Positions 1-64,000 of a stretch of DNA of 64,000 nucleotides are shown one piece after another. The position numbers and the translations under genes are program-made. The notes below the pieces were generated by a model, which saw nothing but the letters and a program-made list of their open reading frames with translations, searched no databases and was not told the origin of the DNA. This DNA is from Flectonema sp. DT1601. Taxonomy: Eukaryota. Numbering within the stretch: position 1 is the stretch's first letter; every line of letters begins with the position of its first letter. The stretch is taken from contig OZ025797.1 of assembly GCA_964019425.1 (NCBI GenBank), positions 372,001 to 436,000 on the forward strand, given 5' to 3'.

Positions 1-1515
1 GAACAACTAGTCGATGTTGGTGTATCACAACCTGATGTGGTTACGTCACGTAATGTCGTACATACCGCATTGAAACATGGATGTGAATAGAGGAATATAT
101 ATATTTTGCACGGGAAATTCGGTGGCCCTCTCAATTTAAAAAAAAAAAAAAAACGTTAGCAATCTTTATTCATATTTTACCCCCCCCCTTTTTTTTCCCA
201 TTCCAAAACGTTTCTTTCCACTTCCCCTCTTCGCCAGATTAGATGATGAGAGATAGCTGTGGGAATTAAGTAAATGAAAAAAAAAAAAAAAAATTAAAAT
301 AGCTGTGTGCCCTTATACTGATGTTCAGACTTCGTTACTGTACGTTATTGAAGTACTAATGGTAATTTTTTTTTTTTTTTAATTTTATTTAATCATTATT
401 TTATTAAATATTTATACTTAATATTTCAAACACTATTGAGTGACGTTTTTTTTTTTGTTATTACTATTTTTGTTCTACTGTGTCAGCGCAACGTTAGCAC
501 CCTTTACTTTGTAAGCTTGTTTTCGGTTGCGCGCAAACAAAAACAAAGTGTGAGAATTATATGGTGGAATGTCGATTTTTTTCCCCCCTCACCCCTTTTT
601 TTTCTCGTTCTGGTGTGGAGAGTAACAGCTCTGTTCATCTTTTTGTCCCCCGAAAGGAAATATTTGCAGAACATTTGCGATGTTATTGTTGCCGTAGTGT
701 CAACAAGTGTTTGTTTACCATCTGCATTGATATTCTTACATAAACAAGTTCTATAAAAAATCAATTACTGAGTTTTTTTTCTTCTTTCAGTTCCTTTCTC
801 GATGGGAATTAACCCCTTTTTTTAAACAATCAAGTTCTGTGACATAACTTAGCACCAACTCACTATCTCGATTTGCTGGTACAGGCATCCTTTACAGTGG
901 ACTACGACGCATCTTCGATTCCCACTCTCTCGTTCTTGATTAATTAATTAATGATTAATGAATGATTTTTTGGATGTTTCGTCTTCGCAATCCACATCTG
1001 TCCTTATTAGTCCGGGGAAAGAAGAAAAAAAAAAAAAAAAAAAAAAAAAAAGGTGCAGAATTTCTGACTGGAAAGAGAGAGAGAGAAAAAAAAAAAAAAA
1101 TAACAAAAATGCAAAAACATCGATCTTCATCACGGTGCAAGTTAAAGGGATTTTCTTCAAAACTTTTAATGTTTCAGTGATGTATCTAATGCCCCAGGCA
1201 TGGTCGTTTACGTACATTCTTCTTCTTTTTTTCTTTTTTTTCTGCCCTCTTGACGCCGTCCTTTCTGTCTGTAGCTTTCCTCTCTTTTCCAAACGATTTT
1301 TTTTTTTTTTTTTTTTTGTTTTGTTCCCGTCCACATGATGATAAACTCTAAAACTTAACGTAATAAATAAAAAAGCATCGATTTCTATCTCCAGATGTAC
1401 AAAATTATGTTGCATCTTCAACAGGAGCAACAACAACAACAACAACGTTTCGTGTTTATTAGTTTTTTTAATTTATTTAAAAACCTAACATTTTTAGTAG
1501 TAAAAAAAAAAAAAA

Positions 1516-2832
1516 ATGTCGACTGACGCATTTGGTCTTGATGACGTGTTTAAAGATGTTCAGGCGGATGTTGCTGTAGCCAGATCAGATAAAATATCGA
1601 ACAGTAGCAACAGTGACGATGAGTCTGAATCTTTATCGCAATCAGAATCTCTGCAATCTTTATTAGAAAGTGAAGAGCTAAGTGAAGTATCAGTCTCTAG
1701 TGAGGAATGGATTACTGATGTCGTTCAGGATTCACCACTTCTAAGCTCAAAGTCTCATGTAACAACTTATGAATTCACTCATAAATCAGACAGAGATAAG
1801 AGAGGTGTTTTATACTATTTGGGACTCAACAAGAGAAGACACAACAGCTGGAGGAATCCAGCAGATACAAAATTAGTTAAAGTATCAGCTTCAAGTAGGA
1901 GAAAAGGTGAACTGAATCACTTCACTGACAGGTATCCCGTTGATCAATGTCTCTGTACAGACAATATAGAGGAGTCTTGGATTTCTATTGATCTAAAGTC
2001 ATACGTTTGCGCACCTCACACCTACACACTGTCAAATAGATGTGATAAAAGTCGGGACATACTCGAATCTTGGAACTTAGAAGCCTCAATCGATAAATGC
2101 CTCTGGGTCATATTGGATCAAAAACAGAACTGCACATCTCTTCACAATAAAGTCTCATGTACATTTAAAATACCTCAGTCGAAGTACTTCTTTCGCTATT
2201 TTCGAATTAAAATGGCTCCGTCTGGTAACACTGCAAAGAATGACATCCTCGCCTGTAGTTGTTTTGAATTGTATGGTTACTTGAGGAAGAGAAGAACTAC
2301 TGAGTCAAAGAAAAAAGCTGCTCTTCCTCCTACTTTAGAACGACCGATTATGAATGAGTTGGGTATTAGTATATACAATGCGAGACAGAAGGAGGTTGAA
2401 TTTCGTAAAATGATTCAAAAAAAGTTTGAAATGAGTGCAAAAGCTGCAGCGCAAGCTCGTCGTGAAGCCGCACGTGAAGAAGAACATCGCCGAGCACGAG
2501 AAAAGCGAGAGAGACAAATTACATTCGAAAAGGAACGAGCTCGCGAACGCAATCGACGCAGAGAACGCTCTCGCCGAGAAGCAGCTGCCCGCCGTCAGCC
2601 TCATCCAAAGCGGTCGTTTGTGAAACCATCTGCCACGACACCTCCGCCTGGTAACAATCCCCCAAAGGTAGATAAGAAACAAAAAGAGAAGAAAGCAAAA
2701 TCTGACAAGAAGGAGAAGAAGGAAAAAAAGGAGAAGAAAGAGAAAAAAGAAAAGAAGGACAAGAAGGAAAAGAGTAAGCGATCGATGGACACTGCTCCTA
2801 CTAAGAGACAAAAACCTGACGACATAAAATAG
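1516..2832 (+). CDS. Protein with F5/8 type C / galactose-binding-like domain, coiled coil and Lys-rich C-terminus
   Basis: 438-aa ORF. Motifs GVLYYLG..WRNP..VKVSASS, SWISIDLK, YTL, SWNLEAS..W, FRYFRI and FELYG resemble the discoidin-like domain of HECTD1/BTB-type proteins. KEK repeats at the end. Confidence 0.65.
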   Translation: MSTDAFGLDDVFKDVQADVAVARSDKISNSSNSDDESESLSQSESLQSLLESEELSEVSVSSEEWITDVVQDSPLLSSKSHVTTYEFTHKSDRDKRGVLYYLGLNKRRHNSWRNPADTKLVKVSASSRRKGELNHFTDRYPVDQCLCTDNIEESWISIDLKSYVCAPHTYTLSNRCDKSRDILESWNLEASIDKCLWVILDQKQNCTSLHNKVSCTFKIPQSKYFFRYFRIKMAPSGNTAKNDILACSCFELYGYLRKRRTTESKKKAALPPTLERPIMNELGISIYNARQKEVEFRKMIQKKFEMSAKAAAQARREAAREEEHRRAREKRERQITFEKERARERNRRRERSRREAAARRQPHPKRSFVKPSATTPPPGNNPPKVDKKQKEKKAKSDKKEKKEKKEKKEKKEKKDKKEKSKRSMDTAPTKRQKPDDIK

Positions 2833-3160
2833 CAATTTTTATTTAGTACGCATCAAAATTTCGGCAAGTAAAATTCCGTAAAATGCATAGGTCGGTGTAT
2901 ACCGCTGTCTATGGCTTAGTTTAATATTATGTTCTAGGTTTGGTCAGCACGTTATGTGGAAAATGACCGCTTGAGTTTCTTATTATGATACTAAACAACC
3001 TTTTGGAACACGTAATCCATTCTAACTCTCACAGTCCGACCGGATTACGATTTCGTGCGCAAACAAAGTAGTAATTTTGGGAAAGGCAAAATCATGTTTT
3101 CGGAAATCTGATAAAAATATTATTCATATTTTCTTTTTTTTTTAAAACAGACCCTTAACA

Positions 3161-4444
3161 ATGAAGGTAAATGTAAGGAAAAAGCAATTCCTATTTATGA
3201 TAAGCCTGTTGGCTGCAGGATTTATAACTTCATTAGTTAGTTCCTTGGGTGCTACCAGAGGGATTGTCTCACCACAGTCATCGAGTATGACTGCTAGAAG
3301 TGGCTCAACTACATTCAAGCCAAGGACGACTAAAATATTACCAAACAGAATTGTTAGTAGGAACTTCTCAAGTAAGCATTTAGTAGTTTCGCACTTTAAA
3401 GAAAGCTTACAGTGGCTTAATGAGGGATGGGGAAGCGACTACACACACACGGTATATGAAATGGGACGTGAGAACGGAGTCATTCCTGACTTCAGTGACA
3501 GCTACACCCAACGATTAGAAGAAGATGGCAGCCGTTATTACTTAACAAATTGGGGAGATGAGAGTAGTGGATATTTGAGATTTATTATTGATTACTACGA
3601 CGATCTCCCTGATATAACCGTATTCCTACACGATGCTCCTGAAAAACACAACAGAGAAATTAAAAAATGGATTCCATGTCTCCGTCCTGACACGTGGTTC
3701 ACATACGTCACACGATCGCGAATAGAAAATCGTTGTATTATCGACTCAAATGATCAGTCACTTGTCCCAAAATTTGATAACGGAGCCTTTGTAGACTATT
3801 GGTCAAGGTTTCCTTGGGGTGAGTTAGGTTTGTCAAGAATTCCGCGTTGTTTATCATTTTATTGTTGTGCTCAATTCGCTCTTTCTAGGGAAGCGATTCG
3901 ACATCGTCCTCTCAGTTTTTATAAAGCATTGTGGTCGCTTACTGTGAACTATGTTCTTGATCAGAATATTGCTAGAAAGTTTAAGGGTTGGTCTCTGAGA
4001 CAGATTGGAGGTGTTTTTGAACATTCATGGCATGTGATATTTGGGGAGACGATGATGATGAGTCCTTACAACTACTGCGATTACTATAAGTCATCTTGTG
4101 GTCCTTGTAGTGGTAAACAGACAGAAGCACTTCCTCCCAACAACCCAGAGTCAGAAAATCATAAGATTATTGGTATTCGCATATCTGAAGCTTGGCTTGC
4201 TCCGAACTGCCATCAGCCAAAACCAGCGGAGGCTTCAGATTTTCTCAAAATTGTTAAAACTGCTTGTGATTCTCACAATTATTGTAACTTTAAAATACCA
4301 GCAACACCAATTGAAGGATGTCCAAGTGACTATTCTTTTATTGTTATTTGGCTATGTCCTGATCGAAAGGAGCGAAGCCTAACAATTTCATCGGTTGCGA
4401 TGCAACAAACAGCAGTACTGAGCTGCGACGGTAAAGCTACATGA
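3161..4444 (+). CDS. DUF3431-family type II membrane protein with Cys-rich (SUEL-lectin-like) C-terminus
   Basis: N-terminal TM segment. Motifs NWGDESSGYLRFIIDYYDDLPDITVFLH, CCAQFALSREAIRHRP..FY and FEHSWHVIFG. U-rich tract and AG shortly before the ATG. Confidence 0.75.
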   Translation: MKVNVRKKQFLFMISLLAAGFITSLVSSLGATRGIVSPQSSSMTARSGSTTFKPRTTKILPNRIVSRNFSSKHLVVSHFKESLQWLNEGWGSDYTHTVYEMGRENGVIPDFSDSYTQRLEEDGSRYYLTNWGDESSGYLRFIIDYYDDLPDITVFLHDAPEKHNREIKKWIPCLRPDTWFTYVTRSRIENRCIIDSNDQSLVPKFDNGAFVDYWSRFPWGELGLSRIPRCLSFYCCAQFALSREAIRHRPLSFYKALWSLTVNYVLDQNIARKFKGWSLRQIGGVFEHSWHVIFGETMMMSPYNYCDYYKSSCGPCSGKQTEALPPNNPESENHKIIGIRISEAWLAPNCHQPKPAEASDFLKIVKTACDSHNYCNFKIPATPIEGCPSDYSFIVIWLCPDRKERSLTISSVAMQQTAVLSCDGKAT

Positions 4445-4840
4445 TGACTACGTACTATCCTCTTGTTTGATCAACAAAAAAACATGATCTTTTTTTTTCT
4501 TTTTTTTTTTTTTAAAAAAGGGAATCCTGACTTTATGACTTTATTAAAAACACCTGTTAGAGTTTGGAATCAATTGTAGTCGATTGACATCATTTTCATT
4601 ATTAAAAAAAGAAATTATTATTTTTCAATTCTTCCCCAAGTTTTTTTTTAATAGGACTTTTTCTTGTAACAAAATTACCACCAGAATTGCTAACTGGAGA
4701 GGTGATTCAGTCTCAATAATTGACTGATTGACTTCTACACCATGGCTGATACCAGTCACTTCAAAAAGGGGTAAGCTAGTCATCAACCTTCTAATTTCTA
4801 ATAAAGGTTTTATAACAACAACAGCAAAAATAAAAATAAA

Positions 4841-6982
4841 ATGAAACAGTTTTATAGATCGATAGCAATAATACAATGTCTCGTTATAGTTATGATAATA
4901 TCGATAATGAATAAGGGAACTGACACGATTGCTATTAAGATGGTCACAGCTGAGAGAATAGCAAGTGTTGGGATGAGTGTTTGTAATAATGGAATTTCGG
5001 TAACCGATCGAGTGGCACTGTTCAGTGCTGTGAATAACAGTGACATACGAGGATCAACTGAGGGTGCTGTAAAACTACTTAGACGAGCAAGACTGATGTC
5101 AAGAGTATCATTTCAAGCAATGATTCTTGAAGTATCGACATCACCCATACCACCAAATGCGAGAGAAGTTTTACAAGGATCTGGTTGGCAGATCTGTACT
5201 GTCTCTCCACTTGGATCTTCTGATGAGGATTATAATCGTCTTCGAATGTGGAGGTTTACTTCCATTAAAACGATTGTTTTCATTGATCCTTCAACTCATA
5301 TTGCTGGTGATATCACTAACTTACTAAACTTAACACTACCTGGTCAATCTAGAATTGGAGCGACCCTTCGATATGATGAAAAGAAATCAGATTGGAGTAA
5401 CTCGTTTGGAACTCAGGTTTTTATATTTCATCCATCTACAACTGTATGGCATTGTGCTGAGGATATGGTATATGCTGTGGGGACTGCTATTAGGGAAATG
5501 ACTCCCTCGTCTGGATTCTTAACAATATCTAACAAATTATTCACTCGAAAACACTGGTACGATATCGGGTTTGAATATGCTGCTGACACAACTCTGATTG
5601 AAAAGCTTCCTTCTTTTTGGGAAGCACATCTTGGCGATATAAAAATATTTACGTATCCGGTATACTCTCTTCCATGGGAACCAGGCACAAAGAGTGAAAG
5701 GAATTCATGGTGGAATTATGAACGTAACATAAGTCAAATAAGCCCATCGACTTCACTTTACAGACATCTATGGGGTCGTAAAGTAGGCTCTCTAGTAGAT
5801 GGTCCACAAGGATTGTTTGATGATCAGGTCTCTCTTACAAAACGAACATCAAACGAGGGATTGTCCCATGCGCTGCCTCCTTCAGTTCATGTGCCTGGCC
5901 CACCTGCTGTTGCTGATTACGATACCAATAGAATTTATTCCAGTGACCGGAGAAAGAAGCGTGTACCGCTCATGTTCGGTTCCGTGCATAGTGATATTTT
6001 CCCAGATGATGCTCCTCCTGAGAAGAGCTGGAAAATATTAATTGGGATTCCCTCAATTGATACTCCTGGAGGTGCGTCACTTAGAGAATTTCAGAGAATG
6101 ACCTGTTTTAGGGATGAAATGGTTTGGAATTACAGGAAAAGACCAGACTCTAGAGTTTTAGTAAAGTACTTCTTGGGATATCATCCCGATGAAAACTACA
6201 GCACCTCATCACGCATTGTCGATGAAGGTTCTCGCACAAAGGACATAATCTGGCTAAATTTAAGAGAAGGACAATCAGCCAAACCTGGAGAACTTCTCTT
6301 CGAGAAGAAACCATTAAGCATTTTAATAGGCATGTCAAGAAAGACATACGCCTTCTTCTCATATGCAGCTGATAATTACAAGACGGATTATTGCGTAAAG
6401 TCTGACGATGATACGTATTTGAGAATAAGAGTGCTGTTGAGAGAGCTGGATGCTGCTCGTATGCCGAGAGTTTTCTATGGTCGGGCAATGATTTATGATC
6501 GAATTCCGGGAATGTTTAGAACAAGTGGAGCTCTTATTGCTTTAAGTTTTGATTTGGTTGATTGGATAAGAGATTCAACTAAATCTGAAAGTCTCACTGA
6601 TTTTGCTTTTGAAGATATGCTTCCAGGAATTTGGTTTTACGAAGGTGGTCTCTCTCCTTTAGTTCGAAATATATCAGATTGTCGAATGTTAGAAAGAAGT
6701 GCATTAATTCCAAGGTATTTAAACTACTCTTCTGCTGTTGGGTTTCATGCTTTCAAAGGAAAGCGAACTCATCAGTTTTTTGATATGAGGGATTTACATA
6801 CAGATTATCACATCCCTCCAGTTCCTATTAGAACAAGACAAAATCTATTACCTGGTGAACATGTTGAGTGGGTTATGAGGGAGATGTGTCCTCAGTCAAC
6901 TGTAAAGAAACTAAACCTACAAATACCATACGGTCCGCTAACAGAGTACATCTTAAAGGAAGCTCAAGAAGTAAGTGCCTAG
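4841..6982 (+). CDS. Two-domain glycosyltransferase: degenerate GT8-like domain + GT31/GT67-type UDP-Gal/GlcNAc transferase
   Basis: N-terminal signal anchor. RLRMWRFTSIKTIVFID is GT8-like. LIGIPSID..R..QR.TC, KSDDDTYL and FEDML.G.W are GT31/GT67 motifs as in kinetoplastids. Confidence 0.7.
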   Translation: MKQFYRSIAIIQCLVIVMIISIMNKGTDTIAIKMVTAERIASVGMSVCNNGISVTDRVALFSAVNNSDIRGSTEGAVKLLRRARLMSRVSFQAMILEVSTSPIPPNAREVLQGSGWQICTVSPLGSSDEDYNRLRMWRFTSIKTIVFIDPSTHIAGDITNLLNLTLPGQSRIGATLRYDEKKSDWSNSFGTQVFIFHPSTTVWHCAEDMVYAVGTAIREMTPSSGFLTISNKLFTRKHWYDIGFEYAADTTLIEKLPSFWEAHLGDIKIFTYPVYSLPWEPGTKSERNSWWNYERNISQISPSTSLYRHLWGRKVGSLVDGPQGLFDDQVSLTKRTSNEGLSHALPPSVHVPGPPAVADYDTNRIYSSDRRKKRVPLMFGSVHSDIFPDDAPPEKSWKILIGIPSIDTPGGASLREFQRMTCFRDEMVWNYRKRPDSRVLVKYFLGYHPDENYSTSSRIVDEGSRTKDIIWLNLREGQSAKPGELLFEKKPLSILIGMSRKTYAFFSYAADNYKTDYCVKSDDDTYLRIRVLLRELDAARMPRVFYGRAMIYDRIPGMFRTSGALIALSFDLVDWIRDSTKSESLTDFAFEDMLPGIWFYEGGLSPLVRNISDCRMLERSALIPRYLNYSSAVGFHAFKGKRTHQFFDMRDLHTDYHIPPVPIRTRQNLLPGEHVEWVMREMCPQSTVKKLNLQIPYGPLTEYILKEAQEVSA

Positions 6983-7193
6983 TATCTATACAGTTGATAG
7001 TAGTGGTGTTAGTATTCCGACTCTTGTTGCACATCATAAAAAGAGAGAGAGTTCGTTGTATGGTACTATTCCTAGGCGTTTACCGTTTGTATAACACAGT
7101 CACCATTATTATTACTTGGTGGGTCTTAAATGTGTGCGAGCGTTTTCGATGTTGTCTCGGCACACAAATTTCCTTCAGTTCGAATTTTTAGTT

Positions 7194-7227
<34 letters not shown>

Positions 7228-8333
7228 GGTTTAAATTTACACTTCTAATCTGTTTAAAAAAAAAATAAAAAAATAAATAAAAAAGGTATTTTTCCGAGGG
7301 GGTGAATCTTCTTGGCAGATACCTCTCTTACACGCCCAGCGATTCCCTTATTTGTCTCACAACTATTTATCGCTCGATCTTTCGTTTTTGGGATGAGTGT
7401 GATCAGCCTCCCTGTTTCCATTTTTTTTAAAAAAATTAATTATAACATATTCTCAAGAATTCACCTTAATGGATAGCTCGCTGTAGGGGAGGTCATTCTC
7501 TCTAAGGATTTTTTTTTCTTCTTTTCTATTTTTCTTTTCTTTTTCCCGTGAAAGAATACATAAATTAACTATCAGAAACGCAACTTAATGTTTTTCTTCC
7601 CCCCTCCCCTCATTCTATTCACGTGAGGCGGCTTAAGATTACATAGCCGGCAGCTACACGACAAATGAGCAAATTACGTGTTTTTTTTATTTTTTATTTA
7701 TTTATCCAATTATTGTCTACCCCTCCCGTTACATATTTCTTAAACCAATATCTAACTAGTAAGTGATTAATAAGATGCTTTGAGCGTACCCCTCCTTTAA
7801 TATTATGTTCTTTTCAACCAGAAAATACAACATTTGGAAAAAAAAGAAAAGATTTCTTTTTTTGAAGCGGTATTAGAAAAGCTGAGTTCATACCTTCCGT
7901 GTCTTCCACGATCTTGTCTTCCGGCAGACACGATTCTGCTCAAAAGGGAGTCTGAGTCCCACCCCCTTGGCTACTATAGGGTATCCACAACTCGTTACTA
8001 CTTGTGTAGAGGCTGCGACACCATTCATCTGCTGTTTGAAGTCATTGTGAATGACGAAGTGCACACGAATATTACTAAGTAGACCAACTTGAGTCTCGTA
8101 CAGTTGATAAGTTGCCTATTTCTTCTGAATTTTCTGATAATAAATATTATTCTCGACCAGTCAATTAGTATAGTGTTTGCATTCTCTAAGTGTTAATTAG
8201 TTTTCAGGTGTTTAAATAATGTGATGCAACTCTCGTTGACGAAGTGTACGGAGTGGTGGTGTCTGTTAATATATTTTTAGCCGTAACAGGATAGTAAGAA
8301 AATAAAATAAAAGGAAGAGTTTGATAAAATAAA

Positions 8334-10058
8334 ATGAATAAACTCCTTAAGGTTTGCTGGTGCTGTATAAATGCTGGAATCAAGGAGGATGACAGCCCAC
8401 TGCAAATGAAACGTAAGAAAGTTTTTACTGTAATATCTTTTGTTGGAGTTGTTACATCACTGCTTGCGCTCACACATACAATTCCGAATGGAGTGTATTT
8501 TTTAGTGATAGGAGAAAGCTCGGCTTTGATTATTAGCAGTTGTTCCTTGGTACGCCTCTGCGTGTTAAAATATCAGGCAACTGATAAGTTTATTTATGTT
8601 TTATGTTTGAGTTACTGCATTTCTATTGCAATAGCTGACTTCGCGGCATCACTTTCTGCCCTAGCTCCTACTTGGCCATTGTTTGTATTAATTACTGATG
8701 TCCTTCTGTTAGCAGAGACTCCTCCAAAATCATCAGCAGCCACAGTTTTTATTTGTTGCACATGGCTAACAATGCGAGCCTCAGAACGGATATTCAGGTT
8801 CGGTTTGTATGACTTTTCATGGGGAGTACCTGATCAGGCCGCTCGACATGAGTTGTGTGGGTGTGAAACGATGCCATGCTCTGTAGATTTTACAGAAGGT
8901 TTTGCTGATTTGGGAACCGAGGTTGCTGTTTTCGTCATCGATTTTCTTTGTACTCGTGGGTTTGCTTTATCTGTTTTGGAAGAAAAAAGAATAATCTTGG
9001 CATCTATCGACACGTCTAATCACATCGCAAAGTCACTGTCGAGGTTTGACTTGGAGATGGCTTCAGAGCTGTTGGATGAAGCGGTGATTCCGGATGAGCT
9101 GAAATTCTCATTCGAATTGATTCTGGAAAATCTGAAGTCGTACCGACCCTACCTTCCTCAATCTTGCTTTCCTGAAGTCAATCAAGAAGTTGATAGCTCA
9201 CAATATTCTGTATCTTGTAAAATGAGTGGAATCTCAGATACGGTAAGTTCTAGTGAATCGAAGCCTACTAACATCCGCAAACCTTTTTCTGAGATATCTG
9301 TGTCGCTTCTGGTTGCTAATGTGAGAAACTCATTAGTGGTATTGCAACACAGTCAGAAGTCATTCATGGATCTCATCAGTGATTTGGTGTCAACGTCATT
9401 CACAATCATCTGTAGGAACAGGGGAACACTTGACCTCTTCCTGGGTGACCGAATCTTCGCTAACTTCGGGGCAACGAGAGTCCACTCTGGACACGCACTT
9501 TCTTGTGTGGAGGCTGCGAAGGGGATTGCCAAGTCGTCGGCGGGTATCCTCATCCCTTATCAAGGTGAAAGCGCTACACTGTCGATCGACATCGGAATGG
9601 GAAGCGGAAGACTACACTGCGGTGATCTGGGTAGTGATATTATGATACGATACAGCTTCATCGGTAAGCTGGCTCACTTGGTGAGTGTTGTTGAGAGAGC
9701 TGCCTGTAAAATGAACATCACTATGCTTTGTGAAGGCGGGTTGTATCGCCAAGTTAGGGAATCGATTGAGATTTGTGTACATCTTCAGACCATCCTCCAC
9801 CTGGACACCATTCAGCTGTTGTACGAAGTGATTGCAGGTATCCATGAAGAGGAAGCCTTTCCAGAGGAATGGATGTACCAACTTGAGTCTCGTGGAGTTG
9901 GTAAGTGGGACGCATTTAATAAGGTTGCTAGTGCTCTGTTGAAGGGCGAGAAGGTATCAGACATTGGCAACCTATCAGAAGAGACTGACTTTCGAATGGA
10001 GCAGCTTCAAATTATTGTGAGGGACGGTGTTTTGACTCCTTTAGTATTCGAATGCTAG
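8334..10058 (+). CDS. Membrane-anchored class III nucleotide cyclase-like protein
   Basis: Several N-terminal TM helices, NLKSYRPYLPQS linker, then a cyclase fold with GTLDLFLGDRIFANFG and IGMGSGRLHCGDLG..RYSFIG. Confidence 0.7.
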   Translation: MNKLLKVCWCCINAGIKEDDSPLQMKRKKVFTVISFVGVVTSLLALTHTIPNGVYFLVIGESSALIISSCSLVRLCVLKYQATDKFIYVLCLSYCISIAIADFAASLSALAPTWPLFVLITDVLLLAETPPKSSAATVFICCTWLTMRASERIFRFGLYDFSWGVPDQAARHELCGCETMPCSVDFTEGFADLGTEVAVFVIDFLCTRGFALSVLEEKRIILASIDTSNHIAKSLSRFDLEMASELLDEAVIPDELKFSFELILENLKSYRPYLPQSCFPEVNQEVDSSQYSVSCKMSGISDTVSSSESKPTNIRKPFSEISVSLLVANVRNSLVVLQHSQKSFMDLISDLVSTSFTIICRNRGTLDLFLGDRIFANFGATRVHSGHALSCVEAAKGIAKSSAGILIPYQGESATLSIDIGMGSGRLHCGDLGSDIMIRYSFIGKLAHLVSVVERAACKMNITMLCEGGLYRQVRESIEICVHLQTILHLDTIQLLYEVIAGIHEEEAFPEEWMYQLESRGVGKWDAFNKVASALLKGEKVSDIGNLSEETDFRMEQLQIIVRDGVLTPLVFEC

Positions 10059-10077
10059 CCTAGTGTCAATGCAGAAG

Positions 10078-10260
10078 TGACATTCCCAAAGTGTCAGTCA
10101 CATTCGGACTTGCCATGGCGACTAGTGAAGAAGTTAACCGAGCTGATTAGCTTCTTCCCTGTAGCTTCTGAAACTCAGCACCACGAAGAGAGCGGTATAC
10201 TGAGTATGAAATCTTTCAATGGTGAGTTGCTGTTGCCAACCTGAAAAGAAGTCATAATGT
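10078..10260 (-). pseudogene. Possible decayed DNA-transposase fragment (Sola-like HGK..CD motif)
   Basis: My minus-strand translation reads ...SSVNFFTSRHGKSECD*HFGNV with in-frame stops. It resembles the FF...HGK..CD..G signature of Sola2-type transposases. No TIRs identified. Confidence 0.3.
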
Positions 10261-10785
10261 TTTCAGCACGTTCTCCTCTTTTTCTCGATTCTTGGATGAG
10301 TTTGATGGTACTGGAAGCCATTTCTTCTTGAATCTTCGGGTGTTACAACTGAGGGACTGCCACTAACATCTACCTTAGCATCCTTGTTCTTCTATAATTC
10401 CTTTCCTGTTATCCGTGCATTTGCTATTAAAATCTCTTTTTTTTGAGCTGGCGATTATTTCGAACCTTTCTGTTCTGTTATCACTGTTATCACTGTTACA
10501 ACAGAAGCTGGTTCGAAGAAATAGTTTTTTAATTTCAGCCATTGTGTAGACTGTTCCTATTTAGTATCGTCAGATAGATTTCCATCCATCTTGATGGGTA
10601 CTTGTTATTGTTTTGTTACAACTGAATCTTTTATTTCCGTATATTAGTTATGTGCGTCTTCATGTACAAGTTTAGGCAATACTCCTGAAACAACAATACA
10701 CATTCCACAGTACAGTGGAACAGCAGAGTAATATTTATTTAAGATCTTGTACACTATCCCATATCAAATTCATTATAACTCTCTA

Positions 10786-11322
10786 ATGATGATCTATCTG
10801 GTAGCTGTTGCTGCGGGAGTACTAACTTTCTACTATATTTGCCTCTCACCTCTCAATAATTTCCCTTACCAACACACAGTTGCGTACATGCCGAGAGTGA
10901 TTGAAGGTGGTGTTCCGTTTGTTGAGACTGTGGTAGGAATAATTGATGTAAATGTAGCTGGTATGACGTATTATAAATTCAACTCATCATTGATGAAGTC
11001 TGGGAACACAATAATCTTCGAGAGAGAATCCTCAAATAAATTTGATTCGAACGCAATAAAAGTTATCCACCAACCAGATAACCATTCTACTGAACAGATA
11101 GGACACCTACCACGTTCAACTAGTGCAATCTTATCGTCTCTTATTGATACCAAGACTATAAACATTGAAGGTTATATTAGTGTGATAACTTCGAATATGA
11201 AACAACTAACAATCACCATCACTGTGTACTCTCTATTGCAAAGTGTAGTTTGCGGGAAAACGAATTCCTTAATGCAATGTCCTGGATGGATTGCTGCTTC
11301 TCCAATGAATTGGAAGTGTTAA
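10786..11322 (+). CDS. Stand-alone HIRAN-domain protein with hydrophobic N-terminus
   Basis: VAGMTYY..GNTIIFERESSNKFDSNAIKV..IGHLPR..SAILS.LID matches the HIRAN pattern. First ATG is at 10786. Confidence 0.7.
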   Translation: MMIYLVAVAAGVLTFYYICLSPLNNFPYQHTVAYMPRVIEGGVPFVETVVGIIDVNVAGMTYYKFNSSLMKSGNTIIFERESSNKFDSNAIKVIHQPDNHSTEQIGHLPRSTSAILSSLIDTKTINIEGYISVITSNMKQLTITITVYSLLQSVVCGKTNSLMQCPGWIAASPMNWKC

Positions 11323-11637
11323 TTTCTCCAACGTGGTCTTTAGCCACGATTGACGTTTGATATTAAATAAATGTTTCCTCTGATCAGTGTGTCTCTGTAC
11401 TACTTCAGAACACACACTAAAGTTCAAAAATCTCTCACAAAACCCTAGCTCTTTTCTTGTCTTCTTATTTTACCGTCTCAAGAAAAAAAAAAAAAAAAAA
11501 AAACTGTAATTTAGAGCGTGCGTTGTATTCTAACACTGCTCACGATCATTATACAGTAATTTTTTAAGGTGACCAGCACAATGTAGTTGTTGTTATACTT
11601 AGAGATTTTTATTCAACTCAGGGATGTTAAATGTAAA

Positions 11638-14600
11638 ATGAAGAAGTCTGCTGGTAGGCTAGCACCCTTGTACCCAACTAAACAAATCTCACAAGATGGT
11701 GTAGAACTATTTCGTTCTTATGACTTTAGTGAAGATCGAATCAAGAGATCAAATCGAGTTGATTCTCGACCACGTCTTGCGATTGAATTAGAAAACTTCA
11801 TCGACACCGAAATGAGAAAGTTAGGAGTTCATAATTGGAGAGAACCACCAACAGTAAAACTAGTAACACCAGAGAGATTATCAGTCTTTGAGACCGCATT
11901 GCGACTCCTTGGTCTTCACTTCACTCCCTACACAGAACTGTTTGATAGTATTATAAGGGAGTACAAGACTTACACAGAACTTCACTGCAGTGGTACTAAG
12001 AAATTACAACTTACAATGAAGTACCTTGACCAAACATACGCTAGAAGTGTTGAGGCAATTCAACACGCATCCGAAGTAACTTCACAGCAATACCAACGAG
12101 CGACTGAAGAAGCAAAACAAAATGAAGAAAAACACAAACAAGAAGCGGAAACTCTGAGTGAAGATGTACAATTATGGAAAACCAAATCCAGAGAGAACCT
12201 AAACAGAGCTTTGTTCCTCCAAACCGTTGTGGATGAGCAGAAAGAAGAACTTCAGCGAGAGCGGCAACACTCATTAAATTTAGAAACAACCGTCAGAGAA
12301 CACAATATCAAACGTACGGAACTCGGTGAGCTTCAACAGGCCTTTGAATCAAAAAGATATTTACTGGCATTGGAAAGAGAGAAACGAGAATCAGCAGAAC
12401 AGCTGGCTGACGAACTAGAGTTGCAGCTGTCACAAGCTGGTAGCAGTATTAAGAAACTCCAGAGAGTCTCTAAAAAAGCAACTGAAAAGCTTCGAGTTAC
12501 TAACTCTGAAAACACCCACCTCTCCACACGTCTTAAGGATGCAGCCCATGAACTCTTACAGTGTCAGTCAGGTGATCCAGTAGTTAGTGGTTCAGGTATG
12601 GATTATTTATCTTTTCAATTTAAGACTCAAATGAATAAGTACAGCGTCGTCTGATGTTGTATAAATTATGTTTTGTTTCCATCGGATGGCCTTAGGTCAT
12701 CAGAATATAAATATTATCTCTGATGCGTCCTTCTTTCATCGTCTCCATTTTTTCATTTTCTTTTAACATTATTACGCTTTTTATTTCTTTCTTTTTATAC
12801 GACTTTCTACACTTTCTTTCTTTCTTTCTTCCTCCTAATGATGTGAGTAAATGATTAGTTGACCCCAAAAGGGTGTTTATTTATTTAAATTGGAGGTAAA
12901 CTGCCATGCCATGGTCCTTGTTACTACATTAGATGAATCTACACAGCGACCTTGCCAATAAATAAATAAAACCTTGCTGCTTTCTGTACTTTATTGATTT
13001 CGCAACCTAATATTGGTAAGAATCAGTGGGTACGTTTCACAGGAAAAGCAATTATGAGAGACAACCTGAGGAGGTTAGTATCGGAGGCTATGAACCTCCT
13101 GAAGATGGTGGGAGATGATGGGATCCCCGAGTATGAGAAAGAGAAAAGAGTAGCGAATCTCCTGATGGAGGTTATCCAGTTCGTGACGGGGTCGGAAGGT
13201 GGGAACCCTGAGATGAAAAGAAGAAGACCGGACACTCCCGAAGTGGGTGGTGGGACGGATGCGACCGCGACGGCAACCGAAGCGACGGCCCCAACCGCAG
13301 GCAGCAATCAACCGACAACAGAGGCGTCTACAGCTTCTAATCAACAGACAACATCGGCACCTAAACAATCAACCTTTTCGTTTCCGCTGCCTGTACCATC
13401 ATCAACATCGACTAAACAAACCACAAAGGGGAATGCTAAAGCAAGCTACCCGGAATGGCATGTACACGGCGCGTGGGCGGGCACTGTGTCTACAATCAAC
13501 TACGACGTAGCAGCGAATGCTACCAACAATCTCGCATCGGGTCTTGTTTTAGTACGCTCTAAACAGGACTGGGAAGCTCTCCGTCAGACAAAGAAGAGTG
13601 GTCGATGGGCTGCAATCAGCAAAGTACCGCTAACCAAAAGCACGGTGCCTGTCGCCATACCGGTGATCAAAAAGGGTGGTGTCTGCGAAATCAGACGAGT
13701 CTTCTACACGCATATCTGTGGTGAAGATTTTTCCAAAGCCACATCCGAAATTCAACATCCGACACCCGACCCCGTCTTGTTTGTTCAGGATTGGGGCAAA
13801 TCAAGTGAAAAAGATCTAACGATCAAAACAAAGGAACTGCTAAAAAAGAAAAAGATTAATGCAGCCCCTTTCAGTTACAAACGAAATGATTCACATTCCT
13901 CAATGGCTATTAGAATTCCCAGAAACCAAGTACACAAGATTCTGGAGTTTAACAATAACGACCCGGAGACCGACAAACCTAAGAATGTATTTGTCAGAAA
14001 CCCGAGCTGGTCAAATGGAAGCGATGTCTGGCCAACTCTTCAATTCAATAACGATCTTGGATTCTTGGCAGCAAAGTCCAAGACATCAATACTGGAAGGT
14101 TTCGAAGGTAAATTCTACCTGTGTAAGTTCAAAACCTGTTATGGACTCCGAGTTCATCCCGACTGCAACACTGAAGTGCGTATTAAGTTAAGCGCGTCAC
14201 TCAAACCTGCACTGCCTTCCGGTGACAGGTACATTATAAAATCAATGGCGATACGGAAATTCTCAACAGCGCAGATCAGCGACTTTATGAAGTCCTCTCA
14301 CAACTGGGAGCACACAGTGGTCGCATCGTTTAACAAAGGTGGAAGCACTACGATTGTGGCGATTTCAAACACGCAGCCTCCCAACTTCGTGAGCATAGGC
14401 ACCAATGAGTACCTTGTGATAAACAAGGAAGTTAAGAAAAGTGACAGAAAACCGCTAGGCCCAACCTACAACCCAGGCGACGCGGCTCAAAAACTGACAG
14501 GAACCCTGAAGAGACAGAAGACAGCTCCTCAACCACAACAACCAACTCAGCTACCACATCAGACGGCAGCAGCACCGACACCAGCGCCAGCACCCACACC

Positions 14601-17600
14601 AGCATCAGCTCCACCACCCACTGAATCTGCTGTTAAACAAGAAGGTGATAAGAACGGCGATGTTGAAATGGAAGATGATGACTCGGATTTTGACCTCAAC
14701 TGACTAGATGAAGATGACGATGATTTAAATCCGACCAACTCACTCACAGAAAAGAATACGGCTCGTGAACTGCTGCTTCAGGCAGGCGATGTCGAACGCA
14801 ACCCTGGCCCTGACGACTCCCTCATATCACTACTAAGCTGGAACTGTCGATCGATGGGGAACAAAGGTGCCTACATACACAAGCTGCTCAATGCCTATGC
14901 GCCTGACGTACTGTGCCTGCAAGAAACTTGGACAAAAGATGTAGTCTCACACACGGATTATTTTACCTATCGGAATGATAGGGCAACACGGGGTGGTGGG
15001 GTTATTACTATGGTGAAGAAATGCCACACTCAGCAGCGTTCTGATATCGTACTTCCGCCTCACTTAAATGATGTTGAAGTTGTAAAGGTCAACATAGGTG
15101 GAAAGATTGACATCTTAAATATTTATGCTCCCCCGGGATGCAAGATCAGAAAGTCAGATCTTCCAGTCTCAACGAAAGCAATCGTCGCGGGTGACTTTAA
15201 TGCCCATCATCCGGTGTGGTCATCAAAATCGACGCCAGCAGGTTCTACTCTACATGAATGGGCAGCACACAATGATCTACTGGTAGCCAACAAGATGGGG
15301 TCAATCACAAGGCCTTTTCCTAATATCCCGGGGGGCGGTACCTCGCCGGACGTAGTATTTTTTCAAAACTCGATGATTCTGGAAGAATTCTCTGTAATTA
15401 GAGAAGATAATAAACATGGATCTGATCACCGACCTCTCTACACCGTACTGGATCCCATGTGTCAACTTACACGTGCCACGATAGGTTCTAAGAAACGTGT
15501 GGTGTGGGACTTCAAGTCTACGGACTGGAACTGCTTTGGAAATATGCTCGATAAGAGAATTAGAAAATCGAAACTCTCCAACGATGCAACTGCGAATGCT
15601 AAGCTCTTTAACAACATACTGCATGAAGTGGCGGCTAAATTCATTCGTCGACGTGTCCTTTTCAAAGGGAAACGGAGACGAAAGTGGAAGACGTCAACAC
15701 CTGATTCTACCAAATCGAAGGGTGTCCACCTACGTGATCAACTTGACAAGGGTAACAACTTTGCCTTCGCGTTTAAGAAGATCAAAGAACTGCAACAAGA
15801 TGCTGGTAAAGATATCAGTGTCAACAACATCTCCGACTGCGACCTACCATCAGCATTCTTGGACCTGTTTGTCTCGAAATCGGAAATATTATCGCTAGAG
15901 GCCCCCGCACTCTCAGAAGGTGATAATGAAATAGATATTTGCTGTGATTTCACAATGGCTGAAATTAAAGCTGCGATTAAGAACCTGAAGACCCGCAAGG
16001 CTGCAGGACCTGATGGAGTTCACAATGAGATGATCAAAAACTTCACTCCGGCAACAGTGGAATACCTCCTGAGAATTATTAACACTTCCTGGAAGACTTC
16101 AAAAGTACCGTACCAATGGAAACAGGGACTAATCAAGCCTATGTTCAAGGCTGGAAAACCTCGAAATGAACTGAAGAGTTTCAGACCCATTACGCTCACA
16201 TCGGTTGTTGGGAAACTTGCGGAGAGGCTCGTGTATGACCGACTCATGCACTGGCTCACTAAACATTCGTCACTCAGCCCACTACAGGCTGGATTCAGAA
16301 GGGGGAGAAATACCTGCGAACAGATCACCGTTTTGGTAGATGCCGTCGTAAGGATGCACATGAAGAGAAAGAGATCGGTGTTCTTATCGTTTGATTTTAC
16401 TGCTGCGTTTGACAGGATCAACCATAAGATACTTTTATTAAAATTGGTAAAGATGGGTGTTCCGAATGTTATTATCAGATGGATCACAGACTTTCTTACA
16501 AACAGGAAGGTTAGAGTTGAAGCGAATGGTTATCTTAGTGAATTCCGTACTCTGGCTAAGGGGGTTCCACAGGGATCGATCCTGGGTCCTCTTCTTTATC
16601 TTATCTACGTTGATGACCTCTGCAAGATTTTGGAACTGGAGAAAGAAACAACGACGTCTGCTCTGTATGCGGATGATACAGCATGTGTAGTATCTGGACA
16701 TAACATGGAAGAAGCTCTTTCAAATGCTCAAATAATACTTGATAAAGTGGATCAATGGTGTTCTGACAACGACATGGCCCTGTCGGTCTCAAAGACCTGT
16801 GCTCTTAAGATGAAAGTCCGTACGAAGGATACGATTCTCAACGACACCTGCAATCGCGAATTACTATTTTCCAGATCTGTTGTGGAAAACGTTATCAAAA
16901 TGGACTATAGTGACATTGAAAAGAGTATCAACTTAAACTCTTCTAGACCCATGCTTCAAAGCGGCGAAACTATTCTCGAGGTTGATGGAACTCCGATCAA
17001 AACGCAAGACGAACTTGACAACGTGATGTTGCGGAATATTGTTCTCGAAAACAACGTGATGGTGGTGAAAGCCAGATTTAAAACCGCATTTCTGTTGCCA
17101 ATCGTGGACTCAGTGAAATACCTCGGAGTTCACATCGACGACAGACTCACTTTCCACAAACAGGTGGCTAAGATTCATGAAGAACTGAAAAAGGGAATAT
17201 CTCTGCTTCAATGCCTTCAACCGTATGATCTTGACTACAAAACGCTAAATATGGTCAAGAACCTTTACGTAACTGCGAGAATCTCTTATGCGCTCGATAG
17301 CTTTGGTTGGTTGATAAGCAACAGCGTTGATAGTATTGATTTCGAACTGAGGAAGGTTGCCAGGCTGGTTACTGGATGCAGCAGGTGCACACCGAGAGAA
17401 CTTCTACTGTGGGAAGCGGACATGCTTCCCTTTAAACGTCAGATCGAAAAGCAAACCAAGATAGCGTACTACAGGTATAAAGCCATGACTTGGATACCTA
17501 GTACCAACAGACTCGCCTCAACCCAAAGCTACTGGGCTGGCCTCCTTCCTGGCATTGACAGCCAGCGTGAAAGCCAGTGCCTTGTACAGCCTGACTCGAT

Positions 17601-20600
17601 GGAACCCTGGGTATCTCCGACAAACCTTAGGATTAGCAACGGCTGCGGATTTCCGAAGTCCGCGAACCCTGCGGTGGACAAAGAAAAATTCATGTCGTAC
17701 ATTGGAACGTTACCTCCTGTCGACATGTTAATCAACTGCGATGGCTCCTACTCTGCTTCCGGCGCGGCCGGAGCGGCTCATATTGCCAAGTCACGTAGCG
17801 GCCTTCGATCTGCTTACGCGTCTAGGCTCTATCAAGCTGACTGCAGCTACAGGGCTGAACAACATGCTCTGAAGAACGCGGCTAGACATCTGAGAACAGT
17901 GTTTAGCAAAGATCCTTCAATGAGATCTGTAAGGCTATTCACGGACTCAAAATCCCTTCTGGATGAACTGCTGGGTGGAAGGTGCAGACAGAGGAATACT
18001 GAGTCCCTCAAGATACTAGAATACCTGCGCATGTGTGAAATGAAAGTGCATTTGCAATTCATCCCCTCGCACATTGGAATCGAGTTTCACGATGAAGTTG
18101 ACGCGCTTGCAAAGGAAGCAGCGCACAACAAGAACATCCGACCTGTGCTAGTCAAAGGCACTTACTTCTCGCGATCATCACATGTTAAGCGCTGCATCAA
18201 AAAGGATCTGCTTAACGTGAGTGGCTACACCTGCTACAAACACCTCATCGGAGGCCGTTCCGTTAAATACCCTCCTGGGATGGAAAGAGCCGACGAGATA
18301 CGGATAGCGAACTTCCGGACAGGATGTCACCCGCTAATTCAGAACTGGCGCAAAAATATCGACTGCCCATTTTGTGGCGAACCGTCCTCACAGGTTCACC
18401 TGCTGCAGGGATGTCAATCTCCCAAACTCGACTCGGCCAGGTTCAAAATCCTGGGCTTCTCAACACTGACCGGCAAGTGGGATCGCGATCGGGAACTTAT
18501 TATTGCCAACGAAATTCCTAACCTTGAAGCCCTCTTCACTTTGGCGTGGCTTCCATCACTCGCGTTGATCATAAGGTGGATGGAACAGACATCTAACCTT
18601 AGACTTTGGAAATAAAGTAGGTGACATGTAGTCGCCAATATCAATTTGTTATTATTTTAGTATTTCCATCATTATCAATCATCTCCTGGTTGGGTGACTG
18701 CACATCACCTTCGGTGTTGTCGCAGTGTCTCATCCAACACTCCTGTCTCCTTCTTCTCCTATTCTCCTTTAAATTTCTCTTGAGGGCAGGCCTTCGGGCT
18801 GTTCAAGTGGTCTTTGACCACCGCTCTAGTTATATGCTCGATTCTTTGTTTTCCTTATCGATGGTAGGAATGGTAACCGAATTAGCTTCATGTGTCCAAT
18901 TTCAAGGACGCGTGACCATTTATTTTTTTCCGTTGCCGCTCTTCTTACGTCCTCAGGCGGAGCCTACCTATGTTTCCCGTGTTTTCCAATTTGTCAGACT
19001 TAAACCAAAAGAAAGTATAAAAGAAAGACAAAACATAGAAGTGAAAAGAACAAAAACAAAGAGTTTGGTAGCACAGACGAGTGTAACCAAAAAAAAAAAA
19101 AAACCTTGCCCATTCAAGACCATTTATTTTTTCCGTTGCCGCTCTTCTTACGTCCTCAGGCGGAGCCTACCTATGTTTCCCGTGTTTTCCAATTTGTCAG
19201 ACTTAAGTTAAAAAGAAAGTATTAAAGAAAGACAAAACATAGAAGTGAAAAGAACAAAAACAAAGAGTTTGGTAGCACAGACGAGTGTAACCAAAAAAAA
19301 AAAAAAAAAAAAAACCTTGCCCATTTTATAGCGCCCGTGGTGTAATGGTAGCAGCAGCAGTCAAATAAACAGGTCTGTAGCCAGGCCTTGTATGCGTGTC
19401 CAGGTTCGATTCCTGGCGGGTGCGATTTTACCACCCTTAAAAACATTATTTATTTATCTATTTTATGCCATAAACAAATTATTTCTGTGCACATTTCATC
19501 ACTCGCGGTAGTTTTTTTTTTTTTTTTTTTGACCTCTAATTTGCTGAGCAATAGTTGTTATATTCCTTGGTGATCCATCTATCGATCCCGACACTGTTCC
19601 AGAAACATGAATGAACAAGTCAATTCTGTTATAATTCTCTTCGATGGATCTGCATAAGAAGTTGTATTCGACACAGCACTCAATGATATGATAGTCGAAT
19701 CAGAAAAGAAACCTTCAGTGATAATGGTGTTGTGTATTTCAAACTAACTGACGACGTAATAAAACTATCTTGTGAAGTATTGTTGTCATCAGAAAGTGGT
19801 GATGCTCTTCACTTATACGATGCAAGAGATAGCAGTGATTATTTAACAGTTAACGTTTACGTTTCGAATAGGAATAGCGAACCTCTATCTTAGCCAATAT
19901 GGGATGTTCAACTATCATCAGTTTATAATAATAATAATATTGTTTGAAATCATCAACCAGTTCATCTCAGGGGGATTTGGGAACTCCAATTTCGCGTTTC
20001 TTTGAAAAAGTAGAGTGAAATGTGCACAGTCGTAATTTTAATTTATGGCATTAAATAAAATTAAACGGTTAAGTTGACATACTTTGTAATAATTATCATC
20101 TCATACAGTGATGCCCCCCCCCCCCCCCCCCCCCCCCCACTCGACGATACTTTCTCTGGTAGTTTATTTAAAGCATGCGATTTTGTGTGGACAGAATCCA
20201 GTTATAATGATTCATGTCTAATTTGTTGCGTGTTAACCCCCCTTGATTTATTTATCCAAATCCCCCCCCACTCGACGATATAATAGAACTGATCAGAGAT
20301 GAGTTTATCAACTTAAGCATCCCTAATTGATACTCATGTGTATTTTTTTTTCTTTTTTAATTAGCAAACCAAAAACAATAACCAAAAAAAAAAACTAAAT
20401 CAGGAACAAGTAAAACACTAACTCCTCGACCAAATTGGAAATGTGATGTACTAATTGATGTTTTATTAAAGGAAGTTGAAGAACCTGCCGGTAGAGAGTA
20501 TCAACAGTCGACATCTGCTAAAAAAGACAATCAACTACAAGTACCTGATGCTAATAATCCTACAGAAAAAGAGGGTATGGCAATGCATGCTGCTGATGAA

Positions 20601-22010
20601 ACAATTAATCAACAAGATAATAATAATAATAATAATGACAACGATGATGATGATGATGATGATGTCAATAAAAACATGGTTAGACTTAGGCTTCCATCAG
20701 GCGCCGGAGATGTTGAGTATTTTAATGAAAAGAGAAATCAAATAATATCGGAGCTGTCGGATAAATCATCTTCTGAGAATGTTAACTTTCTTATTCAGCT
20801 GATATTAAAACAACGAAAACTAATTGTGGACATTGATTATCAACTTTCTAAAACATATAAAATACAAGAATTCCTTAGATACGATTCCCACAGACCTGCT
20901 CAGGAACGCAAACAAACCGGAGGTCGTTTTTTCGTAGGTCTCGGAAACGGTCCAACCGTTGAAAAGTATTTAAAATTTTCCGGAAAAATCTCAAATAAAC
21001 AAATGTCAAAAAAAGCAACGGATACCTGGCTTAGGAATTTCTGGTCATCAAAACAATTGGCTGATAAAAGAATGCAAGAGAAGAATAGAGTTAGAGTGGA
21101 ATTTCATGAGTTTTTATATGGTTACCTCGTTGCAGCAGCAGGACTTCAGGCAGTCGTTTGTGAAACTGCTTATAATGTTTTAGATTCTTGTAAGAGATAC
21201 CGACATAATCCAGAGTGTGCTCTCTTCCTACAAATCCAGACGAATAAACTTAGTGATGAAGCTTTCTACTACACAAAAGACCTTCTCGCTAAACTTGAAC
21301 ACTGGTTTGTGAAACTTGAGACTACAGAGTTAGCTTCAAAGTCAGAGAAAACAGTAGAAGCGAGACTCTTGAAATCTCAAACTACTGGATTTGTCTCAAA
21401 AAAATACGTCTTTCAAGAATTGCCATCAATATTTCCCTGCAAGACTAGCGATGATTTGTTGAAAATAAAATTGTGTTTCCAGGAGGAGAATCCGGGAAAA
21501 CAGATTTGCTATTCCAAACTATTCGACAGCTCTGGTCAATCAATGTGTATCTCAATAATTCGTGAACAGGTAATAAGAGAGTTACAAGATTATATTAAAG
21601 ATATCCAAGAAGCACTAATAGACGCTTCTGATGACGGCTGTAGTATCGTAGCATTTAGGGCTCAGATGGTATTACAAGAAGTTGATCCGTGTAAGTCATC
21701 AATTGGTGTTGAGAAAATGATGTCTTCTGGTCTCAATGTAACTGAAGATGATTTATCAAAAGATGATATCATGACGGGTTTCGTTAATATTTCTTCATTC
21801 TGTACATCTTTACTAAAAGGGTTTACAACAAGAGCAACAAACCCTGAAGATGTTCAAGGTATGTTATCAAAACGAGGACAGACTAGAACACTCGGACAGG
21901 CTGGAAGACAACGTCTTCGATCAATGCGATCAATGACGTCTCTTCTTCATGAAAAAAGAAACGATTCTCTTCCTTCATTTCCTGACCAACAACTGACTCC
22001 ACGAGGTTAG
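11638..22010 (+). CDS. TSNAXIP1: Translin-associated factor X-interacting protein 1-like, join(11638..12595,20404..22010)
   Basis: Exon 1 has a TSNAXIP1_N-like segment (RLSVFETALRLLGLHFTPYTELFDSIIREY) and a coiled coil. Donor CAG|GTATG at 12596 and acceptor CTAAATCAG| at 20403 join in phase 1 into an open frame (GTSKTLTPRPNW...) continuous with the 20577 ORF, which has FFVGLGNGPTVEKYLKFSGKISNKQMSK. Additional small exons inside the intron cannot be excluded. Confidence 0.75.
12981..12996 (+). other. Relict 3' portion of the euglenozoan spliced leader at the retroelement 5' end
   Basis: TTTCTGTACTTTATTG equals the last 16 nt of the diplonemid/Leishmania-type SL exon (...CAGTTTCTGTACTTTATTG, recalled from memory). 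It lies 3 nt inside the TSD. Confidence 0.85.
13054..14703 (+). CDS. Retrotransposon ORF1 (549 aa, no recognisable CCHC knuckle)
   Basis: First ATG at 13054 follows TTTCACAG. Low-complexity Thr/Ala/Pro flanks and an acidic end. Stop is TGA followed by CTAG. Confidence 0.8.
   Translation: MRDNLRRLVSEAMNLLKMVGDDGIPEYEKEKRVANLLMEVIQFVTGSEGGNPEMKRRRPDTPEVGGGTDATATATEATAPTAGSNQPTTEASTASNQQTTSAPKQSTFSFPLPVPSSTSTKQTTKGNAKASYPEWHVHGAWAGTVSTINYDVAANATNNLASGLVLVRSKQDWEALRQTKKSGRWAAISKVPLTKSTVPVAIPVIKKGGVCEIRRVFYTHICGEDFSKATSEIQHPTPDPVLFVQDWGKSSEKDLTIKTKELLKKKKINAAPFSYKRNDSHSSMAIRIPRNQVHKILEFNNNDPETDKPKNVFVRNPSWSNGSDVWPTLQFNNDLGFLAAKSKTSILEGFEGKFYLCKFKTCYGLRVHPDCNTEVRIKLSASLKPALPSGDRYIIKSMAIRKFSTAQISDFMKSSHNWEHTVVASFNKGGSTTIVAISNTQPPNFVSIGTNEYLVINKEVKKSDRKPLGPTYNPGDAAQKLTGTLKRQKTAPQPQQPTQLPHQTAAAPTPAPAPTPASAPPPTESAVKQEGDKNGDVEMEDDDSDFDLN
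14761..14811 (+). other. 2A-like StopGo (ribosome-skipping) peptide ARELLLQAGDVERNPG|P
   Basis: Exact D(V/I)ExNPGP consensus at 14788-14811 with the typical upstream LLLxAG. In frame with both ORF1 and ORF2. Confidence 0.92.
14809..18615 (+). CDS. Retrotransposon ORF2 polyprotein: APE endonuclease, reverse transcriptase, RNase H, C-terminal Zn knuckle; predicted to start at the 2A Pro
   Basis: APE: SWNCRS (upstream of Met 14854), LCLQET, NIYAPP, GDFNAHH, SPD, SDH. RT: KAAGPDG, FRPITLTS, QAGFR, DFTAAFD, GVPQGSILGP, YADD, KYLGV. RNase H: CDGS, AEQHAL, TDSKS, IPSHIG..DEVDALAK. Zn knuckle: CPFC..H...C. Confidence 0.95.
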   Translation, partial: PDDSLISLLSWNCRSMGNKGAYIHKLLNAYAPDVLCLQETWTKDVVSHTDYFTYRNDRATRGGGVITMVKKCHTQQRSDIVLPPHLNDVEVVKVNIGGKIDILNIYAPPGCKIRKSDLPVSTKAIVAGDFNAHHPVWSSKSTPAGSTLHEWAAHNDLLVANKMGSITRPFPNIPGGGTSPDVVFFQNSMILEEFSVIREDNKHGSDHRPLYTVLDPMCQLTRATIGSKKRVVWDFKSTDWNCFGNMLDKRIRKSKLSNDATANAKLFNNILHEVAAKFIRRRVLFKGKRRRKWKTSTPDSTKSKGVHLRDQLDKGNNFAFAFKKIKELQQDAGKDISVNNISDCDLPSAFLDLFVSKSEILSLEAPALSEGDNEIDICCDFTMAEIKAAIKNLKTRKAAGPDGVHNEMIKNFTPATVEYLLRIINTSWKTSKVPYQWKQGLIKPMFKAGKPRNELKSFRPITLTSVVGKLAERLVYDRLMHWLTKHSSLSPLQAGFRRGRNTCEQITVLVDAVVRMHMKRKRSVFLSFDFTAAFDRINHKILLLKLVKMGVPNVIIRWITDFLTNRKVRVEANGYLSEFRTLAKGVPQGSILGPLLYLIYVDDLCKILELEKETTTSALYADDTACVVSGHNMEEALSNAQIILDKVDQWCSDNDMALSVSKTCALKMKVRTKDTILNDTCNRELLFSRSVVENVIKMDYSDIEKSINLNSSRPMLQSGETILEVDGTPIKTQDELDNVMLRNIVLENNVMVVKARFKTAFLLPIVDSVKYLGVHIDDRLTFHKQVAKIHEELKKGISLLQCLQPYDLDYKTLNMVKNLYVTARISYALDSFGWLISNSVDSIDFELRKVARLVTGCSRCTPRELLLWEADMLPFKRQIEKQTKIAYYRYKAMTWIPSTNRLASTQSYWAGLLPGIDSQRESQCLVQPDSMEPWVSPTNLRISNGCGFPKSANPAVDKEKFMSYIGTLPPVDMLINCDGSYSASGAAGAAHIAKSRSGLRSAYASRLYQADCSYRAEQHALKNAARHLRTVFSKDPSMRSVRLFTDSKSLLDELLGGRCRQRNTESLKILEYLRMCEMKVHLQFIPSHIGIEFHDEVDALAKEAAHNKNIRPVLVKGTYFSRSSHVKRCIKKDLLNVSGYTCYKHLIGGRSVKYPPGMERADEIRIANFRTGCHPLIQNWRKNIDCPFCGEPSSQVHLLQGCQSPKLDSARFKILGFSTLTGKWDRDRELIIANEIPNLEALFTLAWLPSLALIIRWMEQTSNLRLWK
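19115..19313 (+). mobile_element. Second, 5'-truncated copy of the retrotransposon 3' end with its own poly(A)
   Basis: Repeats 18914-19103 with a few differences (TTAAACCAAAAG vs TTAAGTTAAAAG; GTATAAAAG vs GTATTAAAG) and a longer poly(A). Flanked by ACCTTGCCCATT at 19103-19114 and 19314-19325. Confidence 0.8.
19331..19424 (+). tRNA. Atypical tRNA-like gene (94 nt; anticodon not assignable)
   Basis: 7-bp acceptor stem GCGCCCG/CGGGTGC, A box TGGTGTAATGG, perfect T arm CCAGG-TTCGATT-CCTGG (B box) and TTTT just downstream. The central part does not form a canonical anticodon arm. Confidence 0.6.
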
Positions 22011-23126
22011 TTTATTTGTTGCACTTATTTCAATTTTTGTTATGTTCCCATTGAAACCACAGCTGCATTCCTGCTTGCTTGTGGATCGATGCCTTTTTGC
22101 TCGTAATCTTTAAAATATGTTGTTGTTTAAGTCTTAGTACTACTTTATTTTCATCAGCTGTAAAAAAAAAAAGTAATGTCGTTACCTGTTGTGTCTGTAC
22201 CACTTGCCTATTTTTAAATGCCTTTCTATTACAGCATTCGCCATAAATATAACTCAGCACCACTGGTTGACTACTAAATTGATGTGGTCCTTGCTGAGAA
22301 GGGCAAACACGATAAGTAGGACACGCCTGACACCGCAGTGTCTCCCCTTATTTTCTTCGCTGAGGAGGGTATTGGTAGGGGAAATGGTCCTGAGAATTTT
22401 CTTTAAAGTTTAGCCCGAAACCCAACTATTGTTTGTTTGTTGTCCCTGAAGGATGTTTTGATTGACTTGATTAACAATATTTCCTTTATAACAATAGAAG
22501 ACATACACAAAAAAAAAAAAAATGGTACTTCCTCAAACCGTATTCAAAAGACAAGATGCTTCTACCTGTGTGCAGAAATCTTATCAAGGTACGTAATAGT
22601 GAAGTTCTTTTACAGTGTGTGACTTGATGTGTGACTTAAGGAAAAAAAAAAAAAAAAACACGCACACCTTCACAGACGGTTCTGCAGGGTTGCTGCAGTC
22701 CATATCTGAGGGGTTCCGCAACGGTACTTGCAGTAGAGATGGTTATACGTATGTGGTGTTGCTTTGTACGTCCCGTGATATCCAACTAAGTACTTCGGGG
22801 AAGGAAAAAAAAAAAAAACAGAATGGAAAAAACTCTCAGCTCCGTTTGGACAAAGTAAACAAGCCACTTACACAAGACTTTCTGACAAGTGTCTCTTCAC
22901 CACACTACTACTACTTACACGAGGTGTAGTAATTCTGAAATTTTGAAAACGATTTTCCGAGTGAAGGTTTTCGTTACGATCTTCAATTTAAAATATTATT
23001 TTCATTACATCACCGACTACGATATGAACCTGACGCTTAATGTGAGATCTTTCAGTCTTCTAATTGATAACATTGAAAGAAGAATCTTTTTTTTAATGAT
23101 CATTACCCCACCAGTGACATTGTGAC

Positions 23127-25337
23127 ATGGCTGACGACTGGAAGAAGACGTTCGCGTCTCCTCCAGGAGAGGGGTACGTTGGGTATTTTGTTGTGGAAGA
23201 GGGCGACAACATCGGAGAGCATTTAGGAGCGAAGTACCCATTTGGAATGGGAGTTTGGGGTATCGGAAGGGCAAAGGGAATGGCAATTCGATTTAAGGGA
23301 AAGATGGGAATATCTGAACACCACGCAGACTTAGAAGTTACTAAAAGTGGTATTAACTTAGTTGATAAGAAGAGTAGAAATGGTACTTTTATGTACGATC
23401 CTAAATCAGAAGAACCTGAGACGGCAGACGCAACAAAATTACTACCTGGTCGTCAATATCCACTTATTGATGGTGCTGTTGTTAATTTTGGAAGATTTAC
23501 TCTCTCATTACATCTCTACCCACAGCAACCAATTGTATCACAAAGTATTGAGGTTCCTGAACCTTCTGATGTAGTCGCAAAACAATTATTAGCATCTGAT
23601 GACGAAGACGAGCTGGAAGATGAAAGAGCGCAATCACCAGAAAGTTGTGACATCCCTCCTCCTCCAGTATCACGTGCTGCAAAAGCTAAAGCAATAATGG
23701 AAAAACAAAATAAAGAACAACAACATCAAACATCTAATACCAAGGATACATTAAACGACGCTTCAGATGATGAACCTCCCCCTCCAGTAAACAGAGCAGC
23801 GAAAATGGCTGCTATTCAAAAGAAGAAAAATGAAAATACCGCAGCAGATGATGATGAGGATGATGCTCCTCCTCCTAAAAGAGAATCGAAATCTCATCTT
23901 CCGAAATTTGAACCGTCTACTCTGGTGACAGAACCTTCTGAAGGATCACTAACAAGTATTAGTTCTCCTAAAGGAGGTACAGAAATAGTAAACACTTCTG
24001 GTGATACTTCTGATGAAGAACCTCCTCCACCTCGTATGCCTAGTAAGAGACCTCCATCACTTTCTGAACAAGTGAAGACACCATCAATCTTATCATCTGA
24101 TGTCGTCAAACATTCTTCGAAAGAACCTTCACTCGAAGTTGAAGAAGAAGACAAACCTGTTCCAAAGAAATCTAGAGGTGACATCTTAAAGGAAAAAATG
24201 GCAAGAAGACAAGATCCAGTTAGCAATACGGAATCTGAAGCAAAAGAAGAGGCTGACGATGAATCGAAACGGGAAGAAGTTGCTGGCAAACCGGAAAAAG
24301 AAATGCAACTTGACAAACCTGCTGAAGATGAGCCAAAGCAAAAGAAGAAATCGAAATCGGGTGATTCATGTGAAGAACCGACTGATATTAAAAAAGCAAA
24401 GACAGAAGAACCAGCACACACTCCAGCAAACACTAAGTCAAACCCAACCAAAGCAGAAGACTCTGAAGAGTCCTTGCAACAACCAGCTTCGATCAAAGCC
24501 GTAGGCAAAAAATCACCTGCGAAGTTCAAAAAACCGTCAAGCAGCGAAAGCGAGAATGAGCCCCCGAGAAACGTTGCAAAGAAGAAATTCTCTAAAAAAA
24601 AAAAACCAACAAGCGATTCTGACTCGGAGCAACCAGTATCCAAGAAAACTGATAAGAAAGTTGCGAAGAAACCTTCAAAAAGTCAACCAGAAAGTGATTC
24701 TGACAGCTCCGGGTCGAAGCGACCAGCACCTAAGAAAACCAATAAGAAGAAAGCTACAAAGAAACCTTCAAAAAGTCAACCAGAAAGTGATTCTGACAGC
24801 TCAGAACCAGAGAAGCCTAAAAAAGCAACGAAGAAGAAAGCTGCTAAGAAACCAGCGAAGAAGAAGGTTGCAAAACCTGCAAGTGACTCGGACTCATCTG
24901 AACCACAGAAACCTGCAAAGAAGAAACAAAAGAGACCTACAGACACTGATGACAGTGATTCTCATGAGAATACGAAGAAAAAAACTAAACCAGATGACAG
25001 TGACAGTGACAGTGACTCCTCTTCTTCGTCAAGCCGAGTAATAAGAGGACGTAAGAAAGTTGTAAAAAAGAAACCGACATCATCAGCAACTTGGTTCTTT
25101 ATGTCTGACCTCCGTAAAAAAAAAGGAGGAATTCCAAAGAAGGATGAAAAATCTGCCTGGACTGCATATTCAAAGTCTGATTCAAAAACAATTGAAACAG
25201 CATTCGTCAACAAGAAGAAGAAGGTTAACTTAAAAGCTGGTGACAATGAATACTACATTGTATTTGAAGACTTAATTCAGTATCGCAAGGATGATGATAA
25301 CTTACAGAGGCCAGTCATGCGTAGTGATCCTGCGTAG
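23127..25337 (+). CDS. FHA-domain protein with long Lys/Ser/Asp-rich disordered region and C-terminal WWE domain
   Basis: FHA: IGR..ISEHHA..LVDKKSRNGTF..L.DGAVVNFG. WWE: WFFM..WTAYSKSDSKTIETAF..YYIVFEDLIQY..QRPVMR. Confidence 0.8.
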   Translation: MADDWKKTFASPPGEGYVGYFVVEEGDNIGEHLGAKYPFGMGVWGIGRAKGMAIRFKGKMGISEHHADLEVTKSGINLVDKKSRNGTFMYDPKSEEPETADATKLLPGRQYPLIDGAVVNFGRFTLSLHLYPQQPIVSQSIEVPEPSDVVAKQLLASDDEDELEDERAQSPESCDIPPPPVSRAAKAKAIMEKQNKEQQHQTSNTKDTLNDASDDEPPPPVNRAAKMAAIQKKKNENTAADDDEDDAPPPKRESKSHLPKFEPSTLVTEPSEGSLTSISSPKGGTEIVNTSGDTSDEEPPPPRMPSKRPPSLSEQVKTPSILSSDVVKHSSKEPSLEVEEEDKPVPKKSRGDILKEKMARRQDPVSNTESEAKEEADDESKREEVAGKPEKEMQLDKPAEDEPKQKKKSKSGDSCEEPTDIKKAKTEEPAHTPANTKSNPTKAEDSEESLQQPASIKAVGKKSPAKFKKPSSSESENEPPRNVAKKKFSKKKKPTSDSDSEQPVSKKTDKKVAKKPSKSQPESDSDSSGSKRPAPKKTNKKKATKKPSKSQPESDSDSSEPEKPKKATKKKAAKKPAKKKVAKPASDSDSSEPQKPAKKKQKRPTDTDDSDSHENTKKKTKPDDSDSDSDSSSSSSRVIRGRKKVVKKKPTSSATWFFMSDLRKKKGGIPKKDEKSAWTAYSKSDSKTIETAFVNKKKKVNLKAGDNEYYIVFEDLIQYRKDDDNLQRPVMRSDPA

Positions 25338-25877
25338 TGATCTTTTATTTATTTATTTTAAATGTTAAAAAGACTGGTTGTAATGATATGAAACTCCAGT
25401 CAACTCAAGAAAGAGTAACAAAAAAAAAAACTATGAAAAAGAAAAACTTGTTATCTTGTCTTCTGTGTAACAAAAGATTTCTACCCAATTAGTGATTGTA
25501 AGATTCTTGTTAGTTTTGCTTTTTATTTTTTATAACTGAAAACGAACAAAATATGAATAAACTGCTGACATCTTTTTTTTAATTTCTTTTTTTTATTGTT
25601 GTTCATGCAGCTGTCACACTGATTGGTGTTCCCTACCCTTAGCCTATTTGTATCGTTTCCTGCGATTGCTGTTTTTATTGTTCAACAAGTAAACCTATTT
25701 GTAATACTGAATGGAAATGGATTAATAAGATTAACAAGTATTTATTTCTTCAATCAAGGAAACAACAAAACAACAAAGAAGAAATTGTAGCATGCGACTT
25801 GTAGTTATTTCATATCAATTTTATTTTCTTTTGTTGTGTAGGTGATTACAACTCCGAAAAGTAATTAAGAAAATAAA

Positions 25878-27596
25878 ATGCGACCTCTGCTTTGGTTATT
25901 AGTATTCGCATCACTGATCTCTTCCTCAAATGCAGTTCAGATTGAGACTAGAGTTTTTACTGCGGAGTTTTCAGCGAGTGATGAAAACTTTAATATGTAT
26001 GTTGAGCTTCAGAACAGTGGGGACGTAATCTTTGCGGGATTGACTGGCCAAGTCTTCGGAACACGCGATTCAACTGTGACAGTGAGCACTGACCCATCAC
26101 TGCTTTCACCGTCGATAAACCCGCTTCAAATAAGTAGAATTCTTATTCGGCCTACTCTCGAGGGTCGCTCAGAAGACGGTGACGGACTAACTATTCGTAG
26201 TACAATAGAACTATTAACACCAGGTGTGAGACAAGGTAGAATTCCATTCACATGTTATTACCACAATCAGGGAGTACTGAATCCTGCAGTACTTCCAACT
26301 GTTATCATTGACTACTTCCATTCAGCAACTGATTCATTTGCTGAATGTTTTTCTCCATACACAATAACGGAAACTGCATCATTAACTGTAACGAAATCCT
26401 TAACTGTTCCACTTGATTATGCCCTTCCAGAGTTTGCTGTTGACGAAGGCTCAGCACTCGAAGGGTCGCAGTCGGAACCTGCGGTCGCTTCCTTCGCTGA
26501 TGGCGGAGTTGTTGTTTGTTGGACTTCTCAAAATCATGAGTTAATGAGAAGATATGAATTTAATATATTTTGCTTAATGTTTGATGTGACAGGAGCAGAG
26601 CAAGGATCTAAATTTCAAATTAACTCCAACACTTTGGGAACACAGCAGTCTCCTTCAGTAGCTGTCCTTCAAGGGAATTCTATTGTTGTTGTATGGAACA
26701 GTGACCACCTGTCGGGTCACAACGTTATTTCTCGTCAGTTTGACAACGGAGTTGCGAATGCTGAAGGAGAAGTGATTCACAGTGCCCATCTCGCTTCAGG
26801 AAAGAAGACATTGCCTGATGTCGCCAGCATCCCTTCAACTAATTATTTTGTTATCTGTTGGCAATCTTTTGGCAGTGACGGTTCATATTTCGGAGTTTAT
26901 GCTGTTCGTCATTCTGTAGGTGAGAGTAGCGTTCCGTTTCTGGTAAACACCGCGACGCAGTGGGATCAGACGGATGCAAAGGTTGCTTGCTTCACTGACG
27001 GTGGGTATGTAATTACTTGGGGGAGTTATACTACTGGCACTGCTAGTGACATATTCATGAAGAGATACAACGCATTGGATGTTGCTCAAACTCCTTCGGA
27101 TGAAAAGGTAAACTCGGATGACGCGAATACCGAACGTGCTCCAGCGATTGCGAGATTCTCTGACAACACATTCATGATTGTGTGGGTTAGGATTACTACT
27201 ACTGATTCGACATTATGGGCAGCAACATTTGATGCAACAGGTTCTCAGGTTGTAACTGAATTCCGTGTTGACACCGATGTCGGTCTTCGAGTTCGCAACT
27301 GTGACATCGTAACTTTGAATGATGACACAGTTCTTATTACTTGGGGAGCATCAAACGCTGCTGGTACTAGTTTCGGAACATATGCTCGTCGCTTCACTCG
27401 AATTGTTAGTGTTTTGCCTGCGGAATACCAGAATCAGTTTCTTATTAATGAAAACACTGCAGGAGAGAAACTAAAACCCAAAGTTGAGAAGTTTGGTCCT
27501 TGGGGATTCTTCATCACGTGGCAAACTACTGATCCGAATTCTGAAAGTGACGTTACTGGAAAATGGTACCCCGAATATAAACCAATTCTTTTTTAG
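25878..27596 (+). CDS. Secreted repeat-domain protein, paralog 1 (572 aa)
   Basis: Signal peptide MRPLLWLLVFASLISSSNA. C-terminal repeats of type F.VN...Q..P.VA...G..VV.W. Confidence 0.85.
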   Translation: MRPLLWLLVFASLISSSNAVQIETRVFTAEFSASDENFNMYVELQNSGDVIFAGLTGQVFGTRDSTVTVSTDPSLLSPSINPLQISRILIRPTLEGRSEDGDGLTIRSTIELLTPGVRQGRIPFTCYYHNQGVLNPAVLPTVIIDYFHSATDSFAECFSPYTITETASLTVTKSLTVPLDYALPEFAVDEGSALEGSQSEPAVASFADGGVVVCWTSQNHELMRRYEFNIFCLMFDVTGAEQGSKFQINSNTLGTQQSPSVAVLQGNSIVVVWNSDHLSGHNVISRQFDNGVANAEGEVIHSAHLASGKKTLPDVASIPSTNYFVICWQSFGSDGSYFGVYAVRHSVGESSVPFLVNTATQWDQTDAKVACFTDGGYVITWGSYTTGTASDIFMKRYNALDVAQTPSDEKVNSDDANTERAPAIARFSDNTFMIVWVRITTTDSTLWAATFDATGSQVVTEFRVDTDVGLRVRNCDIVTLNDDTVLITWGASNAAGTSFGTYARRFTRIVSVLPAEYQNQFLINENTAGEKLKPKVEKFGPWGFFITWQTTDPNSESDVTGKWYPEYKPILF

Positions 27597-28651
27597 TTTC
27601 TTTTTTCAATTTATTTCTTATTGATTTTCAAGAACATAATTGAAACGAGGAGTCATTCATTCAGTTATCTCAAGGCGAATAGTGTTTTTATAATGGTGGT
27701 TAAGATTTTTTCTTTTTTTTGAATTCTTTTTTTCCCCCCAACTGTATAAAGTCGACCACCTTTTATGCTATTGAGTAAACTAGCTGGATTTGCCTCTTGA
27801 CGGATATCCTAGAGAACTGTACTTTAAGGTCTGTTTCAGTTCTACTTGCGCTGCTTCCCATGTTCCCCTTACCTCTGCTTAGTATTATTTTTTGTTGCTG
27901 TTGTTGTTGTTGTTGTTGTTGTTGTTTTTCTGGGTGATGCTTTCACTTGATTAATCTCTCTTTTTATATTGTAAGAAAACTTGTCTTTTGTTTGCAATGT
28001 AAAAAAAAAAAAAACGAGAAATAATAAAACGAGTGTGTCGCTTAAGCATCTTCAATTTGCGATGCTTGTTATTAAAGTTGAGAGTAAGTGTAAATTTGTT
28101 TTCGTTGTTGTTTTCGCTTCGGCTGATACTACATTGCTGAGAAAACTACTATTTTATTTTGTGGTATAACCCCTACCAACAATCGATTTTTTTTTTTCTT
28201 TGCGAAAAGTAAAGAATCCTTTAGACAAATACAAATATCTTTTTTTTCGATATTAATTTTGTTTTATAAATACCTAAAATTGTTACTGTTTTTACATAAT
28301 CGAAATATCAACTTCCCCCTCTGCCCTTGTGACAGTACTTTTATTGTTTTCCGTATTCTTCCCAGATAGATCTTTTCATATCTTATCAAATTACCCCCCA
28401 GTCCAATTAATATAATTGTTAAGGAATTATTTATTTATTGACAAACTATGATGAAATCAACTCTCTGCTGTAATCCATTGTGCCCTGGTTTTGGTTTCTC
28501 AAGGCTCGCGGTCGATTCCGTACTGCACTGAATGACAAGACATTCTTTTACGATATTTGCAGAGTGTTTAACTTTAGTCAGCTGCGTCATAAATTACTAA
28601 TTGTTTATATTTATTAACTTTTCATGCAATGCAACCTCAAATAAAGTATCA

Positions 28652-28962
28652 GTTCACCATGGGTTCACCATGGGTTCACTATGGGTTCACCATGGGTTCA
28701 CCATGGGTTCACTATGGGTTCACCATGGGTTCACCATGGGTTCACCATGGGTTCACCATGGGTTCACCATGGGTTCACCATGGGTTCACCATGGGTTCAC
28801 CATGGGTTCACTATGGGTTCACCATGGGTTCACCATGGGTTCACCATGGGTTCACCATGGGTTCACCATGGGTTCACTATGGGTTCACCATGGGTTCACC
28901 ATGGGTTCACCATGGGTTCACCATGGGTTCACCATGGGTTCACCATGGGTTCACCATGGGTT
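28652..28962. repeat. 11-bp minisatellite (CCATGGGTTCA) x ~28
   Basis: Tandem units read directly; four CTATGGGTTCA variants. Confidence 0.97.
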
Positions 28963-30573
28963 AACTGAGTTACCTCAACAGTGTTGGTGGGAGTATGGAT
29001 TACTCTCGAAAAAGGTGTTGTTGAAATCTTTTTCTTTCTTTTCTCGTCCCTTATAATTCTTTGGCAGTGAAAGCTTCACGTCACAAGATAGAGCTTAATG
29101 TAAGTGTTGCTGCAGTTGGTAGTTTCTGTTTTAGTGTCGTACGGCTGGTGCGGCTTTTCCGTTTCCTTTCCCTTCAGTTTCACGGACTGGTGCGATATGT
29201 CTCGATAAAAGTTTAGTTCTGTTCTTCTTTAACCTTTGTACTGTGGGGGTTCCCCCACTTGTGCGTGCTACGAACTTTGTTTAATATGATCCAATTCGTG
29301 CAGTTGTATTTTACAAATTCAAACATTCAACCCTACGTGTATGTTACGTTCCGGTAAATGATATCTTTTTTCGCCACAAGGCGTGGGACGTTTAACCTGT
29401 AGCACGTGGCCTTTCCGAATCCCCTTTCTCGACATTTATGGGATTTTATCGATACCAACTGTTGGTATTTACAATCTAGTAACCAGGTTTGGCCGAACCT
29501 ATTTTAGTTTTAGCCAGTTCGGGTTCCTTAATATTGATTACAATATCAAGTTGCTCTTCCTTTTTATTTTCTAATTTTTTTTTTATTCGGTCTTGCAGAC
29601 GTGATGTGGTGTTCTTCACTGAGTGGTCATCACGAACTTTTCAAAAAAAAAAAAAAAAAAGAACTTTCTACCAGTTTTTTTTGAGAAAGAAGAAATTAGT
29701 TTGGATTGCTTTCACGCAAAGAGACTAACCCAGTCGCTCCACCAGGTCCTCGGGTATTCCTTGTTGCTGCACGTCGAGACAACGATCGAGAGAAATTATT
29801 TCGCATTCGTGTATTTTAGAATTCTGAGAGTCTAAGAACAGAGTTTCCATTTTATATTACGAAAAAAAAAAAAAAAAAAACAGCAACCAGCAAACAAAAA
29901 ACAAAAATGATTAAATCATATGAGTCTCACCGAAAGTCAGACTAAACAATTAGTCTAGACTCATCGTTTAGTTTGCCTTTAATCCAACTGAGAGGTTTAC
30001 TCTCCATCATGTATTTTGTTAATAAATAAAATTAAAAAACAAACCAAGCAAGCAAGAAATCGAAAAGTCAGTATTAACTACTGCAATCGAAGATTCTCCG
30101 AGAGTAAGTCTTTTATTAGGACCATCTCTTTGTGATTACTTTCTACTAATCAAAAAAGAAAAAGTGATATGAATTATCCGTTTATTGAGATAAGAGCAGG
30201 CGATACACTCTCCTGTCGAATTCAAGTCTCTCTGGACCCATGATAATATGATTGGGATTATGTGTGTGATAGCGTCCTCAAAGTAATGAGCCTGCAATCA
30301 ATTCTTTTTAATGAGAACATAAATTATTAAATTCCAACTCAAATATTTCTGAAAACACAAATGTTTATTTTATATTAATTTTATTGTTGGAATTAAAGGG
30401 TTTTCTCATGAAGTTTTTATTATTATTTCATTCGTGTTGTCGTTCTCTCTTTTATTGTTCTTTTCTAGACGATAGCGAGCTTCACTCGCAATTTATTTTA
30501 TAATGTTTTCCCACAACCCTTTTCTGTTTTGTTTATATTTCTGTCAGAGTTGTTGTCAGCCCAATTTAATTAA

Positions 30574-32311
30574 CCCATTACGGACGGGGGTAAAACCCGG
30601 TTTTTTGACTTTTTTTGAAAAAAGAGCTAACGGGGAAAAGGGGTAGGGGGGCTCGGAAAGGTGATGTGACAAAGTGAACCGCCATTGCCTGCCCGTTAAA
30701 AATACACACACATTCACCACCTAAAGGGTGAACAGAACAAATGAAAACACCACCAAAGACAACAATAAGCTCAGTTCTTATGACTCCCTGCGCCTCTTCA
30801 ATTTTGATGTTGTTGTGAGTGCAGGGGTCTTCCCCTTCGTACATTCTTCCCGGATAGCACCTCCCGACACAGAGGTGGTGGTATGGGACGCAAATGTTCT
30901 CCCCTTTGTAAGATTTAAGTGGTATTTGCCAAAACAGGGTGCAGGACACATAAAAACCTTACACCCCTGGCATCCATAAGTAGTCCTCACTCGAGTATTG
31001 TGATACTTACATTGTTTAGCAGCGCCAAATATTGATGGATAGTGCTCAGTGGTGCTGAACATGTGTGAAAAGTGCGAATCCGAGTCAATAGTAGATGTAG
31101 TATTGGTTGTCTTGTCTCTCGACGTCCCGTCACTGACGAGTTGCATAGCGAGCTCCTCTACATACCGTATGTAGGTACCAGTATCCTTACCGCATTTCTT
31201 TTGAAGGGTAAACGTGTTGAACATTGAAACTTTCAGCTAGTAGTCGAAAACCTTTAGATGCCATCGTTTAGTTTGAAGGTTTCTGTTCGCCCTTCCCTTC
31301 ACGCTATCCATCAGGTTAACACCTCCCATCGTTTTGGTGTACCTGTCTACTTGCACGGTAGTTTGATCGGCACTTTTTCTTTTTTATTTCTCTTCCTAAT
31401 CCAGCGATATACATCGACACAGTGCTCACGTAAGGGAAGAGTACTGAAAAGATGCACATCCTTTGAGTCTCTCCACTTTATATGGTGGATGCCGTGCTTG
31501 ACTGAAGGTAAGAAGCAGAAAGATTCTTCGGTCTTTCTTTCACTTCCGATTTGCTTAGTCGTCCCGGTCCAGGGGTAGCCTTCGGTTTTGTAACATCAAC
31601 AGAACTCCCTTTCTGTTCCGTCAGGCTGTTCCAACACAGTGGAACCCTTTCGCTAACATCAAAACAAGAAATGCGTATGACGAATTGAAATTGTCAAACG
31701 TCACCCAATGCCCTTTATTATTATGGGGTTTAACAAGACTATGAACATAAGAAGCAGGAATGTGTTTGTTAGCAGTGTGGAAATTACGGAGAAAGCATTT
31801 CAGTTCACCAACTTCTAGTGACTTCATGGACGTCTCTTTGTCAATCGGGTAGGCAAGAGTGTGTCGAAATATCATTTTAAGCACATGATCAGTGAAAATG
31901 AGTTGGATACCTTCAATTCGTTCATTTCATTAAAGTCGCTCACACTCTGGGTAGGTCCTTTCCGTTTTTCCCTGGGGATTCTCTTGGTTTTGCCCCCCCA
32001 CTTTGATACCTTTGCTGTGTTGCTGTCAGATGACGACTCCGATACAGAATCCATCATCATCAGACTTTCATAGGACGCCGAACTTGTATCAATTTCAACA
32101 GGCACACGAAACTTCTTGTTAGGTGGTAAAATTTTGATTATTAGTTTTGAATTTCATGAATAAAAACACAGCGAACCACGCCATCCCACCCAAGATTCGT
32201 CGCGAAACGGCCTCGATTACACCCCCCCTGGGTAGCGTTAGCCGGGTTTTCCCCTTAGCGAAAATAAAATTTCAAAATAACCACTGTAGTGGACCCCCCG
32301 TCCTTAATGGG
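30574..32311 (-). mobile_element. Decayed piggyBac transposon (1738 bp)
   Basis: TIRs CCCATTACGGACGGGGGT and ACCCCCCGTCCTTAATGGG; TTAA TSDs at 30570-30573 and 32312-32315. Broken minus-strand transposase with VTFDNFNSS..L..KGFHCVGT and Cys-rich CKYH..RTTYGCQGCKVFMC..PCFGKYH. Confidence 0.92.
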
Positions 32312-33463
32312 TTAATAATAAAAAGAGTCTCGTAGTTTTATACCGTTACTGGTAGCGATATAACTGTTACCCTGTTGAGTTTTTCCTGGCTTTTGGCTCC
32401 TAGGCTTCGTAAATAAATAAATAAATAAATACATAGATAGTATCTGTTTAATGTTATTTGTGAACCTGACTTGCCTTTTTTCTGCTCTACAAACTTGATT
32501 GGTCTAACTTCCTGCGAATTTACCTTTTTGCGAAACAAGCTGAATTCCTTTTGTTAATTTATTCTCTGTGTGTGTCCTAATGGTCGACGGGTTTGGAGAG
32601 AGTTTTTCAAACAAATAAATGGTGTTCTTGGTGATTCTGTTTTTGGGTGATGCTGCCTTCGAAAAACTTGTCATCTGTGGTGCGTATGCGAACTTCGTAA
32701 TATTCATGTTTGTTACATCATTAGCTGCTATCTTTCTTTTCAACAGTTTTCCCCCTTCGTAGTCTAAGGGATGTTTCACTTTATTTATTTTATTTACTCC
32801 TCCACATCTTCAACTTCTGACAACAATCGGACAGGTATTAAGCTGACAATAGCATACTGTGTTCAGTATACCTGTCAGCCTAAGCTCTTCCATAACATTC
32901 CCAACAAGATTGAGTCTAATTACGTTGCTGTTGCCTCGTAGCTCTATTAGAGTTAACCTGATGCTCTTTAGTTAGCTGCATCGGAGATGAGCAATATGCA
33001 ATGTAATGGACTTCTTTATCTATCTATGTATGTTGATTAAAGAAGAAAAAGGGACAAGTAGTATAAGATTAAGGCCTGGAACTACATATTCTATTACCCT
33101 TTGATGTTAGGAAACTGCGGAAATGAATACTTTTCTTTTGCTTTTCTCTATTTCTTATTCTCACTTTTCTATGATACTTATCTATGTTGATTGGTAAGGG
33201 GAATGGTCCGAAGAAATATTTTTTAATTTTAGCCCGAAACCAACTACTATTTGTTGTCGTGCGAATCTTTTGTATTTGAATTATTTGATTGACTGATAAC
33301 TATTAATACTAATTAAGTTGGTTTGTTTCGAGGATGCGGGTATCACAGTAGACTATAAAACTTATATTATAAGTGTAGCCTTCTAATCTTACAGGCTTCA
33401 CACACTACGATGTAGCGCCTTGAACAGGTGGTCCCAACGTCTAGAAGTAATCAACAAAATAAA

Positions 33464-33715
33464 ATGCGACTTCTGCTTTGGTCATCAGTATTCGCATCAC
33501 TGATCTCTTCCTCAATGCACAAACTTTTATATTTTATGTGAGAGTGGGTTCTCAATATTATGTAACGAGTAGTGAAAGTTTAATGATATTAATATTAGGT
33601 TTCAGAGCAGTGGGGACGTAATCTTTGCAGTCCAGTGTTTGGGTCTGGTTCACGAGGAGTATTTGTGAATGGTCGCTAAATTCACTTCGTATTAGTAGAA
33701 TCATTATTCAACCTC
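33464..33715 (+). pseudogene. Frameshifted 5' fragment of the secreted-protein family (closest to paralog 1)
   Basis: ATGCGACTTCTGCTTTGGTCATCAGTATTCGCATCACTGATCTCTTCCTCAA and TTCAGAGCAGTGGGGACGTAATCTTTGC match paralog 1. Indels and stops present. Confidence 0.8.
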
Positions 33716-34087
33716 GTCATACTTCTCACAGAACACTTTGACGATGTATCACTTCTTAGCATTGCGGCTGGGTTGCTGACATCTTTTTTTAATTTCTTTT
33801 TTTTTATTGTTGTTCATGCAGCTGTCACACTGATTGGTGTTCTCTACCCTTAGCCTATTTGTATCGTTTCCTGCGATTGCTGTTTTTATTGTTCAACAAG
33901 TAAACCTATTTGTAATACTGAATGGAAATGGATTAATAAGATTAACAAGTATTTATTTCTTCAATCAAGAAAACAACAAAACAACAAAGAAGAAATTGTA
34001 GCATGCGACTTGTAGTTATTTCATATCAATTTTATTTTATTTTGTTGTGTAGTTGATTACAACTCCGAAAATAATTAAGAAAATAAA

Positions 34088-35941
34088 ATGCGACCTCTGC
34101 TTTGGTTATTAGTATTCGCATCACTGATCTCTTCCTCAAATGCGCTTCAGATTGAGCTTACAGTTAATTCCGCATGGCCTTCAGCAGAGCGAATTAAAAT
34201 TCGTGCTACGGTTCAGAACGGTGCTTCGCAAGATCTAGGACAAGCTACTTTTACTGGGTCAGGCAATCCAACTGTGATATTGAACTCAGGATCACAGCTT
34301 CCACCGTCGACAAATCCGCGCGATATAACTAAAATCCTGTTCTTTTTTACTGCCGGCAGAACGACAGATGGTCCCAGAGTAATTATTGATAGTACAATAC
34401 AACTATTAACACCAGGTGTGGGACAAGGTAGAATTCCATTCACATGTTATACCTGGGCAGGGGGAAGCCTGAATTCTGGATTGCTTCCAAATGCTTACTT
34501 ACAAGACCTCGCTACAGGACGTGATACATATCCTGAGTGTTATCCATACGTAACGGGAACTGAATCCTTAACCGAGACATTAACTAAATCATTTACGGTT
34601 GGATCATTAACTGAAACACTATCTGTATCGAAATCCTTAACTAAATCATCAACTGAAACATTAACTGCAACGAAATCCTTAACTAAATCATCAACTGAAA
34701 CGCTAACTGTATCAAAATCCTTAACTAAGTCATCAACTGAAACATTAACTGTTCCACTTGATTATGCCCTTCCAGAGTTTGCTGTTGACGAAGGCTCAGC
34801 ACTCGAAGGGTCGCAGTCAGAACCTGCGGTCGCTTCCTTCGCTGATGGCGGAGTTGTTGTTTGTTGGACTTCTCAAAATCGTGAGTTAGTCAGAAGATAT
34901 GAATTTAATATATTTTGCTTAATGTTTGATGTGACAGGAGCAGAGCAAGGATCTAAATTTCAAATTAACTCCAACAATTTGGGAACACAGCAGTCTCCTT
35001 CAGTAGCTGTCCTTCAAGGGAATTCTATTGTTGTTGTATGGAACGGTGACCACCTGTTGGGTCACAACGTTATTTCTCGTCAGTTTGACAACGGAGTTGC
35101 GAATGCTGAAGGAGAAGTGATTCACAGTGCCCATCTCGCTTCAGGAAAGAAGACATTGCCTGATGTCGCCAGCATCCCTTCAACTAATTATTTTGTTATC
35201 TGTTGGCAATCTTTTGGCAGTGACGGTTCATATTTCGGAGTTTATGCTGTTCGTCATTCTGTAGGTGAGAGTAGCGTTCCGTTTCTGGTAAACACCGCGA
35301 CGCAGTGGGATCAGACGGATGCAAAGGTTGCTTGCTTCACTGACGGTGGGTATGTAATTACTTGGGGGAGTTATACTACTGGCACTGCTAGTGACATATT
35401 CATGAAGAGATACAACGCATTGGATGTTGCTCAAACTCCTTCGGATGAAAAGGTAAACTCGGATGACGCGAATACCGAACGTGCTCCAGCGATTGCGAGA
35501 TTCTCTGACAACACATTCATGATTGTGTGGGTTAGGATTACTACTACTGATTCGACATTATGGGCAGCAACATTTGATGCAACAGGTTCTCAGGTTGTAA
35601 CTGAATTCCGTGTTGACACCGATGTCGGTCTTCGAGTTCGCAACTGTGACATCGTAACTTTGAATGATGACACAGTTCTTATTACTTGGGGAGCATCAAA
35701 CGCTGCTGGTACTAGTTTCGGAACATATGCTCGTCGCTTCACTCGAATTGTTAGTGTTTTGCCTGCGGAATACCAGAATCAGTTTCTTATTAATGAAAAC
35801 ACTGCAGGAGAGAAACTAAAACCCAAAGTTGAGAAGTTTGGTCCTTGGGGATTCTTCATCACGTGGCAAACTACTGATCCGAATTCTGCAAGTGACATTA
35901 CTGGAAAATGGTACCCCGAATATAAACCAATTCTTTTTTAG
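34088..35941 (+). CDS. Secreted repeat-domain protein, paralog 2 (617 aa)
   Basis: Same signal peptide and near-identical C-terminal ~395 aa as paralog 1. Different N-terminal domain and a 14-aa Thr/Ser linker repeat (TETLTVSKSLTKSS). Confidence 0.85.
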   Translation: MRPLLWLLVFASLISSSNALQIELTVNSAWPSAERIKIRATVQNGASQDLGQATFTGSGNPTVILNSGSQLPPSTNPRDITKILFFFTAGRTTDGPRVIIDSTIQLLTPGVGQGRIPFTCYTWAGGSLNSGLLPNAYLQDLATGRDTYPECYPYVTGTESLTETLTKSFTVGSLTETLSVSKSLTKSSTETLTATKSLTKSSTETLTVSKSLTKSSTETLTVPLDYALPEFAVDEGSALEGSQSEPAVASFADGGVVVCWTSQNRELVRRYEFNIFCLMFDVTGAEQGSKFQINSNNLGTQQSPSVAVLQGNSIVVVWNGDHLLGHNVISRQFDNGVANAEGEVIHSAHLASGKKTLPDVASIPSTNYFVICWQSFGSDGSYFGVYAVRHSVGESSVPFLVNTATQWDQTDAKVACFTDGGYVITWGSYTTGTASDIFMKRYNALDVAQTPSDEKVNSDDANTERAPAIARFSDNTFMIVWVRITTTDSTLWAATFDATGSQVVTEFRVDTDVGLRVRNCDIVTLNDDTVLITWGASNAAGTSFGTYARRFTRIVSVLPAEYQNQFLINENTAGEKLKPKVEKFGPWGFFITWQTTDPNSASDITGKWYPEYKPILF

Positions 35942-36369
35942 TTTTCTTTTTTCAATTTATTTCTTATTGATTTTCAAGAACATAATTGAAACGAGGAGTC
36001 ATTCATTCAGTTGACTAGTTTTATACGATAGCACACCCTCACTTGTCCTCAACTTGCTTCCTATCGGATCTCAGTCATGTATGAGTTCTCGTTATCATTC
36101 CTTCTTTTATTGTGTTTTCTAGACGATACTACCTCGTGAGCTTCACTCACACCGAATCATGCAACCCTTTTCTGTTTCTGTTTCTGTTTGTTTGGAGTTG
36201 TCAGCCCAATTCAATAAATAGAGAAAGTCTCGTAGTATTGTGATAACCTAATGTTACCCCTCTGCGAACCTGACTTGCTTCGTGATTTTATATTCTGCTC
36301 TATAAAGTTGATTGGTCAAACTTCCTCCTCGAATTTCTTTCCTCTTTCGACCCTCGCAATATTTTAACT

Positions 36370-36703
36370 TTGTTTGTTTATTTGTGCCATAGGTTTCAGC
36401 ATCAGTATTGGCTGAGGCTATAAAATGGTCGACCCCGGATTTCCTACCGTATTATTAGTGTTCTCTTTGGAGGATCTACGTAACTAATATTCGGTGATTG
36501 TTTAGATCCTCTAATTGATTCATAATGATCATTTCTTTATGATAACTCAATAATAATATTGATTACACTAGTTAGTTATCTGTGAATGAGAAGTTTATAT
36601 TGTTGATATGTTGTGTTGCATCACTAATCTTTCATATCTTACAGGCTTCACACACTACGATGTGGCGCCCTGAACGGGATTGCAAGAAGATACCAGTTAG
36701 CAC
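36370..36703 (+). pseudogene. Duplicated upstream region and first codons of the PTP gene
   Basis: Near-identical to about 42308-42641. Encodes MWRPERDCKKIPVST, then breaks off. Confidence 0.8.
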
Positions 36704-36804
36704 TTTGAAACTCACGAAGAATTTTATTATTATTATTTTACTTTTAATCCAACTGGGAGGTTTACTCTCCGACATGTATTTTGTTAATAAATAAATAAAA
36801 TTCA

Positions 36805-37360
36805 AAACAAACAAACAAACAAACAAACAAACAAACAAACAAACAAACAAACAAACAAACAAACAAACAAACAAACAAACAAACAAACAAACAAACAAAC
36901 AAACAAACAAACAAACAAACAAACAAACAAACAAACAAACAAACAAACAAACAAACAAACAAACAAACAAACAAACAAACAAACAAACAAACAAACAAAC
37001 AAACAAACAAACAAACAAACAAACAAACAAACAAACAAACAAACAAACAAACAAACAAACAAACAAACAAACAAACAAACAAACAAACAAACAAACAAAC
37101 AAACAAACAAACAAACAAACAAACAAACAAACAAACAAACAAACAAACAAACAAACAAACAAACAAACAAACAAACAAACAAACAAACAAACAAACAAAC
37201 AAACAAACAAACAAACAAACAAACAAACAAACAAACAAACAAACAAACAAACAAACAAACAAACAAACAAACAAACAAACAAACAAACAAACAAACAAAC
37301 AAACAAACAAACAAACAAACAAACAAACAAACAAACAAACAAACAAACAAACAAACAAAC
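36805..37360. repeat. Perfect (AAAC)n microsatellite, ~139 units
   Basis: Uninterrupted tetranucleotide array of 556 bp. Confidence 0.98.
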
Positions 37361-37759
37361 AAGAAATCGAAAAGTCAGTATTAACTACTGCAATCGAAGA
37401 TTCTCCGAGAGTAAGTCTTTTATTAGGACCATCTCTTTGTGATTACTTTCTACTAATCAAAAAAAGAAAAAGTGATATGAATGATCCGTTTATTGAGATA
37501 AGAGCAGGCGATACACTCTCCTGTCGGATTCAAGTCTCTCTGGACCCATGATAATATGATTGGGATTATGTGTGCGATAGCGTCCTCAAAGTAATGAACC
37601 TGCAATCAATTCTTTTTAATGAGAACACAAATTATTAAATTCCAACTCAAATATTTCTGAAAACACAAATGTTTATTTTATATTAATTTTATTGTTGGAA
37701 TTAAAGGGTTTTCTCATGAAGTTTTTATTATTATTCGTTCTGTCCGGTTCCGTATGTTA

Positions 37760-38330
37760 AATGGCTTGCGAACTATCTTTCGGATAGAAATGTGAGTCTG
37801 TCTCTGGGACTAGATAATGGATCCAGATCCTGTACGAAGGGGGTCCCTCAAGGATCTGTGCTTGGTCCTCTCTTATTTCGGATCTTTGTCGACTCCCTGC
37901 CAGGTCTAATAAGCGATGCTGATCTCAGTGTTATGTTTGCTGATGATCTTGAGAAGACGTTTTCCGGGAGGCACACATTTTCTACAAGGAGCTCCTGACT
38001 GCGCACCAGAGCATCAAGATAGCGTCTATTTTACTCCGACCCTGTCACTTAAGTGCGACAATTTACCGGGTCCAAGCATACCTAAAAGGACATTCCTCTA
38101 CGTTCAAAGCCAACGTCATCCTACAGCAGTCCTTCAGATGTCTTAAATCAGCTCAACAGACTCTCGAAGTCGAGTGGGTCCCCACTAACGCACAGAGACT
38201 CTTACACCAGGAGCACCGCCGTACCTGTGACGGGTATTGTGCCTGAAGCACAGTGGTTTCATAAATATCTTAGCCTGGACATCTCGGCCTTCAATAATTA
38301 ACTTTATTTGGTATTATCTCCACAGAACTG
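37760..38330 (+). pseudogene. Decayed non-LTR retrotransposon RT fragment
   Basis: KGVPQGSVLGPLLFRIFVDSL..MFADDL at about 37837-37950, disrupted on both sides. Boundaries approximate. Confidence 0.85.
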
Positions 38331-39457
38331 CGCGACATTTGGTCATCATACGTGACAACATCCCGCGACGGTTGTTTCCCCCCTCCCAACCTTTTTTCTA
38401 AAGAATTTTACAAAGAAATGTTCATTTTTGTTTTTTTATAAGGATTGTTTATTTCTTGACGAGACTATAGGCGACACCTACACTCTGCCGTATTACATTA
38501 TACCCTGGTTTTAGTTTCCCAGGGCTCACGATTAATTCGTAATTTAATAACTCGATTCCGTACTGCACTGAATGACAACACGGAAAAAGAGACATGTATG
38601 CAGATAAGTTAGAAACATTGATTATAATGTAGAGCAAGTACGTCAATTGTAGAGTGTTAGCCTGTATTAACATTTTAGTCACTGTGTCATGAGTTTTTTA
38701 ATTTTATTATTGAGTTCTGATACAATGCAGAGATTTATATTCGTATGAACCTAATCAAAGAGTCTTCCCCCCTCCCTCTTTTATGTGTATTTGGGTATAT
38801 ACGTTTTTTTCATCAGCAGTGTGCCTTCTTTGTTCCGGTACCGACTGTTGTGAAGAAAAGTTGATATCGTTGTCGTTGTTTCGGCTGGCATGTTAACAGT
38901 TCTACCCGAATATAGAATCCGGGTTCCCTAATTAGGGTCCTGATGCGACTGCGAAAAAGCAAAAAACGTTTTGTGTGTGTTCGTAAAGGGTTTTTCTGAT
39001 TTCCGACTAGCAGCGCCAAGCCCTATGCAAGTGATTCTTTAACCCCATTATACTTCACCCTCTCAGGAATTACTGAACAAGATCAAAGGCTCAATTATAT
39101 TTTTTTTTATTGTTGTTAATGTGGCTGTCACACTGGTTGGTGTTCTCTACCATTTACAAGTATTTATTTCTTCAATCAAGAAAACAACAAAACAACAAAG
39201 AAGAAATTGTAGCATGCGACTTGTAGTTATTTCATATCAATTTTATTATAGTTTAGGTAGTCATTTATTCCAGGTTATTCTACGTCTCTTGTCGTCTGTG
39301 AGAGTCTCACAGTTGCTGGTAGCGATATAACTGTTACCCTGTTGAGCTTTTCCTGGCTTTTGGCTTCCTAGGCTTCGTAAATAAATAAATAAAAATAAAA
39401 ATATTTTCTTTTGTTGTGTAGGTGATTACAACTCCGAAAAGTAATTAAGAAAATAAA

Positions 39458-41269
39458 ATGCGACCTCTGCTTTGGTTATTAGTATTCGCATCACTGATCT
39501 CTTCCTCAAATGCGCTTCAGATTGAGCTTACAGTTAATTCCGCATGGCCTTCAGCAGAGCGAATTAAAATTCGTGCTACGGTTCAGAACGGTGCTTCGCA
39601 AGATCTAGGACAAGCTACTTTTACTGGGTCAGGCAATCCAACTGTGATATTGAACTCAGGATCACAGCTTCCACCGTCGACAAATCCGCGCGATATAACT
39701 AAAATCCTGTTCTTTTTTACTGCCGGCAGAACGACAGATGGTCCCAGAGTAATTATTGATAGTACAATACAACTATTAACACCAGGTGTGGGACAAGGTA
39801 GAATTCCATTCACATGTTATACCTGGGCAGGGGGAAGCCTGAATTCTGGATTGCTTCCAAATGCTTACTTACAAGACGTCGCTACAGGACGTGATACATA
39901 TCCTGAGTGTTATCCATACGTAACGGGAACTGAATCCTTAACCCAATCCTTAACTAAATCATTTACGGTTGGATCATTAACTGAAACACTATCTGTATCG
40001 AAATCCTTAACTAAATCATCAACTGAAACGCTAACTGTATCAAAATCCTTAACTAAGTCATCAACTGAAACATTAACTGTTCCACTTGATTATGCCCTTC
40101 CAGAGTTTGCTGTTGACGAAGGCTCAGCACTCGAAGGGTCGCAGTCAGAACCTGCGGTCGCTTCCTTCGCTGATGGCGGAGTTGTTGTTTGTTGGACTTC
40201 TCAAAATCGTGAGTTAGTCAGAAGATATGAATTTAATATATTTTGCTTAATGTTTGATGTGACAGGAGCAGAGCAAGGATCTAAATTTCAAATTAACTCC
40301 AACAATTTGGGAACACAGCAGTCTCCTTCAGTAGCTGTCCTTCAAGGGAATTCTATTGTTGTTGTATGGAACAGTGACCACCTGTTGGGTCACAACGTTA
40401 TTTCTCGTCAGTTTGACAACGGAGTTGCGAATGCTGAAGGAGAAGTGATTCACAGTGCCCATCTCGCTTCAGGAAAGAAGACATTGCCTGATGTCGCTAG
40501 CATCCCTTCAACTAATTATTTTGTTATCTGTTGGCAATCTTTTGGCAGTGACGGTTCATATTTCGGAGTTTATGCTGTTCGTCATTCTGTAGGTGAGAGT
40601 AGCGTTCCGTTTCTGGTAAACACCGCGACGCAGTGGGATCAGACGGATGCAAAGGTTGCTTGCTTCACTGACGGTGGGTATGTAATTACTTGGGGGAGTT
40701 ATACTACTGGCACTGCTAGTGACATATTCATGAAGAGATACAACGCATTGGATGTTGCTCAAACTCCTTCGGATGAAAAGGTAAACTCGGATGACGCGAA
40801 TACCGAACGTGCTCCAGCGATTGCGAGATTCTCTGACAACACATTCATGATTGTGTGGGTTAGGATTACTACTACTGATTCGACATTATGGGCAGCAACA
40901 TTTGATGCAACAGGTTCTCGGGTTGTAACTGAATTCCGTGTTGACACCGATGTCGGTCTTCGAGTTCGCAACTGTGACATCGTAACTTTGAATGATGACA
41001 CAGTTCTTATTACTTGGGGAGCATCAAACGCTGCTGGTACTAGTTTCGGAACATATGCTCGTCGCTTCACTCGAATTGTTAGTGTTTTGCCTGCGGAATA
41101 CCAGAATCAGTTTCTTATTAATGAAAACACTGCAGGAGAGAAACTAAAACCCAAAGTTGAGAAGTTTGGTCCTTGGGGATTCTTCATCACGTGGCAAACT
41201 ACTGATCCGAATTCTGAAAGTGACATTACTGGAAAATGGTACCCCGAATATAAACCAATTCTTTTTTAG
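39458..41269 (+). CDS. Secreted repeat-domain protein, paralog 3 (603 aa)
   Basis: Almost identical to paralog 2 but one 14-aa linker unit shorter. Confidence 0.85.
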   Translation: MRPLLWLLVFASLISSSNALQIELTVNSAWPSAERIKIRATVQNGASQDLGQATFTGSGNPTVILNSGSQLPPSTNPRDITKILFFFTAGRTTDGPRVIIDSTIQLLTPGVGQGRIPFTCYTWAGGSLNSGLLPNAYLQDVATGRDTYPECYPYVTGTESLTQSLTKSFTVGSLTETLSVSKSLTKSSTETLTVSKSLTKSSTETLTVPLDYALPEFAVDEGSALEGSQSEPAVASFADGGVVVCWTSQNRELVRRYEFNIFCLMFDVTGAEQGSKFQINSNNLGTQQSPSVAVLQGNSIVVVWNSDHLLGHNVISRQFDNGVANAEGEVIHSAHLASGKKTLPDVASIPSTNYFVICWQSFGSDGSYFGVYAVRHSVGESSVPFLVNTATQWDQTDAKVACFTDGGYVITWGSYTTGTASDIFMKRYNALDVAQTPSDEKVNSDDANTERAPAIARFSDNTFMIVWVRITTTDSTLWAATFDATGSRVVTEFRVDTDVGLRVRNCDIVTLNDDTVLITWGASNAAGTSFGTYARRFTRIVSVLPAEYQNQFLINENTAGEKLKPKVEKFGPWGFFITWQTTDPNSESDITGKWYPEYKPILF

Positions 41270-42596
41270 TTTTCTTTTTTCAATTTATTTCTTATTGATT
41301 TTCAAGAACATAATTGAAACGAGGAGTCATTCATTCAGTTGACTGGTTTTATACGATAGCACACCCTCACTTGTCCTCAACTTGCTTCCTGTCGGATCTC
41401 AGTCATGTATGAGTTCTCGTTATCATTCCTTCTTTTATTGTGTTTTCTAGACGATAATACCTCGTGAGCTTCACTCACACCGAATCATGCAACCCTTTTC
41501 TGTTTCTGTTTGTTTGGAGTTGTCAGCCCAATTCAATAAATAGAGAAAGTCTCGTTGTATTGTGATAACCTAATGTTACCCCTGCGAACCTGACTTGCTT
41601 CGTGATTTTATATTCTGCTCTATAAAGTTGATTGGTCAAACTTCCTCCTCGAATTTCTTTCCTCTTTCGACCCTCGCAATATTTTAACTTAGGTCCGGCG
41701 CAGTTATGACCTTAAACTGACTGTCATCTTACCTGATCCTTTTGGTTTTCATTTCTTGCTGAGTGATATGGCTATGTGCTGCCCAAATCTTTTGTGGTAC
41801 ATTTCTAAAGCTTTTCGGTAAGCCCACAGTACACTTATAATGCTTTGGACAACTGGGGGTGAACGATCCTCGGTACTGTTCCGGGGTTTTCTATTTTCTT
41901 TCGTGGAGTGTGGGCATATGGCACATGTGGTCGTATTATAAAGAAAGATGTATATGAAAGAAAGAAGATTTTTTATTTTTTTCACCTTCCCCCCACTCCC
42001 AGATCATTTCTCTTTTATTTTCTTTAGTTGTTTACAACCTGTTAGCCTCTGGGCAAGGTGGAGGCTGGAAGTCGATCACTTCCAGCAAATACTATGAAAC
42101 TACAATCTTCGCGATTGGGTCCTTACTGATGCGGGCTACCCAGACCCCTCGTGGTCATCAGTTTGTATTTTGCTAACTATACTAAACTAACTAACAGCTC
42201 TTATTATCCTTTGATGTTAGGAAACTGCAGAAATGAATACTTTTCTTTTATTAATCTCTACTTTTCTTATTCTCACTTTTCTGTTCTAAAATTAATGATA
42301 CTAACTTTGTTTGTTTATTTGTGCCATGGGTTTCAGCATCAGTATTGGCTGAGGCTATAAAATGGTCGACCCCGGATTTCCTACCGTATTATTAGTGTTC
42401 TCTTTTGAGGATCTACGTAACTAATATTCGGTGATTGTTTAGATCCTCTAATTGATTCGTAATGATTATTTCTTTATGATAACTCAATAATAATATTGAT
42501 TACACTAGTTAGTTATCTGTGAATGAGAAGTTTATATTGTTGATATGTTGTGTTGCATCACTAATCTTTCATATCTTACAGGCTTCACACACTACG

Positions 42597-43667
42597 ATGT
42601 GGCGCCCTGAACGGGATTGCAAGAAGATACCAGTTAGCACATTAGGTAGTCACATTCAAAAGTTGTACCAAAAAGCTGGTGAGGGTTACGGTGAAAGAAC
42701 AGAACTGGATTTAGAATGGGAAGAACTGTCACGGTATCACAAAGAAATGATAGGCGATGGTGAGGTTTGGTTGACTGGACAAATGCCTGCAAACAGGTCA
42801 AAGAATAGATACGCTGATGTGTTACCTAATGATGACACCAGAGTTAAATTAAAGAAGAAAAGAGGTGAGGGAGGAGAAATCATCCCTTCATCAGACTACA
42901 TTAACAGTAATTTTATTGATGGTAAGGTGTTCTGTCTTCCAAATAACAACTACATATGTGCACAAGCACCGACATCGTCAACGGTTGACGACTTTTGGCG
43001 TATGGTTTGGGAGAATAGTGTCTCACTGATACTAATGTTAACTAAGGAAGTTGAATCCGATAGGAAAAAATGTGTTCCATACTGGCCCGCATATCCTAGC
43101 GATGAAAATAAAGATCCGATATTGAGATCAGGTGAGTTCGTAGTAAGCTGGCATGCGGAACCAAGTGAACAACCAGACAACAGTGTTGATGGTGAACTTA
43201 TTAAAAATTATTTAAAAATCTCAGGTTCCAATGGAAAGAGTAGAATTATCCTACATGTTCAACACGTTGCTTGGCCAGATCATGGAGTACCCGAACAACA
43301 TGAGGGGTTTTGTGAACTGTTAAGAGTAACAGATGACTTTAATAATATATTGAGAGCACCTTCTGCGTCTAATTCAGAGACTGCACCTACTCTTGTTCAC
43401 TGTTCAGCTGGTATCGGTCGAACTGGTTGTTTTCTTGGCATTCATATTATCACAACACTTTATAAGAAATATCTAAGTCACTTACGTAACTCTGTGATAC
43501 CAGCAAGTCATCCATTCTCAGTCGATATTGTTGGGACTATAATGGAATTACGTTCTCAAAGAGCTGGGATGGTTCAGTCCATTGAGCAGTTGGAATTCAT
43601 GTACACAGCTCTCCTTTCGGAACTTGATAGGATTTCTAAGGAATACACCAACGAAGCTCTTACTTAA
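42597..43667 (+). CDS. Classical non-receptor protein tyrosine phosphatase
   Basis: KNRY, DYIN, QAP..T..DFWRMVW, KC..YWP, WPDHGVP, VHCSAGIGRTG and QRAGMVQS..Q. ATG 42597 follows a CTTACAG acceptor-like site. Confidence 0.95.
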   Translation: MWRPERDCKKIPVSTLGSHIQKLYQKAGEGYGERTELDLEWEELSRYHKEMIGDGEVWLTGQMPANRSKNRYADVLPNDDTRVKLKKKRGEGGEIIPSSDYINSNFIDGKVFCLPNNNYICAQAPTSSTVDDFWRMVWENSVSLILMLTKEVESDRKKCVPYWPAYPSDENKDPILRSGEFVVSWHAEPSEQPDNSVDGELIKNYLKISGSNGKSRIILHVQHVAWPDHGVPEQHEGFCELLRVTDDFNNILRAPSASNSETAPTLVHCSAGIGRTGCFLGIHIITTLYKKYLSHLRNSVIPASHPFSVDIVGTIMELRSQRAGMVQSIEQLEFMYTALLSELDRISKEYTNEALT

Positions 43668-44591
43668 ATGAAATGGAACTGAGAATCACTGAACCACAGC
43701 TGCTATTTCTAAGACCTGTCGAAAAGCAATAACGTAGTTGCTTGACTTCATTTCCCTTTTTTTAATTTTTTTTTTATATTTTTTTTTAAATTATTTTTTG
43801 GAAACTATTAATTACACTACAGTGCGCACACCAACAGTATTTAAAATTACAAATTTATTTGATTGGGATCTCAGCACATCATTATCATCTTAGCTGGTCT
43901 TTAGGTTTACAGATTACCTGTTAACCACTCAGGTAGATCATAAGAGATGGCATGTTCCTTCTTATTAGGCTTTTAGGTACCCTAGAATTATTTCTTACCT
44001 CAGTGACTAACACGTTTTTTCAGGGAATAGATATTCTGCTGGAGAAGGCGTGTCCCGTATTTAGAAAAAAACGGGCTTGGTGGCAACTGAAAAAAAAAAT
44101 ATAGAAACACGCGAGAAATTATGATTATCCTTTTTCAGGAACTAACATTGGACTATGAACCCAATAGCGAGTTACAGTCTTTTTCTTCACTCTCTTGTCA
44201 CCGAAGGCTCACTGAATAGATTGCCTTAATTTTAGTTTACAAAACTACTGTCGGTATTGATAGGGCAGTTCTTTGAGCGAGTCTGATTTGTTTGTTTTTT
44301 TTTGGTGCAATACGATTTCCCCCCCCCCTTTCTTTTCCCCCACCTTACAATTTTGTCCTCACGCTTCATGCAATCAAATAACCGGCTCCTGTTCCTATAC
44401 TTGATGGGCTGTTTTTTTTTTTTTTATATTTTCTTTTTACCCCTTTTTTCGTTTTTCGTTTTCCTTTTTTTTTGTTTTCAAATTCAATTTTATTAAGAAA
44501 AAAAAAAAAACAAAAAAACAAACCCATCTCAAGGTCTCACCGTGCATTGTTTCTGGGCCGTTCCCTATCCCACTAACTCATCGTCATTTCA

Positions 44592-44625
<34 letters not shown>

Positions 44626-46445
44626 AGCTACCTCAACAAGCTGCTCCGGAGAAAAAAGAAAATAATAATAATAATAATAATAATAACATCGGGTATCTCC
44701 CTTAACACAGAAGAGTGATGTATTTCTCTTCGGTGGAACAACCTCTGAGGGTTGCTTGCATGGATTGGGAACGTTTGTTAGAAAAGAGAAATTATCCCCT
44801 TGTAAAAACACACACTTATTTTCCCCTTTCACCTTTTTTCCTCTTGTAGAATTAATTATTTCTGCAGTGTAAACTACTAATCAAGGTCTCGTTCGTACAG
44901 ATGTGGGTAATTTGTTTGCTTCATCGTTTCGCAATAATATAGTTTATACGCATTCTTCAGAACACCGATTCAAAAATTAGTCTTTTCATCTAAGGGTGGT
45001 TCAGGGACACTGAATAAGGAATGACTTTGAAAATTGTTTGAACAACCCTTTCTGTCCTGTCAACTAACTGGACTCGCACGCAGTTCGTACTCGGAATTTT
45101 TGCAAAAAAAAAAAAAAAATGAAAATTACGCTGACTGCACAGCCTTGCTGGGCATATCTTTGGTATGTCTTTAGTGCTGCGCACAGTCGAGCTGCCACCC
45201 AGGTGGTATCCTCAGACTGCCGGTGCAGCAATGAACAGGATAACAAGAGATGCAAAATCGAAAAACAAAAACTTGTGACTGCTGGTGAATATCGGTTTTC
45301 TTGGTGTTCTGAAGAATGTGTAATGAAATTTTTTTTCTTCTTTTTTCCTATTATAAACCTAGTTTGATGGGAAAAAGGAAGGGGAAAAAAAAAAAAAAAA
45401 AAGCATTTCCGTAATTTCTTGGTGCTTTCGTACAAACAAAATCAAGAACGAGCAGGCCTCTTTCCCCCATCTTTTTTTATTATTTGCAATGGCAAAGCAA
45501 TCCGTTCTGTAAGAAGTCCGTTAGTGTGGAAGTACACAAAAACCTTTCTAAAAAATCATTGTTTCTTTTGTGGTTTAAGTCAAGACTATTTTTTATTCTT
45601 TTTTTTTTTTTGCGAACCAAACATCTGCCAGCTCGATTTATAGCGAGTAGGTTGCTTATGTTTTGGCTTTTTTCCCGTTGTTTTCGGGAAGCCTTCAGGT
45701 TGCTTGAAATCGTTAGTAAGGAAGATCGTATCAACTTATGTTTTTGGGAAGTGGAGGGAGAAAAAAAAAAAAAAAAAAAAAAAGGAGGAAGCTTCACCCA
45801 GCGCGGTGAAAATAATCTGAGGGACGACCCTCCATAACAGGAAAGAGGTCAGTAACATTATAGTACTCCCACAGCACCAACCCCTCAATATTACCCCTAT
45901 TCTTTACGCGAGCTTTTTTTTTATTATTTGTTTTTTTTGTAACATTGTCGTTTTATTTTTCTCAAATATTTTCTATTTTTTTAGGGGGGGTGGGATAATA
46001 TTCTTGCTCACTCAACAGGGTTATTATTTTTTTTTGCATTTAACAAGTATTGTAAGAACGAAAAAGAATGTTGGCAGCACACGTAAACCTCCTTTAGCTT
46101 TATCAGTTTAAGTCGGTTCACGGTTTCGTGCACAAACAAAATTTTTTCTCGGAAATTCCCAGGTCTCTGTGACGACTAGTTTTTTTCTTTGCACCGACGA
46201 AGTCGGAGAAGAGGCTATTCAGATTAAGAGCCGCCTATTTATTATGTCATGTTATCTATTTCCCTGCGCGCCAGTAATACTGTCTGCGATCAACAAATAT
46301 AAAGGCTTTATCTGAATGGTTTTCTTTTTTTTATTCTCCTCATTTTTGTTTCATGTGTTTTTATTGTTCTTCTTTTCTCCCTATGTCAGGCCGTTAAAAA
46401 GAGGAAGATGAAAAGAGCTGCCTACACTGAAAAGATTTAAGGTTA

Positions 46446-46488
<43 letters not shown>

Positions 46489-46679
46489 TTTTTCTTCTTC
46501 CCTTTCTCCTTCCAATATTTTTTTTAAAAAAAAAAGATTTGCTCACTAGCCGAAGCTATAAAAACACAATCTCCGTGATTGGGGGGTCCTCTACTACCGC
46601 AGTCATAAGTTCTGGTCTCCGCTGATATTTATTATTTTTCTTTTTTTTTTTCCTTCCCAATCTCAGGTCGTTTTTAACG

Positions 46680-47378
46680 ATGCTATTCCTCTCCGAATGG
46701 GATGATGTCGTTTCTACTGGAGTGCTTATATGGGTGGTCCCAATTTACTTAGCAGTGGTATTCTCGCTAAAGATGTATATGAGTTGGAGAGAACCGTTTG
46801 AATTAATGGCCGTGTTGAAAGGATATAATGCTGTTCAAATAGCTGTGTCGGCATTTATGACTTTCAATTTTGCAATAAATTTATCGCCATGGAATCCATT
46901 TATGCTGAATACGGAATTTACAGAACATGTTGAGAGATGGTGTTTCTTTCATTATATCGCAAAGTATTTGGACCTATTTGAGACTGTTGTTATTGTTTTA
47001 CGAAAAAGGAATTCTCAACTCACGACGTTACATTTATTTCACCACTCATCAATTTTGATAATTTGGGGTTTTTTACTGCAAGCTGGTCTTGCAAATGGAA
47101 CAGCTTCATTTGGTGCCTTCATCAACTCGTTAGTTCACACACTGATGTATGGTTACTTGTATGGCCATGGAGATTCAAGTTCTTGCATGGTTGTTATAAA
47201 CAAAAACTCAGTTGTAATTTGTCAAATTGGTCAATTCATCTCTTGCATAGCGCACGCTGTGTTAGCAATTGTTTTTGAAGAAAAAATCCCTTTTAAAGTT
47301 TGCCTACTTCAGTTGGCATATCACTTACTTCTGGTTCATTTATTTGTGAGAGCTTCGAGACAGGCTCAGGTGTGTTAA
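46680..47378 (+). CDS. Fatty-acid elongase (ELO/GNS1/SUR4 family)
   Basis: KYLDLFET..LRK, LHLFHH, NSLVHTLMYGY and QIGQF; multi-pass TM. Confidence 0.92.
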   Translation: MLFLSEWDDVVSTGVLIWVVPIYLAVVFSLKMYMSWREPFELMAVLKGYNAVQIAVSAFMTFNFAINLSPWNPFMLNTEFTEHVERWCFFHYIAKYLDLFETVVIVLRKRNSQLTTLHLFHHSSILIIWGFLLQAGLANGTASFGAFINSLVHTLMYGYLYGHGDSSSCMVVINKNSVVICQIGQFISCIAHAVLAIVFEEKIPFKVCLLQLAYHLLLVHLFVRASRQAQVC

Positions 47379-48063
47379 ACGAACTCTGTTTATCTCTGTA
47401 ACTTATTGAGAAGAAAAGACAAAAAAAAAAAAAAAACAGAATCGTCGAAAAGCTTTAAAAGCCAGACTTCGCTATCAGCAACATCAACAACAAGAACCAA
47501 CTTCTGATGAAGAAAGATTTTCACCTAGATCACCGATGCATTCAAAAAGCTTATTAGAAAGTACTTCCAAAGACAAGTGAGAACTACTGGAGCTGATCGA
47601 AATTCGGTCCTGAGTCTTAATCTTGAAATCTCTGAAGCTGGTCGTATTCTTCTGTTGACATTTATTATCTGAGATTATTGTCAGTAGATCTGAGATATCG
47701 TTTCTTCCCACCCAAAAACCTATTTTTTCAGGTCACTTTAATTGTGTAGTCTGATAACGAATTCCCCCTCCTATCTTTATTTTGCGACGGGGATCTGTTT
47801 TATAGGTTGCGCTATTCTAAGTCGAAATCCCAGTTTGCTGCTCTTGGGAGTGGATGAAACGATTGTACGGGGTTTTCTTTTTTCCTTGCAAAAATGATAG
47901 TTTATTATTATTTACTGCTCTTATTTTTTCCTTCCCAGAGAGTTTGACAAATGAGTGTCGCATGGTTGTGAAATAATACGTTCGATAGATAAAAAGTAAT
48001 TATAAATTATTAATTGTGTTATCAATCTGAATTTATTCACAGGCACGGGGTGCGAGGGGCACA

Positions 48064-50574
48064 ATGTCGTTCTTTTCTAAGTGCTGTGGCAAGCGTGAAG
48101 ATAAGCAGCCAGGAACACCAGACGACGAGCTTGAAAGTCGACGAGAAAGTCTCCTCCTGAGTATGATGAGTGGAGGTGGTAGAGACAAAAGTCGTAAAGA
48201 AAAAAGAACACCGATGTCTGAATTACTTCACACTGAGAGATCAGTTGAAAGTACCATACCTGAAGAAGAATACGAAGTTGGATTGAATCACGTTGTAAAA
48301 TACTTAAGAGTAGATCTAGAAAAAAGAGCTCATAAACGACTTCTAGTTGCCTACATTCCTTTGATAGTTGCTTTAACAATGTTAGCTTGGTATGGAAGAC
48401 CTTATGGTATTGAATCGTACAGTGATGCTCTACTACAGACTGAAGAGATAAAATCACTGCTACTACACGATCAGCTAATGAAAGCTCATGTAGAAGAAGA
48501 TTTATGGGAGTGGTTAGGACAGGCTCTTGTAAAAGTTTGGAGGTCTGTTCCAGCAAGAAATTGTGAGAACTCTCTTTGTAATCCGCAAACGGACGGAGCG
48601 AACTCACTTCCCATAGGAATTGCTTTAATACGACAATGGAGAGTGAGTATCGTACCATGTGGTGCTGTTGCTGGTCATGTTCATTTTGCTCTTTCTCCAT
48701 GTGATCTTTCTGCCCTTCCGTGTAATTGTTCTCATCGATATGATGATGAGTTCGGAAGTTCTACACCTTATGGACAAGAAAATGAATTTTTAACTGACAA
48801 GGACTTGAACTTGCCGAAAGATCCACTTCCACTAGCCACAAGAAGAACTCAGTTTGATGACACCTCTTCACAGTATTCTATAATGTATTCCTTTGATACA
48901 CCAATTGATGATATCATAGCTAATCTAACAGACATGAGGAATGCTAGTTGGATTGATCCATCAACACGTATTGTATCTCTTGAATTATTGTTTTATAATC
49001 CTGATTCAGAGTTCTTTCTTAGATCATCTTTTTACATGGAATTCTTTCAAACTGGAGGTGGTGACCCAGGCTTCACAATAAGGCCTCCATTCCAACTCGA
49101 TTCTTTTGGAGATTCTCAAATTATAACAGCAATGTCACTAATGACGTTTATATTCATTCCTATTCTACTGTATTGGGTTTACCTGAGCCTTGAGCTTAGG
49201 TTGGCTACAATGCAGTTTACGCTAGTCATTGCAACTGGACATATATTTGAGATACTACACGTAATTGTACTGGTGATGCTTTGTTTTGAAAGGGGAGTCA
49301 TGTGGAATCATGCGGCGTTTATGACTTCAGGATTCTTCTTTGAAGAGTTTCTAAGAAACGGATCATACGGTAGCGAGGAAGTTCTGCCTGAGTCGCATTT
49401 GATGTTTAACTACCTTAGTAGATATAATATTCATTGGGGTAATTATAATCAATGGTTAGCTGTTAGTGTCATTCTAACGTATCTTGGTACGTTCAAATAC
49501 CTTCAGAGAATTCACTGGCTAAATATGTTGTCTGAAACTGCAAAAAATGCCGCGGTTACTGTCCTGACATTGGCATTCTTATTCATGTGGTGTGTTTGTG
49601 CGTTTGCGCTTGCAGCCGTTTTGCTTTTTCATTATACATTAAGTGATTTTGAAACGCCAACCAACGCTGTTTCGGCCCTCCTCCGAACTTTTTTCCTCGA
49701 ACACGAAGCAGAGTATGTCGTTATGAGAGAGATGGAACCTCTTTTTTCACCAATGTTTTGGGTTTTTTTCCACGTAATTTGTAATTTTTTGCTCCTGAAC
49801 ATGGTCACTGGTGTTATCGTTACAACGTTCGACAACGTTCAGGGTCAGCGAGCTCGGATAGCAAAACAGAAAGAAATGAGATACGAAGAACAGATTGACA
49901 ACGATATTGAGGAAATACGTCACGGTAAACCCCTTGCTAAAGCTTCTTTAACACATACAACTTCGGCGAAAACAAGAATTAAACATGAGATAAAACAATT
50001 TTTTTCAACCAAATTATCATCCAACAGACAGCGTGCGATATTATTATCACAGTGGAAGGCAGCAGAACAGTTAGACATTCCCAGAAAGTCACTGAGAAAC
50101 GAGTATATGAGACGTGTGAATGTTTCAAAAGACGACATGAAACAAGCCTATGGAGACCTACTTACTGATATCGACATTGCAAAAATATTTGCAGGGAGTC
50201 AGTCGGAGACAATTAAAAACGAGAATCAGTATGTGTTATTGGCACAGTGTCTGGCTGAAATAGGACGTAATGTCGATCACAAATTTAGTATTCTCGATGC
50301 GAAACTTGCAGGTCTTGCAGCCAAACACGAGGTTCGCAATACTTCGACTGATCAAATTGCTTCTCTTTTATTAAAAATTAACGAGCAAGCTGCTGAAATA
50401 AAACGTTTAAGCGATATCCAATCTACCGCTGGGGCTCGTGCTGCACGAGGTCAACGTCTACGTGATCTCGACACTGAAAAAGATCATCTTTTGAACCAAC
50501 TAGCGGTGACTGAAGAATCTAACATACCCAGATACGACCTGCAGTCTGCAGTACATACCAACACAAACACTAGA

Positions 50575-50583
<9 letters not shown>
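48064..50583 (+). CDS. Polycystin-2-like (PKD/TRPP) cation channel
   Basis: IRQWRV, WIDPSTRIVSLELLFYNP..EFFQTGG, six TM segments, LLLNMVTGVIVTTF and a C-terminal coiled coil. Confidence 0.85.
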
Positions 50584-50606
<23 letters not shown>

Positions 50607-50948
50607 GTTTTACAACGTCCATTAAATTGCTTTATTGCAGTTCTTAACAAAATAGATTTTGAAATCGAAATAGAGGTAACCTCCATAAGGTCATGCTACC
50701 GAAAGCGGTTTTTATTTATGTTTAATTCTGACTTCTCTGTTCTTATATTCACAATGAAGAGTTATGTTGGATCTGAATGTGTAATAAATAAGTATTGTCT
50801 TTTTTTTTTTTATTAAAACAGGAAGAAGAAAGTAGAAAAAAAAAAGGAATGTCGGATTGCAGAACACAAACCAATTTATCAATTTCTTTGGATCAGTAAT
50901 CGTACCTGGTTATCTTTCTGATTGTTCTCCAAACAGCATCAAGACAAA

Positions 50949-51311
50949 ATGAATAAAAGAAAAAAAGGAGATGCTGATTCGGAAAGCAGCTCTTCAGAGG
51001 ATGAAGAAGAAGACACAATGGCTGATGCCTGTGTAAAGTGTCAGGAATCAGGAGGAGACTTGTGGTGGTCGTGTGATCGATGCATGAGTTGGTATCATCC
51101 AAAATGCTCAGGGCTACCAAAGAAAGCTCAAGAGGCACTCCAAGCCAGACTTGATAATAAAGAAGATCCGAAATGGACTTGTCAATCCTGTCTTGAGTCT
51201 CAGAAAACTAAAAAAAGTGGACCTTCTGCTCGCCCTTGGGAATGGAGTAAGTCTGAAGAACAACAAATGCTTGAAAAGTTTGAAGGATTCCTACGGAGGA
51301 AACTTTCTTAA
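50949..51311 (+). CDS. Small PHD-finger protein
   Basis: C..C...W.SCDRC.SWYHPKC...WTC.SC fits the C4HC3 pattern. ATG at 50949 follows AACAG. Confidence 0.8.
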   Translation: MNKRKKGDADSESSSSEDEEEDTMADACVKCQESGGDLWWSCDRCMSWYHPKCSGLPKKAQEALQARLDNKEDPKWTCQSCLESQKTKKSGPSARPWEWSKSEEQQMLEKFEGFLRRKLS

Positions 51312-51571
51312 ATTGAATTAACCTGCTCATCGTTTATCACTTCTGAGATATTAGAAATGTTTCATTTCATTTGTTAGCTTCTTTTTTGTATTTATGTAAT
51401 TTAGTATTTCGTATGGTTGTTTTTTTTTTTTGTTTGGTTCGTTTTATTCATTCGACATTTTTCAAAATTTCTTTTTATTTATTTATGCAGGTTTCTTGTG
51501 GTCAGCGAGTCTTACTAATACGAATCCCACCCCGTGGTGAGCTTAGACAGTAGATCGAGGTATTAAAAAGA

Positions 51572-52585
51572 ATGACATTATTACTTTCAGACACAATGAA
51601 AATGTACAATTCGGTACTCGCATTGCTGTTGCTGACTCTGGTATGTGTTAGCAAGGCTGAAGAAGAGAATAAATGTGGTACCATGCAGCAGACTAACTTA
51701 AGAAAACGAGAAATCTACTACGTAGTACCTTGTGGTGATGAAAGGTATCCAATGATGTTATCCCTCCACGGTCTTGGAGCAAAAGCACAAGTAGAAATCT
51801 CAAGATACAGCCAGCTGACGAAAGATGCACAATTTATACTAGTAGCTCCACAGGGAGTATGGGGATCTTGGAATGCCCCGGAATGCTGTGGAAAAGCAAA
51901 GAGGAAGAATCTCGACGAGAAGCGTTTTTTATCAGAAGTGATAACTCACATAACTGATTTAACAGGTCGTCATTCTGGGAAAACACTCGTTACGGGATTC
52001 TCAAATGGAGGATTCTTATCAATGGAACTTGCTAGAACTACAAAGATTGATTTAGTTGCCGCGGCATCGATGTCTGGATACAATTATGGTCACAACTTTG
52101 AGAGATCTCTTCCTGTGTTACTTCATCATTCATTAAGTGATAGTATGATATTAAGTACTGGTTGTTGTTCTGGTAGTAAATGTAATTTCGGACTTGATCA
52201 AAATCCACAGTGTATTCCAACTACAACTTGGCACAAACGTTGGGCAGGTCAAAACAAATGCAAAGTTAAAAAAGCAAAGAAAGTAGTCCACAAGCCTTCT
52301 AATGATTATCAATTTGAATGTTACTATCACCATTGTCAGAAAGCTACAGTTCTTTGTCATCACAAGTTGTCTCAGCACTTAGACTGGTCAGTTGCTTCCA
52401 AGTCTTTTCAAGTCGAAGGTCACATAATCGCGTTTTTCAAAGATGAACTGTGTAAAGCGTCCGGAGGGATGATCTTAAATGCGAATAAAAAAAAACCGAA
52501 AAGATGCAGGTGTCTTAACGGAATGAAAGGGTTATATTGTTACGTCCACCCAAATGGTCCGCGCATGAATTTTAAAAATAATTAA
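51572..52585 (+). CDS. Secreted alpha/beta-hydrolase, LpqC / PHB-depolymerase-like esterase
   Basis: Signal peptide; LHGLG, FILVAPQG..SWNA..CCG, GFSNGG nucleophile elbow, H...D and H..W; Cys-rich tail. True start may be the Met at 51596 or 51602. Confidence 0.8.
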   Translation: MTLLLSDTMKMYNSVLALLLLTLVCVSKAEEENKCGTMQQTNLRKREIYYVVPCGDERYPMMLSLHGLGAKAQVEISRYSQLTKDAQFILVAPQGVWGSWNAPECCGKAKRKNLDEKRFLSEVITHITDLTGRHSGKTLVTGFSNGGFLSMELARTTKIDLVAAASMSGYNYGHNFERSLPVLLHHSLSDSMILSTGCCSGSKCNFGLDQNPQCIPTTTWHKRWAGQNKCKVKKAKKVVHKPSNDYQFECYYHHCQKATVLCHHKLSQHLDWSVASKSFQVEGHIIAFFKDELCKASGGMILNANKKKPKRCRCLNGMKGLYCYVHPNGPRMNFKNN

Positions 52586-52951
52586 TTTTTAGAAACGTAG
52601 TCAACATGTTGACTCAAATTTATCCATTGATTCTTATCCCACGAAAAAAAAAAAAAAATAAAATAAAATAAAATATCGGTAGGAAATGAGAAAAATGGAG
52701 GAAAACAAAAAAAACAAAAAAAAAAAACCCATCATCTTTTTTTTTGGGGAATATTCTGTTAGTACTTTAAAAAGAAACAAGAAAGAGAATCACAAAATAA
52801 TTTTTTATTCTTTCCTTTTTTGTAATTCATAAGATTCTGTTGGAGACACAATTAAATACAATGAGTTTAATAGTGAAAACTGTTCTTTTAAAATAACTTT
52901 ATCATAAACAACATTCTCCCCACAGTAATATCAATATTATTATAATCAACA

Positions 52952-53677
52952 ATGCATGATCAACATCAACATGGAACTGAATTCGTATTTACCAACGAAG
53001 TAGATTCTCACGAATTTACAATAGAAAATAAAGGAGACACTCAACTAGTTTATAAATTACAAACTGGAAAAGAAGCTCAACTGGTTGGATCACCAGTTAA
53101 GGGAGGTAAGTACGAGTTTAATGGACAAGCTGTTGGAGAATGGATAATTGAATCCAAGGGAATGGGTTTTGTAAAAAGAGGATCACAGAAAAGGATAAAT
53201 ATCCACAGAAATGAAGCAAATGGAAGCTTCATATTACGAGTATTAGTAAAGGAAGTTCAGGCTTGTGATGGAGAACTCAAATCCTCTTCAAAGATATGGA
53301 AACACGGAACAGGAACAGTCGGGTCAGCTTACGATATCAAATGCTCTTATCAATCAACTGATGATGAATCGACTGTCGCTAATTTCACAAATATGAAAAG
53401 TGAAAAATGTTCTTTTGGTGTTGAATGTCCGTTCTTTAAATCACTTTGTTCATCTGATCCTCGCAAACAAGATTTAGCTCATTGTTTGACTGCATCACAT
53501 CCTCTGTCGCCTTGCTCACTTACAGAATGTGAATCATTTACTCGATTATGTAATGTCGATGCTGTTTTTAGTGACTATTGTCATATAGCAGCCTGTTCGC
53601 ATCCTAAAGTTGAAGAATGGCCAGAGGATCACGTTAGGGTTCATCAAAAGAATGTTTGTCTATTTCTAGACCTATAA
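52952..53677 (+). CDS. Hypothetical protein with two C-terminal Cys/His repeats
   Basis: 241-aa ORF after a CCCCACAG acceptor-like site. Repeated C....C..F..LC.......H.....HP units. Confidence 0.6.
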   Translation: MHDQHQHGTEFVFTNEVDSHEFTIENKGDTQLVYKLQTGKEAQLVGSPVKGGKYEFNGQAVGEWIIESKGMGFVKRGSQKRINIHRNEANGSFILRVLVKEVQACDGELKSSSKIWKHGTGTVGSAYDIKCSYQSTDDESTVANFTNMKSEKCSFGVECPFFKSLCSSDPRKQDLAHCLTASHPLSPCSLTECESFTRLCNVDAVFSDYCHIAACSHPKVEEWPEDHVRVHQKNVCLFLDL

Positions 53678-54888
53678 AAACCATTCTGATGTCTGTTCTC
53701 GATTATAACAATTATTGTAAACGTGATGGCAATATGGTGCCCGCGTTTTTTTTTTTAATATCGTTCTTCCTCATCCTCGGGGGAAGGTAATGTTTTTTTT
53801 CCATTCTTTTTATTTTTTTTCCCTTCAGTTCTTATTTGGTTTTTTTCATTTTGAGTTTGCGAGTTAACTTTCGGTGTGACTCGGACAAAGAACTGTCCAG
53901 TGCACACATGCGAATTCTACTTTTTGTTGGTCCTTAGGCCTTTGATTCATTTTCAGGCGTGACATCCCTTTGAACAGCGAGCTGCGAGCTGCGAGGGAAG
54001 ATCCGTGTGTGAAACGATTGAAGGAAAGCTGCCGACTGTACCACCAACAACAGCATGATATTCTTTTTTTTTTCTTTCCCCCTTTCTCGTCCCTGTGGGC
54101 GTATTTTCGTTGCGTTAGAAGAAAAATAAAAAATAAAATCACACAATTTTTATTTGTATAGTCATCGGAAGCATACTTCTGGTACGTCACTTCTGTGTAC
54201 TAGAAACCGTTATCACTACAGTCACTTAATGAATTGATGTTATATTATCATTATTATTATTATTATTATTGGTAGAAAAAATGGAAAAGAATTTACCTTC
54301 TTGACTGACTACACAATAACCTGGATGGCTTCTGATTTTCAACAGAAAAAAAAAACAAAGAAAAAAAAAATTGAAATTTTTGTGGTGTGTACCGCGACAA
54401 TTTCATTTCTTTGTTATTTCTCATGGTAAGCTAAAGTCATGTTAATGACAGCACGCTACCGTTTTAACCTTTTTTTTTATTCGACCCCTTGGAAGAAAGA
54501 AAAGAAAACAAAAGAGAAGAAGAAAGAAAAAAAAGTTAATTTCTTCTCTGTATTATTTTTTGCATGTTGCCTTGATTGTTATTTGACTGAGACTGTACAA
54601 AGACGCACCTTTATAAGCTCGTAGTACGTGATCTCATTGTTCAAAGTAATCTAATTAGTCGAAGGTCAACAGGAGATGTTTTTGTGCTCTACTGTCCGAA
54701 ATAATCGGAGGGTTATGTTTTCATTCCTCAAGTAAAAAAAAAAAAAGAAAATCGAATATTTTTAATTAGAGAGGAGTAGATACGAATTCATCTATTCTCG
54801 CAGCTGTTAGGACATAACTGACTGGCTGGGCAACAGGGAGGGGGGTCGATTTTTTGTTTCCTTAATTATCTTAGAGATGTTTAACGGA

Positions 54889-54919
<31 letters not shown>

Positions 54920-56795
54920 GAAATTTGTTTACTGGACAGCGTACGTGTGTTGGTATAGGGTCCCATTGTTCCATTTAAGGAACCACACTATGCACATGAC
55001 AGTTTTTGTTAATTATTTTTAAATTTTAATTTTTTTCTCTTTTTTTTCTCCCTTTTTTTTTTTTTTTGCTTTTTATGCAAAAAAGGCTTTCACTGAATTT
55101 GTTGTTTATGAAATCTTCAAAAACAATAAATTCTCTCGGGATAACTGAAAGAAGGAAACAACAACAACAAATACAACAACAACCAACTAATTAGTTGAAT
55201 GTGGTCGCCATTAAGTCCATAAGAGGGAACTGGGGGTCTGGTATTCCGGTACCCTGTTGGCATCTTGCGATATGATGAAACTTCTCGTATAGAAAGTGTT
55301 CGTAAAGACTACAGTATTTTGTGTCCCTTAATAGCAGGGATGGTGTTGTTTGTTTGTAATAGAATTTATGTAATTTTTTTTTTTTTTTTTTCAGTTTCTT
55401 TTTTCTTTTTCTCTCTCTCTGCTTTCCTCGTATCACTACTATCACTGTATCTTTAACATGGTTGTTTGGGATACAGTTACGGTTGTATTTTTACAAGATC
55501 AAAATAATCATCCTCCCTCACAATTGATAATAACTCGATTCCGTACTGCACTGAATGAAAACATGGAAAAAGAGATGTTTACCTTTTTTAAAGCTGAGCG
55601 TCTCATGAATTACTAATTGTTTATATTTAGTTAACTTTTGATACAATCCAATGTATTTATATCATTATTAATATGCTTCAAGCAGGTTAACATCATCACA
55701 CCTTTCTAACTGAATTCTGGACTACGCTAGTGGCGTGCTACCGATTAGCAAAATAAGCAATCGAACTCCTTTAAGTAAACGACTAACTACTTTATGTATG
55801 TTTTGATAAGTATTTAATAGGTGAAATCTACACTCTGCAGATTGATATTTGCAGAGTGTTTACCTTTACCATCGTTGCTGTCTTTGATCCGATACTTATC
55901 ATGCATATATTTTTATCATTATAAATGTAGTTAAATAGTTAACCCTTCTACCTCCTTCCCAATATGGTTCTGATCATTTTGATTTAATTTTTTTTCTTCC
56001 CCCCTCGCCCCTATTTCAGTTTTGGTATTTTCCTTTCCTTTTGTTATGTTGTCAGTGGTCCCCGATGTACTGGATTCGACAACGTCTTCTACAAAAGAAC
56101 CTATTTCCTTTTTACGTTTTCTTTTTTCTAAACGTACTTTTTCTTTGATTAACAACTACAAATATTTTTTCAGTCAAGTATTTGATATTAATTTTGTTTT
56201 TAATACCTAAAGTTGTTACTGTTTTTACATTGTCAAAGTTTCATCCCCTATTTCAGTTTTGGTATTATTCTTTCCTTTATTATGTTGTTTTTCTACTGAA
56301 TTCCTACACAGCAGTCAAAAAAAAAAAAAAAAAAAAAAAAAAAAGCACTGGCGATGTTAAACACCAACTGTGCTTCATTGCGATTCTTTCAACAAACAAC
56401 AACAGCTACTTCGTTTTTTCTTCTTCTTTTTGGGGTGTTCATAGCATGCGAGAATTTCTGCATTTTTTTCCGTCACCCTACACTCTCCTGTTGGTACTGC
56501 TCAGCAGTATGTCTGTTGTTCGAATTCAGGGGGTGGATTACCACCTATTTCCTTCTGGCAATCCATTTCTATTATTATTATTTTTTAAATCTGCCTTGTT
56601 TCCTTTATTTTGTTCAACAGCTGACCAAAACGAGCTTTTTGAGCAAGTTGTCACTTTTTACGGGATGACTTTTGAGGTCAGTCTTGTGAGTGACAACAGC
56701 TTAATGTGGTTTGTATTTTTTGGTTGTTTTTTTTTTGTTCTTTTTTTTTGCAGTTTTGTAATGTTTCCGAACTGTTTTTTCGGCTCGTGCAAAAG

Positions 56796-56830
<35 letters not shown>

Positions 56831-58465
56831 CAGTGGTACAAAAACAAAAAGATAAACAATTTTTTTTTCCTTCTTCTTCTTTTTCTTCTTCTTAACTCGC
56901 TTCTTCACAAACATTTTTTGGACTTGATTCAAAGTGATACTTCCCCGAGGGGGTAATATAAAAAAGAAAAGATTCTCTTATCCCTGACTGGCCATTAATG
57001 TTTTCTCTCTTCTTCTCTGTTCTGATTCTTCAGAATTATTCTCCTCGTTTATTTTTTTTTCCCCGTTTTTCAATTTGGTTCTCAAGAGGTTTATTATTAT
57101 TAAATGTTCATTACGAAAGTCATAATTTAGCTTTACAAAAGGATCAAAATTGTATGTGTGCTTCTCTTTGATTTATTCGAAAAAAAGAAAGTTCCGATAA
57201 AACACCTTAATCGCTTTACTATAAATGATTCCAACTCAAAAAAAAAAAAGACATCGCTGAGAGTGGCGGACGGATTTGCGAGCAATTCCCCTGGTTTGTC
57301 TTCTCCTGGGTTGTGCTTTTTCTCGCCTTTTCCATTCTATGCCGTTCTTGCAGTATGTTTTTTTTTGTTTTTTTGTGTTGTTTTATTTTGTGTTCTGGTT
57401 TCTTCTGTTAAGAAAACTAGAATGCTCTCCTTATTCTTTTTTATTGGTCTGTGTTGATGAGGCCGACCTGAATTCGTGTCGGCCTGCTATTATTCTCCTT
57501 TAACGATTTATCCCCCCTCCACGTTTTTTTAAATTCACTAGAATATTTCTCTGTGTGATGCTCACAGATGAAGAAGAATTATCAATTTTTTCCCCCCACA
57601 ACCAACCAAATGATGATGTTATTCAACTGCGTGATTGCGACAAAGACAAAATATTAACCGTCGCAACGCAAAAAAAAAAAAAAGAAAAGAAAGAAAAGGA
57701 AAAGAGCAGAAAGAAAGTTTCTCTTATTGTTGATTAGTTGACAAGGTGCATCAATGTTTTAACGTTGGTTGGGTGAATAAAAATGAAAGTTGGGCATTCG
57801 ATCCTTTTTTTTCGTTACACAAATTTCTGAATTTTTAAGGCAAGTGTTTTTACCCCCATCTGATCTCTTCCTCCCAATTGCCAAGCGATTAATCCCCTTG
57901 AGCATTCTCTGTTGTAGTAATACGTTAGAAGAGAGGTCTCGACCCACAAGACTCCTGATGGGAAAAATTAACAAAACATTAAAAAAAATTAAATATGAAA
58001 AAAACATTATACCGACTTGAACTCGATAGCTATGTCTAATTAGCAAACCACAATCAATCAAACAAAAGGAATGAAAATTAACAACAACAACAACAACAAC
58101 AACAATAACAACAAGAGGATTCCTATCGCGTTGATTGTGACAATTGTGGTTCGATTCGACAAATGAAGGAAAAAAAAAAAATAAAAAAAAAAGGAAAAAA
58201 AGAAACAATTCTAGAATTTTCCATGAGGGAGTCCCCTTCTTTCAGAAATGAGAGGATTCGTTGGCATCACTAAAATAATAAAATTTGCGATTGTATAATT
58301 CTTTCTTAGTTTTTTTTTTTTTTAAAACAGCATCTGTCCAAACGATATGTATTATTCATTATCTTCTTTCTCTTTTCATCAAAAATATTACCTAAACGTG
58401 AGCCATTTTTTAATACGAAAGTTGCTCTTATCATTGAGTACCTTAACTCTCTGTCAGATATACTT

Positions 58466-58789
58466 ATGACGGACACTCTACCCACAGACACTGCTGATCG
58501 GCTTCGTAGATCCTGTCGTATCTTTTGGAAGGCATATGCAACAGAAGAGCGCAGACGAAAACCAGAAACTGAATTGAGTCAGTGTGGAAAAGATATGTAT
58601 GGTCTCTGTATTCATTGTGTTGGTAGAGCAATGTGTCCAGCTATTGCAGAAGACTACATTCGATGCTATAATTCTATAAAATCAATTGGTGAGTATCAAA
58701 GACTGAGAGACTGTGATCGATTCCTCACACCGCTTGAACAGTGCGCTGGAGATCAAACCCGCCACTTATATGAAAATGCAAAAAAATAA
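58466..58789 (+). CDS. Small Cys-rich hypothetical protein (Cx9C/Cx10C-like spacing)
   Basis: 107-aa ORF with coding-like composition, preceded by CTCTCTGTCAG. Confidence 0.6.
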   Translation: MTDTLPTDTADRLRRSCRIFWKAYATEERRRKPETELSQCGKDMYGLCIHCVGRAMCPAIAEDYIRCYNSIKSIGEYQRLRDCDRFLTPLEQCAGDQTRHLYENAKK

Positions 58790-58904
58790 CTCAAAAGGAG
58801 ATGTCGCAAATAGCGTTGACTACAATCTGATAGTGTGTTTCTAGTTAAGGTTTTTCGTATTTTAAAAAACATTTTTTTTTTTTAAAATTGTCCACCCAAC
58901 AGTA

Positions 58905-59810
58905 ATGTGTCACAACATCTCAGAGGAAGAATACTTCGAAAAGCATAGCCTCTGTGAAATAATTGATGACGTCGTCCTCGGACTACTCGGAATGGAAGAC
59001 CTAAGCGGTACGAATATAATACCAATCCTATCTGATCTTATTGGGAAAGCTGCTTGCAGAGAAGGAGGACAACAAATAGAAGCATTGCAGAGAAATATAA
59101 ATGCCGAGGGATGGCTGGGAACTTCTACTGAAGTTAACTCCGATTTTGTTAGAAATCGTATTGGTCACTACTACAATGTACTTGATGATATTGCTGAAGC
59201 TAATCGGGGAATAGTTCAGTGGAATATATATAATGGTATGTGTGTTTCTTTATGAAAGTGTGTAACTTAACTATCTCTTATTCCAACAGAGTGTGTTTGT
59301 TGCCTTCAGAACATCAGCGATACTTACGAGTTGTATGATGAGGTGCAAATGTTTTGGGAAAGTCTTCAAAAGGCAACTCAAGTAGATAGAGATATTTACG
59401 AAGTAAACGATACTCTTGAGTGTTTTAAAAATCGTTTATCAGAGATGACTCACAAGGGAAGTTCTGTTCTTATCGCAGTCGACATGACTCTTTCAGAAAT
59501 CGGATTGTTCGCTCACATTATGTTTTACTTATCTCAAAGTGATAAGGCTTCTGATTGGTTGCATTTAAAACTTTTTTCATCAGTTTTTTCTGCACCGCAA
59601 TCTGGAAGATCCTACATACCATTCTCAGAATACTTAGCGGCTTTTAGAGACCAGGAACTTCGCTGCTCGATGTTACAGGCTATTAGAGAATCGAATAACC
59701 AAAAAGAAAGAACTGAACAGATTGTTGCACATCAAGACATTGGAGACGCAGACAATATGACAGTATTGACTGCCAGAAGAAGAAGACGAGGAAACCCTTC
59801 CGGAAGGTAG
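58905..59810 (+). CDS. Hypothetical protein, join(58905..59235,59290..59810)
   Basis: Donor G|GTATGT at 59236 and acceptor CCAACAG| at 59289 (54-bp intron, phase 1) join the two ORF-track ORFs in frame. The N-terminus EEYFEKHSL.EIIDDVVLGLL is weakly RIIa/Dpy-30-like. Confidence 0.65.
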
Positions 59811-59997
59811 TCATCATCGTTATATTTTAGAAGTCACTCTTAATTGTAATCATTTACACTGTTTTCCTACCATCTTTTTTGTTAATATTGTTTGGTGGGG
59901 TAGACTTTAAAAAAAAAAAAAAAAAAGAAAAGACAGAAATATAACACCAGTCTAATTATTCTTTAATTATCTTACAGGCAGGGGAGAGCTATAAAAA

Positions 59998-62819
59998 ATG
60001 CGCTCTGCCGTCAGTATCCGTTCAAACAAGAGGGCTGATTCTTTTCGGCAACGGAGACACAAAGTAAATTTAAAATTCGGTGGTAACAATAGATACCAGT
60101 TTTGGGTAGAACCGGGTGCTGATAAGAAATGGACAACAATATATTGGGGAGAGCACATGTTTGATGAGAACATGGTAGGTCACAATACACATTGGACTGA
60201 TCCAATGCCGAGCTCCGTTCCTGGAGTAGAGGAATTCGGAATTAAAGACGACCCTGATATCGCTCCTCCAGGAGCCTACGCTGGAGTAAACAGAGAATGG
60301 AAAGGACACAAGCCATCAAAGGTAACTGGAGGATACTACGGTTCAGGCATGGCAATCAGAGACACCTGGGGTCCCGATGCTGAATATATCCCTTTTGGAT
60401 CCCAAGCAAAACCAGAAGTTTACCTCGACCGAGTTTCCGTTGATTATTTTCTAGACGAGTTTAGCGTCCCCTGCAACAAAGAAAATACGGTAATGAAATC
60501 TTGTGAGACAAAACACACAACTAATTTACGTGTTAACATTCCCCAATTTGATAATCAATTAGACACAAGTACACTACGAACACTTCATAAGCAACTATCT
60601 CAGTCAACTACTTCAGTTGATAAAAGGATTACTATGATTGGTGCTTGTCAAAATGGTAAATCTGAGTGGTGGTGTAAAGGAAGTCCTACAGCAGAATTAG
60701 CAAAGAGTCTGAGATGGTTAGTTCATCCACCACCACCTCCAACTCAGAATATGGATAGTGATCGTAGTGATCAGGTTAAGAGAATTGCTGAGATTCTAAC
60801 TACTCAACGACAGACTCCAAATCCTGATGTTGAACGTGAAGAAGTAGCAGTTCATGGATCTCTTCAAGGTAATCCTGATGACGGAGGTGAATCAGTTAGA
60901 ATTCTCCACGCAGCTAATAAACAAGCAAGATGGCTTGAAACTCAAGAACGAGCAATATCAACGTCATCAAAACTCGCAACACCAAAAGCTGTTGAAGCCG
61001 TTGCTGAGAATCTCCGATGGGGACTGAGAACAGTATCAACTCTCTCAGCTGGAGGCAGCCCAACTCTCTCTTTTGTAAACGGCAAAGCTCACAATATTGG
61101 AGCAGGCATAGCCGTCTTATGCAACTTTGCTGCACTCAGAAATGAAGCAGAACTGACTTACAGCGGAGCTGCTGCAGGCACGACACCTATCGGAGGACTC
61201 TTAAGATTGTTAACAGACCCTGCATGTGATTTAAAGTATCCAGGTCTTGCTGAGTATATTACTCTAACAGGTGATATGCTTTGCTATGGTGATGCTCGTA
61301 GACTGGGCTGGACTGCTGTATACGCCCCTACAGACATTCAGCTAAATGAAAGAATGGTCCACGACTACATGAATATGCACGGTCCAGGACAGGATAGGTA
61401 CTCAAAGCGTATTTTAGATAATTTATTATTTAATGACAACGATATAAATCCTGACCAAGATCGTTGCTCGATATCAGCAGCTAAAGCTAACTGGATTAGA
61501 GAAGCATTTGAAGGTAAAGAAAGTATGACTTCTATTATAGAGGCTCTTACTGATATGTCATTAGACTCTTCTTCTAATTCTGAAGAAGAGATTGATATTG
61601 TTAAAACCACATCTATGCCAACGGACAACACGGATGAGACTACTCACGCTGTTGGAACAGTTGTAGTAACTCGTCAACAATGGGCTACTTATGTTCTTCA
61701 GTTATTAAACACCTACTCTCCTATGGCTCTTAGCGTAACTCTCGCAATGGTTCGCAAGGCCCGCGCAGAACGCCTCTCTCTCGAAGGATGTCTCTCTTTG
61801 GAGTTCAGATGTCAGATGCGAATGGTAGCCCGCAGCGACTTCATCGTGTCGCAGGTATGATTTTATTTTTGTATTTCCCCCTCTGGTTGATTCAAGTGTT
61901 ATTGTACCTGACAAAATTGATGTAAAACAAATAAACAAACAAACAGCTCTGCAGCGGTGGTATTTCCGACAACGAATGGCCAATAGCAGCAAGTGACTGG
62001 GACGCTCAGAACAACAGACCAGCGTGGTCACCATCATCACTGTCGGAGGTATCATCTGCGGAGGTAAACAGAATTATAAACACTCCTCTTGACTGGACAG
62101 CTGATGGTACTACAGAACTAGACGTCCGCGTAGAGAGAGATGGTAGACGTGGAATCAGAAAAGCTGCTCGAGATCACGGATTAGATATTGTTCCTGGACT
62201 TGGTGAGGATCCAAAAATAAGCACACCTGAAACTGCTTACTTACCTCAAAATATAAATATATACAAAACTGCTAGACATCCACAAACTGGTTCTATTGGA
62301 AGTGAACGTTCTGACACCGTCCCAGCAGCTCAACAAGAATATAAAAAACAGGTCCTTGAAGAAGCAAGTTCTCGAATTGAAAGAGGAATGGGAAGGAAGT
62401 TTACAAATAACTCTGAAGCGATTCTTGGATTCCGAATGAGTGATTTCGGAGAGACTCCAAGAGAGAAACAAGTGAGAGAAGGGAAACTTCAATGGGATCG
62501 CCACAGAATAGTAGCAGAGCATGCCTCTAACCCAGAATCATCTAAGTTTATTAAAAGTGGTATTGATATGGGTGGAGAAGCTATTCTATCACCAGGTGGT
62601 GGTGGAAGATATCGTGATCCAACTTTACCTCGTCACACTCCAACATTCGGAGATATACCAGATCATAAAGCATCTATTTTAACACATGCTTATACTGGTC
62701 AAGGATTCCCAAAACCTGTTCGTAATTGGGACCTTGCGAATCAATTTTCTGTTAGAGAAACTGCAAAGGGAACTCCGAGTGATCAAATCGCAAGTATGAT
62801 CGTTCAGAATGATTTCTAA
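59998..62819 (+). CDS. HIBCH / enoyl-CoA-hydratase-fold protein (candidate mitoribosomal mS47), join(59998..61854,61947..62819)
   Basis: PTLSFVNG, EYITLTG..L..GDA..LG and SPMALSVTL..R..SLEGCLSLEFR...DF. After the 92-bp GT-AG intron the frame continues NRPAWSPSSLSEVS..EV (HIBCH-like C-terminal motif) and is in phase with the 62388 ORF. Confidence 0.7.
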
Positions 62820-63173
62820 ACGTGTCATCATATCGCTACTTAGATGATTCGGACCACCGTGTCCTCTAACGCAGTCTTCAAACTGCTACAAAGATTTTTC
62901 TTGCTGCTGACATTTCCTTTTTTTTTTTTCCCTCTTATTATTGTTCTCTATGGTAAGGGAAAATCGATTAAAAGGAGATTGTGTGTTGAAAAAAATTGTT
63001 CTTTGTAAAAAAAAGAAAAAAGAGTGGGGAAAAAAAAAAAAATTAAAATAATTGTTATGAAACGACAACAAGTGTAGCAGCACATTTCTATTGAAAACGA
63101 ATAGAAATTCTTTATAGTATTTTTTTTTTGTATAATTTATTTTTTATTTTCTTAGAACTATCAAACCAAAACC

Positions 63174-64000
63174 ATGTCTGATTTGGATATGCTGTTTTTA
63201 GATACTCGTAAATTCCATACAGCACGCCATGGAAATCATCACACTAATTTAATAAAACCCGTCAAAGAAGGATATCATGTTAAGCGATTACAAGACAGCT
63301 TAGAATTCGAGCAGCTACTCGGATTAGACTTAATGAGTACTTCTAAACGTGAGAATAAGAAAGCTGATAAGATTCTATCATCACTACAAAGAGTTAAGTA
63401 TCCTAATTTGCAGTCGAAGCAGACCAAAATATATGAAAAGAGACGCATGGGTTGCGTAACCTACTCTCCTCTTGAGAAATCTTTAACGTCGAGTATCTTA
63501 AAACCATCTTTAGACGTACCTTTGGGAAGTCCAAAAAAAAAATTAGAAAAAGCATTAACAAATATGCGAAAAAAGAAAAATGCAAGAGATGCCTTAGCCA
63601 GTAAACTCGTAGTCAAGACATGGTCTCGCACCATCACATCTTCAGAGAAACAATCTAATAGGGATATAAATATAAGTGATGTTATTTTATCGAAGGCTCG
63701 TGCAAAGTTTAAATCACAGAGGCAGTCTGCTGTGGCTCCTGAAGTTACTGGCAACCTATTAGACTTGAATGCGTTAAAAAGAGCAATAGAAGAAGAAAAA
63801 GACCGAGTTCTTATCGAAGATGATCAGAATATTACAACTGGGAGAGCAATTGCTACGGCTGCTCTAACTCAGGAGCCGAATCCGGACTTCGTCGATGAGC
63901 ACACAACTGGTATTTATTATTGAAGTGATTTGGTTTATTTTGCAAAAAATAAAAAACCAAAAAAAAATCAAAACCACAACAGGAATGCCCGTTGCTGATG
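63174..64000 (+). CDS. Hypothetical basic protein, probably continuing beyond the window, join(63174..63909,63983..>64000)
   Basis: 249-codon ORF. Donor-like G|GTATT at 63910 and acceptor CACAACAG| at 63982 give an open continuation (GMPVAD). Confidence 0.55.

What the first reader, a model, noticed from the sequence alone, without database searches (positions are those of the whole stretch)
12968..13056. Retrotransposon 5' end is a spliced-leader relic: the element seems to transpose via an SL-trans-spliced RNA
Seen: immediately inside the TSD lies TGC + TTTCTGTACTTTATTG, then only 57 nt before the ORF1 ATG. Those 57 nt include TATTG-GTAAG (like an SL exon/intron junction) and an acceptor-like TTTCACAG (13035-13042). 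Known: the 16-mer is the 3' end of the diplonemid/kinetoplastid SL exon. L1Tc/ingi instead begin with a ~77-nt promoter/HDV-ribozyme signature, and SLACS/CRE/CZAR insert into SL genes, but the 3' flank here is not SL sequence. Inference: the element has little room for its own promoter, rides host transcription (it is co-oriented within an intron) and is excised and capped by trans-splicing. Trans-splicing removes the acceptor it uses, so how the element keeps a 5' end across generations is an open question; the reserve internal AG may be part of the answer.
Basis: partly seen in the sequence, partly recalled or inferred. Interest (0 to 1): 0.9.

Follow-up and report, generated by a model that had tools for sequence, protein, structure and literature searches.

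The report
Retrotransposon capped by host spliced leader
A retrotransposon in a diplonemid protist begins with the last 16 letters of the euglenozoan spliced leader, as does at least one other copy, so it likely copies itself from an RNA capped by host trans-splicing and would renew its lost splice site from the leader's own internal AG.

Summary
A 6.1-kb APE-type non-LTR retrotransposon starts, just inside its target duplication, with spliced-leader (SL) nt 24-39; about 2e-4 such matches are expected per window. Closest named relatives are from Flectonema neradi, a diplonemid. Of 13 ORF1 cluster members, 3 read into the 5' end: one translates through poly(A) plus the remnant, two start at the codon where the SL ends. 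The remnant begins exactly behind the SL's internal CAG. Seven other euglenozoan loci show partial SL plus a second piece starting at that same base, two in front of reverse transcriptases: the dinoflagellate-type relict-SL pattern. Not shown: the host's SL, any RNA, or any family copy that keeps the CAG. Both visible junctions lack it, so a frozen relic (0.2) stays open. Extras: conserved in-frame stop plus 2A motif between the ORFs; giant-virus-like contigs encoding the full SL behind a promoter-like motif.

The parts
12968..12977 (+). 5' target-site duplication AAAACCTTGC
   Evidence: identical to 19100-19109
12978..12980 (+). three junction bases TGC: slipped repeat of the duplication's end, or SL nt 19-21 with one change and the AG lost
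   Evidence: sequence; SL from L064; origin unresolved
12981..12996 (+). SL remnant, exon nt 24-39, starting directly behind the SL's internal CAG
   Evidence: seen as FCTLL in P0188
12997..13053 (+). 57-nt 5' UTR with four AG dinucleotides (13019, 13025, 13041, 13047)
   Evidence: whole UTR read through in P0181, P0182, P0188
12998..13015 (+). possible older, decayed second SL relic (11-12 of 16 letters); suggestive only
   Evidence: 38-52 of 5000 UTR shuffles but 292-328 of 5817 window 22-mers score as well; noticed after the fact
13054..14703 (+). ORF1, 549 aa, no Pfam family at E 0.001; predicted tandem ferredoxin-like (RRM/ACT-type) domains
   Evidence: best Z 7.6, rmsd 3.5, 81 aligned: a common fold
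14701..14707 (+). in-frame stop TGA-CTAG between ORF1 and ORF2; readthrough inferred
   Evidence: same end in 8 of 13 and 13 of 15 members of two subfamilies, the rest broken earlier
14785..14811 (+). 2A-like motif GDVERNPGP ahead of the endonuclease
   Evidence: motif and position as in PMC3708506
14704..18615 (+). ORF2 frame: APE endonuclease, reverse transcriptase, RNase H, C-terminal CxxC...H...C
   Evidence: Pfam PF14529, PF03372, PF00078, PF00075
18616..19099 (+). 3' UTR and poly(A)
19100..19114 (+). 3' target duplication of the full copy, also 5' duplication (15 bp) of the short copy
19115..19310 (+). second, 5'-truncated copy (3' end of the element plus poly(A)) at the same nick site
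   Evidence: alignment
19311..19325 (+). 3' target duplication of the short copy
19331..19424 (+). tRNA-like gene with intact acceptor and T arms and an irregular anticodon region, 20 nt downstream of the nick
   Evidence: Rfam RF00005 31.7 bits; not found or by ARAGORN
12596..20403 (+). inferred host intron holding all of the above
   Evidence: frame test; upstream exon resembles a TSNAXIP1 N-terminus, a lead only

Best explanation
The element is an APE-type non-LTR retrotransposon whose 5' end is SL nt 24-39; it is likely copied from an RNA that the host cut out of read-through transcription and capped by SL trans-splicing, and source copies would be re-spliced at the CAG inside their own integrated SL. 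Steps: (1) shown: SL sequence is joined to the element at 12997 here and in at least one more copy; (2) inferred: the RNA comes from host polycistronic transcription; (3) inferred from other euglenozoan loci: a copy that keeps SL nt 21-23 (CAG) brings a new acceptor with it, and splicing there leaves exactly this 16-mer as a relic behind the new SL; (4) inferred: this copy is a daughter clipped at the CAG boundary, perhaps because acceptor-bearing copies inside host genes are purged; (5) inferred: the capped RNA makes ORF1 and, by readthrough of TGA-CTAG and 2A skipping, the enzyme.
For: Exact SL end inside the target duplication, far beyond chance. P0188, a different locus, reads own 3' UTR, KKKKK, FCTLL, then the full UTR; P0181 and P0182 start at the codon that is the SL's last TTG here, which an AG acceptor could not give (that the gene caller used ATG/GTG/TTG is my assumption). 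So 4 of 4 visible junctions are SL-type at one nucleotide. In 7 of 38 tandem-SL loci the second piece starts at nt 24 although the pattern allowed 13 starts; L038 has a third piece starting behind the other AG. Two of the 7 lie before reverse transcriptases (L004 E 1.2e-9, L023 E 1.6e-6), and L068 has SL nt 5-39 before one in a non-SL flank (E 1.9e-18). Re-splicing at the leader's internal AG is the published reading of dinoflagellate relics (PMC5585692 passages). 19 of 19 ATG ORFs of 230 aa or more in the window are on the element's strand. No HDV-like fold starts at the 5' end.
Against: No family copy with the CAG or a doubled 16-mer was seen; both junctions that can be read start at nt 24 or 25, which fits a defined RNA end better than random clipping. 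No RNA evidence and no host SL gene. The outside elements are of other clades (CRE-like, R2/NeSL-like by motifs) and other hosts; CRE-type elements insert between SL nt 11 and 12 (PMC5814959 passage), so SL in front of L004 and L065 can be target duplication. 5 of the 7 tandem loci show no reverse transcriptase in the 1.5 kb or less held. The other 31 of 38 loci have a second piece from nt 19, one base off an AG; they share one contig series and sit on unrelated genes, probably an artefact. A second family's copy P0228 reads 117 nt upstream of ORF1 with no SL translation. Pure CAG re-use would add a 16-mer each round; long arrays were not seen.
Confidence: 0.55

Rival explanations
1. Frozen relic: the SL piece was captured once by trans-splicing and is now a fixed part of the element; RNA starts at about 12981 from an internal promoter or a cleavage, and the piece may act as an SL mimic or promoter motif.
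For: Both readable junctions start within one base of each other; in P0188 poly(A) meets the remnant with no target duplication, as after a template jump from a true RNA end. A 77-nt internal promoter exists in L1Tc (PMC8190864). Relict SL as promoter is proposed for dinoflagellates (PMC5585692). Virus-like contigs encode SL in cis, so a cis SL can be useful to a parasite.
Against: The start would coincide with the CAG boundary by chance (about 1 in 20-35). No ribozyme fold from the 5' end. The family is young (about 99% identical ORF2), so identity to SL says little either way.
Confidence: 0.2
2. Recurrent trans-splicing, but onto the remnant's own terminal TG (the remnant serving as pyrimidine tract); each cDNA is clipped in the loop of the SL hairpin TACAG-TTT-CTGTA, leaving 14-16 nt.
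For: Explains 16 and 15 nt with no CAG-bearing source. The hairpin is predicted with its loop at nt 24-26. Minor T. brucei sites are AG in only 75% of cases (PMC2936537 passage).
Against: Major sites are 98% AG and the paper doubts some non-AG sites. Integrated SL pieces elsewhere run through the hairpin to about nt 4-8 (L023, L038, L066, L067, L068), though that scan required TACAG.
Confidence: 0.13
3. Not trans-splicing: the reverse transcriptase finishes at 12997 and jumps onto a free SL exon, or picked up SL from an SL gene, as in U6/L1 chimeras (recalled).
For: Needs no acceptor; none of 4 visible junctions has AG at 12995-96. P0188 suggests template jumps occur.
Against: Needs the same jump in 4 of 4 copies; the insertion site and endonuclease are not SL-specific; the UTR is not SL-intron-like.
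Confidence: 0.08
4. Chance match or pre-existing flank sequence.
For: The window is AT-rich and holds 5 further matches at 2-3 mismatches.
Against: Expectation about 2e-4 per window; both 3' copies of the target continue CCATT, not the 16-mer; second copy P0188.
Confidence: 0.01

Closest known systems
Ingi clade non-LTR retrotransposons (L1Tc, ingi)
   Same: APE, reverse transcriptase, RNase H, 2A-like motif directly before APE, poly(A), target duplication, euglenozoan host (PMC12278014, PMC3708506, PMC5814959 passages).
   Different: They have one ORF and a 77-nt promoter/HDV ribozyme and make unspliced RNA without SL; this element has a 549-aa ORF1, an in-frame stop before 2A and an SL remnant at the 5' end.
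Dinoflagellate retrogenes with relict SL
   Same: Retro-copied SL in genomic DNA; boundary at the leader's internal AG, read as re-splicing there (PMC5585692 passages).
   Different: Described for host genes copied in trans, in alveolates; here it is an autonomous retrotransposon in a euglenozoan.
SLACS / CRE1 / CZAR (CRE clade)
   Same: Non-LTR elements with SL exon sequence at their 5' junction in kinetoplastids.
   Different: Restriction-like endonuclease and insertion between SL nt 11 and 12 of SL genes, SL on both sides (PMC12278014, PMC5814959); here APE, a non-SL target and SL at the 5' end only.
R2 and other promoterless elements released from host transcripts (recalled)
   Same: Ride host transcription and need a processing step to define the 5' end.
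   Different: They use a self-cleaving ribozyme; here the step would be the host spliceosome.
Dictyostelium TRE5 / tRNA-adjacent elements (recalled)
   Same: Two insertions at one nick 20 nt upstream of a tRNA-like gene.
   Different: One locus only; targeting not established.

Membership tests
Retro-copied SL relic | exact match to the SL exon 3' end, ending at its last base | tested here: met
   nt 24-39 of L063, L064, L070 exons
Retro-copied SL relic | inside the insertion, absent from the target site | tested here: met
   both 3' target copies continue CCATT; no empty allele was available
Retro-copied SL relic | matches this host's own SL | not testable with these tools
   no genome, no RNA holder listed
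Dinoflagellate-type relict SL | relic starts behind the leader's internal AG | tested here: met
Dinoflagellate-type relict SL | new SL or tandem relics in front of or behind the relic in this family | tested here: inconclusive
   none in front in 2 readable copies; weak decayed second relic; clear tandems only in other hosts
Dinoflagellate-type relict SL | RNA with full SL joined to the relic | not testable with these tools
Ingi clade (L1Tc/ingi) | APE + RT + RNase H | tested here: met
Ingi clade (L1Tc/ingi) | 2A-like motif before APE | tested here: met
   activity not tested
Ingi clade (L1Tc/ingi) | single ORF, no ORF1 | tested here: not met
   ORF1 with conserved stop
Ingi clade (L1Tc/ingi) | HDV-like ribozyme from the first base | tested here: not met
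   own descriptor found no fold starting before 13076; no Rfam ribozyme; a divergent fold could be missed
Ingi clade (L1Tc/ingi) | Pr77 sequence | not tested
   sequence not retrieved
Ingi clade (L1Tc/ingi) | RT groups with ingi | tested here: inconclusive
   quick tree of 63 of 64 rows: the 7 diplonemid rows form one clade (100); they join the Leptomonas APE-type protein P0082 only in an open group at 88; no named ingi in the set
CRE clade (SLACS/CRE/CZAR) | restriction-like endonuclease | tested here: not met
   APE instead
CRE clade (SLACS/CRE/CZAR) | inserted in an SL RNA gene between nt 11 and 12 | tested here: not met
   flanks are not SL
tRNA-gene-targeting retrotransposons | most copies at a fixed distance from tRNA genes | tested here: inconclusive
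   two insertions at one site; other flanks not available

The most novel reading that the evidence does not exclude
Euglenozoan non-LTR retrotransposons of several clades have replaced promoter and ribozyme with the host spliced leader: each copy carries in an SL whose internal CAG is the acceptor for the next round, a self-renewing 5' end supplied by the spliceosome.
Probability: 0.4. Interest if true: 0.87.

Novelty: new variant of a known kind. Interest (0 to 1): 0.74.

Why it matters
How non-LTR retrotransposons keep a working 5' end is a standing problem, solved so far by internal promoters or ribozymes. The known euglenozoan relatives (L1Tc, ingi) make unspliced RNA. An element that lets host trans-splicing cut and cap it, and regains its acceptor from the leader itself, would be a third solution, and the SL remnant gives a direct tag for testing it by junction counts and RNA reads. 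It also extends the relict-SL recycling known from dinoflagellate genes to euglenozoans and to autonomous elements.

Tried and rejected
No whole genome held. Sequencing runs: 2 holders at share 0.06, no RNA holder listed; laying them gave 16 short pieces and 2, none over the 5' junction or a 3' flank. Exact 5'-junction scan of metagenome contigs: 0; tandem pattern in genome contigs: 0; ORF1 in viral contigs: 0. Metagenome and viral records could not be searched further by handle, so 5 tandem loci stay unclassified; L009 has only a weak UCH hit (E 0.014) and no longer relatives; L007 no atlas hit. SL/UTR hairpin: not significant (z -0.9; 134 of 2000 shuffles). UTR as decayed SL gene: not significant (176-466 of 3000). 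An HDV-like core at about 13230-13260 has a weak first helix and lies in codons that differ in the sister subfamily; rejected. Foldseek on ORF1: no match at E 0.001. Earlier findings of the scan: nothing. Diplonema SL sequence not found in print or in 7 supplementary files of PMC10161547; files not held may contain it.

Full report
What is there. Positions 12978-19099 hold a non-LTR retrotransposon between copies of AAAACCTTGC. ORF1 (549 aa) ends in TGA-CTAG; the frame continues through an acidic linker, a 2A-like GDVERNPGP, APE endonuclease, reverse transcriptase and RNase H. A second, 3'-end-only copy sits at the same nick, 20 nt upstream of a tRNA-like gene (missed). The ORF2 cluster has 101 members; three more families share contig sizes with it, and the closest named relatives are Flectonema neradi transcripts, with ORF1 and ORF2 from one Trinity gene. 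The host is therefore taken to be a diplonemid. A profile search of 1.84 billion representatives found 6 ORF1 relatives; the named ones are Flectonema, the rest unnamed long contigs.

The observation. All coordinates check. The 16-mer is nt 24-39 of the 39-nt exon in three SL gene loci (L063, L064, L070) and follows CAG at nt 21-23; PMC12153298 prints the same AG-plus-16-mer for Blastocrithidia (passage). That the L064 exon is the diplonemid type is recalled; the same exon end heads transcript-like contigs. Chance expectation is about 2e-4 per window. The host's own SL could not be seen.

Other copies. No DNA of other copies was obtainable, but gene calls show their 5' ends. Of 13 ORF1 cluster members, P0188 reads the element's own 3' UTR, five lysines (poly(A)), FCTLL (the remnant from nt 25) and the entire UTR; P0181 and P0182 begin at the codon that is the SL's terminal TTG here. 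The other 10 start at the ATG or are broken and say nothing. With the window, 4 of 4 visible junctions are SL-type at 12997 and none has an AG there. In the sister subfamily 15 of 20 members were listed and none reads into the UTR; in a second family 15 of 18 were listed and the one extension (P0228) shows no SL translation over 117 nt.

How the 5' end could be renewed. The remnant starts where splicing at the SL's own CAG would cut. In dinoflagellates this is the published reading of relict SLs (PMC5585692, passages). A scan for tandem 16-mers with 0-12 nt between them gave 38 loci. In 7, a partial SL is followed directly by a second piece from nt 24; 5 of these have other sequence upstream, one beside an amastin gene, and L038 has a third piece starting behind the AG at nt 16-17. 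Two of the 7 precede reverse transcriptases (L004, L023). The other 31 have a piece from nt 19, on unrelated genes from one contig series; I read them as an artefact, but they do not fit the AG rule. A scan of genome contigs for TACAG plus the 16-mer gave 9 contigs: 3 SL gene loci, 2 AT-rich virus-like, and 4 with integrated SL, of which L068 has SL nt 5-39 before a reverse transcriptase and L065 has SL between two CRE-like elements. Pieces reaching about nt 4-8 fit a stop at the modified cap nucleotides (recalled). Caution: CRE-type elements insert between SL nt 11 and 12 (PMC5814959, passage), so SL starting near nt 12 (L001, L004, L065) may be target duplication, and these scans were selected for what they found.

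The gap. Neither readable family junction keeps the CAG; they start at nt 24 and 25. Random clipping would rarely do that twice. Candidates: purging of acceptor-bearing copies from host transcription units (this one lies in sense in a likely intron, in a window where 19 of 19 long ORFs share its strand); clipping at the SL hairpin loop; or an RNA that truly starts there. The three bases TGC may even be SL nt 19-21 with the AG deleted. A decayed second relic may follow at 12998-13015, but 5% of window 22-mers score as well. I therefore put SL origin of the 16-mer near certainty, recurrent trans-splicing at about 0.68 (0.55 via CAG, 0.13 via TG), and a frozen relic at 0.2.

The downstream AG is a poor renewal site, since its use would shorten the leader permanently. 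TATTG-GTAAG is not SL-gene-like beyond eight letters. The 73-nt leader is as long as L1Tc's 77-nt promoter, so lack of room is no argument (PMC8190864, passages).

Translation. Every listed member reaching the ORF1 end stops at the same place (8 of 13, 13 of 15, 15 of 15 in three groups; no fusion among fetched proteins). In this subfamily the first ORF2 methionine lies behind the first APE motif, so readthrough of TGA-CTAG (a readthrough context by recall) followed by 2A release is the likely route; untested. Ingi elements lack ORF1 (PMC3708506, passages). The ORF1 model (mean pLDDT 64) shows tandem ferredoxin-like domains of RRM/ACT type, Z up to 7.6, a common fold.

Known or new. It works like dinoflagellate relict-SL recycling and is built like an ingi relative, but fails ingi membership on ORF1 and the ribozyme, and CRE membership on endonuclease and target. 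Searches of the open-access library listed no paper describing an SL-capped autonomous retrotransposon in diplonemids; most subscription papers are not covered. Papers seen as passages: PMC10161547, PMC12278014, PMC8190864, PMC2868825, PMC12621601, PMC12153298, PMC7052976, PMC5585692, PMC2936537, PMC3708506, PMC9270025, PMC11771631, PMC5814959; PMC7859406 as passages and section 17. Verdict: real feature, new variant of a known kind, interest 0.74.

Noticed in passing
L044-L055 (L039-L043 wider); viral contigs, one 237,777-nt contig (9 loci) and one GVMAG record (3 loci): Giant-virus-like DNA encodes SL nt 1-23 (11 of 12 with a full or nearly full 39-nt SL) 18-19 nt behind AAAA(T/A)TGA in 12 of 12 cases and shortly before an ORF. 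The motif is the Mimiviridae early promoter by recall. Reads as a virus that writes the host's spliced leader into its own mRNAs, and points to a diplonemid-type host. One search listed no report. Deserves its own follow-up.
   Followed up: partly
L056:6001-6021 and L069:2373-2393: Two AT-rich contigs filed under bacterial MAGs also hold an SL-like sequence before an ORF, one behind the same motif at 26 nt; probably further viral cases.
   Followed up: no
window 14701-14811: Conserved in-frame stop TGA-CTAG followed by a 2A-like motif; ORF1 ends in Asn in all three families and in two of three Flectonema proteins. Likely readthrough plus StopGo.
   Followed up: partly
window 19100-19424: Two insertions at one nick 20 nt upstream of a tRNA-like gene whose anticodon region carries about 21 extra nt; a further ACCTTGCC-A motif at 12949-12957 ahead of an A-rich run may mark a third event. 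P0185's flank translates as GSSP, as a tRNA T-loop would.
   Followed up: partly
L066:4326-4501 and L067:5503-5617: SL nt 5-39 inserted with a 72-nt duplication of neighbouring sequence, and SL twice in tandem with a 10-nt tail: short SL-capped cDNAs integrated in a kinetoplastid-type genome.
   Followed up: no
L065, L068: CRE-like elements with 2A-like motifs (GGVEQNPGP, DVEPHPGP) near the N-terminus; 2A was described for APE-type clades in PMC3708506.
   Followed up: no
L007 and L017: Share about 100 nt at 82% identity behind SL plus relic, then unrelated low-complexity ORFs: a possible common element 5' signature.
   Followed up: no
L057-L070: Euglenozoan contigs, including SL gene arrays, are filed inside bacterial genome records.
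   Followed up: no
window 25878-41269: Three tandem paralogues of a secreted-looking protein, two with Thr/Ser-rich internal repeats, and long microsatellites at 28581-29031 and 36654 onward.
   Followed up: no

Follow-up and report, generated by a model that had tools for sequence, protein, structure and literature searches.

The insertion site

The window, a stretch of 64,000 nt from contig OZ025797.1 of Flectonema sp. DT1601, contains a full-length LINE with the layout ORF1, stop, 2A peptide motif and APE-RT-RNase H, followed on the same strand by a truncated copy, 199 bp long, that represents another variant, and by a tRNA-like gene (Table 1). The host is likely a diplonemid, a kind of marine protist. 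The surroundings are gene-dense, with 16 ORFs of at least 300 aa on the plus strand and none on the minus strand. The tRNA-like gene displays a 7-bp acceptor stem, an A box (19338-19349), a B box (19403-19413) and a T arm, followed by T4; it was called neither by ARAGORN nor by a whole-window Rfam scan at the gathering threshold. Its anticodon arm is irregular and non-canonical, with about 23 extra nt, and an anticodon is not assignable. By eye, a selenocysteine or type II tRNA was ruled out, as the extra hairpin sits within the anticodon arm, and so was a UGA suppressor, as a proper loop is missing.

Table 1. Features of the insertion stack and its target, in window coordinates.
Feature	Position	Strand	Basis
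Target duplication, outermost copy, 8 bp	12949..12956	+	sequence
(AATA)n insert, 14 bp	12957..12970	+	sequence
7-bp target duplication on the 5' side of the full element, then 3-nt stutter	12971..12977	+	sequence
Spliced-leader (SL) remnant, 3'-terminal 16 nt of euglenozoan SL exon	12981..12996	+	SL table comparison
ORF1, 549 aa, UGA-terminated	13054..14703	+	ORF translation
In-frame stop, UGA-CUAG context, between ORF1 and ORF2 frame	14701..14707	+	sequence
ORF2 frame, 1303 aa	14704..18615	+	ORF translation, Pfam, alignment
2A-like motif GDVERNPGP, directly ahead of endonuclease	14785..14811	+	sequence
APE of ORF2	about 14833-15438	+	Pfam
RT of ORF2, YADD at 16666	about 16162-16824	+	Pfam
RNase H-type acidic motifs of ORF2	17737-18102	+	alignment with family members
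CX2CX7HX4C finger of ORF2	18364-18414	+	motif
3' UTR of the full element with its poly(A) tail	18616..19102	+	sequence
Target duplication separating both copies, 10-12 bp	19103..19114	+	sequence
Second copy, 5'-truncated, with poly(A), different sequence variant	19115..19313	+	sequence comparison
Native leader of tRNA-like gene, 17 bp; shared 3' junction at 19314	19314..19330	+	sequence
tRNA-like gene	19331-19424	+	Rfam tRNA, 31.7 bits (gathering score 29), E 0.0012, E-value scan

An earlier note on this DNA had listed ACCTTGC at 12949, 12971, 19103 and 19314, the last three directly behind A-rich runs, and all of this is borne out by the sequence. Two further copies lie at 62731 (plus strand) and 42053 (minus strand), with a chance expectation of about 2.5 per strand; what exceeds chance is therefore the register of the 7-mer at the four junctions, not its mere presence. 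The 12-mer ACCTTGCCCATT was found in the window at 19103 and 19314 only. The distance of 10 bp to the tRNA-like gene given in that note is correct for the end of the 7-mer but not for the insertion junction, which lies 17 bp upstream of the gene, or 16 bp if a shared A is counted as part of the tail. The full-length LINE and the truncated copy have this one 3' junction in common. Over 175 shared bases their 3' ends differ at six positions, a divergence already remarked upon before: a 1-nt change in a T-run, three substitutions clustered with one insertion, and a further single substitution. The 3' variant of the full copy recurs in four other tails, and the 3' end of the short copy is one base away from a variant present in eight. 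The duplications measure 7 bp for the full element and 10-12 bp between the copies. These observations support repeated independent insertion, at least twice, at one 3' junction and with variable duplication length. The third event that had been considered is uncertain, since the 14-bp (AATA)n piece might be either a tiny insertion of its own or a by-product of the 5' junction; (TTTA)n also occurs behind the tail in copies P0233 and P0239. In four public runs the element was represented by small pieces at low depth; with rows at the poly(A) repeats dropped, these displayed neither joints nor 3' flanks nor an empty allele, and no RNA data set was listed as containing the element.

Structure of the element

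The element begins with the SL remnant, whose 16 nt are identical to the 3' end of a number of SL types that PMC3795323 tabulates for euglenozoans; such a match is expected by chance at 2.5e-4 per window. The stacked copies P0222, P0228 and P0265 begin with the same SL-remnant start. Another 57 nt precede ORF1, and this 5' end matched no ribozyme in the Rfam scans. ORF1 was assigned to no Pfam family and had no usable match in the Atlas. Its structure model (mean pLDDT 47) gave no Foldseek match at E 0.001, and its best VIA Z of 7.1 was common to RRM, ACT and helical hairpins; residues 238-318 are predicted to form one beta-alpha-beta-beta-alpha-beta domain, which may be RRM/ACT-like.

Among the matches listed, the ORF1 stop is kept in 21 of 28 family sequences, the other seven being broken earlier, and a contig piece of run X4 over the stop region (14634-14784) is identical to the window. 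No strong RNA structure was found 3' of the stop. Genome-wide recoding of TGA was ruled out: besides ORF1, the ORFs at 4444, 12654, 61860 and 63923 end in TGA, which, with 4444 set aside, leaves three host ORFs among the 20 listed. The first AUG of ORF2 (14854) lies inside the APE, and there is no AUG upstream of the endonuclease. ORF2 may possibly be reached by UGA readthrough from ORF1, as judged from this arrangement; reinitiation is the rival explanation. The ORF2 protein belongs to a cluster of 101 members, and its Atlas neighbours are APE-RT-RNase H clusters; some families were noted to occur together on contigs of the same length. The RNase H family was detected in 7 of 11 aligned members and was absent from the window's own protein, the acidic motifs of which nevertheless align.

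Flanks of other copies

The flanks of other copies were read from spurious ORFs in a protein collection that cross the poly(A) tail, and thus as conceptual translations rather than DNA, probably from one assembly. Among 41 tails, 14 were too short for the test and 27 of at least 13 aa were readable. Control peptides (n = 185) were the translations behind A-runs of the window. The search for A and B boxes in the 3' flanks of other copies, proposed in the earlier note, was carried out on these translations, and boxes at tRNA spacing appeared in 11 of the 27 tails compared with 3 of the 185 controls (Fisher p 5e-9; merging two pairs that may be allelic gives 2e-7); 200 shuffles gave a mean of 0.26 matches and a maximum of 2. 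In all 11, the distance from the final complete Lys codon is 13-19 nt, within an allowed range of 8-26. Their boxes are on the element's strand and belong to at least nine different gene bodies, in a test to which copies pointing away from a tRNA gene are invisible. The share of tRNA-adjacent copies is inflated because gene callers prefer long, GC-rich flanks. Five of the 27 tails (P0221, P0224, P0233, P0244, P0255) were negative, as was P0256.

A full cloverleaf is possible in 6 of 20 tails of at least 26 aa (31-33 of 33 points, ARAGORN call) versus none of 40 controls (maximum 27.5); the anticodons depend on optimised back-translation and are therefore tentative. Seven box-positive tails do not fit a rigid cloverleaf (P0225, P0236, P0237, P0241, P0246, P0248, P0249). 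The first residues behind the tail vary from copy to copy. Six of the 27 tails run into another element, indicating that stacking is common. Little or no duplication separates the copies at the stacked junctions P0172, P0222, P0230 and P0265, which fits template jumping rather than re-targeting.

The proposal of site-specific targeting beside tRNA genes is thus supported, and the position of the family relative to different tRNA genes appears to be fixed without a shared target sequence. We consider it probable that the stack 17 bp before the tRNA-like gene belongs to a LINE family whose insertions lie 13-19 nt ahead of many different tRNA genes and point the same way as these. The element likely finds such sites through a dock on the RNA polymerase III machinery, not through a motif in the DNA. 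We infer that the dock is TFIIIB/TFIIIC. The internal promoter of the tRNA gene would outlive an insertion, so that the same site could be hit again and older copies would be shifted upstream.

An unlikely alternative is positional targeting without a protein tether, the endonuclease acting on melted or bent DNA where polymerase III starts. The second nicks, which would fall 5-10 bp ahead of the mature start, would lie near the start of tRNA transcription, put at about 10 bp upstream in PMC5911963, and a DNase I-like recognition of structure has been suggested for L1Tc (PMC5814959). However, the one-sided orientation is more easily explained by an asymmetric protein dock, and the use of TFIIIB by both Ty3 and TRE5-A argues against tether-free cutting. 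We regard it as very improbable that insertion is untargeted and that tRNA-adjacent copies persist as those least disturbing to a polycistronic unit. The one-strand cluster of the window (16 long ORFs against none) and the several tails without a tRNA are compatible with such survival, but survival by itself predicts neither a 7-nt window nor a single orientation nor the reuse of one base position. Equally remote is a later local duplication or assembly artefact as the origin of the 199-bp copy: its head-to-tail arrangement beside homopolymers would suit this, but the copy differs at six positions, resembles a variant at other loci and carries its own 10-12 bp duplication. An endonuclease specific for ACCTTGC, the target originally proposed from the four junctions, is hardly credible, since the 7-mer does not fit directly behind the tail in any of 38 other copies and neither chance copy in the window carries an insertion; ACCTTGC thus is, as far as these flanks tell, only the duplicated sequence of the window locus.

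Comparison with known elements

In the excerpts of PMC5911963 and PMC5006619, Ty3 of S. cerevisiae is placed about 15 bp upstream of the mature start of many tRNA species and DGLT-A of Dictyostelium 13-33 bp upstream. PMC5006619 recognises tRNA-gene targeting when multiple copies sit at comparable distances from tRNA genes; here, 11 of 27 readable tails lie at 13-19 nt, as read from translations rather than DNA, and the window junction lies at 16-17. Different tRNA genes without a common target sequence, a second trait of the class, are likewise found. The pattern thus supports what looks like position-specific targeting by a non-LTR element at a Ty3-like distance. Judged against these excerpts, the distance is comparable to that of the Ty3/gypsy LTR elements Ty3 and DGLT-A, but those carry LTRs, rely on an integrase and can face either way, while the present element is non-LTR and poly(A)-primed and was seen in one orientation; an integrase family and LTRs are absent from it, and APE-RT and a poly(A) tail are found instead. 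TRE5, a Dictyostelium L1-clade LINE, is similarly described there as a non-LTR element with two ORFs upstream of tRNA genes, with several elements per gene. It differs by its position 40-54 bp upstream in opposite orientation, as opposed to 13-19 nt on the same strand, and RNase H is not listed for it in these excerpts, whereas the present element has RNase H motifs and a 2A motif. NLTR-A of Dictyostelium purpureum, likened here by description, is also an RNase H-bearing non-LTR element very near upstream of tRNA genes, but at 2-6 bp, and has not been placed in known clades.

The designation as Ingi-like, suggested earlier, holds in part. As in Ingi/L1Tc of trypanosomatids, a 2A motif precedes APE, RT and RNase H, and poly(A), short duplications and a euglenozoan host are shared. 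In contrast, Ingi has a single ORF where a separate 549-aa ORF1 is found here, a Pr77 promoter-ribozyme and unspliced transcripts where the 5' end here bears an SL remnant, C-terminal C2H2 fingers instead of one CCHC-type finger (CX2CX7HX4C), and a loose upstream motif instead of tRNA-gene targeting. CRE/SLACS/CZAR differ by an RLE endonuclease and insertion into SL RNA genes, compared with an APE and a tRNA-like gene flank. Metagenome scans gave no match to the 3'-end pattern of the element and 158 pattern matches by protein profile, none confirmed; none of 21 matches in a viral scan was confirmed either.

In dinoflagellate retrogenes, a DNA-encoded SL remnant marks the copying of trans-spliced RNA, according to the abstract of PMC12014239; those relics sit on host retrogenes, while here the remnant sits on the autonomous element itself. 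Since the element carries this remnant and is co-oriented with the gene cluster, its RNA template is probably a trans-spliced polymerase II transcript. It may be speculated, with considerable reservation, that this is a promoterless diplonemid LINE that uses SL-trans-spliced mRNA as template, inserts by TPRT with Ty3-like precision at the polymerase III start, and frees ORF2p from ORF1p by UGA readthrough followed by 2A StopGo.

Our literature search found no report of such position-specific tRNA targeting by a non-LTR element in Euglenozoa, and the excerpts of PMC5911963 and PMC5006619 list tRNA-gene targeting for fungi and dictyostelids only; going by these, Euglenozoa would be the third eukaryotic lineage in which such targeting arose independently. 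The geometry, a LINE at Ty3 distance oriented as the tRNA, would be new and suggests a route by which a mobile element passes through polycistronic genomes without breaking genes. It makes the docking factor testable and provides a candidate system for RNA-templated insertion at safe sites. The ORF1-stop-2A layout goes against the reported link of 2A with loss of ORF1 (PMC3894237, PMC3708506) and is relevant to the question of how ORF2 of LINEs is translated. The 2A-like motif is also present in P0121, P0002 and P0004.

Insertions at the window locus

Inspection of the sequence bore out the position and order of parts described in the earlier note (table below). A 94-nt tRNA-like gene, which scored 31.7 bits as Rfam tRNA in one scan and was missed by two others, begins 17 bp downstream of the 3' junction common to the full-length LINE (the element) and a 199-bp truncated copy. 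The gene keeps an intact acceptor stem and T arm, both promoter boxes and a T4 terminator; its anticodon arm is irregular. ACCTTGC by itself is not rare (some 2.5 occurrences per strand are expected, and the window has two further copies); the 12-mer beginning with it is present in the window solely at the two 3' junctions.

Positions of features in the window
Feature	Position	Remark
Window	1-64000	long ORFs on one strand (16 of 16 of at least 300 aa), apparently intron-poor, 39% G+C
ACCTTGC	12949, 12971, 19103, 19314	12-mer at the last two
Element	12981-19102	region, + strand
End of ORF1	14698-14703
Open frame in 3' UTR	18621-19211	sense strand, about 160 codons
Short copy	19115-19313	truncated
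tRNA-like gene	19331-19424
Host ORFs	25878-27596, 34088-35941, 39458-41269	near-identical, internal repeats, no Pfam family
11-bp tandem array	28581-29031
(AAAC)n array	36654-37360	long

The insertions were also held to be separate events, and this view is upheld: the copies differ at six positions over 175 bases, and the short one has its own duplication of 10-12 bp. Read as peptide, the long copy's 3' variant recurs in four other tails (spurious ORF translations that run through the element's poly(A) into the flank), and the short copy's variant is one base from one found in eight tails. It is unlikely that such a copy arose by local duplication or by a slip in assembly. The arrangement would fit insertion always at the tRNA-proximal site, with the newest copy closest to the gene. 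A 14-bp (AATA)n piece might equally well be a third event or a by-product of the 5' junction. At four stacked junctions of other copies a duplication is not visible, and therefore template jumping may also build arrays.

Flanks of other copies

The open frame in the 3' UTR, probably spurious since it is interrupted by homopolymer indels in other copies, continues through the tail, and gene callers have therefore carried the translation on into the flank. A search with this frame returned 23 proteins and their clusters 19 more, 39 of the 42 with the end motif; leaving out P0227, P0231 and P0252 and adding the chance finds P0172 and P0265 gave 41 tails, including the window's own. This set consists of translations, probably from a single assembly; it favors long GC-rich flanks and cannot show copies in reverse orientation. 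A-box and B-box consensus patterns were matched to tails of at least 13 aa (n=27), with 185 peptides behind window A-runs as controls. An A box fitted at 8-26 nt in 13 tails (15 controls), a B box fitted in 13 (8), either in 15 (20) and both in 11 (3); over 200 shuffles the average with both was 0.26. ACCTTGC, earlier suggested as the target, fits directly behind the tail in one of 39 peptides, the window's own.

In the eleven two-box tails, two pairs of which may be alleles (leaving nine bodies), the hits lie 13, 13, 14, 16 (seven tails) and 19 nt from the last full Lys codon, which may hide up to two more A's. A complete cloverleaf is possible in 6 of 20 long tails versus none of 40 controls; the bodies differ and their anticodons are not firm. 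Among the 12 of 27 tails with neither box, six run into another element (one the window's own, four starting with spliced leader (SL) pieces, one a sister family), P0256 fits a relaxed tRNA-like pattern, and five are unexplained, two of these being tRNA-like by eye. Of the 14 tails too short for the test (<13 aa), two carry an A box, one at 15 nt and the other at 18 nt.

Several targets have both boxes and irregular arms (the window's gene, P0236/P0237/P0241, P0248/P0249 and P0225/P0246); the Flectonema sp. DT1601 genome may contain a multi-copy set of tRNA-like polymerase III genes. The proteins P0252, P0256 and P0305, on three contigs, have in common a tRNA-like body and a spacer of 16 identical codons. 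In P0305 these continue into ORF1 of a sister family, which may lie a short way downstream of a tRNA gene or have a tRNA-like head. In P0158, P0172 and P0184, truncated copies of three sister families start directly after a poly(A) run; mixed-family stacks therefore exist.

Probable targeting mechanism

Positional targeting upstream of tRNA genes is very strongly favored, and tethering is its probable mechanism. Target-primed reverse transcription places the first nick at the 3' junction, and the length of the duplication gives the second; here, the 3' junction is fixed, the duplication variable, and the position independent of sequence. The element would be tethered to TFIIIB/TFIIIC, as described for Ty3 and TRE5-A in the accessible text of PMC5911963. 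By analogy to TRE5-A, ORF1p is a candidate docking factor; structure modeling and structure search gave one confident domain, an RRM/ACT-like fold without a clear match.

In position the element resembles Ty3/DGLT-A and in chemistry TRE5, but it belongs to neither group; its enzyme order resembles that of Ingi, whose single ORF and type of finger it lacks. The accessible parts of PMC5911963 (Table 1) and PMC5006619 list retrotransposon targeting of tRNA genes for fungi and dictyostelids only. It is not mentioned in the available portions of PMC12278014, PMC5814959 and PMC10161547, nor in supplementary files searched by term, where one row names a 76-member Tbingi group. In listings of the openly accessible literature, neither a report of such targeting nor a readthrough-plus-2A or SL-capped LINE was found.

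Architecture and RNA template

The element follows a 7-bp duplication and a 3-nt stutter and begins with a 16-nt SL remnant and a 57-nt leader. ORF1 (549 aa) ends at an in-frame UGA with CUAG behind it, and 27 codons later a 2A motif precedes APE, RT, RNase H-type motifs, a CCHC-type finger, the 3' UTR and poly(A). According to excerpts of PMC3894237 and PMC3708506, 2A usually accompanies loss of ORF1, with few CR1 exceptions. The ORF2 cluster comprises 101 members; in four sister clusters the number is 26-74. The closest named relatives are Flectonema neradi transcripts (ORF2 41-52% identity, ORF1 48-50%); a 14-member Diplonema papillatum cluster is distantly related to ORF1 (E 7e-5). Together with the SL remnant and the one-strand layout of the long ORFs, these relatives point to a euglenozoan host, likely a diplonemid.

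The 16 nt after the stutter exactly match the 3' ends of euglenozoan SL exons tabulated in PMC3795323 (table only; chance 2.5e-4). Their last 12 nt fit in 3 of 41 tails versus 0 of 268 controls, and P0230 has nine repeats of a 9-nt piece; the RNA template is therefore likely trans-spliced, unlike the unspliced transcripts of L1Tc (PMC1874656, in part). At the old junction a new copy lacks an acceptor AG. All copies may therefore come from a few master loci, the remnant may be recopied along with the rest of the element, or the enzyme may jump onto a free SL exon.

Translation of ORF2

ORF2 is under purifying selection: among 31 differences in sequencing run X2 (from 40 of 89 rows), 21 codons are synonymous and 6 non-synonymous. 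Residue changes on two subfamily branches number 21 and 22, with 45 unresolved. UGA readthrough into the ORF2 frame is possible, if on balance slightly doubtful. In mammals, readthrough in the context UGA-CUAG is efficient (available text of PMC4132726). From the ORF1 stop up to the first APE motif there is no AUG, GUG or UUG. The stop is retained by 21 of the 28 listed ORF1 sequences of the family, of which the other seven break earlier, and by a piece from sequencing run X4. Against readthrough stand an in-frame AUG before 2A in a sister subfamily and two other families, a +1 frame behind the stop (M-K-M-T-M-I-stop) resembling a sister family's start, near-cognate ACG and CUG codons, and the finding of no strong RNA structure downstream of the stop. 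In seven of eight ORF1 types, two of them Flectonema neradi types, Asn is the last residue before the stop, a hint that the stop context is conserved.

Follow-up and report, generated by a model that had tools for sequence, protein, structure and literature searches.

The 64,000-nt stretch of Flectonema sp. DT1601 DNA analysed here (the window) carries a non-LTR retrotransposon of APE-RT-RNase H type that is full length, retaining part of a spliced leader and ending in poly(A). Judging from the sequence, its ORF2 protein is probably made by leaky readthrough of a TGA-CTAG stop at the end of ORF1 followed by a predicted StopGo event at NPG/P. The stop is fixed, and the codons between it and the first Met of the downstream frame are conserved at the protein level. 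The element has two ORFs and is present in multiple copies; its host is likely a diplonemid, one of a group of marine unicellular eukaryotes.

All features of the element lie on the + strand. The 15 nt at its 5' end (12981..12995) exactly match the 3' part of the euglenozoan spliced leader, being identical to the mini-exon end printed in PMC11613528; the match is unique in the window, where 0.02 would be expected, and P0005, P0006 and P0012 imply an identical spliced-leader/element junction. Two CCTTGC target-site motifs with an A-rich tract between them (12950..12977) possibly represent a target-site duplication (TSD) and an older minimal insertion; the putative TSD of the full-length copy is just 6 bp. 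ORF1 (13054..14703) encodes 549 aa between the ATG at 13054 and the TGA at 14701-14703. The same frame then stays open for 1303 codons (14704-18612) to a TAA at 18613, taking in a 35-codon ATG-free extension up to the 2A Gly (14704..14808), the 2A/StopGo core DVERNPG/P (14788..14811), an APE endonuclease domain (14833..15429; PF03372 from profile position 1), a reverse transcriptase domain (16162..16824; PF00078, E 4.4e-34), an RNase H domain (17725..18123; PF00075, E 7.9e-7, above the cut-off) and, close to the C-terminus, a C-x2-C-x7-H-x4-C motif seen in the translation (18364..18414), whose H1232 is nearly invariant in A3. The presence of PF03372, PF14529 and PF00078 in ORF2, with the endonuclease preceding the RT, places the element in the APE type. 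The best PDB match of ORF2 in a profile search was L1 ORF2p (E 2.5e-68), a single-sequence PDB search with APE gave no match, and the ORF2 cluster has 101 members. The full-length copy closes with a 3' UTR and an A15 tail (18616..19103), and in P0012 and P0036 the same 3' end is joined to the next copy. A further copy, truncated at its 5' side, repeats this 3' end (19104..19325; body 19118-19292, A22 tail) and has the 11-bp direct repeat CCTTGCCCATT on both sides. The A15 and A22 tails, this repeat, the 5' truncation and the multiplicity of copies are hallmarks of non-LTR elements. A tRNA-like gene (19331..19424; Rfam RF00005, 31.7 bits; fold z -2.2), for which ARAGORN made no call, lies 16 nt downstream of the insertion site; the LINE family is apparently site-specific.

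The ORF1 protein is made up of N-terminal helices, central alpha/beta domains and an acidic low-complexity tail, and matched no Pfam family. Its AF2 model has a mean pLDDT of 44 overall and ~80-89 over residues 241-290. Residues 236-321 (13759..14016) are modelled as an RRM/ACT-like domain with a predicted beta-alpha-beta-beta-alpha-beta topology that fits an RRM; for this domain VIA Z values were middling (6.3-7.5), with RRM, ACT and KH chains tied, and Foldseek returned nothing at E<=1e-3. An Atlas search with ORF1 gave no usable match. The only named relatives of ORF1 come from the diplonemid Flectonema neradi. Three ORF1 subfamilies are ~80% identical and two F. neradi ORF1s ~50%, the tails of the latter being unalignable with the window ORF1 apart from the terminal Asn.

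This Asn, encoded immediately before the stop in AAC-TGA-CTAG (14698..14707), is also the last residue in all 28 ORF1 relatives that reach the tail, among 36 examined; the remaining 8 are truncated or frameshifted before it. Twenty-six of the 28 termini read SDFDLN and belong to three subfamilies, and two are from F. neradi. At the protein level, the stop is conserved over the three subfamilies and the second species. Four small-share sequencing runs were compared, of which X1 and X3 reach the 3' half only; short X3 and X4 matches at 14563-14618 were dropped as low-complexity. A 151-nt contig from run X4 spans 14634-14784, and a contig from run X2 spans 14554-14704 and ends one base past the TGA (depth 2 and 3). 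Since both show 0 differences, the junction is not an assembly error; these two contigs, which come from two other studies, carry the TGA unchanged.

The stop context is exactly UGA_CUAG. The available text of PMC5868278 presents this heptanucleotide as a validated, structure-independent readthrough signal, known from AQP4, OPRL1, OPRK1, MAPK10, MDH1, LDHB, VDR and alphaviruses, which agrees with the leaky context that the sequence-only reading had invoked from alphaviruses, AQP4, LDHB and MDH1. Readthrough of 1.3-17% has been reported for human UGA_CUAG contexts; no literature test in diplonemids was found. The frequency of CTAG within the element is 0.0016, and by a hand estimate, for a locus picked for the motif, the chance of TGA-CTAG at one given stop is ~5e-4 and that of TGA-CTA ~3e-3. 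CTAG is readable in the window subfamily alone, where the X4 contig, identical to it in sequence, is the sole one to cover all four bases; the search for DNA from other subfamilies came up empty. Seven of the 23 long + strand frames in the window end in TGA; C at +4 occurs in none of the other six, and some of these meet the next stop within 0-10 codons. A 3' stimulatory structure is unsupported, the junction folding worse than shuffles (z +2.3 and +1.5). Host-wide reassignment of TGA was rejected, as other window frames end in TGA, and so was selenocysteine, no SECIS or tRNA-Sec match being found in 11000-21000.

The first in-frame ATG after the TGA is at 14854, downstream of both the 2A and the APE motif-I WN (14839-14844). 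This arrangement had been described in the sequence-only reading, and all its coordinates (AAC-TGA-CTA-G, the open frame, 2A, WN and Met14854) were recovered; its lengths for ORF1p, the extension and ORF2p also match the computed frame, which predicts 36 extra residues (the recoded stop plus 35) and a Pro-started ORF2p of 1268 aa. The Asn of WN aligns with N14 of L1 ORF2p in a profile alignment to 8uw3, and a start at Met14854 drops PF03372 positions 1-19, including this residue, lowering the score from 54.2 to 45.5 bits. The extension passes from an acidic segment through PTNSLTE to the 2A helix and is conserved in F. neradi P0032 and subfamily-B P0181. Codons 5-16 past the stop match F. neradi without gaps at 6 of 12 positions (binomial P 3e-5), and 32 of the 35 residues at codons 16-50 are identical to subfamily B. 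The earliest in-frame near-cognate start is codon 17 past the stop; codons 5-16 lie upstream of it and are therefore reached only by readthrough in the window subfamily. Six ORF2 records of this subfamily, five of them full length, stand among those listed, with 99.3-99.6% identity; among the listed rows, ORF2 relatives show 26 synonymous versus 7 replacement codon changes. The 2A sequence, GDVERNPGP (G at 14785), conforms to canonical D(V/I)ExNPGP and has a helical leader. Its core is kept in subfamily B, and NPGP is retained in P0181, P0032 and P0037; the F. neradi 2A, GNVEVNPGP, carries a D-to-N change. In a screen of RT-element 2As, 7.4% were highly active and most mid-range.

A rather unlikely alternative is that ribosomes stop at the TGA and restart inside the 35-codon leader, the 2A merely trimming or dampening the product as in L1Tc. 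Starts would be provided by an ATG in the relatives and, in the window element, by ACG 14758, which is in good initiation context, by CTG at 14770 or 14773, or by an AUG-independent event. Reinitiation is described for SART1 (PMC5972666) and, in AUG-independent form, for mammalian L1 (available text of PMC5009743), and the junction is unstructured. In related ORF2s, a Met or called start precedes the 2A Pro by 21-31 residues: at codon 5 in F. neradi P0032, at codon 6-7 in the distant P0037 family and at codon 15 in subfamily B, where M is called in three of the nine listed records reaching the N-terminus. In subfamily B the M may stand for TTG or GTG, because the same caller wrote TTG as M in P0005. 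A Met, a leader and a 2A, as found in the relatives, is the classic layout needing no readthrough. The proposal that ORF2 expression dispenses with reinitiation is consequently no more than tentative, given these starts and the separate assembly of the F. neradi ORFs (see below). Reinitiation explains neither the exact UGA_CUAG context nor why, in the window subfamily, PTxSLxE is conserved ahead of every near-cognate codon, and the out-of-frame ATGs at 14708, 14714 and 14720, which open frames of 2-6 codons, would catch scanning ribosomes. Frameshifting from the +1 ATGs was rejected on inspection, there being no slippery site into the ORF2 frame before the TAA at 14726.

It appears improbable that ORF2 is expressed from a separate mRNA, produced by trans-splicing at the CTAG AG (14706-14707) or close by, as would be the euglenozoan norm. 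The TAG is a canonical YAG acceptor immediately past the stop, trans-splicing occurs in the host (PMC10161547), and the F. neradi ORF1s (DN1157, DN4749) and closest ORF2s (DN2455, DN572) fall in four separate Trinity components, with no F. neradi ORF1 fragment at 30-266 aa. The Trinity split is, however, equally explained by fragmented assembly of multi-copy repeats, and an ORF2 mRNA of the window subfamily would have just out-of-frame ATGs ahead of Met14854, the product of which would be an endonuclease without its first strand and motif-I Asn. The pyrimidine tract at the CTAG acceptor is also weak (10 T of 30; 15 of 16 host ORFs have 13-23 T at their best AG), but ORF1 too has a weak tract at its best upstream AG (11 T), which blunts this argument. 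A subfamily B with an earlier called start, present in the same contig collection, might move the window subfamily in trans; any ORF2p of the latter would then start at Met14854 and be truncated and endonuclease-dead, and the stop context would be incidental. This is very unlikely in light of the intact 2A, APE motif I and entire 1303-codon frame, the leader identity to subfamily B and the several near-identical full-length copies. The notion that the element has a single ORF, in which the TGA arose by a nonsense mutation private to one copy or by a sequencing error, or that the host reads TGA as an amino acid, could draw on the fused ORF1-2A-ORF2 proteins reported from other organisms (available text of PMC13405545). 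It is largely refuted, and as a whole extremely improbable: all 28 relatives end at the same residue, two other runs carry the TGA, other window frames use TGA, and, in a weak test, none of 8000 scored candidates of 962-2745 aa proved to be an ORF1-ORF2 fusion. Readthrough, which a sense codon in other copies was to have overturned, thus came through that comparison; it is favored by the fixed stop and by the leader codons conserved with F. neradi, and weakened by CTAG having been read in one subfamily only.

Were readthrough followed by StopGo to operate, a single trans-spliced, polyadenylated RNA would bear both ORFs, which the spliced-leader remnant and the poly(A) bracket. The majority of ribosomes would terminate at the TGA to give the 549-aa ORF1p, and a few percent would place a near-cognate residue at the UGA, translate 35 further codons and release ORF1p+36 at the 2A Gly. 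Resuming from Pro, these ribosomes would yield APE-RT-RNase H as a free protein of 1268 aa whose first strand is intact; if skipping were incomplete, some Gag-Pol-like fusion would result. ORF1p would be kept in large excess over ORF2p by the stop, with the 2A standing in for the protease of readthrough-type LTR elements. Gammaretroviral gag-stop-pol is expressed by readthrough of an in-frame stop. Candida Tca2, an LTR element with a protease, likewise has an in-frame stop between its structural and enzymatic ORFs, and is a cautionary precedent: its gag-stop-pol reporter gave no readthrough (available text of PMC7175516). Cardioviruses, as described in part of PMC5009743, also use two tandem recoding events to set a structural:enzymatic ratio, but these are RNA viruses in which StopGo comes first and a -1 frameshift acts as the throttle. 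AQP4-type and alphavirus stops share the identical 7-nt context but yield C-terminal extensions or polyproteins, with no 2A in the available text of PMC5868278.

As depicted in the available text of PMC3708506, PMC5814959 and PMC12278014, L1Tc/Ingi elements resemble the window element in their euglenozoan host, a 2A directly before APE, the APE-RT-RNase H order, poly(A) and TSD, but are single-ORF elements that lack ORF1, carry a Pr77 promoter/ribozyme and have unspliced RNA. The window element, in contrast, begins with a spliced-leader remnant and has a 549-aa ORF1 ending in a fixed in-frame stop, with no ATG ahead of the 2A; no ribozyme match was found at E<=1 in 11000-21000. The L1Tc/Ingi-type comparison drawn in the sequence-only reading is a resemblance only. 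The nearest Atlas entries are APE-RT-RNase H clusters without names. In 2A-bearing CR1/L2/Rex1/Crack elements, the 2A parts upstream functions from ORF2p, as here, but most are without ORF1 (PMC3708506); Cordylochernes ORF1p-2A-ORF2p fusions have no stop and could not throttle ORF2p alike (PMC13405545). No leaky stop is described for either group in the available text of these papers. SART1 and mammalian L1, as portrayed in parts of PMC5972666, PMC10275272 and PMC5009743, share a bicistronic LINE RNA and the need for little ORF2p, but use termination-reinitiation at or near an AUG, with no 2A. DNA of the window family was absent from metagenome and viral contigs (ORF1), viral contigs (ORF2 N-terminus) and prokaryote genomes (2A-APE pattern). 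A scan for the 2A-APE pattern gave 55 matches at 53 loci, none of the window family by their translated junctions. An unrelated family (L022/L044, L049) has a long ORF, a TGA, a Met-free leader, a 2A and APE in succession. Two candidates were dropped: L031, which at first resembled another stop-2A case but is degenerate and has its upstream ORF in a different frame, and L006, which has TGA-CTAA but also a Met and an upstream frame of just 4 codons. The chances seem evenly balanced that a readthrough throttle with protease-free StopGo release is a LINE answer to ORF1:ORF2 stoichiometry, the stop-then-2A order having evolved separately in one or more unrelated LINE families (L044/L049), and constitutes a recurrent, previously undescribed third route beside reinitiation and internal initiation.

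How the second protein is made from a bicistronic LINE RNA is a long-open question, for which reviews list reinitiation-type routes. The present cassette of ~110 nt offers a testable alternative route to ORF2p, and, as the sequence-only reading supposed, the literature yielded no non-LTR element combining readthrough with a 2A. Should readthrough fail, there remains a two-ORF, spliced-leader-carrying LINE family with AUG-less ORF2 expression. If it is true, it would account for a 2A retained beside an ORF1, despite the association of 2A with loss of ORF1 noted by Odon et al., and would be a natural counterpart of the readthrough-plus-StopGo layout of laboratory reporters. It would also extend the UGA-CUAG signal to euglenozoans, as a natural readthrough signal in a diplonemid, and might provide a ratio-setting tool for diplonemids and kinetoplastids.

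Re-reading of the sequence bore out every coordinate that the sequence-only reading had assigned to ORF1, the open frame, the 2A core, the WN and the first ATG. ORF1 (13054-14703, + strand, 549 aa) terminates at a TGA, downstream of which the same frame continues for 1303 codons without a stop and has its first ATG at 14854. The 2A core (14788-14811, +) and the WN of the APE motif (14839-14844, +) were read directly from the sequence. All three stop codons are in use by the host: TGA, TAG and TAA terminate 7, 8 and 8, respectively, of the 23 long + strand frames in the window, and a C follows the TGA in none of the six other TGA-ended frames. Low-depth contigs from other studies cover the site; one (run X4) spans 14634-14784 with a junction identical to the window's, the other (run X2) spans 14554-14704, unchanged, and stops one base beyond the TGA. 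These contigs identify the TGA as real DNA and are no demonstration of its conservation in diverged copies. All three frames are closed within 11 nt at 14701-14711 (TGA, TAG, TGA), and three out-of-frame ATGs (14708, 14714, 14720) lie near the ORF1 stop.

The possibility that relatives carry a sense codon in place of the TGA was examined at the protein level. Among the members listed, 28 of 36 ORF1-family proteins reach the tail (five more members belong to one cluster), the remaining eight being truncated or shifted earlier, and all 28 end at the same Asn. The C-terminus is SDFDLN in 26 proteins, representing three subfamilies with ~80% mutual identity (two of the three are 90-92% alike), and YRN or YSN in two proteins from the diplonemid Flectonema neradi. 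As far as protein sequences tell, the ORF1 stop is fixed. The terminal Asn is common to relatives even where the tails cannot be aligned, which suggests that selection acts on the codon preceding the stop. No longer, fused ORF1-ORF2 form was found among 8000 scored candidates, a weak test.

Initiation at Met14854 would remove positions 1-19 of PF03372. The WN Asn, lost with such a start, corresponds by alignment to N14 of human L1 ORF2p; L1 endonuclease activity requires N14. The ORF2 cluster has 101 members; among the 15 listed, nine records reach the N-terminus, six of them (99.3-99.6% identical to the window) called from Met14854 and three (~93% identical) from codon 15. Codon changes relative to runs X1-X4, among the differences listed (40 of 89 rows plus one further difference; 37 coding positions used), are synonymous in 26 cases and replacements in 7. 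In an ungapped comparison anchored on NPGP, 6 of the 12 residues encoded by post-stop codons 5-16 are shared with F. neradi (P 3e-5), and the first in-frame near-cognate codon in the element's own subfamily is codon 17. Thus, barring the recent loss of an upstream ATG, codons reachable only by readthrough seem to be under constraint.

The best reading of the junction, and in our judgment a fairly probable one, is that some ribosomes would read through the UGA-CUAG stop and then undergo StopGo at the 2A; we infer both steps. In human cells, UGA_CUAG is reported to give 1.3-17% readthrough with 21 nt of context (PMC5868278). Since so short a context suffices, the failure of fold analysis to reveal downstream structure at the junction is compatible with readthrough, though not supportive of it. 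The L1Tc 2A is described as active and, in its native setting, as lowering the downstream product (PMC5814959). The junction anatomy and the family-wide stop speak for this combination, as originally proposed; what counts against it is a Met or called start before the 2A in relatives: at codon 15 in subfamily B (the ~93% ORF2 relatives), at codon 5 in the F. neradi ORF2 P0032 and, in the distant P0037 family, at codon 6-7. Such starts would allow ORF2p to arise by reinitiation, which we consider rather unlikely. The subfamily-B start is ambiguous, however, because an M in these gene calls may stand for TTG (related protein P0005 versus window 12994); the P0032 Met belongs to an ORF called on a transcript and probably reflects a genuine ATG. 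Further points against the readthrough-StopGo reading are that highly active 2As are recorded in only 43 of 580 RT-element contigs (10.64898/2026.09.24.754024) and that Tca2 shows a gag-stop-pol layout need not imply readthrough (PMC7175516).

Less probable still is production of ORF2p from a separate mRNA. F. neradi ORF1s and ORF2s are spread over four distinct Trinity components. A possible trans-splice acceptor lies within the CTAG, but its tract is weaker than that of the best AG in 15 of 16 host ORFs, a comparison that flatters the host, whose AGs were each chosen as the best among many; the AG upstream of ORF1 itself is also weak. Short ORF1 pieces amounted to 4 proteins among 1340 candidates, with none from F. 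neradi. A defective subfamily seems very improbable and, set beside the contigs of other studies and the shared ORF1 terminus, an artefact scarcely credible.

Scanning for the 2A-APE junction pattern produced 55 matches at 53 loci. An upstream stop is visible in 49, the leader is Met-free in 17, and an in-frame upstream ORF of at least 200 codons is present in three: L022 and L044, near-identical, and L049, which shares 83% identity across 45 codons and has a frameshift further downstream. These loci, of an unrelated LINE family, display a long ORF, TGA, a 14-residue Met-free leader, 2A and APE (2956-3027 in L044; 1422-1493 in L049). Their TGA is followed by AC, not CTAG; APE lies downstream in L044, and OTU matches of the L049 upstream ORF are only sub-threshold. 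A Symbiodinium ORF2p carries an OTU domain fused in frame (PMC13405545), so the stop is possibly not universal in elements of this kind, and the parallel is a lead, not proof. A second APE-RT family (ENA records P0037, P0200, P0201, P0207; 31% identical) has a Met ~30 residues before a non-canonical GVHPNPGP. In viral-collection contigs (L001, L002/L038 and L003, the last of 68 kb), GD(V/I)ExNPGP lies inside very long ORFs, with ~500-830 residues before it and 500-1000 after.

ORF2 encodes APE (PF03372, PF14529), RT (PF00078) and RNase H (PF00075) domains, and its C-terminal part carries a CCHC-type motif. Neither Pfam nor the Atlas offers a match for ORF1; in a model of low confidence built on four aligned sequences (mean pLDDT 44), residues 236-321 form a putative RRM/ACT-like domain. 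The element's 5' end (12981-12996 region) opens with 15 nt identical to the 3' terminus of the kinetoplastid spliced leader given in PMC11613528, the sole match in the window (0.02 expected), and resembles a relict leader of a trans-spliced template; no AG lies upstream of it in the window copy. Its start point is nearly alike in the window and in P0012, where it directly follows the previous copy's poly(A), and it is also seen in P0005 and P0006. Gene calls in P0012, P0026 and P0036 pass from the 3' UTR or poly(A) of one copy to ORF1 or the middle of ORF2 in the next, showing that full and 5'-truncated copies are arrayed head to tail. The element ends in an A15 tail; next come a second, truncated copy, which ends in A22 and sits within an 11-bp direct repeat, and then a tRNA-like gene. 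Three A-rich tails each adjoin CCTTGC (12950-12977, 19104-19114, 19315-19325), with the tRNA-like gene 16 nt downstream; insertion has recurred at the one site, which suggests that an APE element is directed there by sequence or by a Pol III gene. Rfam, unlike ARAGORN, accepts the gene (19331-19424), whose acceptor and T arms are intact and whose anticodon region is interrupted by 33 extra nt; an intron-containing tRNA, a pseudogene and a Pol III promoter element are candidates.

F. neradi transcripts are the only named relatives of ORF1 (49-52%) and the closest named relatives of ORF2 (42-47%); these relatives, and the long same-strand ORFs that run uninterrupted in the window, point to a diplonemid host. 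Elsewhere in the window, three host genes (25869-27596, 34079-35941, 39449-41269) are paralogous; each has a signal peptide, a variable N-terminal domain and Thr/Ser repeats in variable number, and they share a repeat-rich C-terminal domain. Tandem arrays of 11-nt and AAAC-type units lie between host genes (28581-29031 and 36654-37450).

In the way it would work, the element resembles a 2A element of Ingi type to which a throttle like that of retroviruses has been added. The likeness to L1Tc/Ingi holds for the 2A before APE and fails for ORF content, Ingi being described as a single ORF (PMC12278014, PMC5814959) whereas this element has an ORF1. L1Tc/Ingi, like several animal clades, is reported to have a 2A before APE, in most cases with no ORF1 (PMC3708506), ORF1p-2A-ORF2p fusions are on record (PMC13405545), and cardioviruses provide a precedent for tandem recoding (PMC5009743). 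LINE ORF2 expression is otherwise attributed to reinitiation (PMC5972666, PMC10275272, PMC5009743), and the Diplonema papillatum genome paper does not characterise that species' elements (PMC10161547). The literature searched, largely exclusive of subscription journals, Repbase reports and 2A-preprint supplements (which possibly list this peptide), yielded no description of a non-LTR element that pairs readthrough with a 2A, or of readthrough in a diplonemid. The family-wide feature is real, and the mechanism that we infer from it, apparently undescribed, is a plausible one.

What the first reader, a model, noticed from the sequence alone, without database searches (positions are those of the whole stretch)
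16798..17115. PDZ-like insertion inside the reverse transcriptase domain
Seen: 106 aa separate the SVSKT motif from KYLGV, including MLQSGETILEVDGTPIKTQDELDNVM (16951-17028), with the frame intact. Known: this spacer is usually only about 20-35 aa in LINE RTs, and L..GD.IL.V.G..(V/I).T..EL...(L/M) is the characteristic C-terminal half of PDZ domains. Inference: the RT has captured a small protein-interaction module, which could help tether the RNP to a host factor (for example at Pol III genes).
Basis: partly seen in the sequence, partly recalled or inferred. Interest (0 to 1): 0.7.

Follow-up and report, generated by a model that had tools for sequence, protein, structure and literature searches.

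The report
PDZ-like domain inside retrotransposon reverse transcriptase
A family of jumping genes, likely from a marine diplonemid protist, carries an extra segment of about 70 amino acids inside its reverse transcriptase that is predicted to fold as a stripped-down PDZ domain without the usual peptide-binding groove, and that may help the element dock at its insertion sites.

Summary
Observation confirmed. The element is an intact Ingi-like LINE (2A-like peptide, APE, RT, RNase H, CCHC). Between RT motifs 6 and 7 about 70 extra residues (16870-17082) replace the turn of a conserved hairpin; both native strands stay in place. The insert marks a whole clade: 17 sequences, from the host assembly and from transcript sets including the diplonemid Flectonema neradi, group together on RT alone (support 95/96), and none of 127 measured outside RTs has it. 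A family profile retrieves PDZ domains almost exclusively, and AlphaFold models of two subgroups with unrelated insert sequences both match PDZ folds (50/50 and 49/50 top rows, but Z only 3.8-7.8). The GLGF loop and, in this subgroup, strands betaB/betaC are missing, so canonical C-terminal peptide binding is unlikely. Sequence signal is weak, covers 30-45 residues and leans on a hairpin resembling the RT's own. Best reading: a PDZ domain captured once and reduced to a fast-evolving docking surface, in the interval where R2 carries its DNA-reading 6a loop. Function is untested; a repeatedly hit site 17 nt upstream of a tRNA-like gene hints at targeting. No report found in three literature searches.

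The parts
16870..17082 (+). Inserted PDZ-like domain (ORF2 residues 723-793), replacing the 2-4 residue turn of the RT motif 6-7 hairpin; predicted order betaA (16882-16905), helix (16906-16926), betaD (16969-16983), betaE (16990-16995), alphaB (17005-17034), betaF (17056-17088)
   Evidence: PDZ element names assigned by me from the order of elements and the end-to-end structural alignments
16951..17028 (+). PDZ sequence signature (betaD-betaE-alphaB), the only part with clear sequence similarity to PDZ domains
16855..16869 (+). Native RT hairpin strand 1, left in place N-terminal of the insert
   Evidence: best in-place score at K+13 to +19 in 7 relatives, native median K+16; assigned in the window by alignment
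17083..17130 (+). Native RT hairpin strand 2 and motif 7 (KYLGV at 17116-17130)
16162..16824 (+). RT core, Pfam RVT_1 E 4e-34; YADD at 16666-16677, motif 6 SVSKT at 16783-16797
14704..18618 (+). ORF2: 2A-like peptide, APE endonuclease, RT with insert, thumb, RNase H, CCHC finger
14770..14811 (+). 2A-like (StopGo) motif in front of the APE domain
   Evidence: motif class from PMC3708506
14833..15438 (+). APE endonuclease (Exo_endo_phos, Exo_endo_phos_2)
17731..18123 (+). RNase H-like domain (DGS motif at its start; no Pfam hit in the window's own protein, PF00075 in relatives); end approximate
18364..18414 (+). C-terminal CCHC-type zinc finger motif
13054..14703 (+). ORF1, 549 aa, no Pfam family; ends in TGA in frame with ORF2
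12971..12977 (+). Left target-site duplication core ACCTTGC; element starts at about 12978
18619..19109 (+). 3' UTR, poly(A) tail and right target-site duplication (19103-19109)
19118..19320 (+). Second, 5'-truncated copy (about 200 nt of 3' UTR plus poly(A), 94% identical) with its own duplication ending in the same ACCTTGC site (19314-19320)
19331..19424 (+). tRNA-like gene with intact acceptor and T arms and an enlarged anticodon region, 17 nt downstream of the start of the duplicated site; identity unresolved
   Evidence: Rfam RF00005, 31.7 bits, gathering 29; not found by default ARAGORN; weak Leu(CAA) call only with relaxed thresholds

Best explanation
The element's reverse transcriptase carries a roughly 70-residue insertion at the tip of the motif 6-7 hairpin that is predicted to be a reduced PDZ domain, likely captured once from a host gene by the ancestor of a diplonemid Ingi-like LINE clade, and that likely works as a non-canonical docking surface helping the ORF2 protein engage its target site rather than as a peptide-binding PDZ. 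Shown: the insertion, its position, its presence in the whole clade and absence outside. Predicted: the PDZ fold, whose adjacent N- and C-terminal strands (betaA/betaF) simply prolong the RT hairpin, so catalysis is undisturbed; loss of the GLGF loop and, in this subgroup, of betaB/betaC. Inferred: host origin and single capture (PDZ ancestry about 0.75). Hypothesis: the domain sits in the motif 6-7 interval that in R2 faces upstream target DNA, and contacts DNA or a DNA-bound host factor to bias insertion, for example to sites just upstream of tRNA genes (about 0.3); other partners (own RNA, ORF1p, a replication factor) share the rest.
For: Clade: the 16 insert-bearing RTs in a 40-row IQ-TREE tree built without the insert columns form one branch, 95/96; 17 of 183 in FastTree, 0.98; outside spacer median 73 versus 132-172. 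Sequence: Pfam PDZ_6 in 4 of 10 family members, best E 7e-4; PDB profile hits led by RseP, DegP/HtrA and LIMK2 PDZ domains, about 54 of 60 listed being PDZ proteins by name; of 204 hits among 1.84 billion proteins, 34 of the 35 non-self hits scanned first carry Pfam PDZ. A PDZ profile scores the 10 inserts 9.8-25.1 bits and 113 native spacers at most 10.8, third best 5.0. Structure: model pLDDT 81.7, 50 of 50 top VIA rows PDZ, Z 5.5-6.6, best Z 7.8, rmsd 2.1, 71 aligned (rhophilin-2 PDZ). The sister subgroup's 107-aa insert has no sequence similarity to PDZ or to ours, yet its model (pLDDT 82.0) starts with the same strand-helix, ends with the same helix-strand, and gives 49 of 50 PDZ rows. 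Retained in 48 of 49 spanning copies while diverging faster than the whole protein in 12 of 13 pairs. R2Bm uses an insertion between motifs 6 and 7 to read target DNA (PMC10499050; PMC12180492). ACCTTGC marks all four junctions of the locus, the last 17 nt before a tRNA-like gene.
Against: All single-domain scores are below Pfam's curated cut-offs; best single-stretch score against any PDZ in the big search is 29 bits, the low E-values come from summing tandem PDZ repeats. Similarity covers only profile positions of about 21-71 and drops to 4 bits or less when 7 hairpin residues are masked. Foldseek gives no match at E 0.001 for either model, and none PDZ-like for the sister subgroup; VIA Z under 8 may reflect a common arrangement, and Z 3.8-5.0 for the sister subgroup is weak. 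Models rest on 10 and 7 sequences and on isolated fragments. 4 of 8 further hits scanned were not PDZ. In an R2 alignment the extra residues fall in the loop before the hairpin, not at its tip, so the insert is next to, not at, the 6a position; its direction in space was not modelled. This subgroup's inserts are not basic (net -5 to +4; sister subgroup +1 to +10). Targeting rests on one locus; three other copies start right after a poly(A) tail, which plain A-tract nicking would explain.
Confidence: 0.5

Rival explanations
1. Look-alike, not a PDZ descendant: the insert grew from a local duplication of the RT's own hairpin (xLxI-[DN]G-xxI) plus accreted sequence and only resembles the C-terminal half of a PDZ domain.
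For: The insert's hairpin scores like a native RT hairpin (7-12 bits in 9 of 10 subgroup members) and MAFFT aligns native hairpins onto it; masking it removes the PDZ score; no GLGF; sub-threshold Pfam and Foldseek scores.
Against: 0 of 12 native spacers hit a PDZ family in Pfam if the single PDZ-matching member of that alignment is the window's own, as implies; the G[ED]xI, alphaB and betaF pattern lies outside the hairpin; the sister subgroup lacks the hairpin signature yet still models as PDZ-like.
Confidence: 0.2
2. Tolerated relic: a PDZ fragment was captured once, folds stably at a permissive hairpin tip and is kept only because a clean deletion is rare; it has no binding function.
For: It is among the least conserved parts of ORF2 (mean identity 30% against 65% for the RT core and 49% for the linker); the binding groove is lost; the two subgroups share no detectable sequence.
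Against: Kept in every family that spans the site although the RT cores of the two subgroups are only about 35-37% identical; both versions still fold confidently, and the subgroup lost a neat block of about 30 residues rather than decaying.
Confidence: 0.18
3. Canonical PDZ tether: the domain binds the C-terminal tail of a host protein in the betaB/alphaB groove and anchors the RNP to it.
For: PDZ fold and alphaB are predicted; the sister subgroup's model keeps extra strands where betaB/betaC would lie; three members have LGF just before the insert.
Against: No X-Phi-G-Phi motif between betaA and betaD in any of 17 aligned inserts, a defining feature per PMC7138185; only about 20 residues, modelled as helix and coil, join betaA to betaD; the LGF is the native RT strand and has G in only 3 of 10.
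Confidence: 0.08

Closest known systems
Ingi/L1Tc clade non-LTR retrotransposons (Tbingi, L1Tc, Ingi-1_AC)
   Same: 2A-like motif directly before APE, then RT and RNase H, poly(A) tail, short target-site duplication (features from PMC12278014 and PMC3708506 passages).
   Different: Has a separate 549-aa ORF1, which Ingi elements are reported to lack; has the motif 6-7 insert, absent from all outside RTs measured; no Rfam ribozyme hit at the 5' end. No named Ingi reference was in my trees.
R2 retrotransposon RT insertion '6a' (R2Bm, TaGu, PlaMe)
   Same: Lineage-specific insertion between RT motifs 6 and 7; in R2 it reads upstream target DNA and its deletion blocks nicking (PMC10499050; PMC12180492).
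   Different: 6a is a short loop, described as unique to R2; ours is a folded domain of 65-95 aa, appears to sit at the tip of the following hairpin, and belongs to an APE-type element.
PDZ domains (canonical PSD-95/syntenin/NHERF/rhophilin type by fold; RseP and HtrA/DegP type by sequence)
   Same: betaD-betaE-alphaB-betaF sequence pattern and predicted betaA...betaF topology with adjacent termini.
   Different: No carboxylate-binding loop; helix after betaA; betaB/betaC absent in this subgroup; scores below family cut-offs. The atypical PDZ-like domain of synbindin is among the structural neighbours (row 19); that it too is an insert in another domain is recalled.
tRNA-gene-targeted non-LTR elements of dictyostelids (TRE5-A, NLTR-A, NLTR-B)
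   Same: Insertion a short distance upstream of a tRNA gene (2-64 bp; PMC5911963 passages).
   Different: Those are L1-clade elements and TRE5-A uses ORF1-TFIIIB contacts in opposite orientation; here the element is co-oriented, specificity is seen at one locus only, and no partner is known.

Membership tests
PDZ domain | Score above a curated Pfam PDZ cut-off | tested here: not met
   Window 14.2-14.8 bits against cut-offs 23-27; best family member PDZ_6 E 7e-4
PDZ domain | betaD-betaE-alphaB-betaF sequence pattern | tested here: met
   for this subgroup; not detectable in the sister subgroup
PDZ domain | PDZ-type fold | tested here: inconclusive
   Predicted models match PDZ in 50 of 50 and 49 of 50 top rows, best Z 7.8 (rmsd 2.1, 71 aligned) and 5.0 (rmsd 2.8, 70 aligned); all under 8, Foldseek E above 0.06
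PDZ domain | X-Phi-G-Phi (GLGF) carboxylate-binding loop between betaA and betaB | tested here: not met
   absent in alignments A2 and A4; definition from PMC7138185
PDZ domain | betaB/alphaB peptide groove | tested here: not met
   no strand of 3 or more residues between residues 17 and 39 of the window's model; the sister subgroup has one long and one 2-residue strand there
PDZ domain | Binds C-terminal peptides | not testable with these tools
   no candidate partner; no binding job run
Ingi/L1Tc clade LINE | APE, RT and RNase H in one ORF | tested here: met
Ingi/L1Tc clade LINE | 2A-like motif before APE | tested here: met
   14770-14811; activity not tested
Ingi/L1Tc clade LINE | Single ORF, no ORF1 | tested here: not met
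   separate ORF1 ending in TGA; 8 of 13 ORF1 cluster members end at the same residue, the other 5 stop earlier
Ingi/L1Tc clade LINE | Pr77 / HDV-like ribozyme at the 5' end | tested here: inconclusive
   no Rfam hit in 12000-21000 other than tRNA; no Pr77 reference compared
Ingi/L1Tc clade LINE | RT phylogeny groups with named Ingi references | not tested
   trees held no named Ingi or L1Tc sequence; neighbours are RNase H-bearing elements, some with 2A
tRNA-gene-targeted retrotransposon | Most copies at a fixed distance from Pol III genes | not testable with these tools
   no genome held; one locus fits

The most novel reading that the evidence does not exclude
A diplonemid LINE clade turned a captured host PDZ domain into a target-recognition module grafted into the RT palm, a domain-sized counterpart of the R2 6a loop, which docks ORF2p on the Pol III machinery or nearby DNA and directs repeated insertion about 17 nt upstream of tRNA genes; the hairpin tip would then be a natural, catalysis-neutral port for adding targeting domains to non-LTR RTs.
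Probability: 0.2. Interest if true: 0.85.

Novelty: new variant of a known kind. Interest (0 to 1): 0.6.

Why it matters
Extra domains in LINE ORF2 proteins are known (relatives fetched here carry OTU, UCH or PHD/C1 Pfam labels), but a folded domain inside the RT palm, next to the primer grip, kept across a whole clade, is unusual, and I found no report of a PDZ in a retrotransposon RT. The only described insertion in this interval, R2's 6a loop, reads target DNA and was called R2-specific. If the domain affects target choice it is a new route to site selection in APE-type LINEs; in any case it shows a position in non-LTR RTs that tolerates 65-95 residue domains, of use to those engineering retrotransposon gene writers. 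It is directly testable by deletion, since diplonemid genetic tools are listed in the literature (PMC7200600, search listing only).

Tried and rejected
No whole genome is held, so copy number and flanks could not be surveyed. Single-sequence searches of the insert found nothing in PDB or the ESM Atlas (no hit at 0.9 or above). Profile-profile comparison of the two subgroups' inserts gave probability 1%: their homology rests on position, tree and predicted structure, not sequence. Foldseek against PDB for the sister model and against viral structures for the window's model gave nothing significant. One non-PDZ VIA row (coronavirus polymerase-complex chain 8g6r_B, Z 4.3) was not pursued. No HtrA/RseP-type PDZ appears among the top 50 VIA rows; this does not exclude them. 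Reversed and 20 column-shuffled profiles scored at most 1.4 and 9.5 bits on the PDZ hit set against 29.0, but that set was chosen by the true profile, so the control is circular and carries little weight. MAFFT's placement of the native hairpin on the PDZ signature was rejected as a misalignment because both native strands remain at their normal distances from motifs 6 and 7. No RNA holder was listed for the element; four of six listed runs were laid and gave only short pieces, with reads cut at the poly(A) tails, so no other flanks. Spacer counts mixed two DD motifs and were replaced. Three look-ups of earlier findings returned nothing. No complex prediction was run, for lack of a candidate partner; neither ORF1 (ends in N) nor ORF2 (ends in K) has a hydrophobic C-terminal PDZ ligand. 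The RT was not folded with the insert in context. Supplementary figure S7 of PMC10499050, which aligns the 6a loop, was not seen and bears on the positional comparison.

Full report
The element. The window holds a full-length LINE from about 12978 to 19102: ORF1 (13054-14703, 549 aa, no Pfam family), ORF2 (14704-18618) with a 2A-like motif, APE, RT, an RNase H-like domain and a CCHC finger, a 3' UTR and poly(A). No genome is held. The host is likely a diplonemid: the nearest named relatives are Flectonema neradi transcripts at 53-65% RT identity; the other close relatives are unnamed ENA proteins that share contig lengths and so appear to come from one assembly. By architecture the element is Ingi-like, but it has an ORF1, and no named Ingi was in my trees.

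The observation. 106 residues separate SVSKT from KYLGV, in frame, as stated. From the catalytic DD to YLG, 127 outside RTs measure 66-97 residues (median 73), this element 148 (143 of 183 sequences measurable). A position profile from 113 native spacers shows that native hairpin strand 2 is still directly before KYLG (8 or more of 10 subgroup members near the native mean score) and strand 1 still 13-19 residues after the motif 6 lysine in seven relatives. So the insertion replaces the two-residue turn of that hairpin and is about 70 aa (16870-17082), not 106. It is present at full length in 48 of 49 cluster members spanning the site (85 examined), and an independent contig crosses its C-terminal junction unchanged.

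Distribution. Two searches for RT relatives gave two subgroups with a long spacer: group 1 (window, P0003-P0008, P0079-P0081; 132-148) and group 2 (P0099, P0398, P0399, P0096, P0401, P0402; 170-172; P0400 breaks off inside the insert). Both have members in the host assembly and in Flectonema (P0400-P0402 are EukProt entries whose species I did not look up). On RT columns that exclude the insert, the two groups form one branch with no insert-free member: 17 of 183 rows, FastTree 0.98; 16 of 40 chosen rows, IQ-TREE 95/96 (midpoint root). The group 1 profile found no other retroelement among the 150 listed hits from 1.84 billion representatives. One ancient acquisition is the simplest reading.

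Is it a PDZ? Alone, the window's insert gives PDZ_2 and PDZ_Tricorn at E 0.05 and nothing in PDB or the Atlas. With ten group 1 sequences, 4 of 10 match PDZ_6 (best E 7e-4); the PDB profile search lists RseP, DegP/HtrA, LIMK2 and other PDZ proteins in about 54 of 60 rows (judged by name); of 204 hits at E 0.001 in the large library, 34 of the first 35 non-self proteins scanned and 4 of 8 further ones picked for lacking the simple motif carry Pfam PDZ domains. These E-values are summed over tandem repeats; the best single stretch is 29 bits, and matches cover only betaD-betaE-alphaB-betaF and part of the preceding segment. A PDZ profile from 22 of those domains scores group 1 inserts at 9.8-25.1 bits and native spacers at most 10.8, but masking seven hairpin residues brings the inserts to 4 bits or less: the native RT hairpin and the PDZ betaD-betaE hairpin look alike, which is the main caution. 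The group 1 model (pLDDT 81.7, 10 sequences) reads strand, helix, strand, short strand, helix, strand; all 50 top VIA rows are PDZ chains aligned end to end (Z 5.5-6.6; best 7.8, rmsd 2.1, 71 residues), Foldseek rows are PDZ but at E above 0.06. The most telling test is group 2: no similarity to PDZ or to group 1 by sequence, yet its model (pLDDT 82.0, 7 sequences) has the same first strand and helix, the same last helix and strand, about 30 more residues in the middle, and 49 of 50 top VIA rows are PDZ, though at Z 3.8-5.0 and with no Foldseek support. I put PDZ ancestry at about 0.75.

What kind of PDZ. The X-Phi-G-Phi loop that binds a ligand's C-terminus (PMC7138185, passages) is absent from all 17 aligned inserts; a helix follows betaA instead. 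In group 1 only about 20 residues join betaA to betaD, so betaB and betaC, half of the peptide groove, are gone. It should not be filed as a functional PDZ. The fold's adjacent first and last strands explain why it can sit in a hairpin tip without harming the RT (inference).

Function. The insert is kept everywhere yet evolves fast: below whole-protein identity in 12 of 13 pairwise comparisons (not independent), often among the lowest windows, 69% against 98% for the RT core between two sister subfamilies (this could also be a recombined segment); 30% mean identity against 65% for the RT. That fits an exposed surface with a constrained core. In R2Bm an insertion between motifs 6 and 7 reads upstream target DNA, its deletion blocks nicking, and it was judged unique to R2 (PMC10499050, parts 1-2 of 5 read; confirmed for vertebrate R2 in PMC12180492, passages). 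An alignment to an R2 RT puts the R2 extra residues in the loop before the hairpin, so our domain is a neighbour of that position, not its equivalent, and I did not model its orientation. Group 2 inserts are basic (+1 to +10), group 1 inserts are not (-5 to +4). L1 ORF2p uses a different region (wrist) to bind PCNA (PMC7617806, passages), showing that host-factor docking on ORF2p is plausible in general.

The site. ACCTTGC occurs at 12949, 12971, 19103 and 19314 (4 of 6 matches in the window), bracketing a 14-nt AATA-type piece, the full-length element and a 200-nt 5'-truncated copy; the last copy begins 17 nt before a tRNA-like gene. Two, possibly three, insertions thus used one nick. That is what tRNA-targeted elements do (PMC5911963, passages), but three other copies begin directly after a poly(A) tail (P0468, P0071, P0040), which A-tract nicking or tandem arrays also explain. 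One locus cannot decide.

Novelty. Three searches combining PDZ with retrotransposon or RT terms (listings and abstract starts only) showed no such report; the Diplonema papillatum genome paper (PMC10161547, passages) leaves its transposons unclassified, and the trypanosomatid mobilome survey (PMC12278014, passages) has no mention of PDZ. Subscription papers, Repbase and supplements were not searchable. Verdict: a real, clade-wide, previously undescribed PDZ-like domain inside a LINE RT; fold predicted, origin likely, function open. New variant of a known kind, interest 0.6.

Noticed in passing
window 14701-14811: ORF1 ends in TGA followed by CTAG, in frame with ORF2, with no in-frame Met before the 2A-like motif or the start of the APE domain; UGA CUAG is a known readthrough context (bioRxiv 10.1101/2021.04.18.440353, one passage). 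Sister subfamilies P0009 and P0004 do have a Met there. Possible readthrough plus StopGo expression of ORF2; two independent contigs show the same junction.
   Followed up: partly
window 12949-12977, 19103-19109, 19314-19320: The same 7-mer at four junctions: two or three successive insertions at one nick, 17 nt upstream of a tRNA-like gene.
   Followed up: partly
window 19331-19424: tRNA-like gene above the Rfam gathering score with 33 nt in the anticodon region, missed by default ARAGORN; isotype and possible intron unresolved.
   Followed up: partly
proteins P0468, P0071, P0040: Other copies begin right after a poly(A) tail; in P0071 a different family follows the 3' end of the window's family, suggesting nested or tandem arrays.
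   Followed up: partly
proteins P0404, P0139, P0438: Related RT-bearing ORFs carry precomputed Pfam labels for OTU (PF02338), UCH (PF00443) and C1/PHD domains, i.e. other captured host domains; family names for these accessions are recalled.
   Followed up: no
window 13054-14703: ORF1 has no Pfam family and an acidic C-terminal tail; its fold is unknown.
   Followed up: no
window 25869-27596, 34079-35941, 39449-41269: Three near-identical secreted-type ORFs with a shared C-terminal beta-rich repeat region and variable Ser/Thr-rich repeats.
   Followed up: no
window 36790-37380 and 28600-29050: A long AAAC-type simple repeat and a 30-nt tandem repeat giving repetitive pseudo-ORFs.
   Followed up: no
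window 30778-31236: Short Cys/His-rich ORF resembling the C-terminal cysteine-rich domain of piggyBac transposases (resemblance recalled, not tested).
   Followed up: no
proteins P0258, P0259: Large multi-PDZ proteins with degenerate PDZ repeats among the insert's hits; candidates for the kind of host donor, taxonomy not determined.
   Followed up: no
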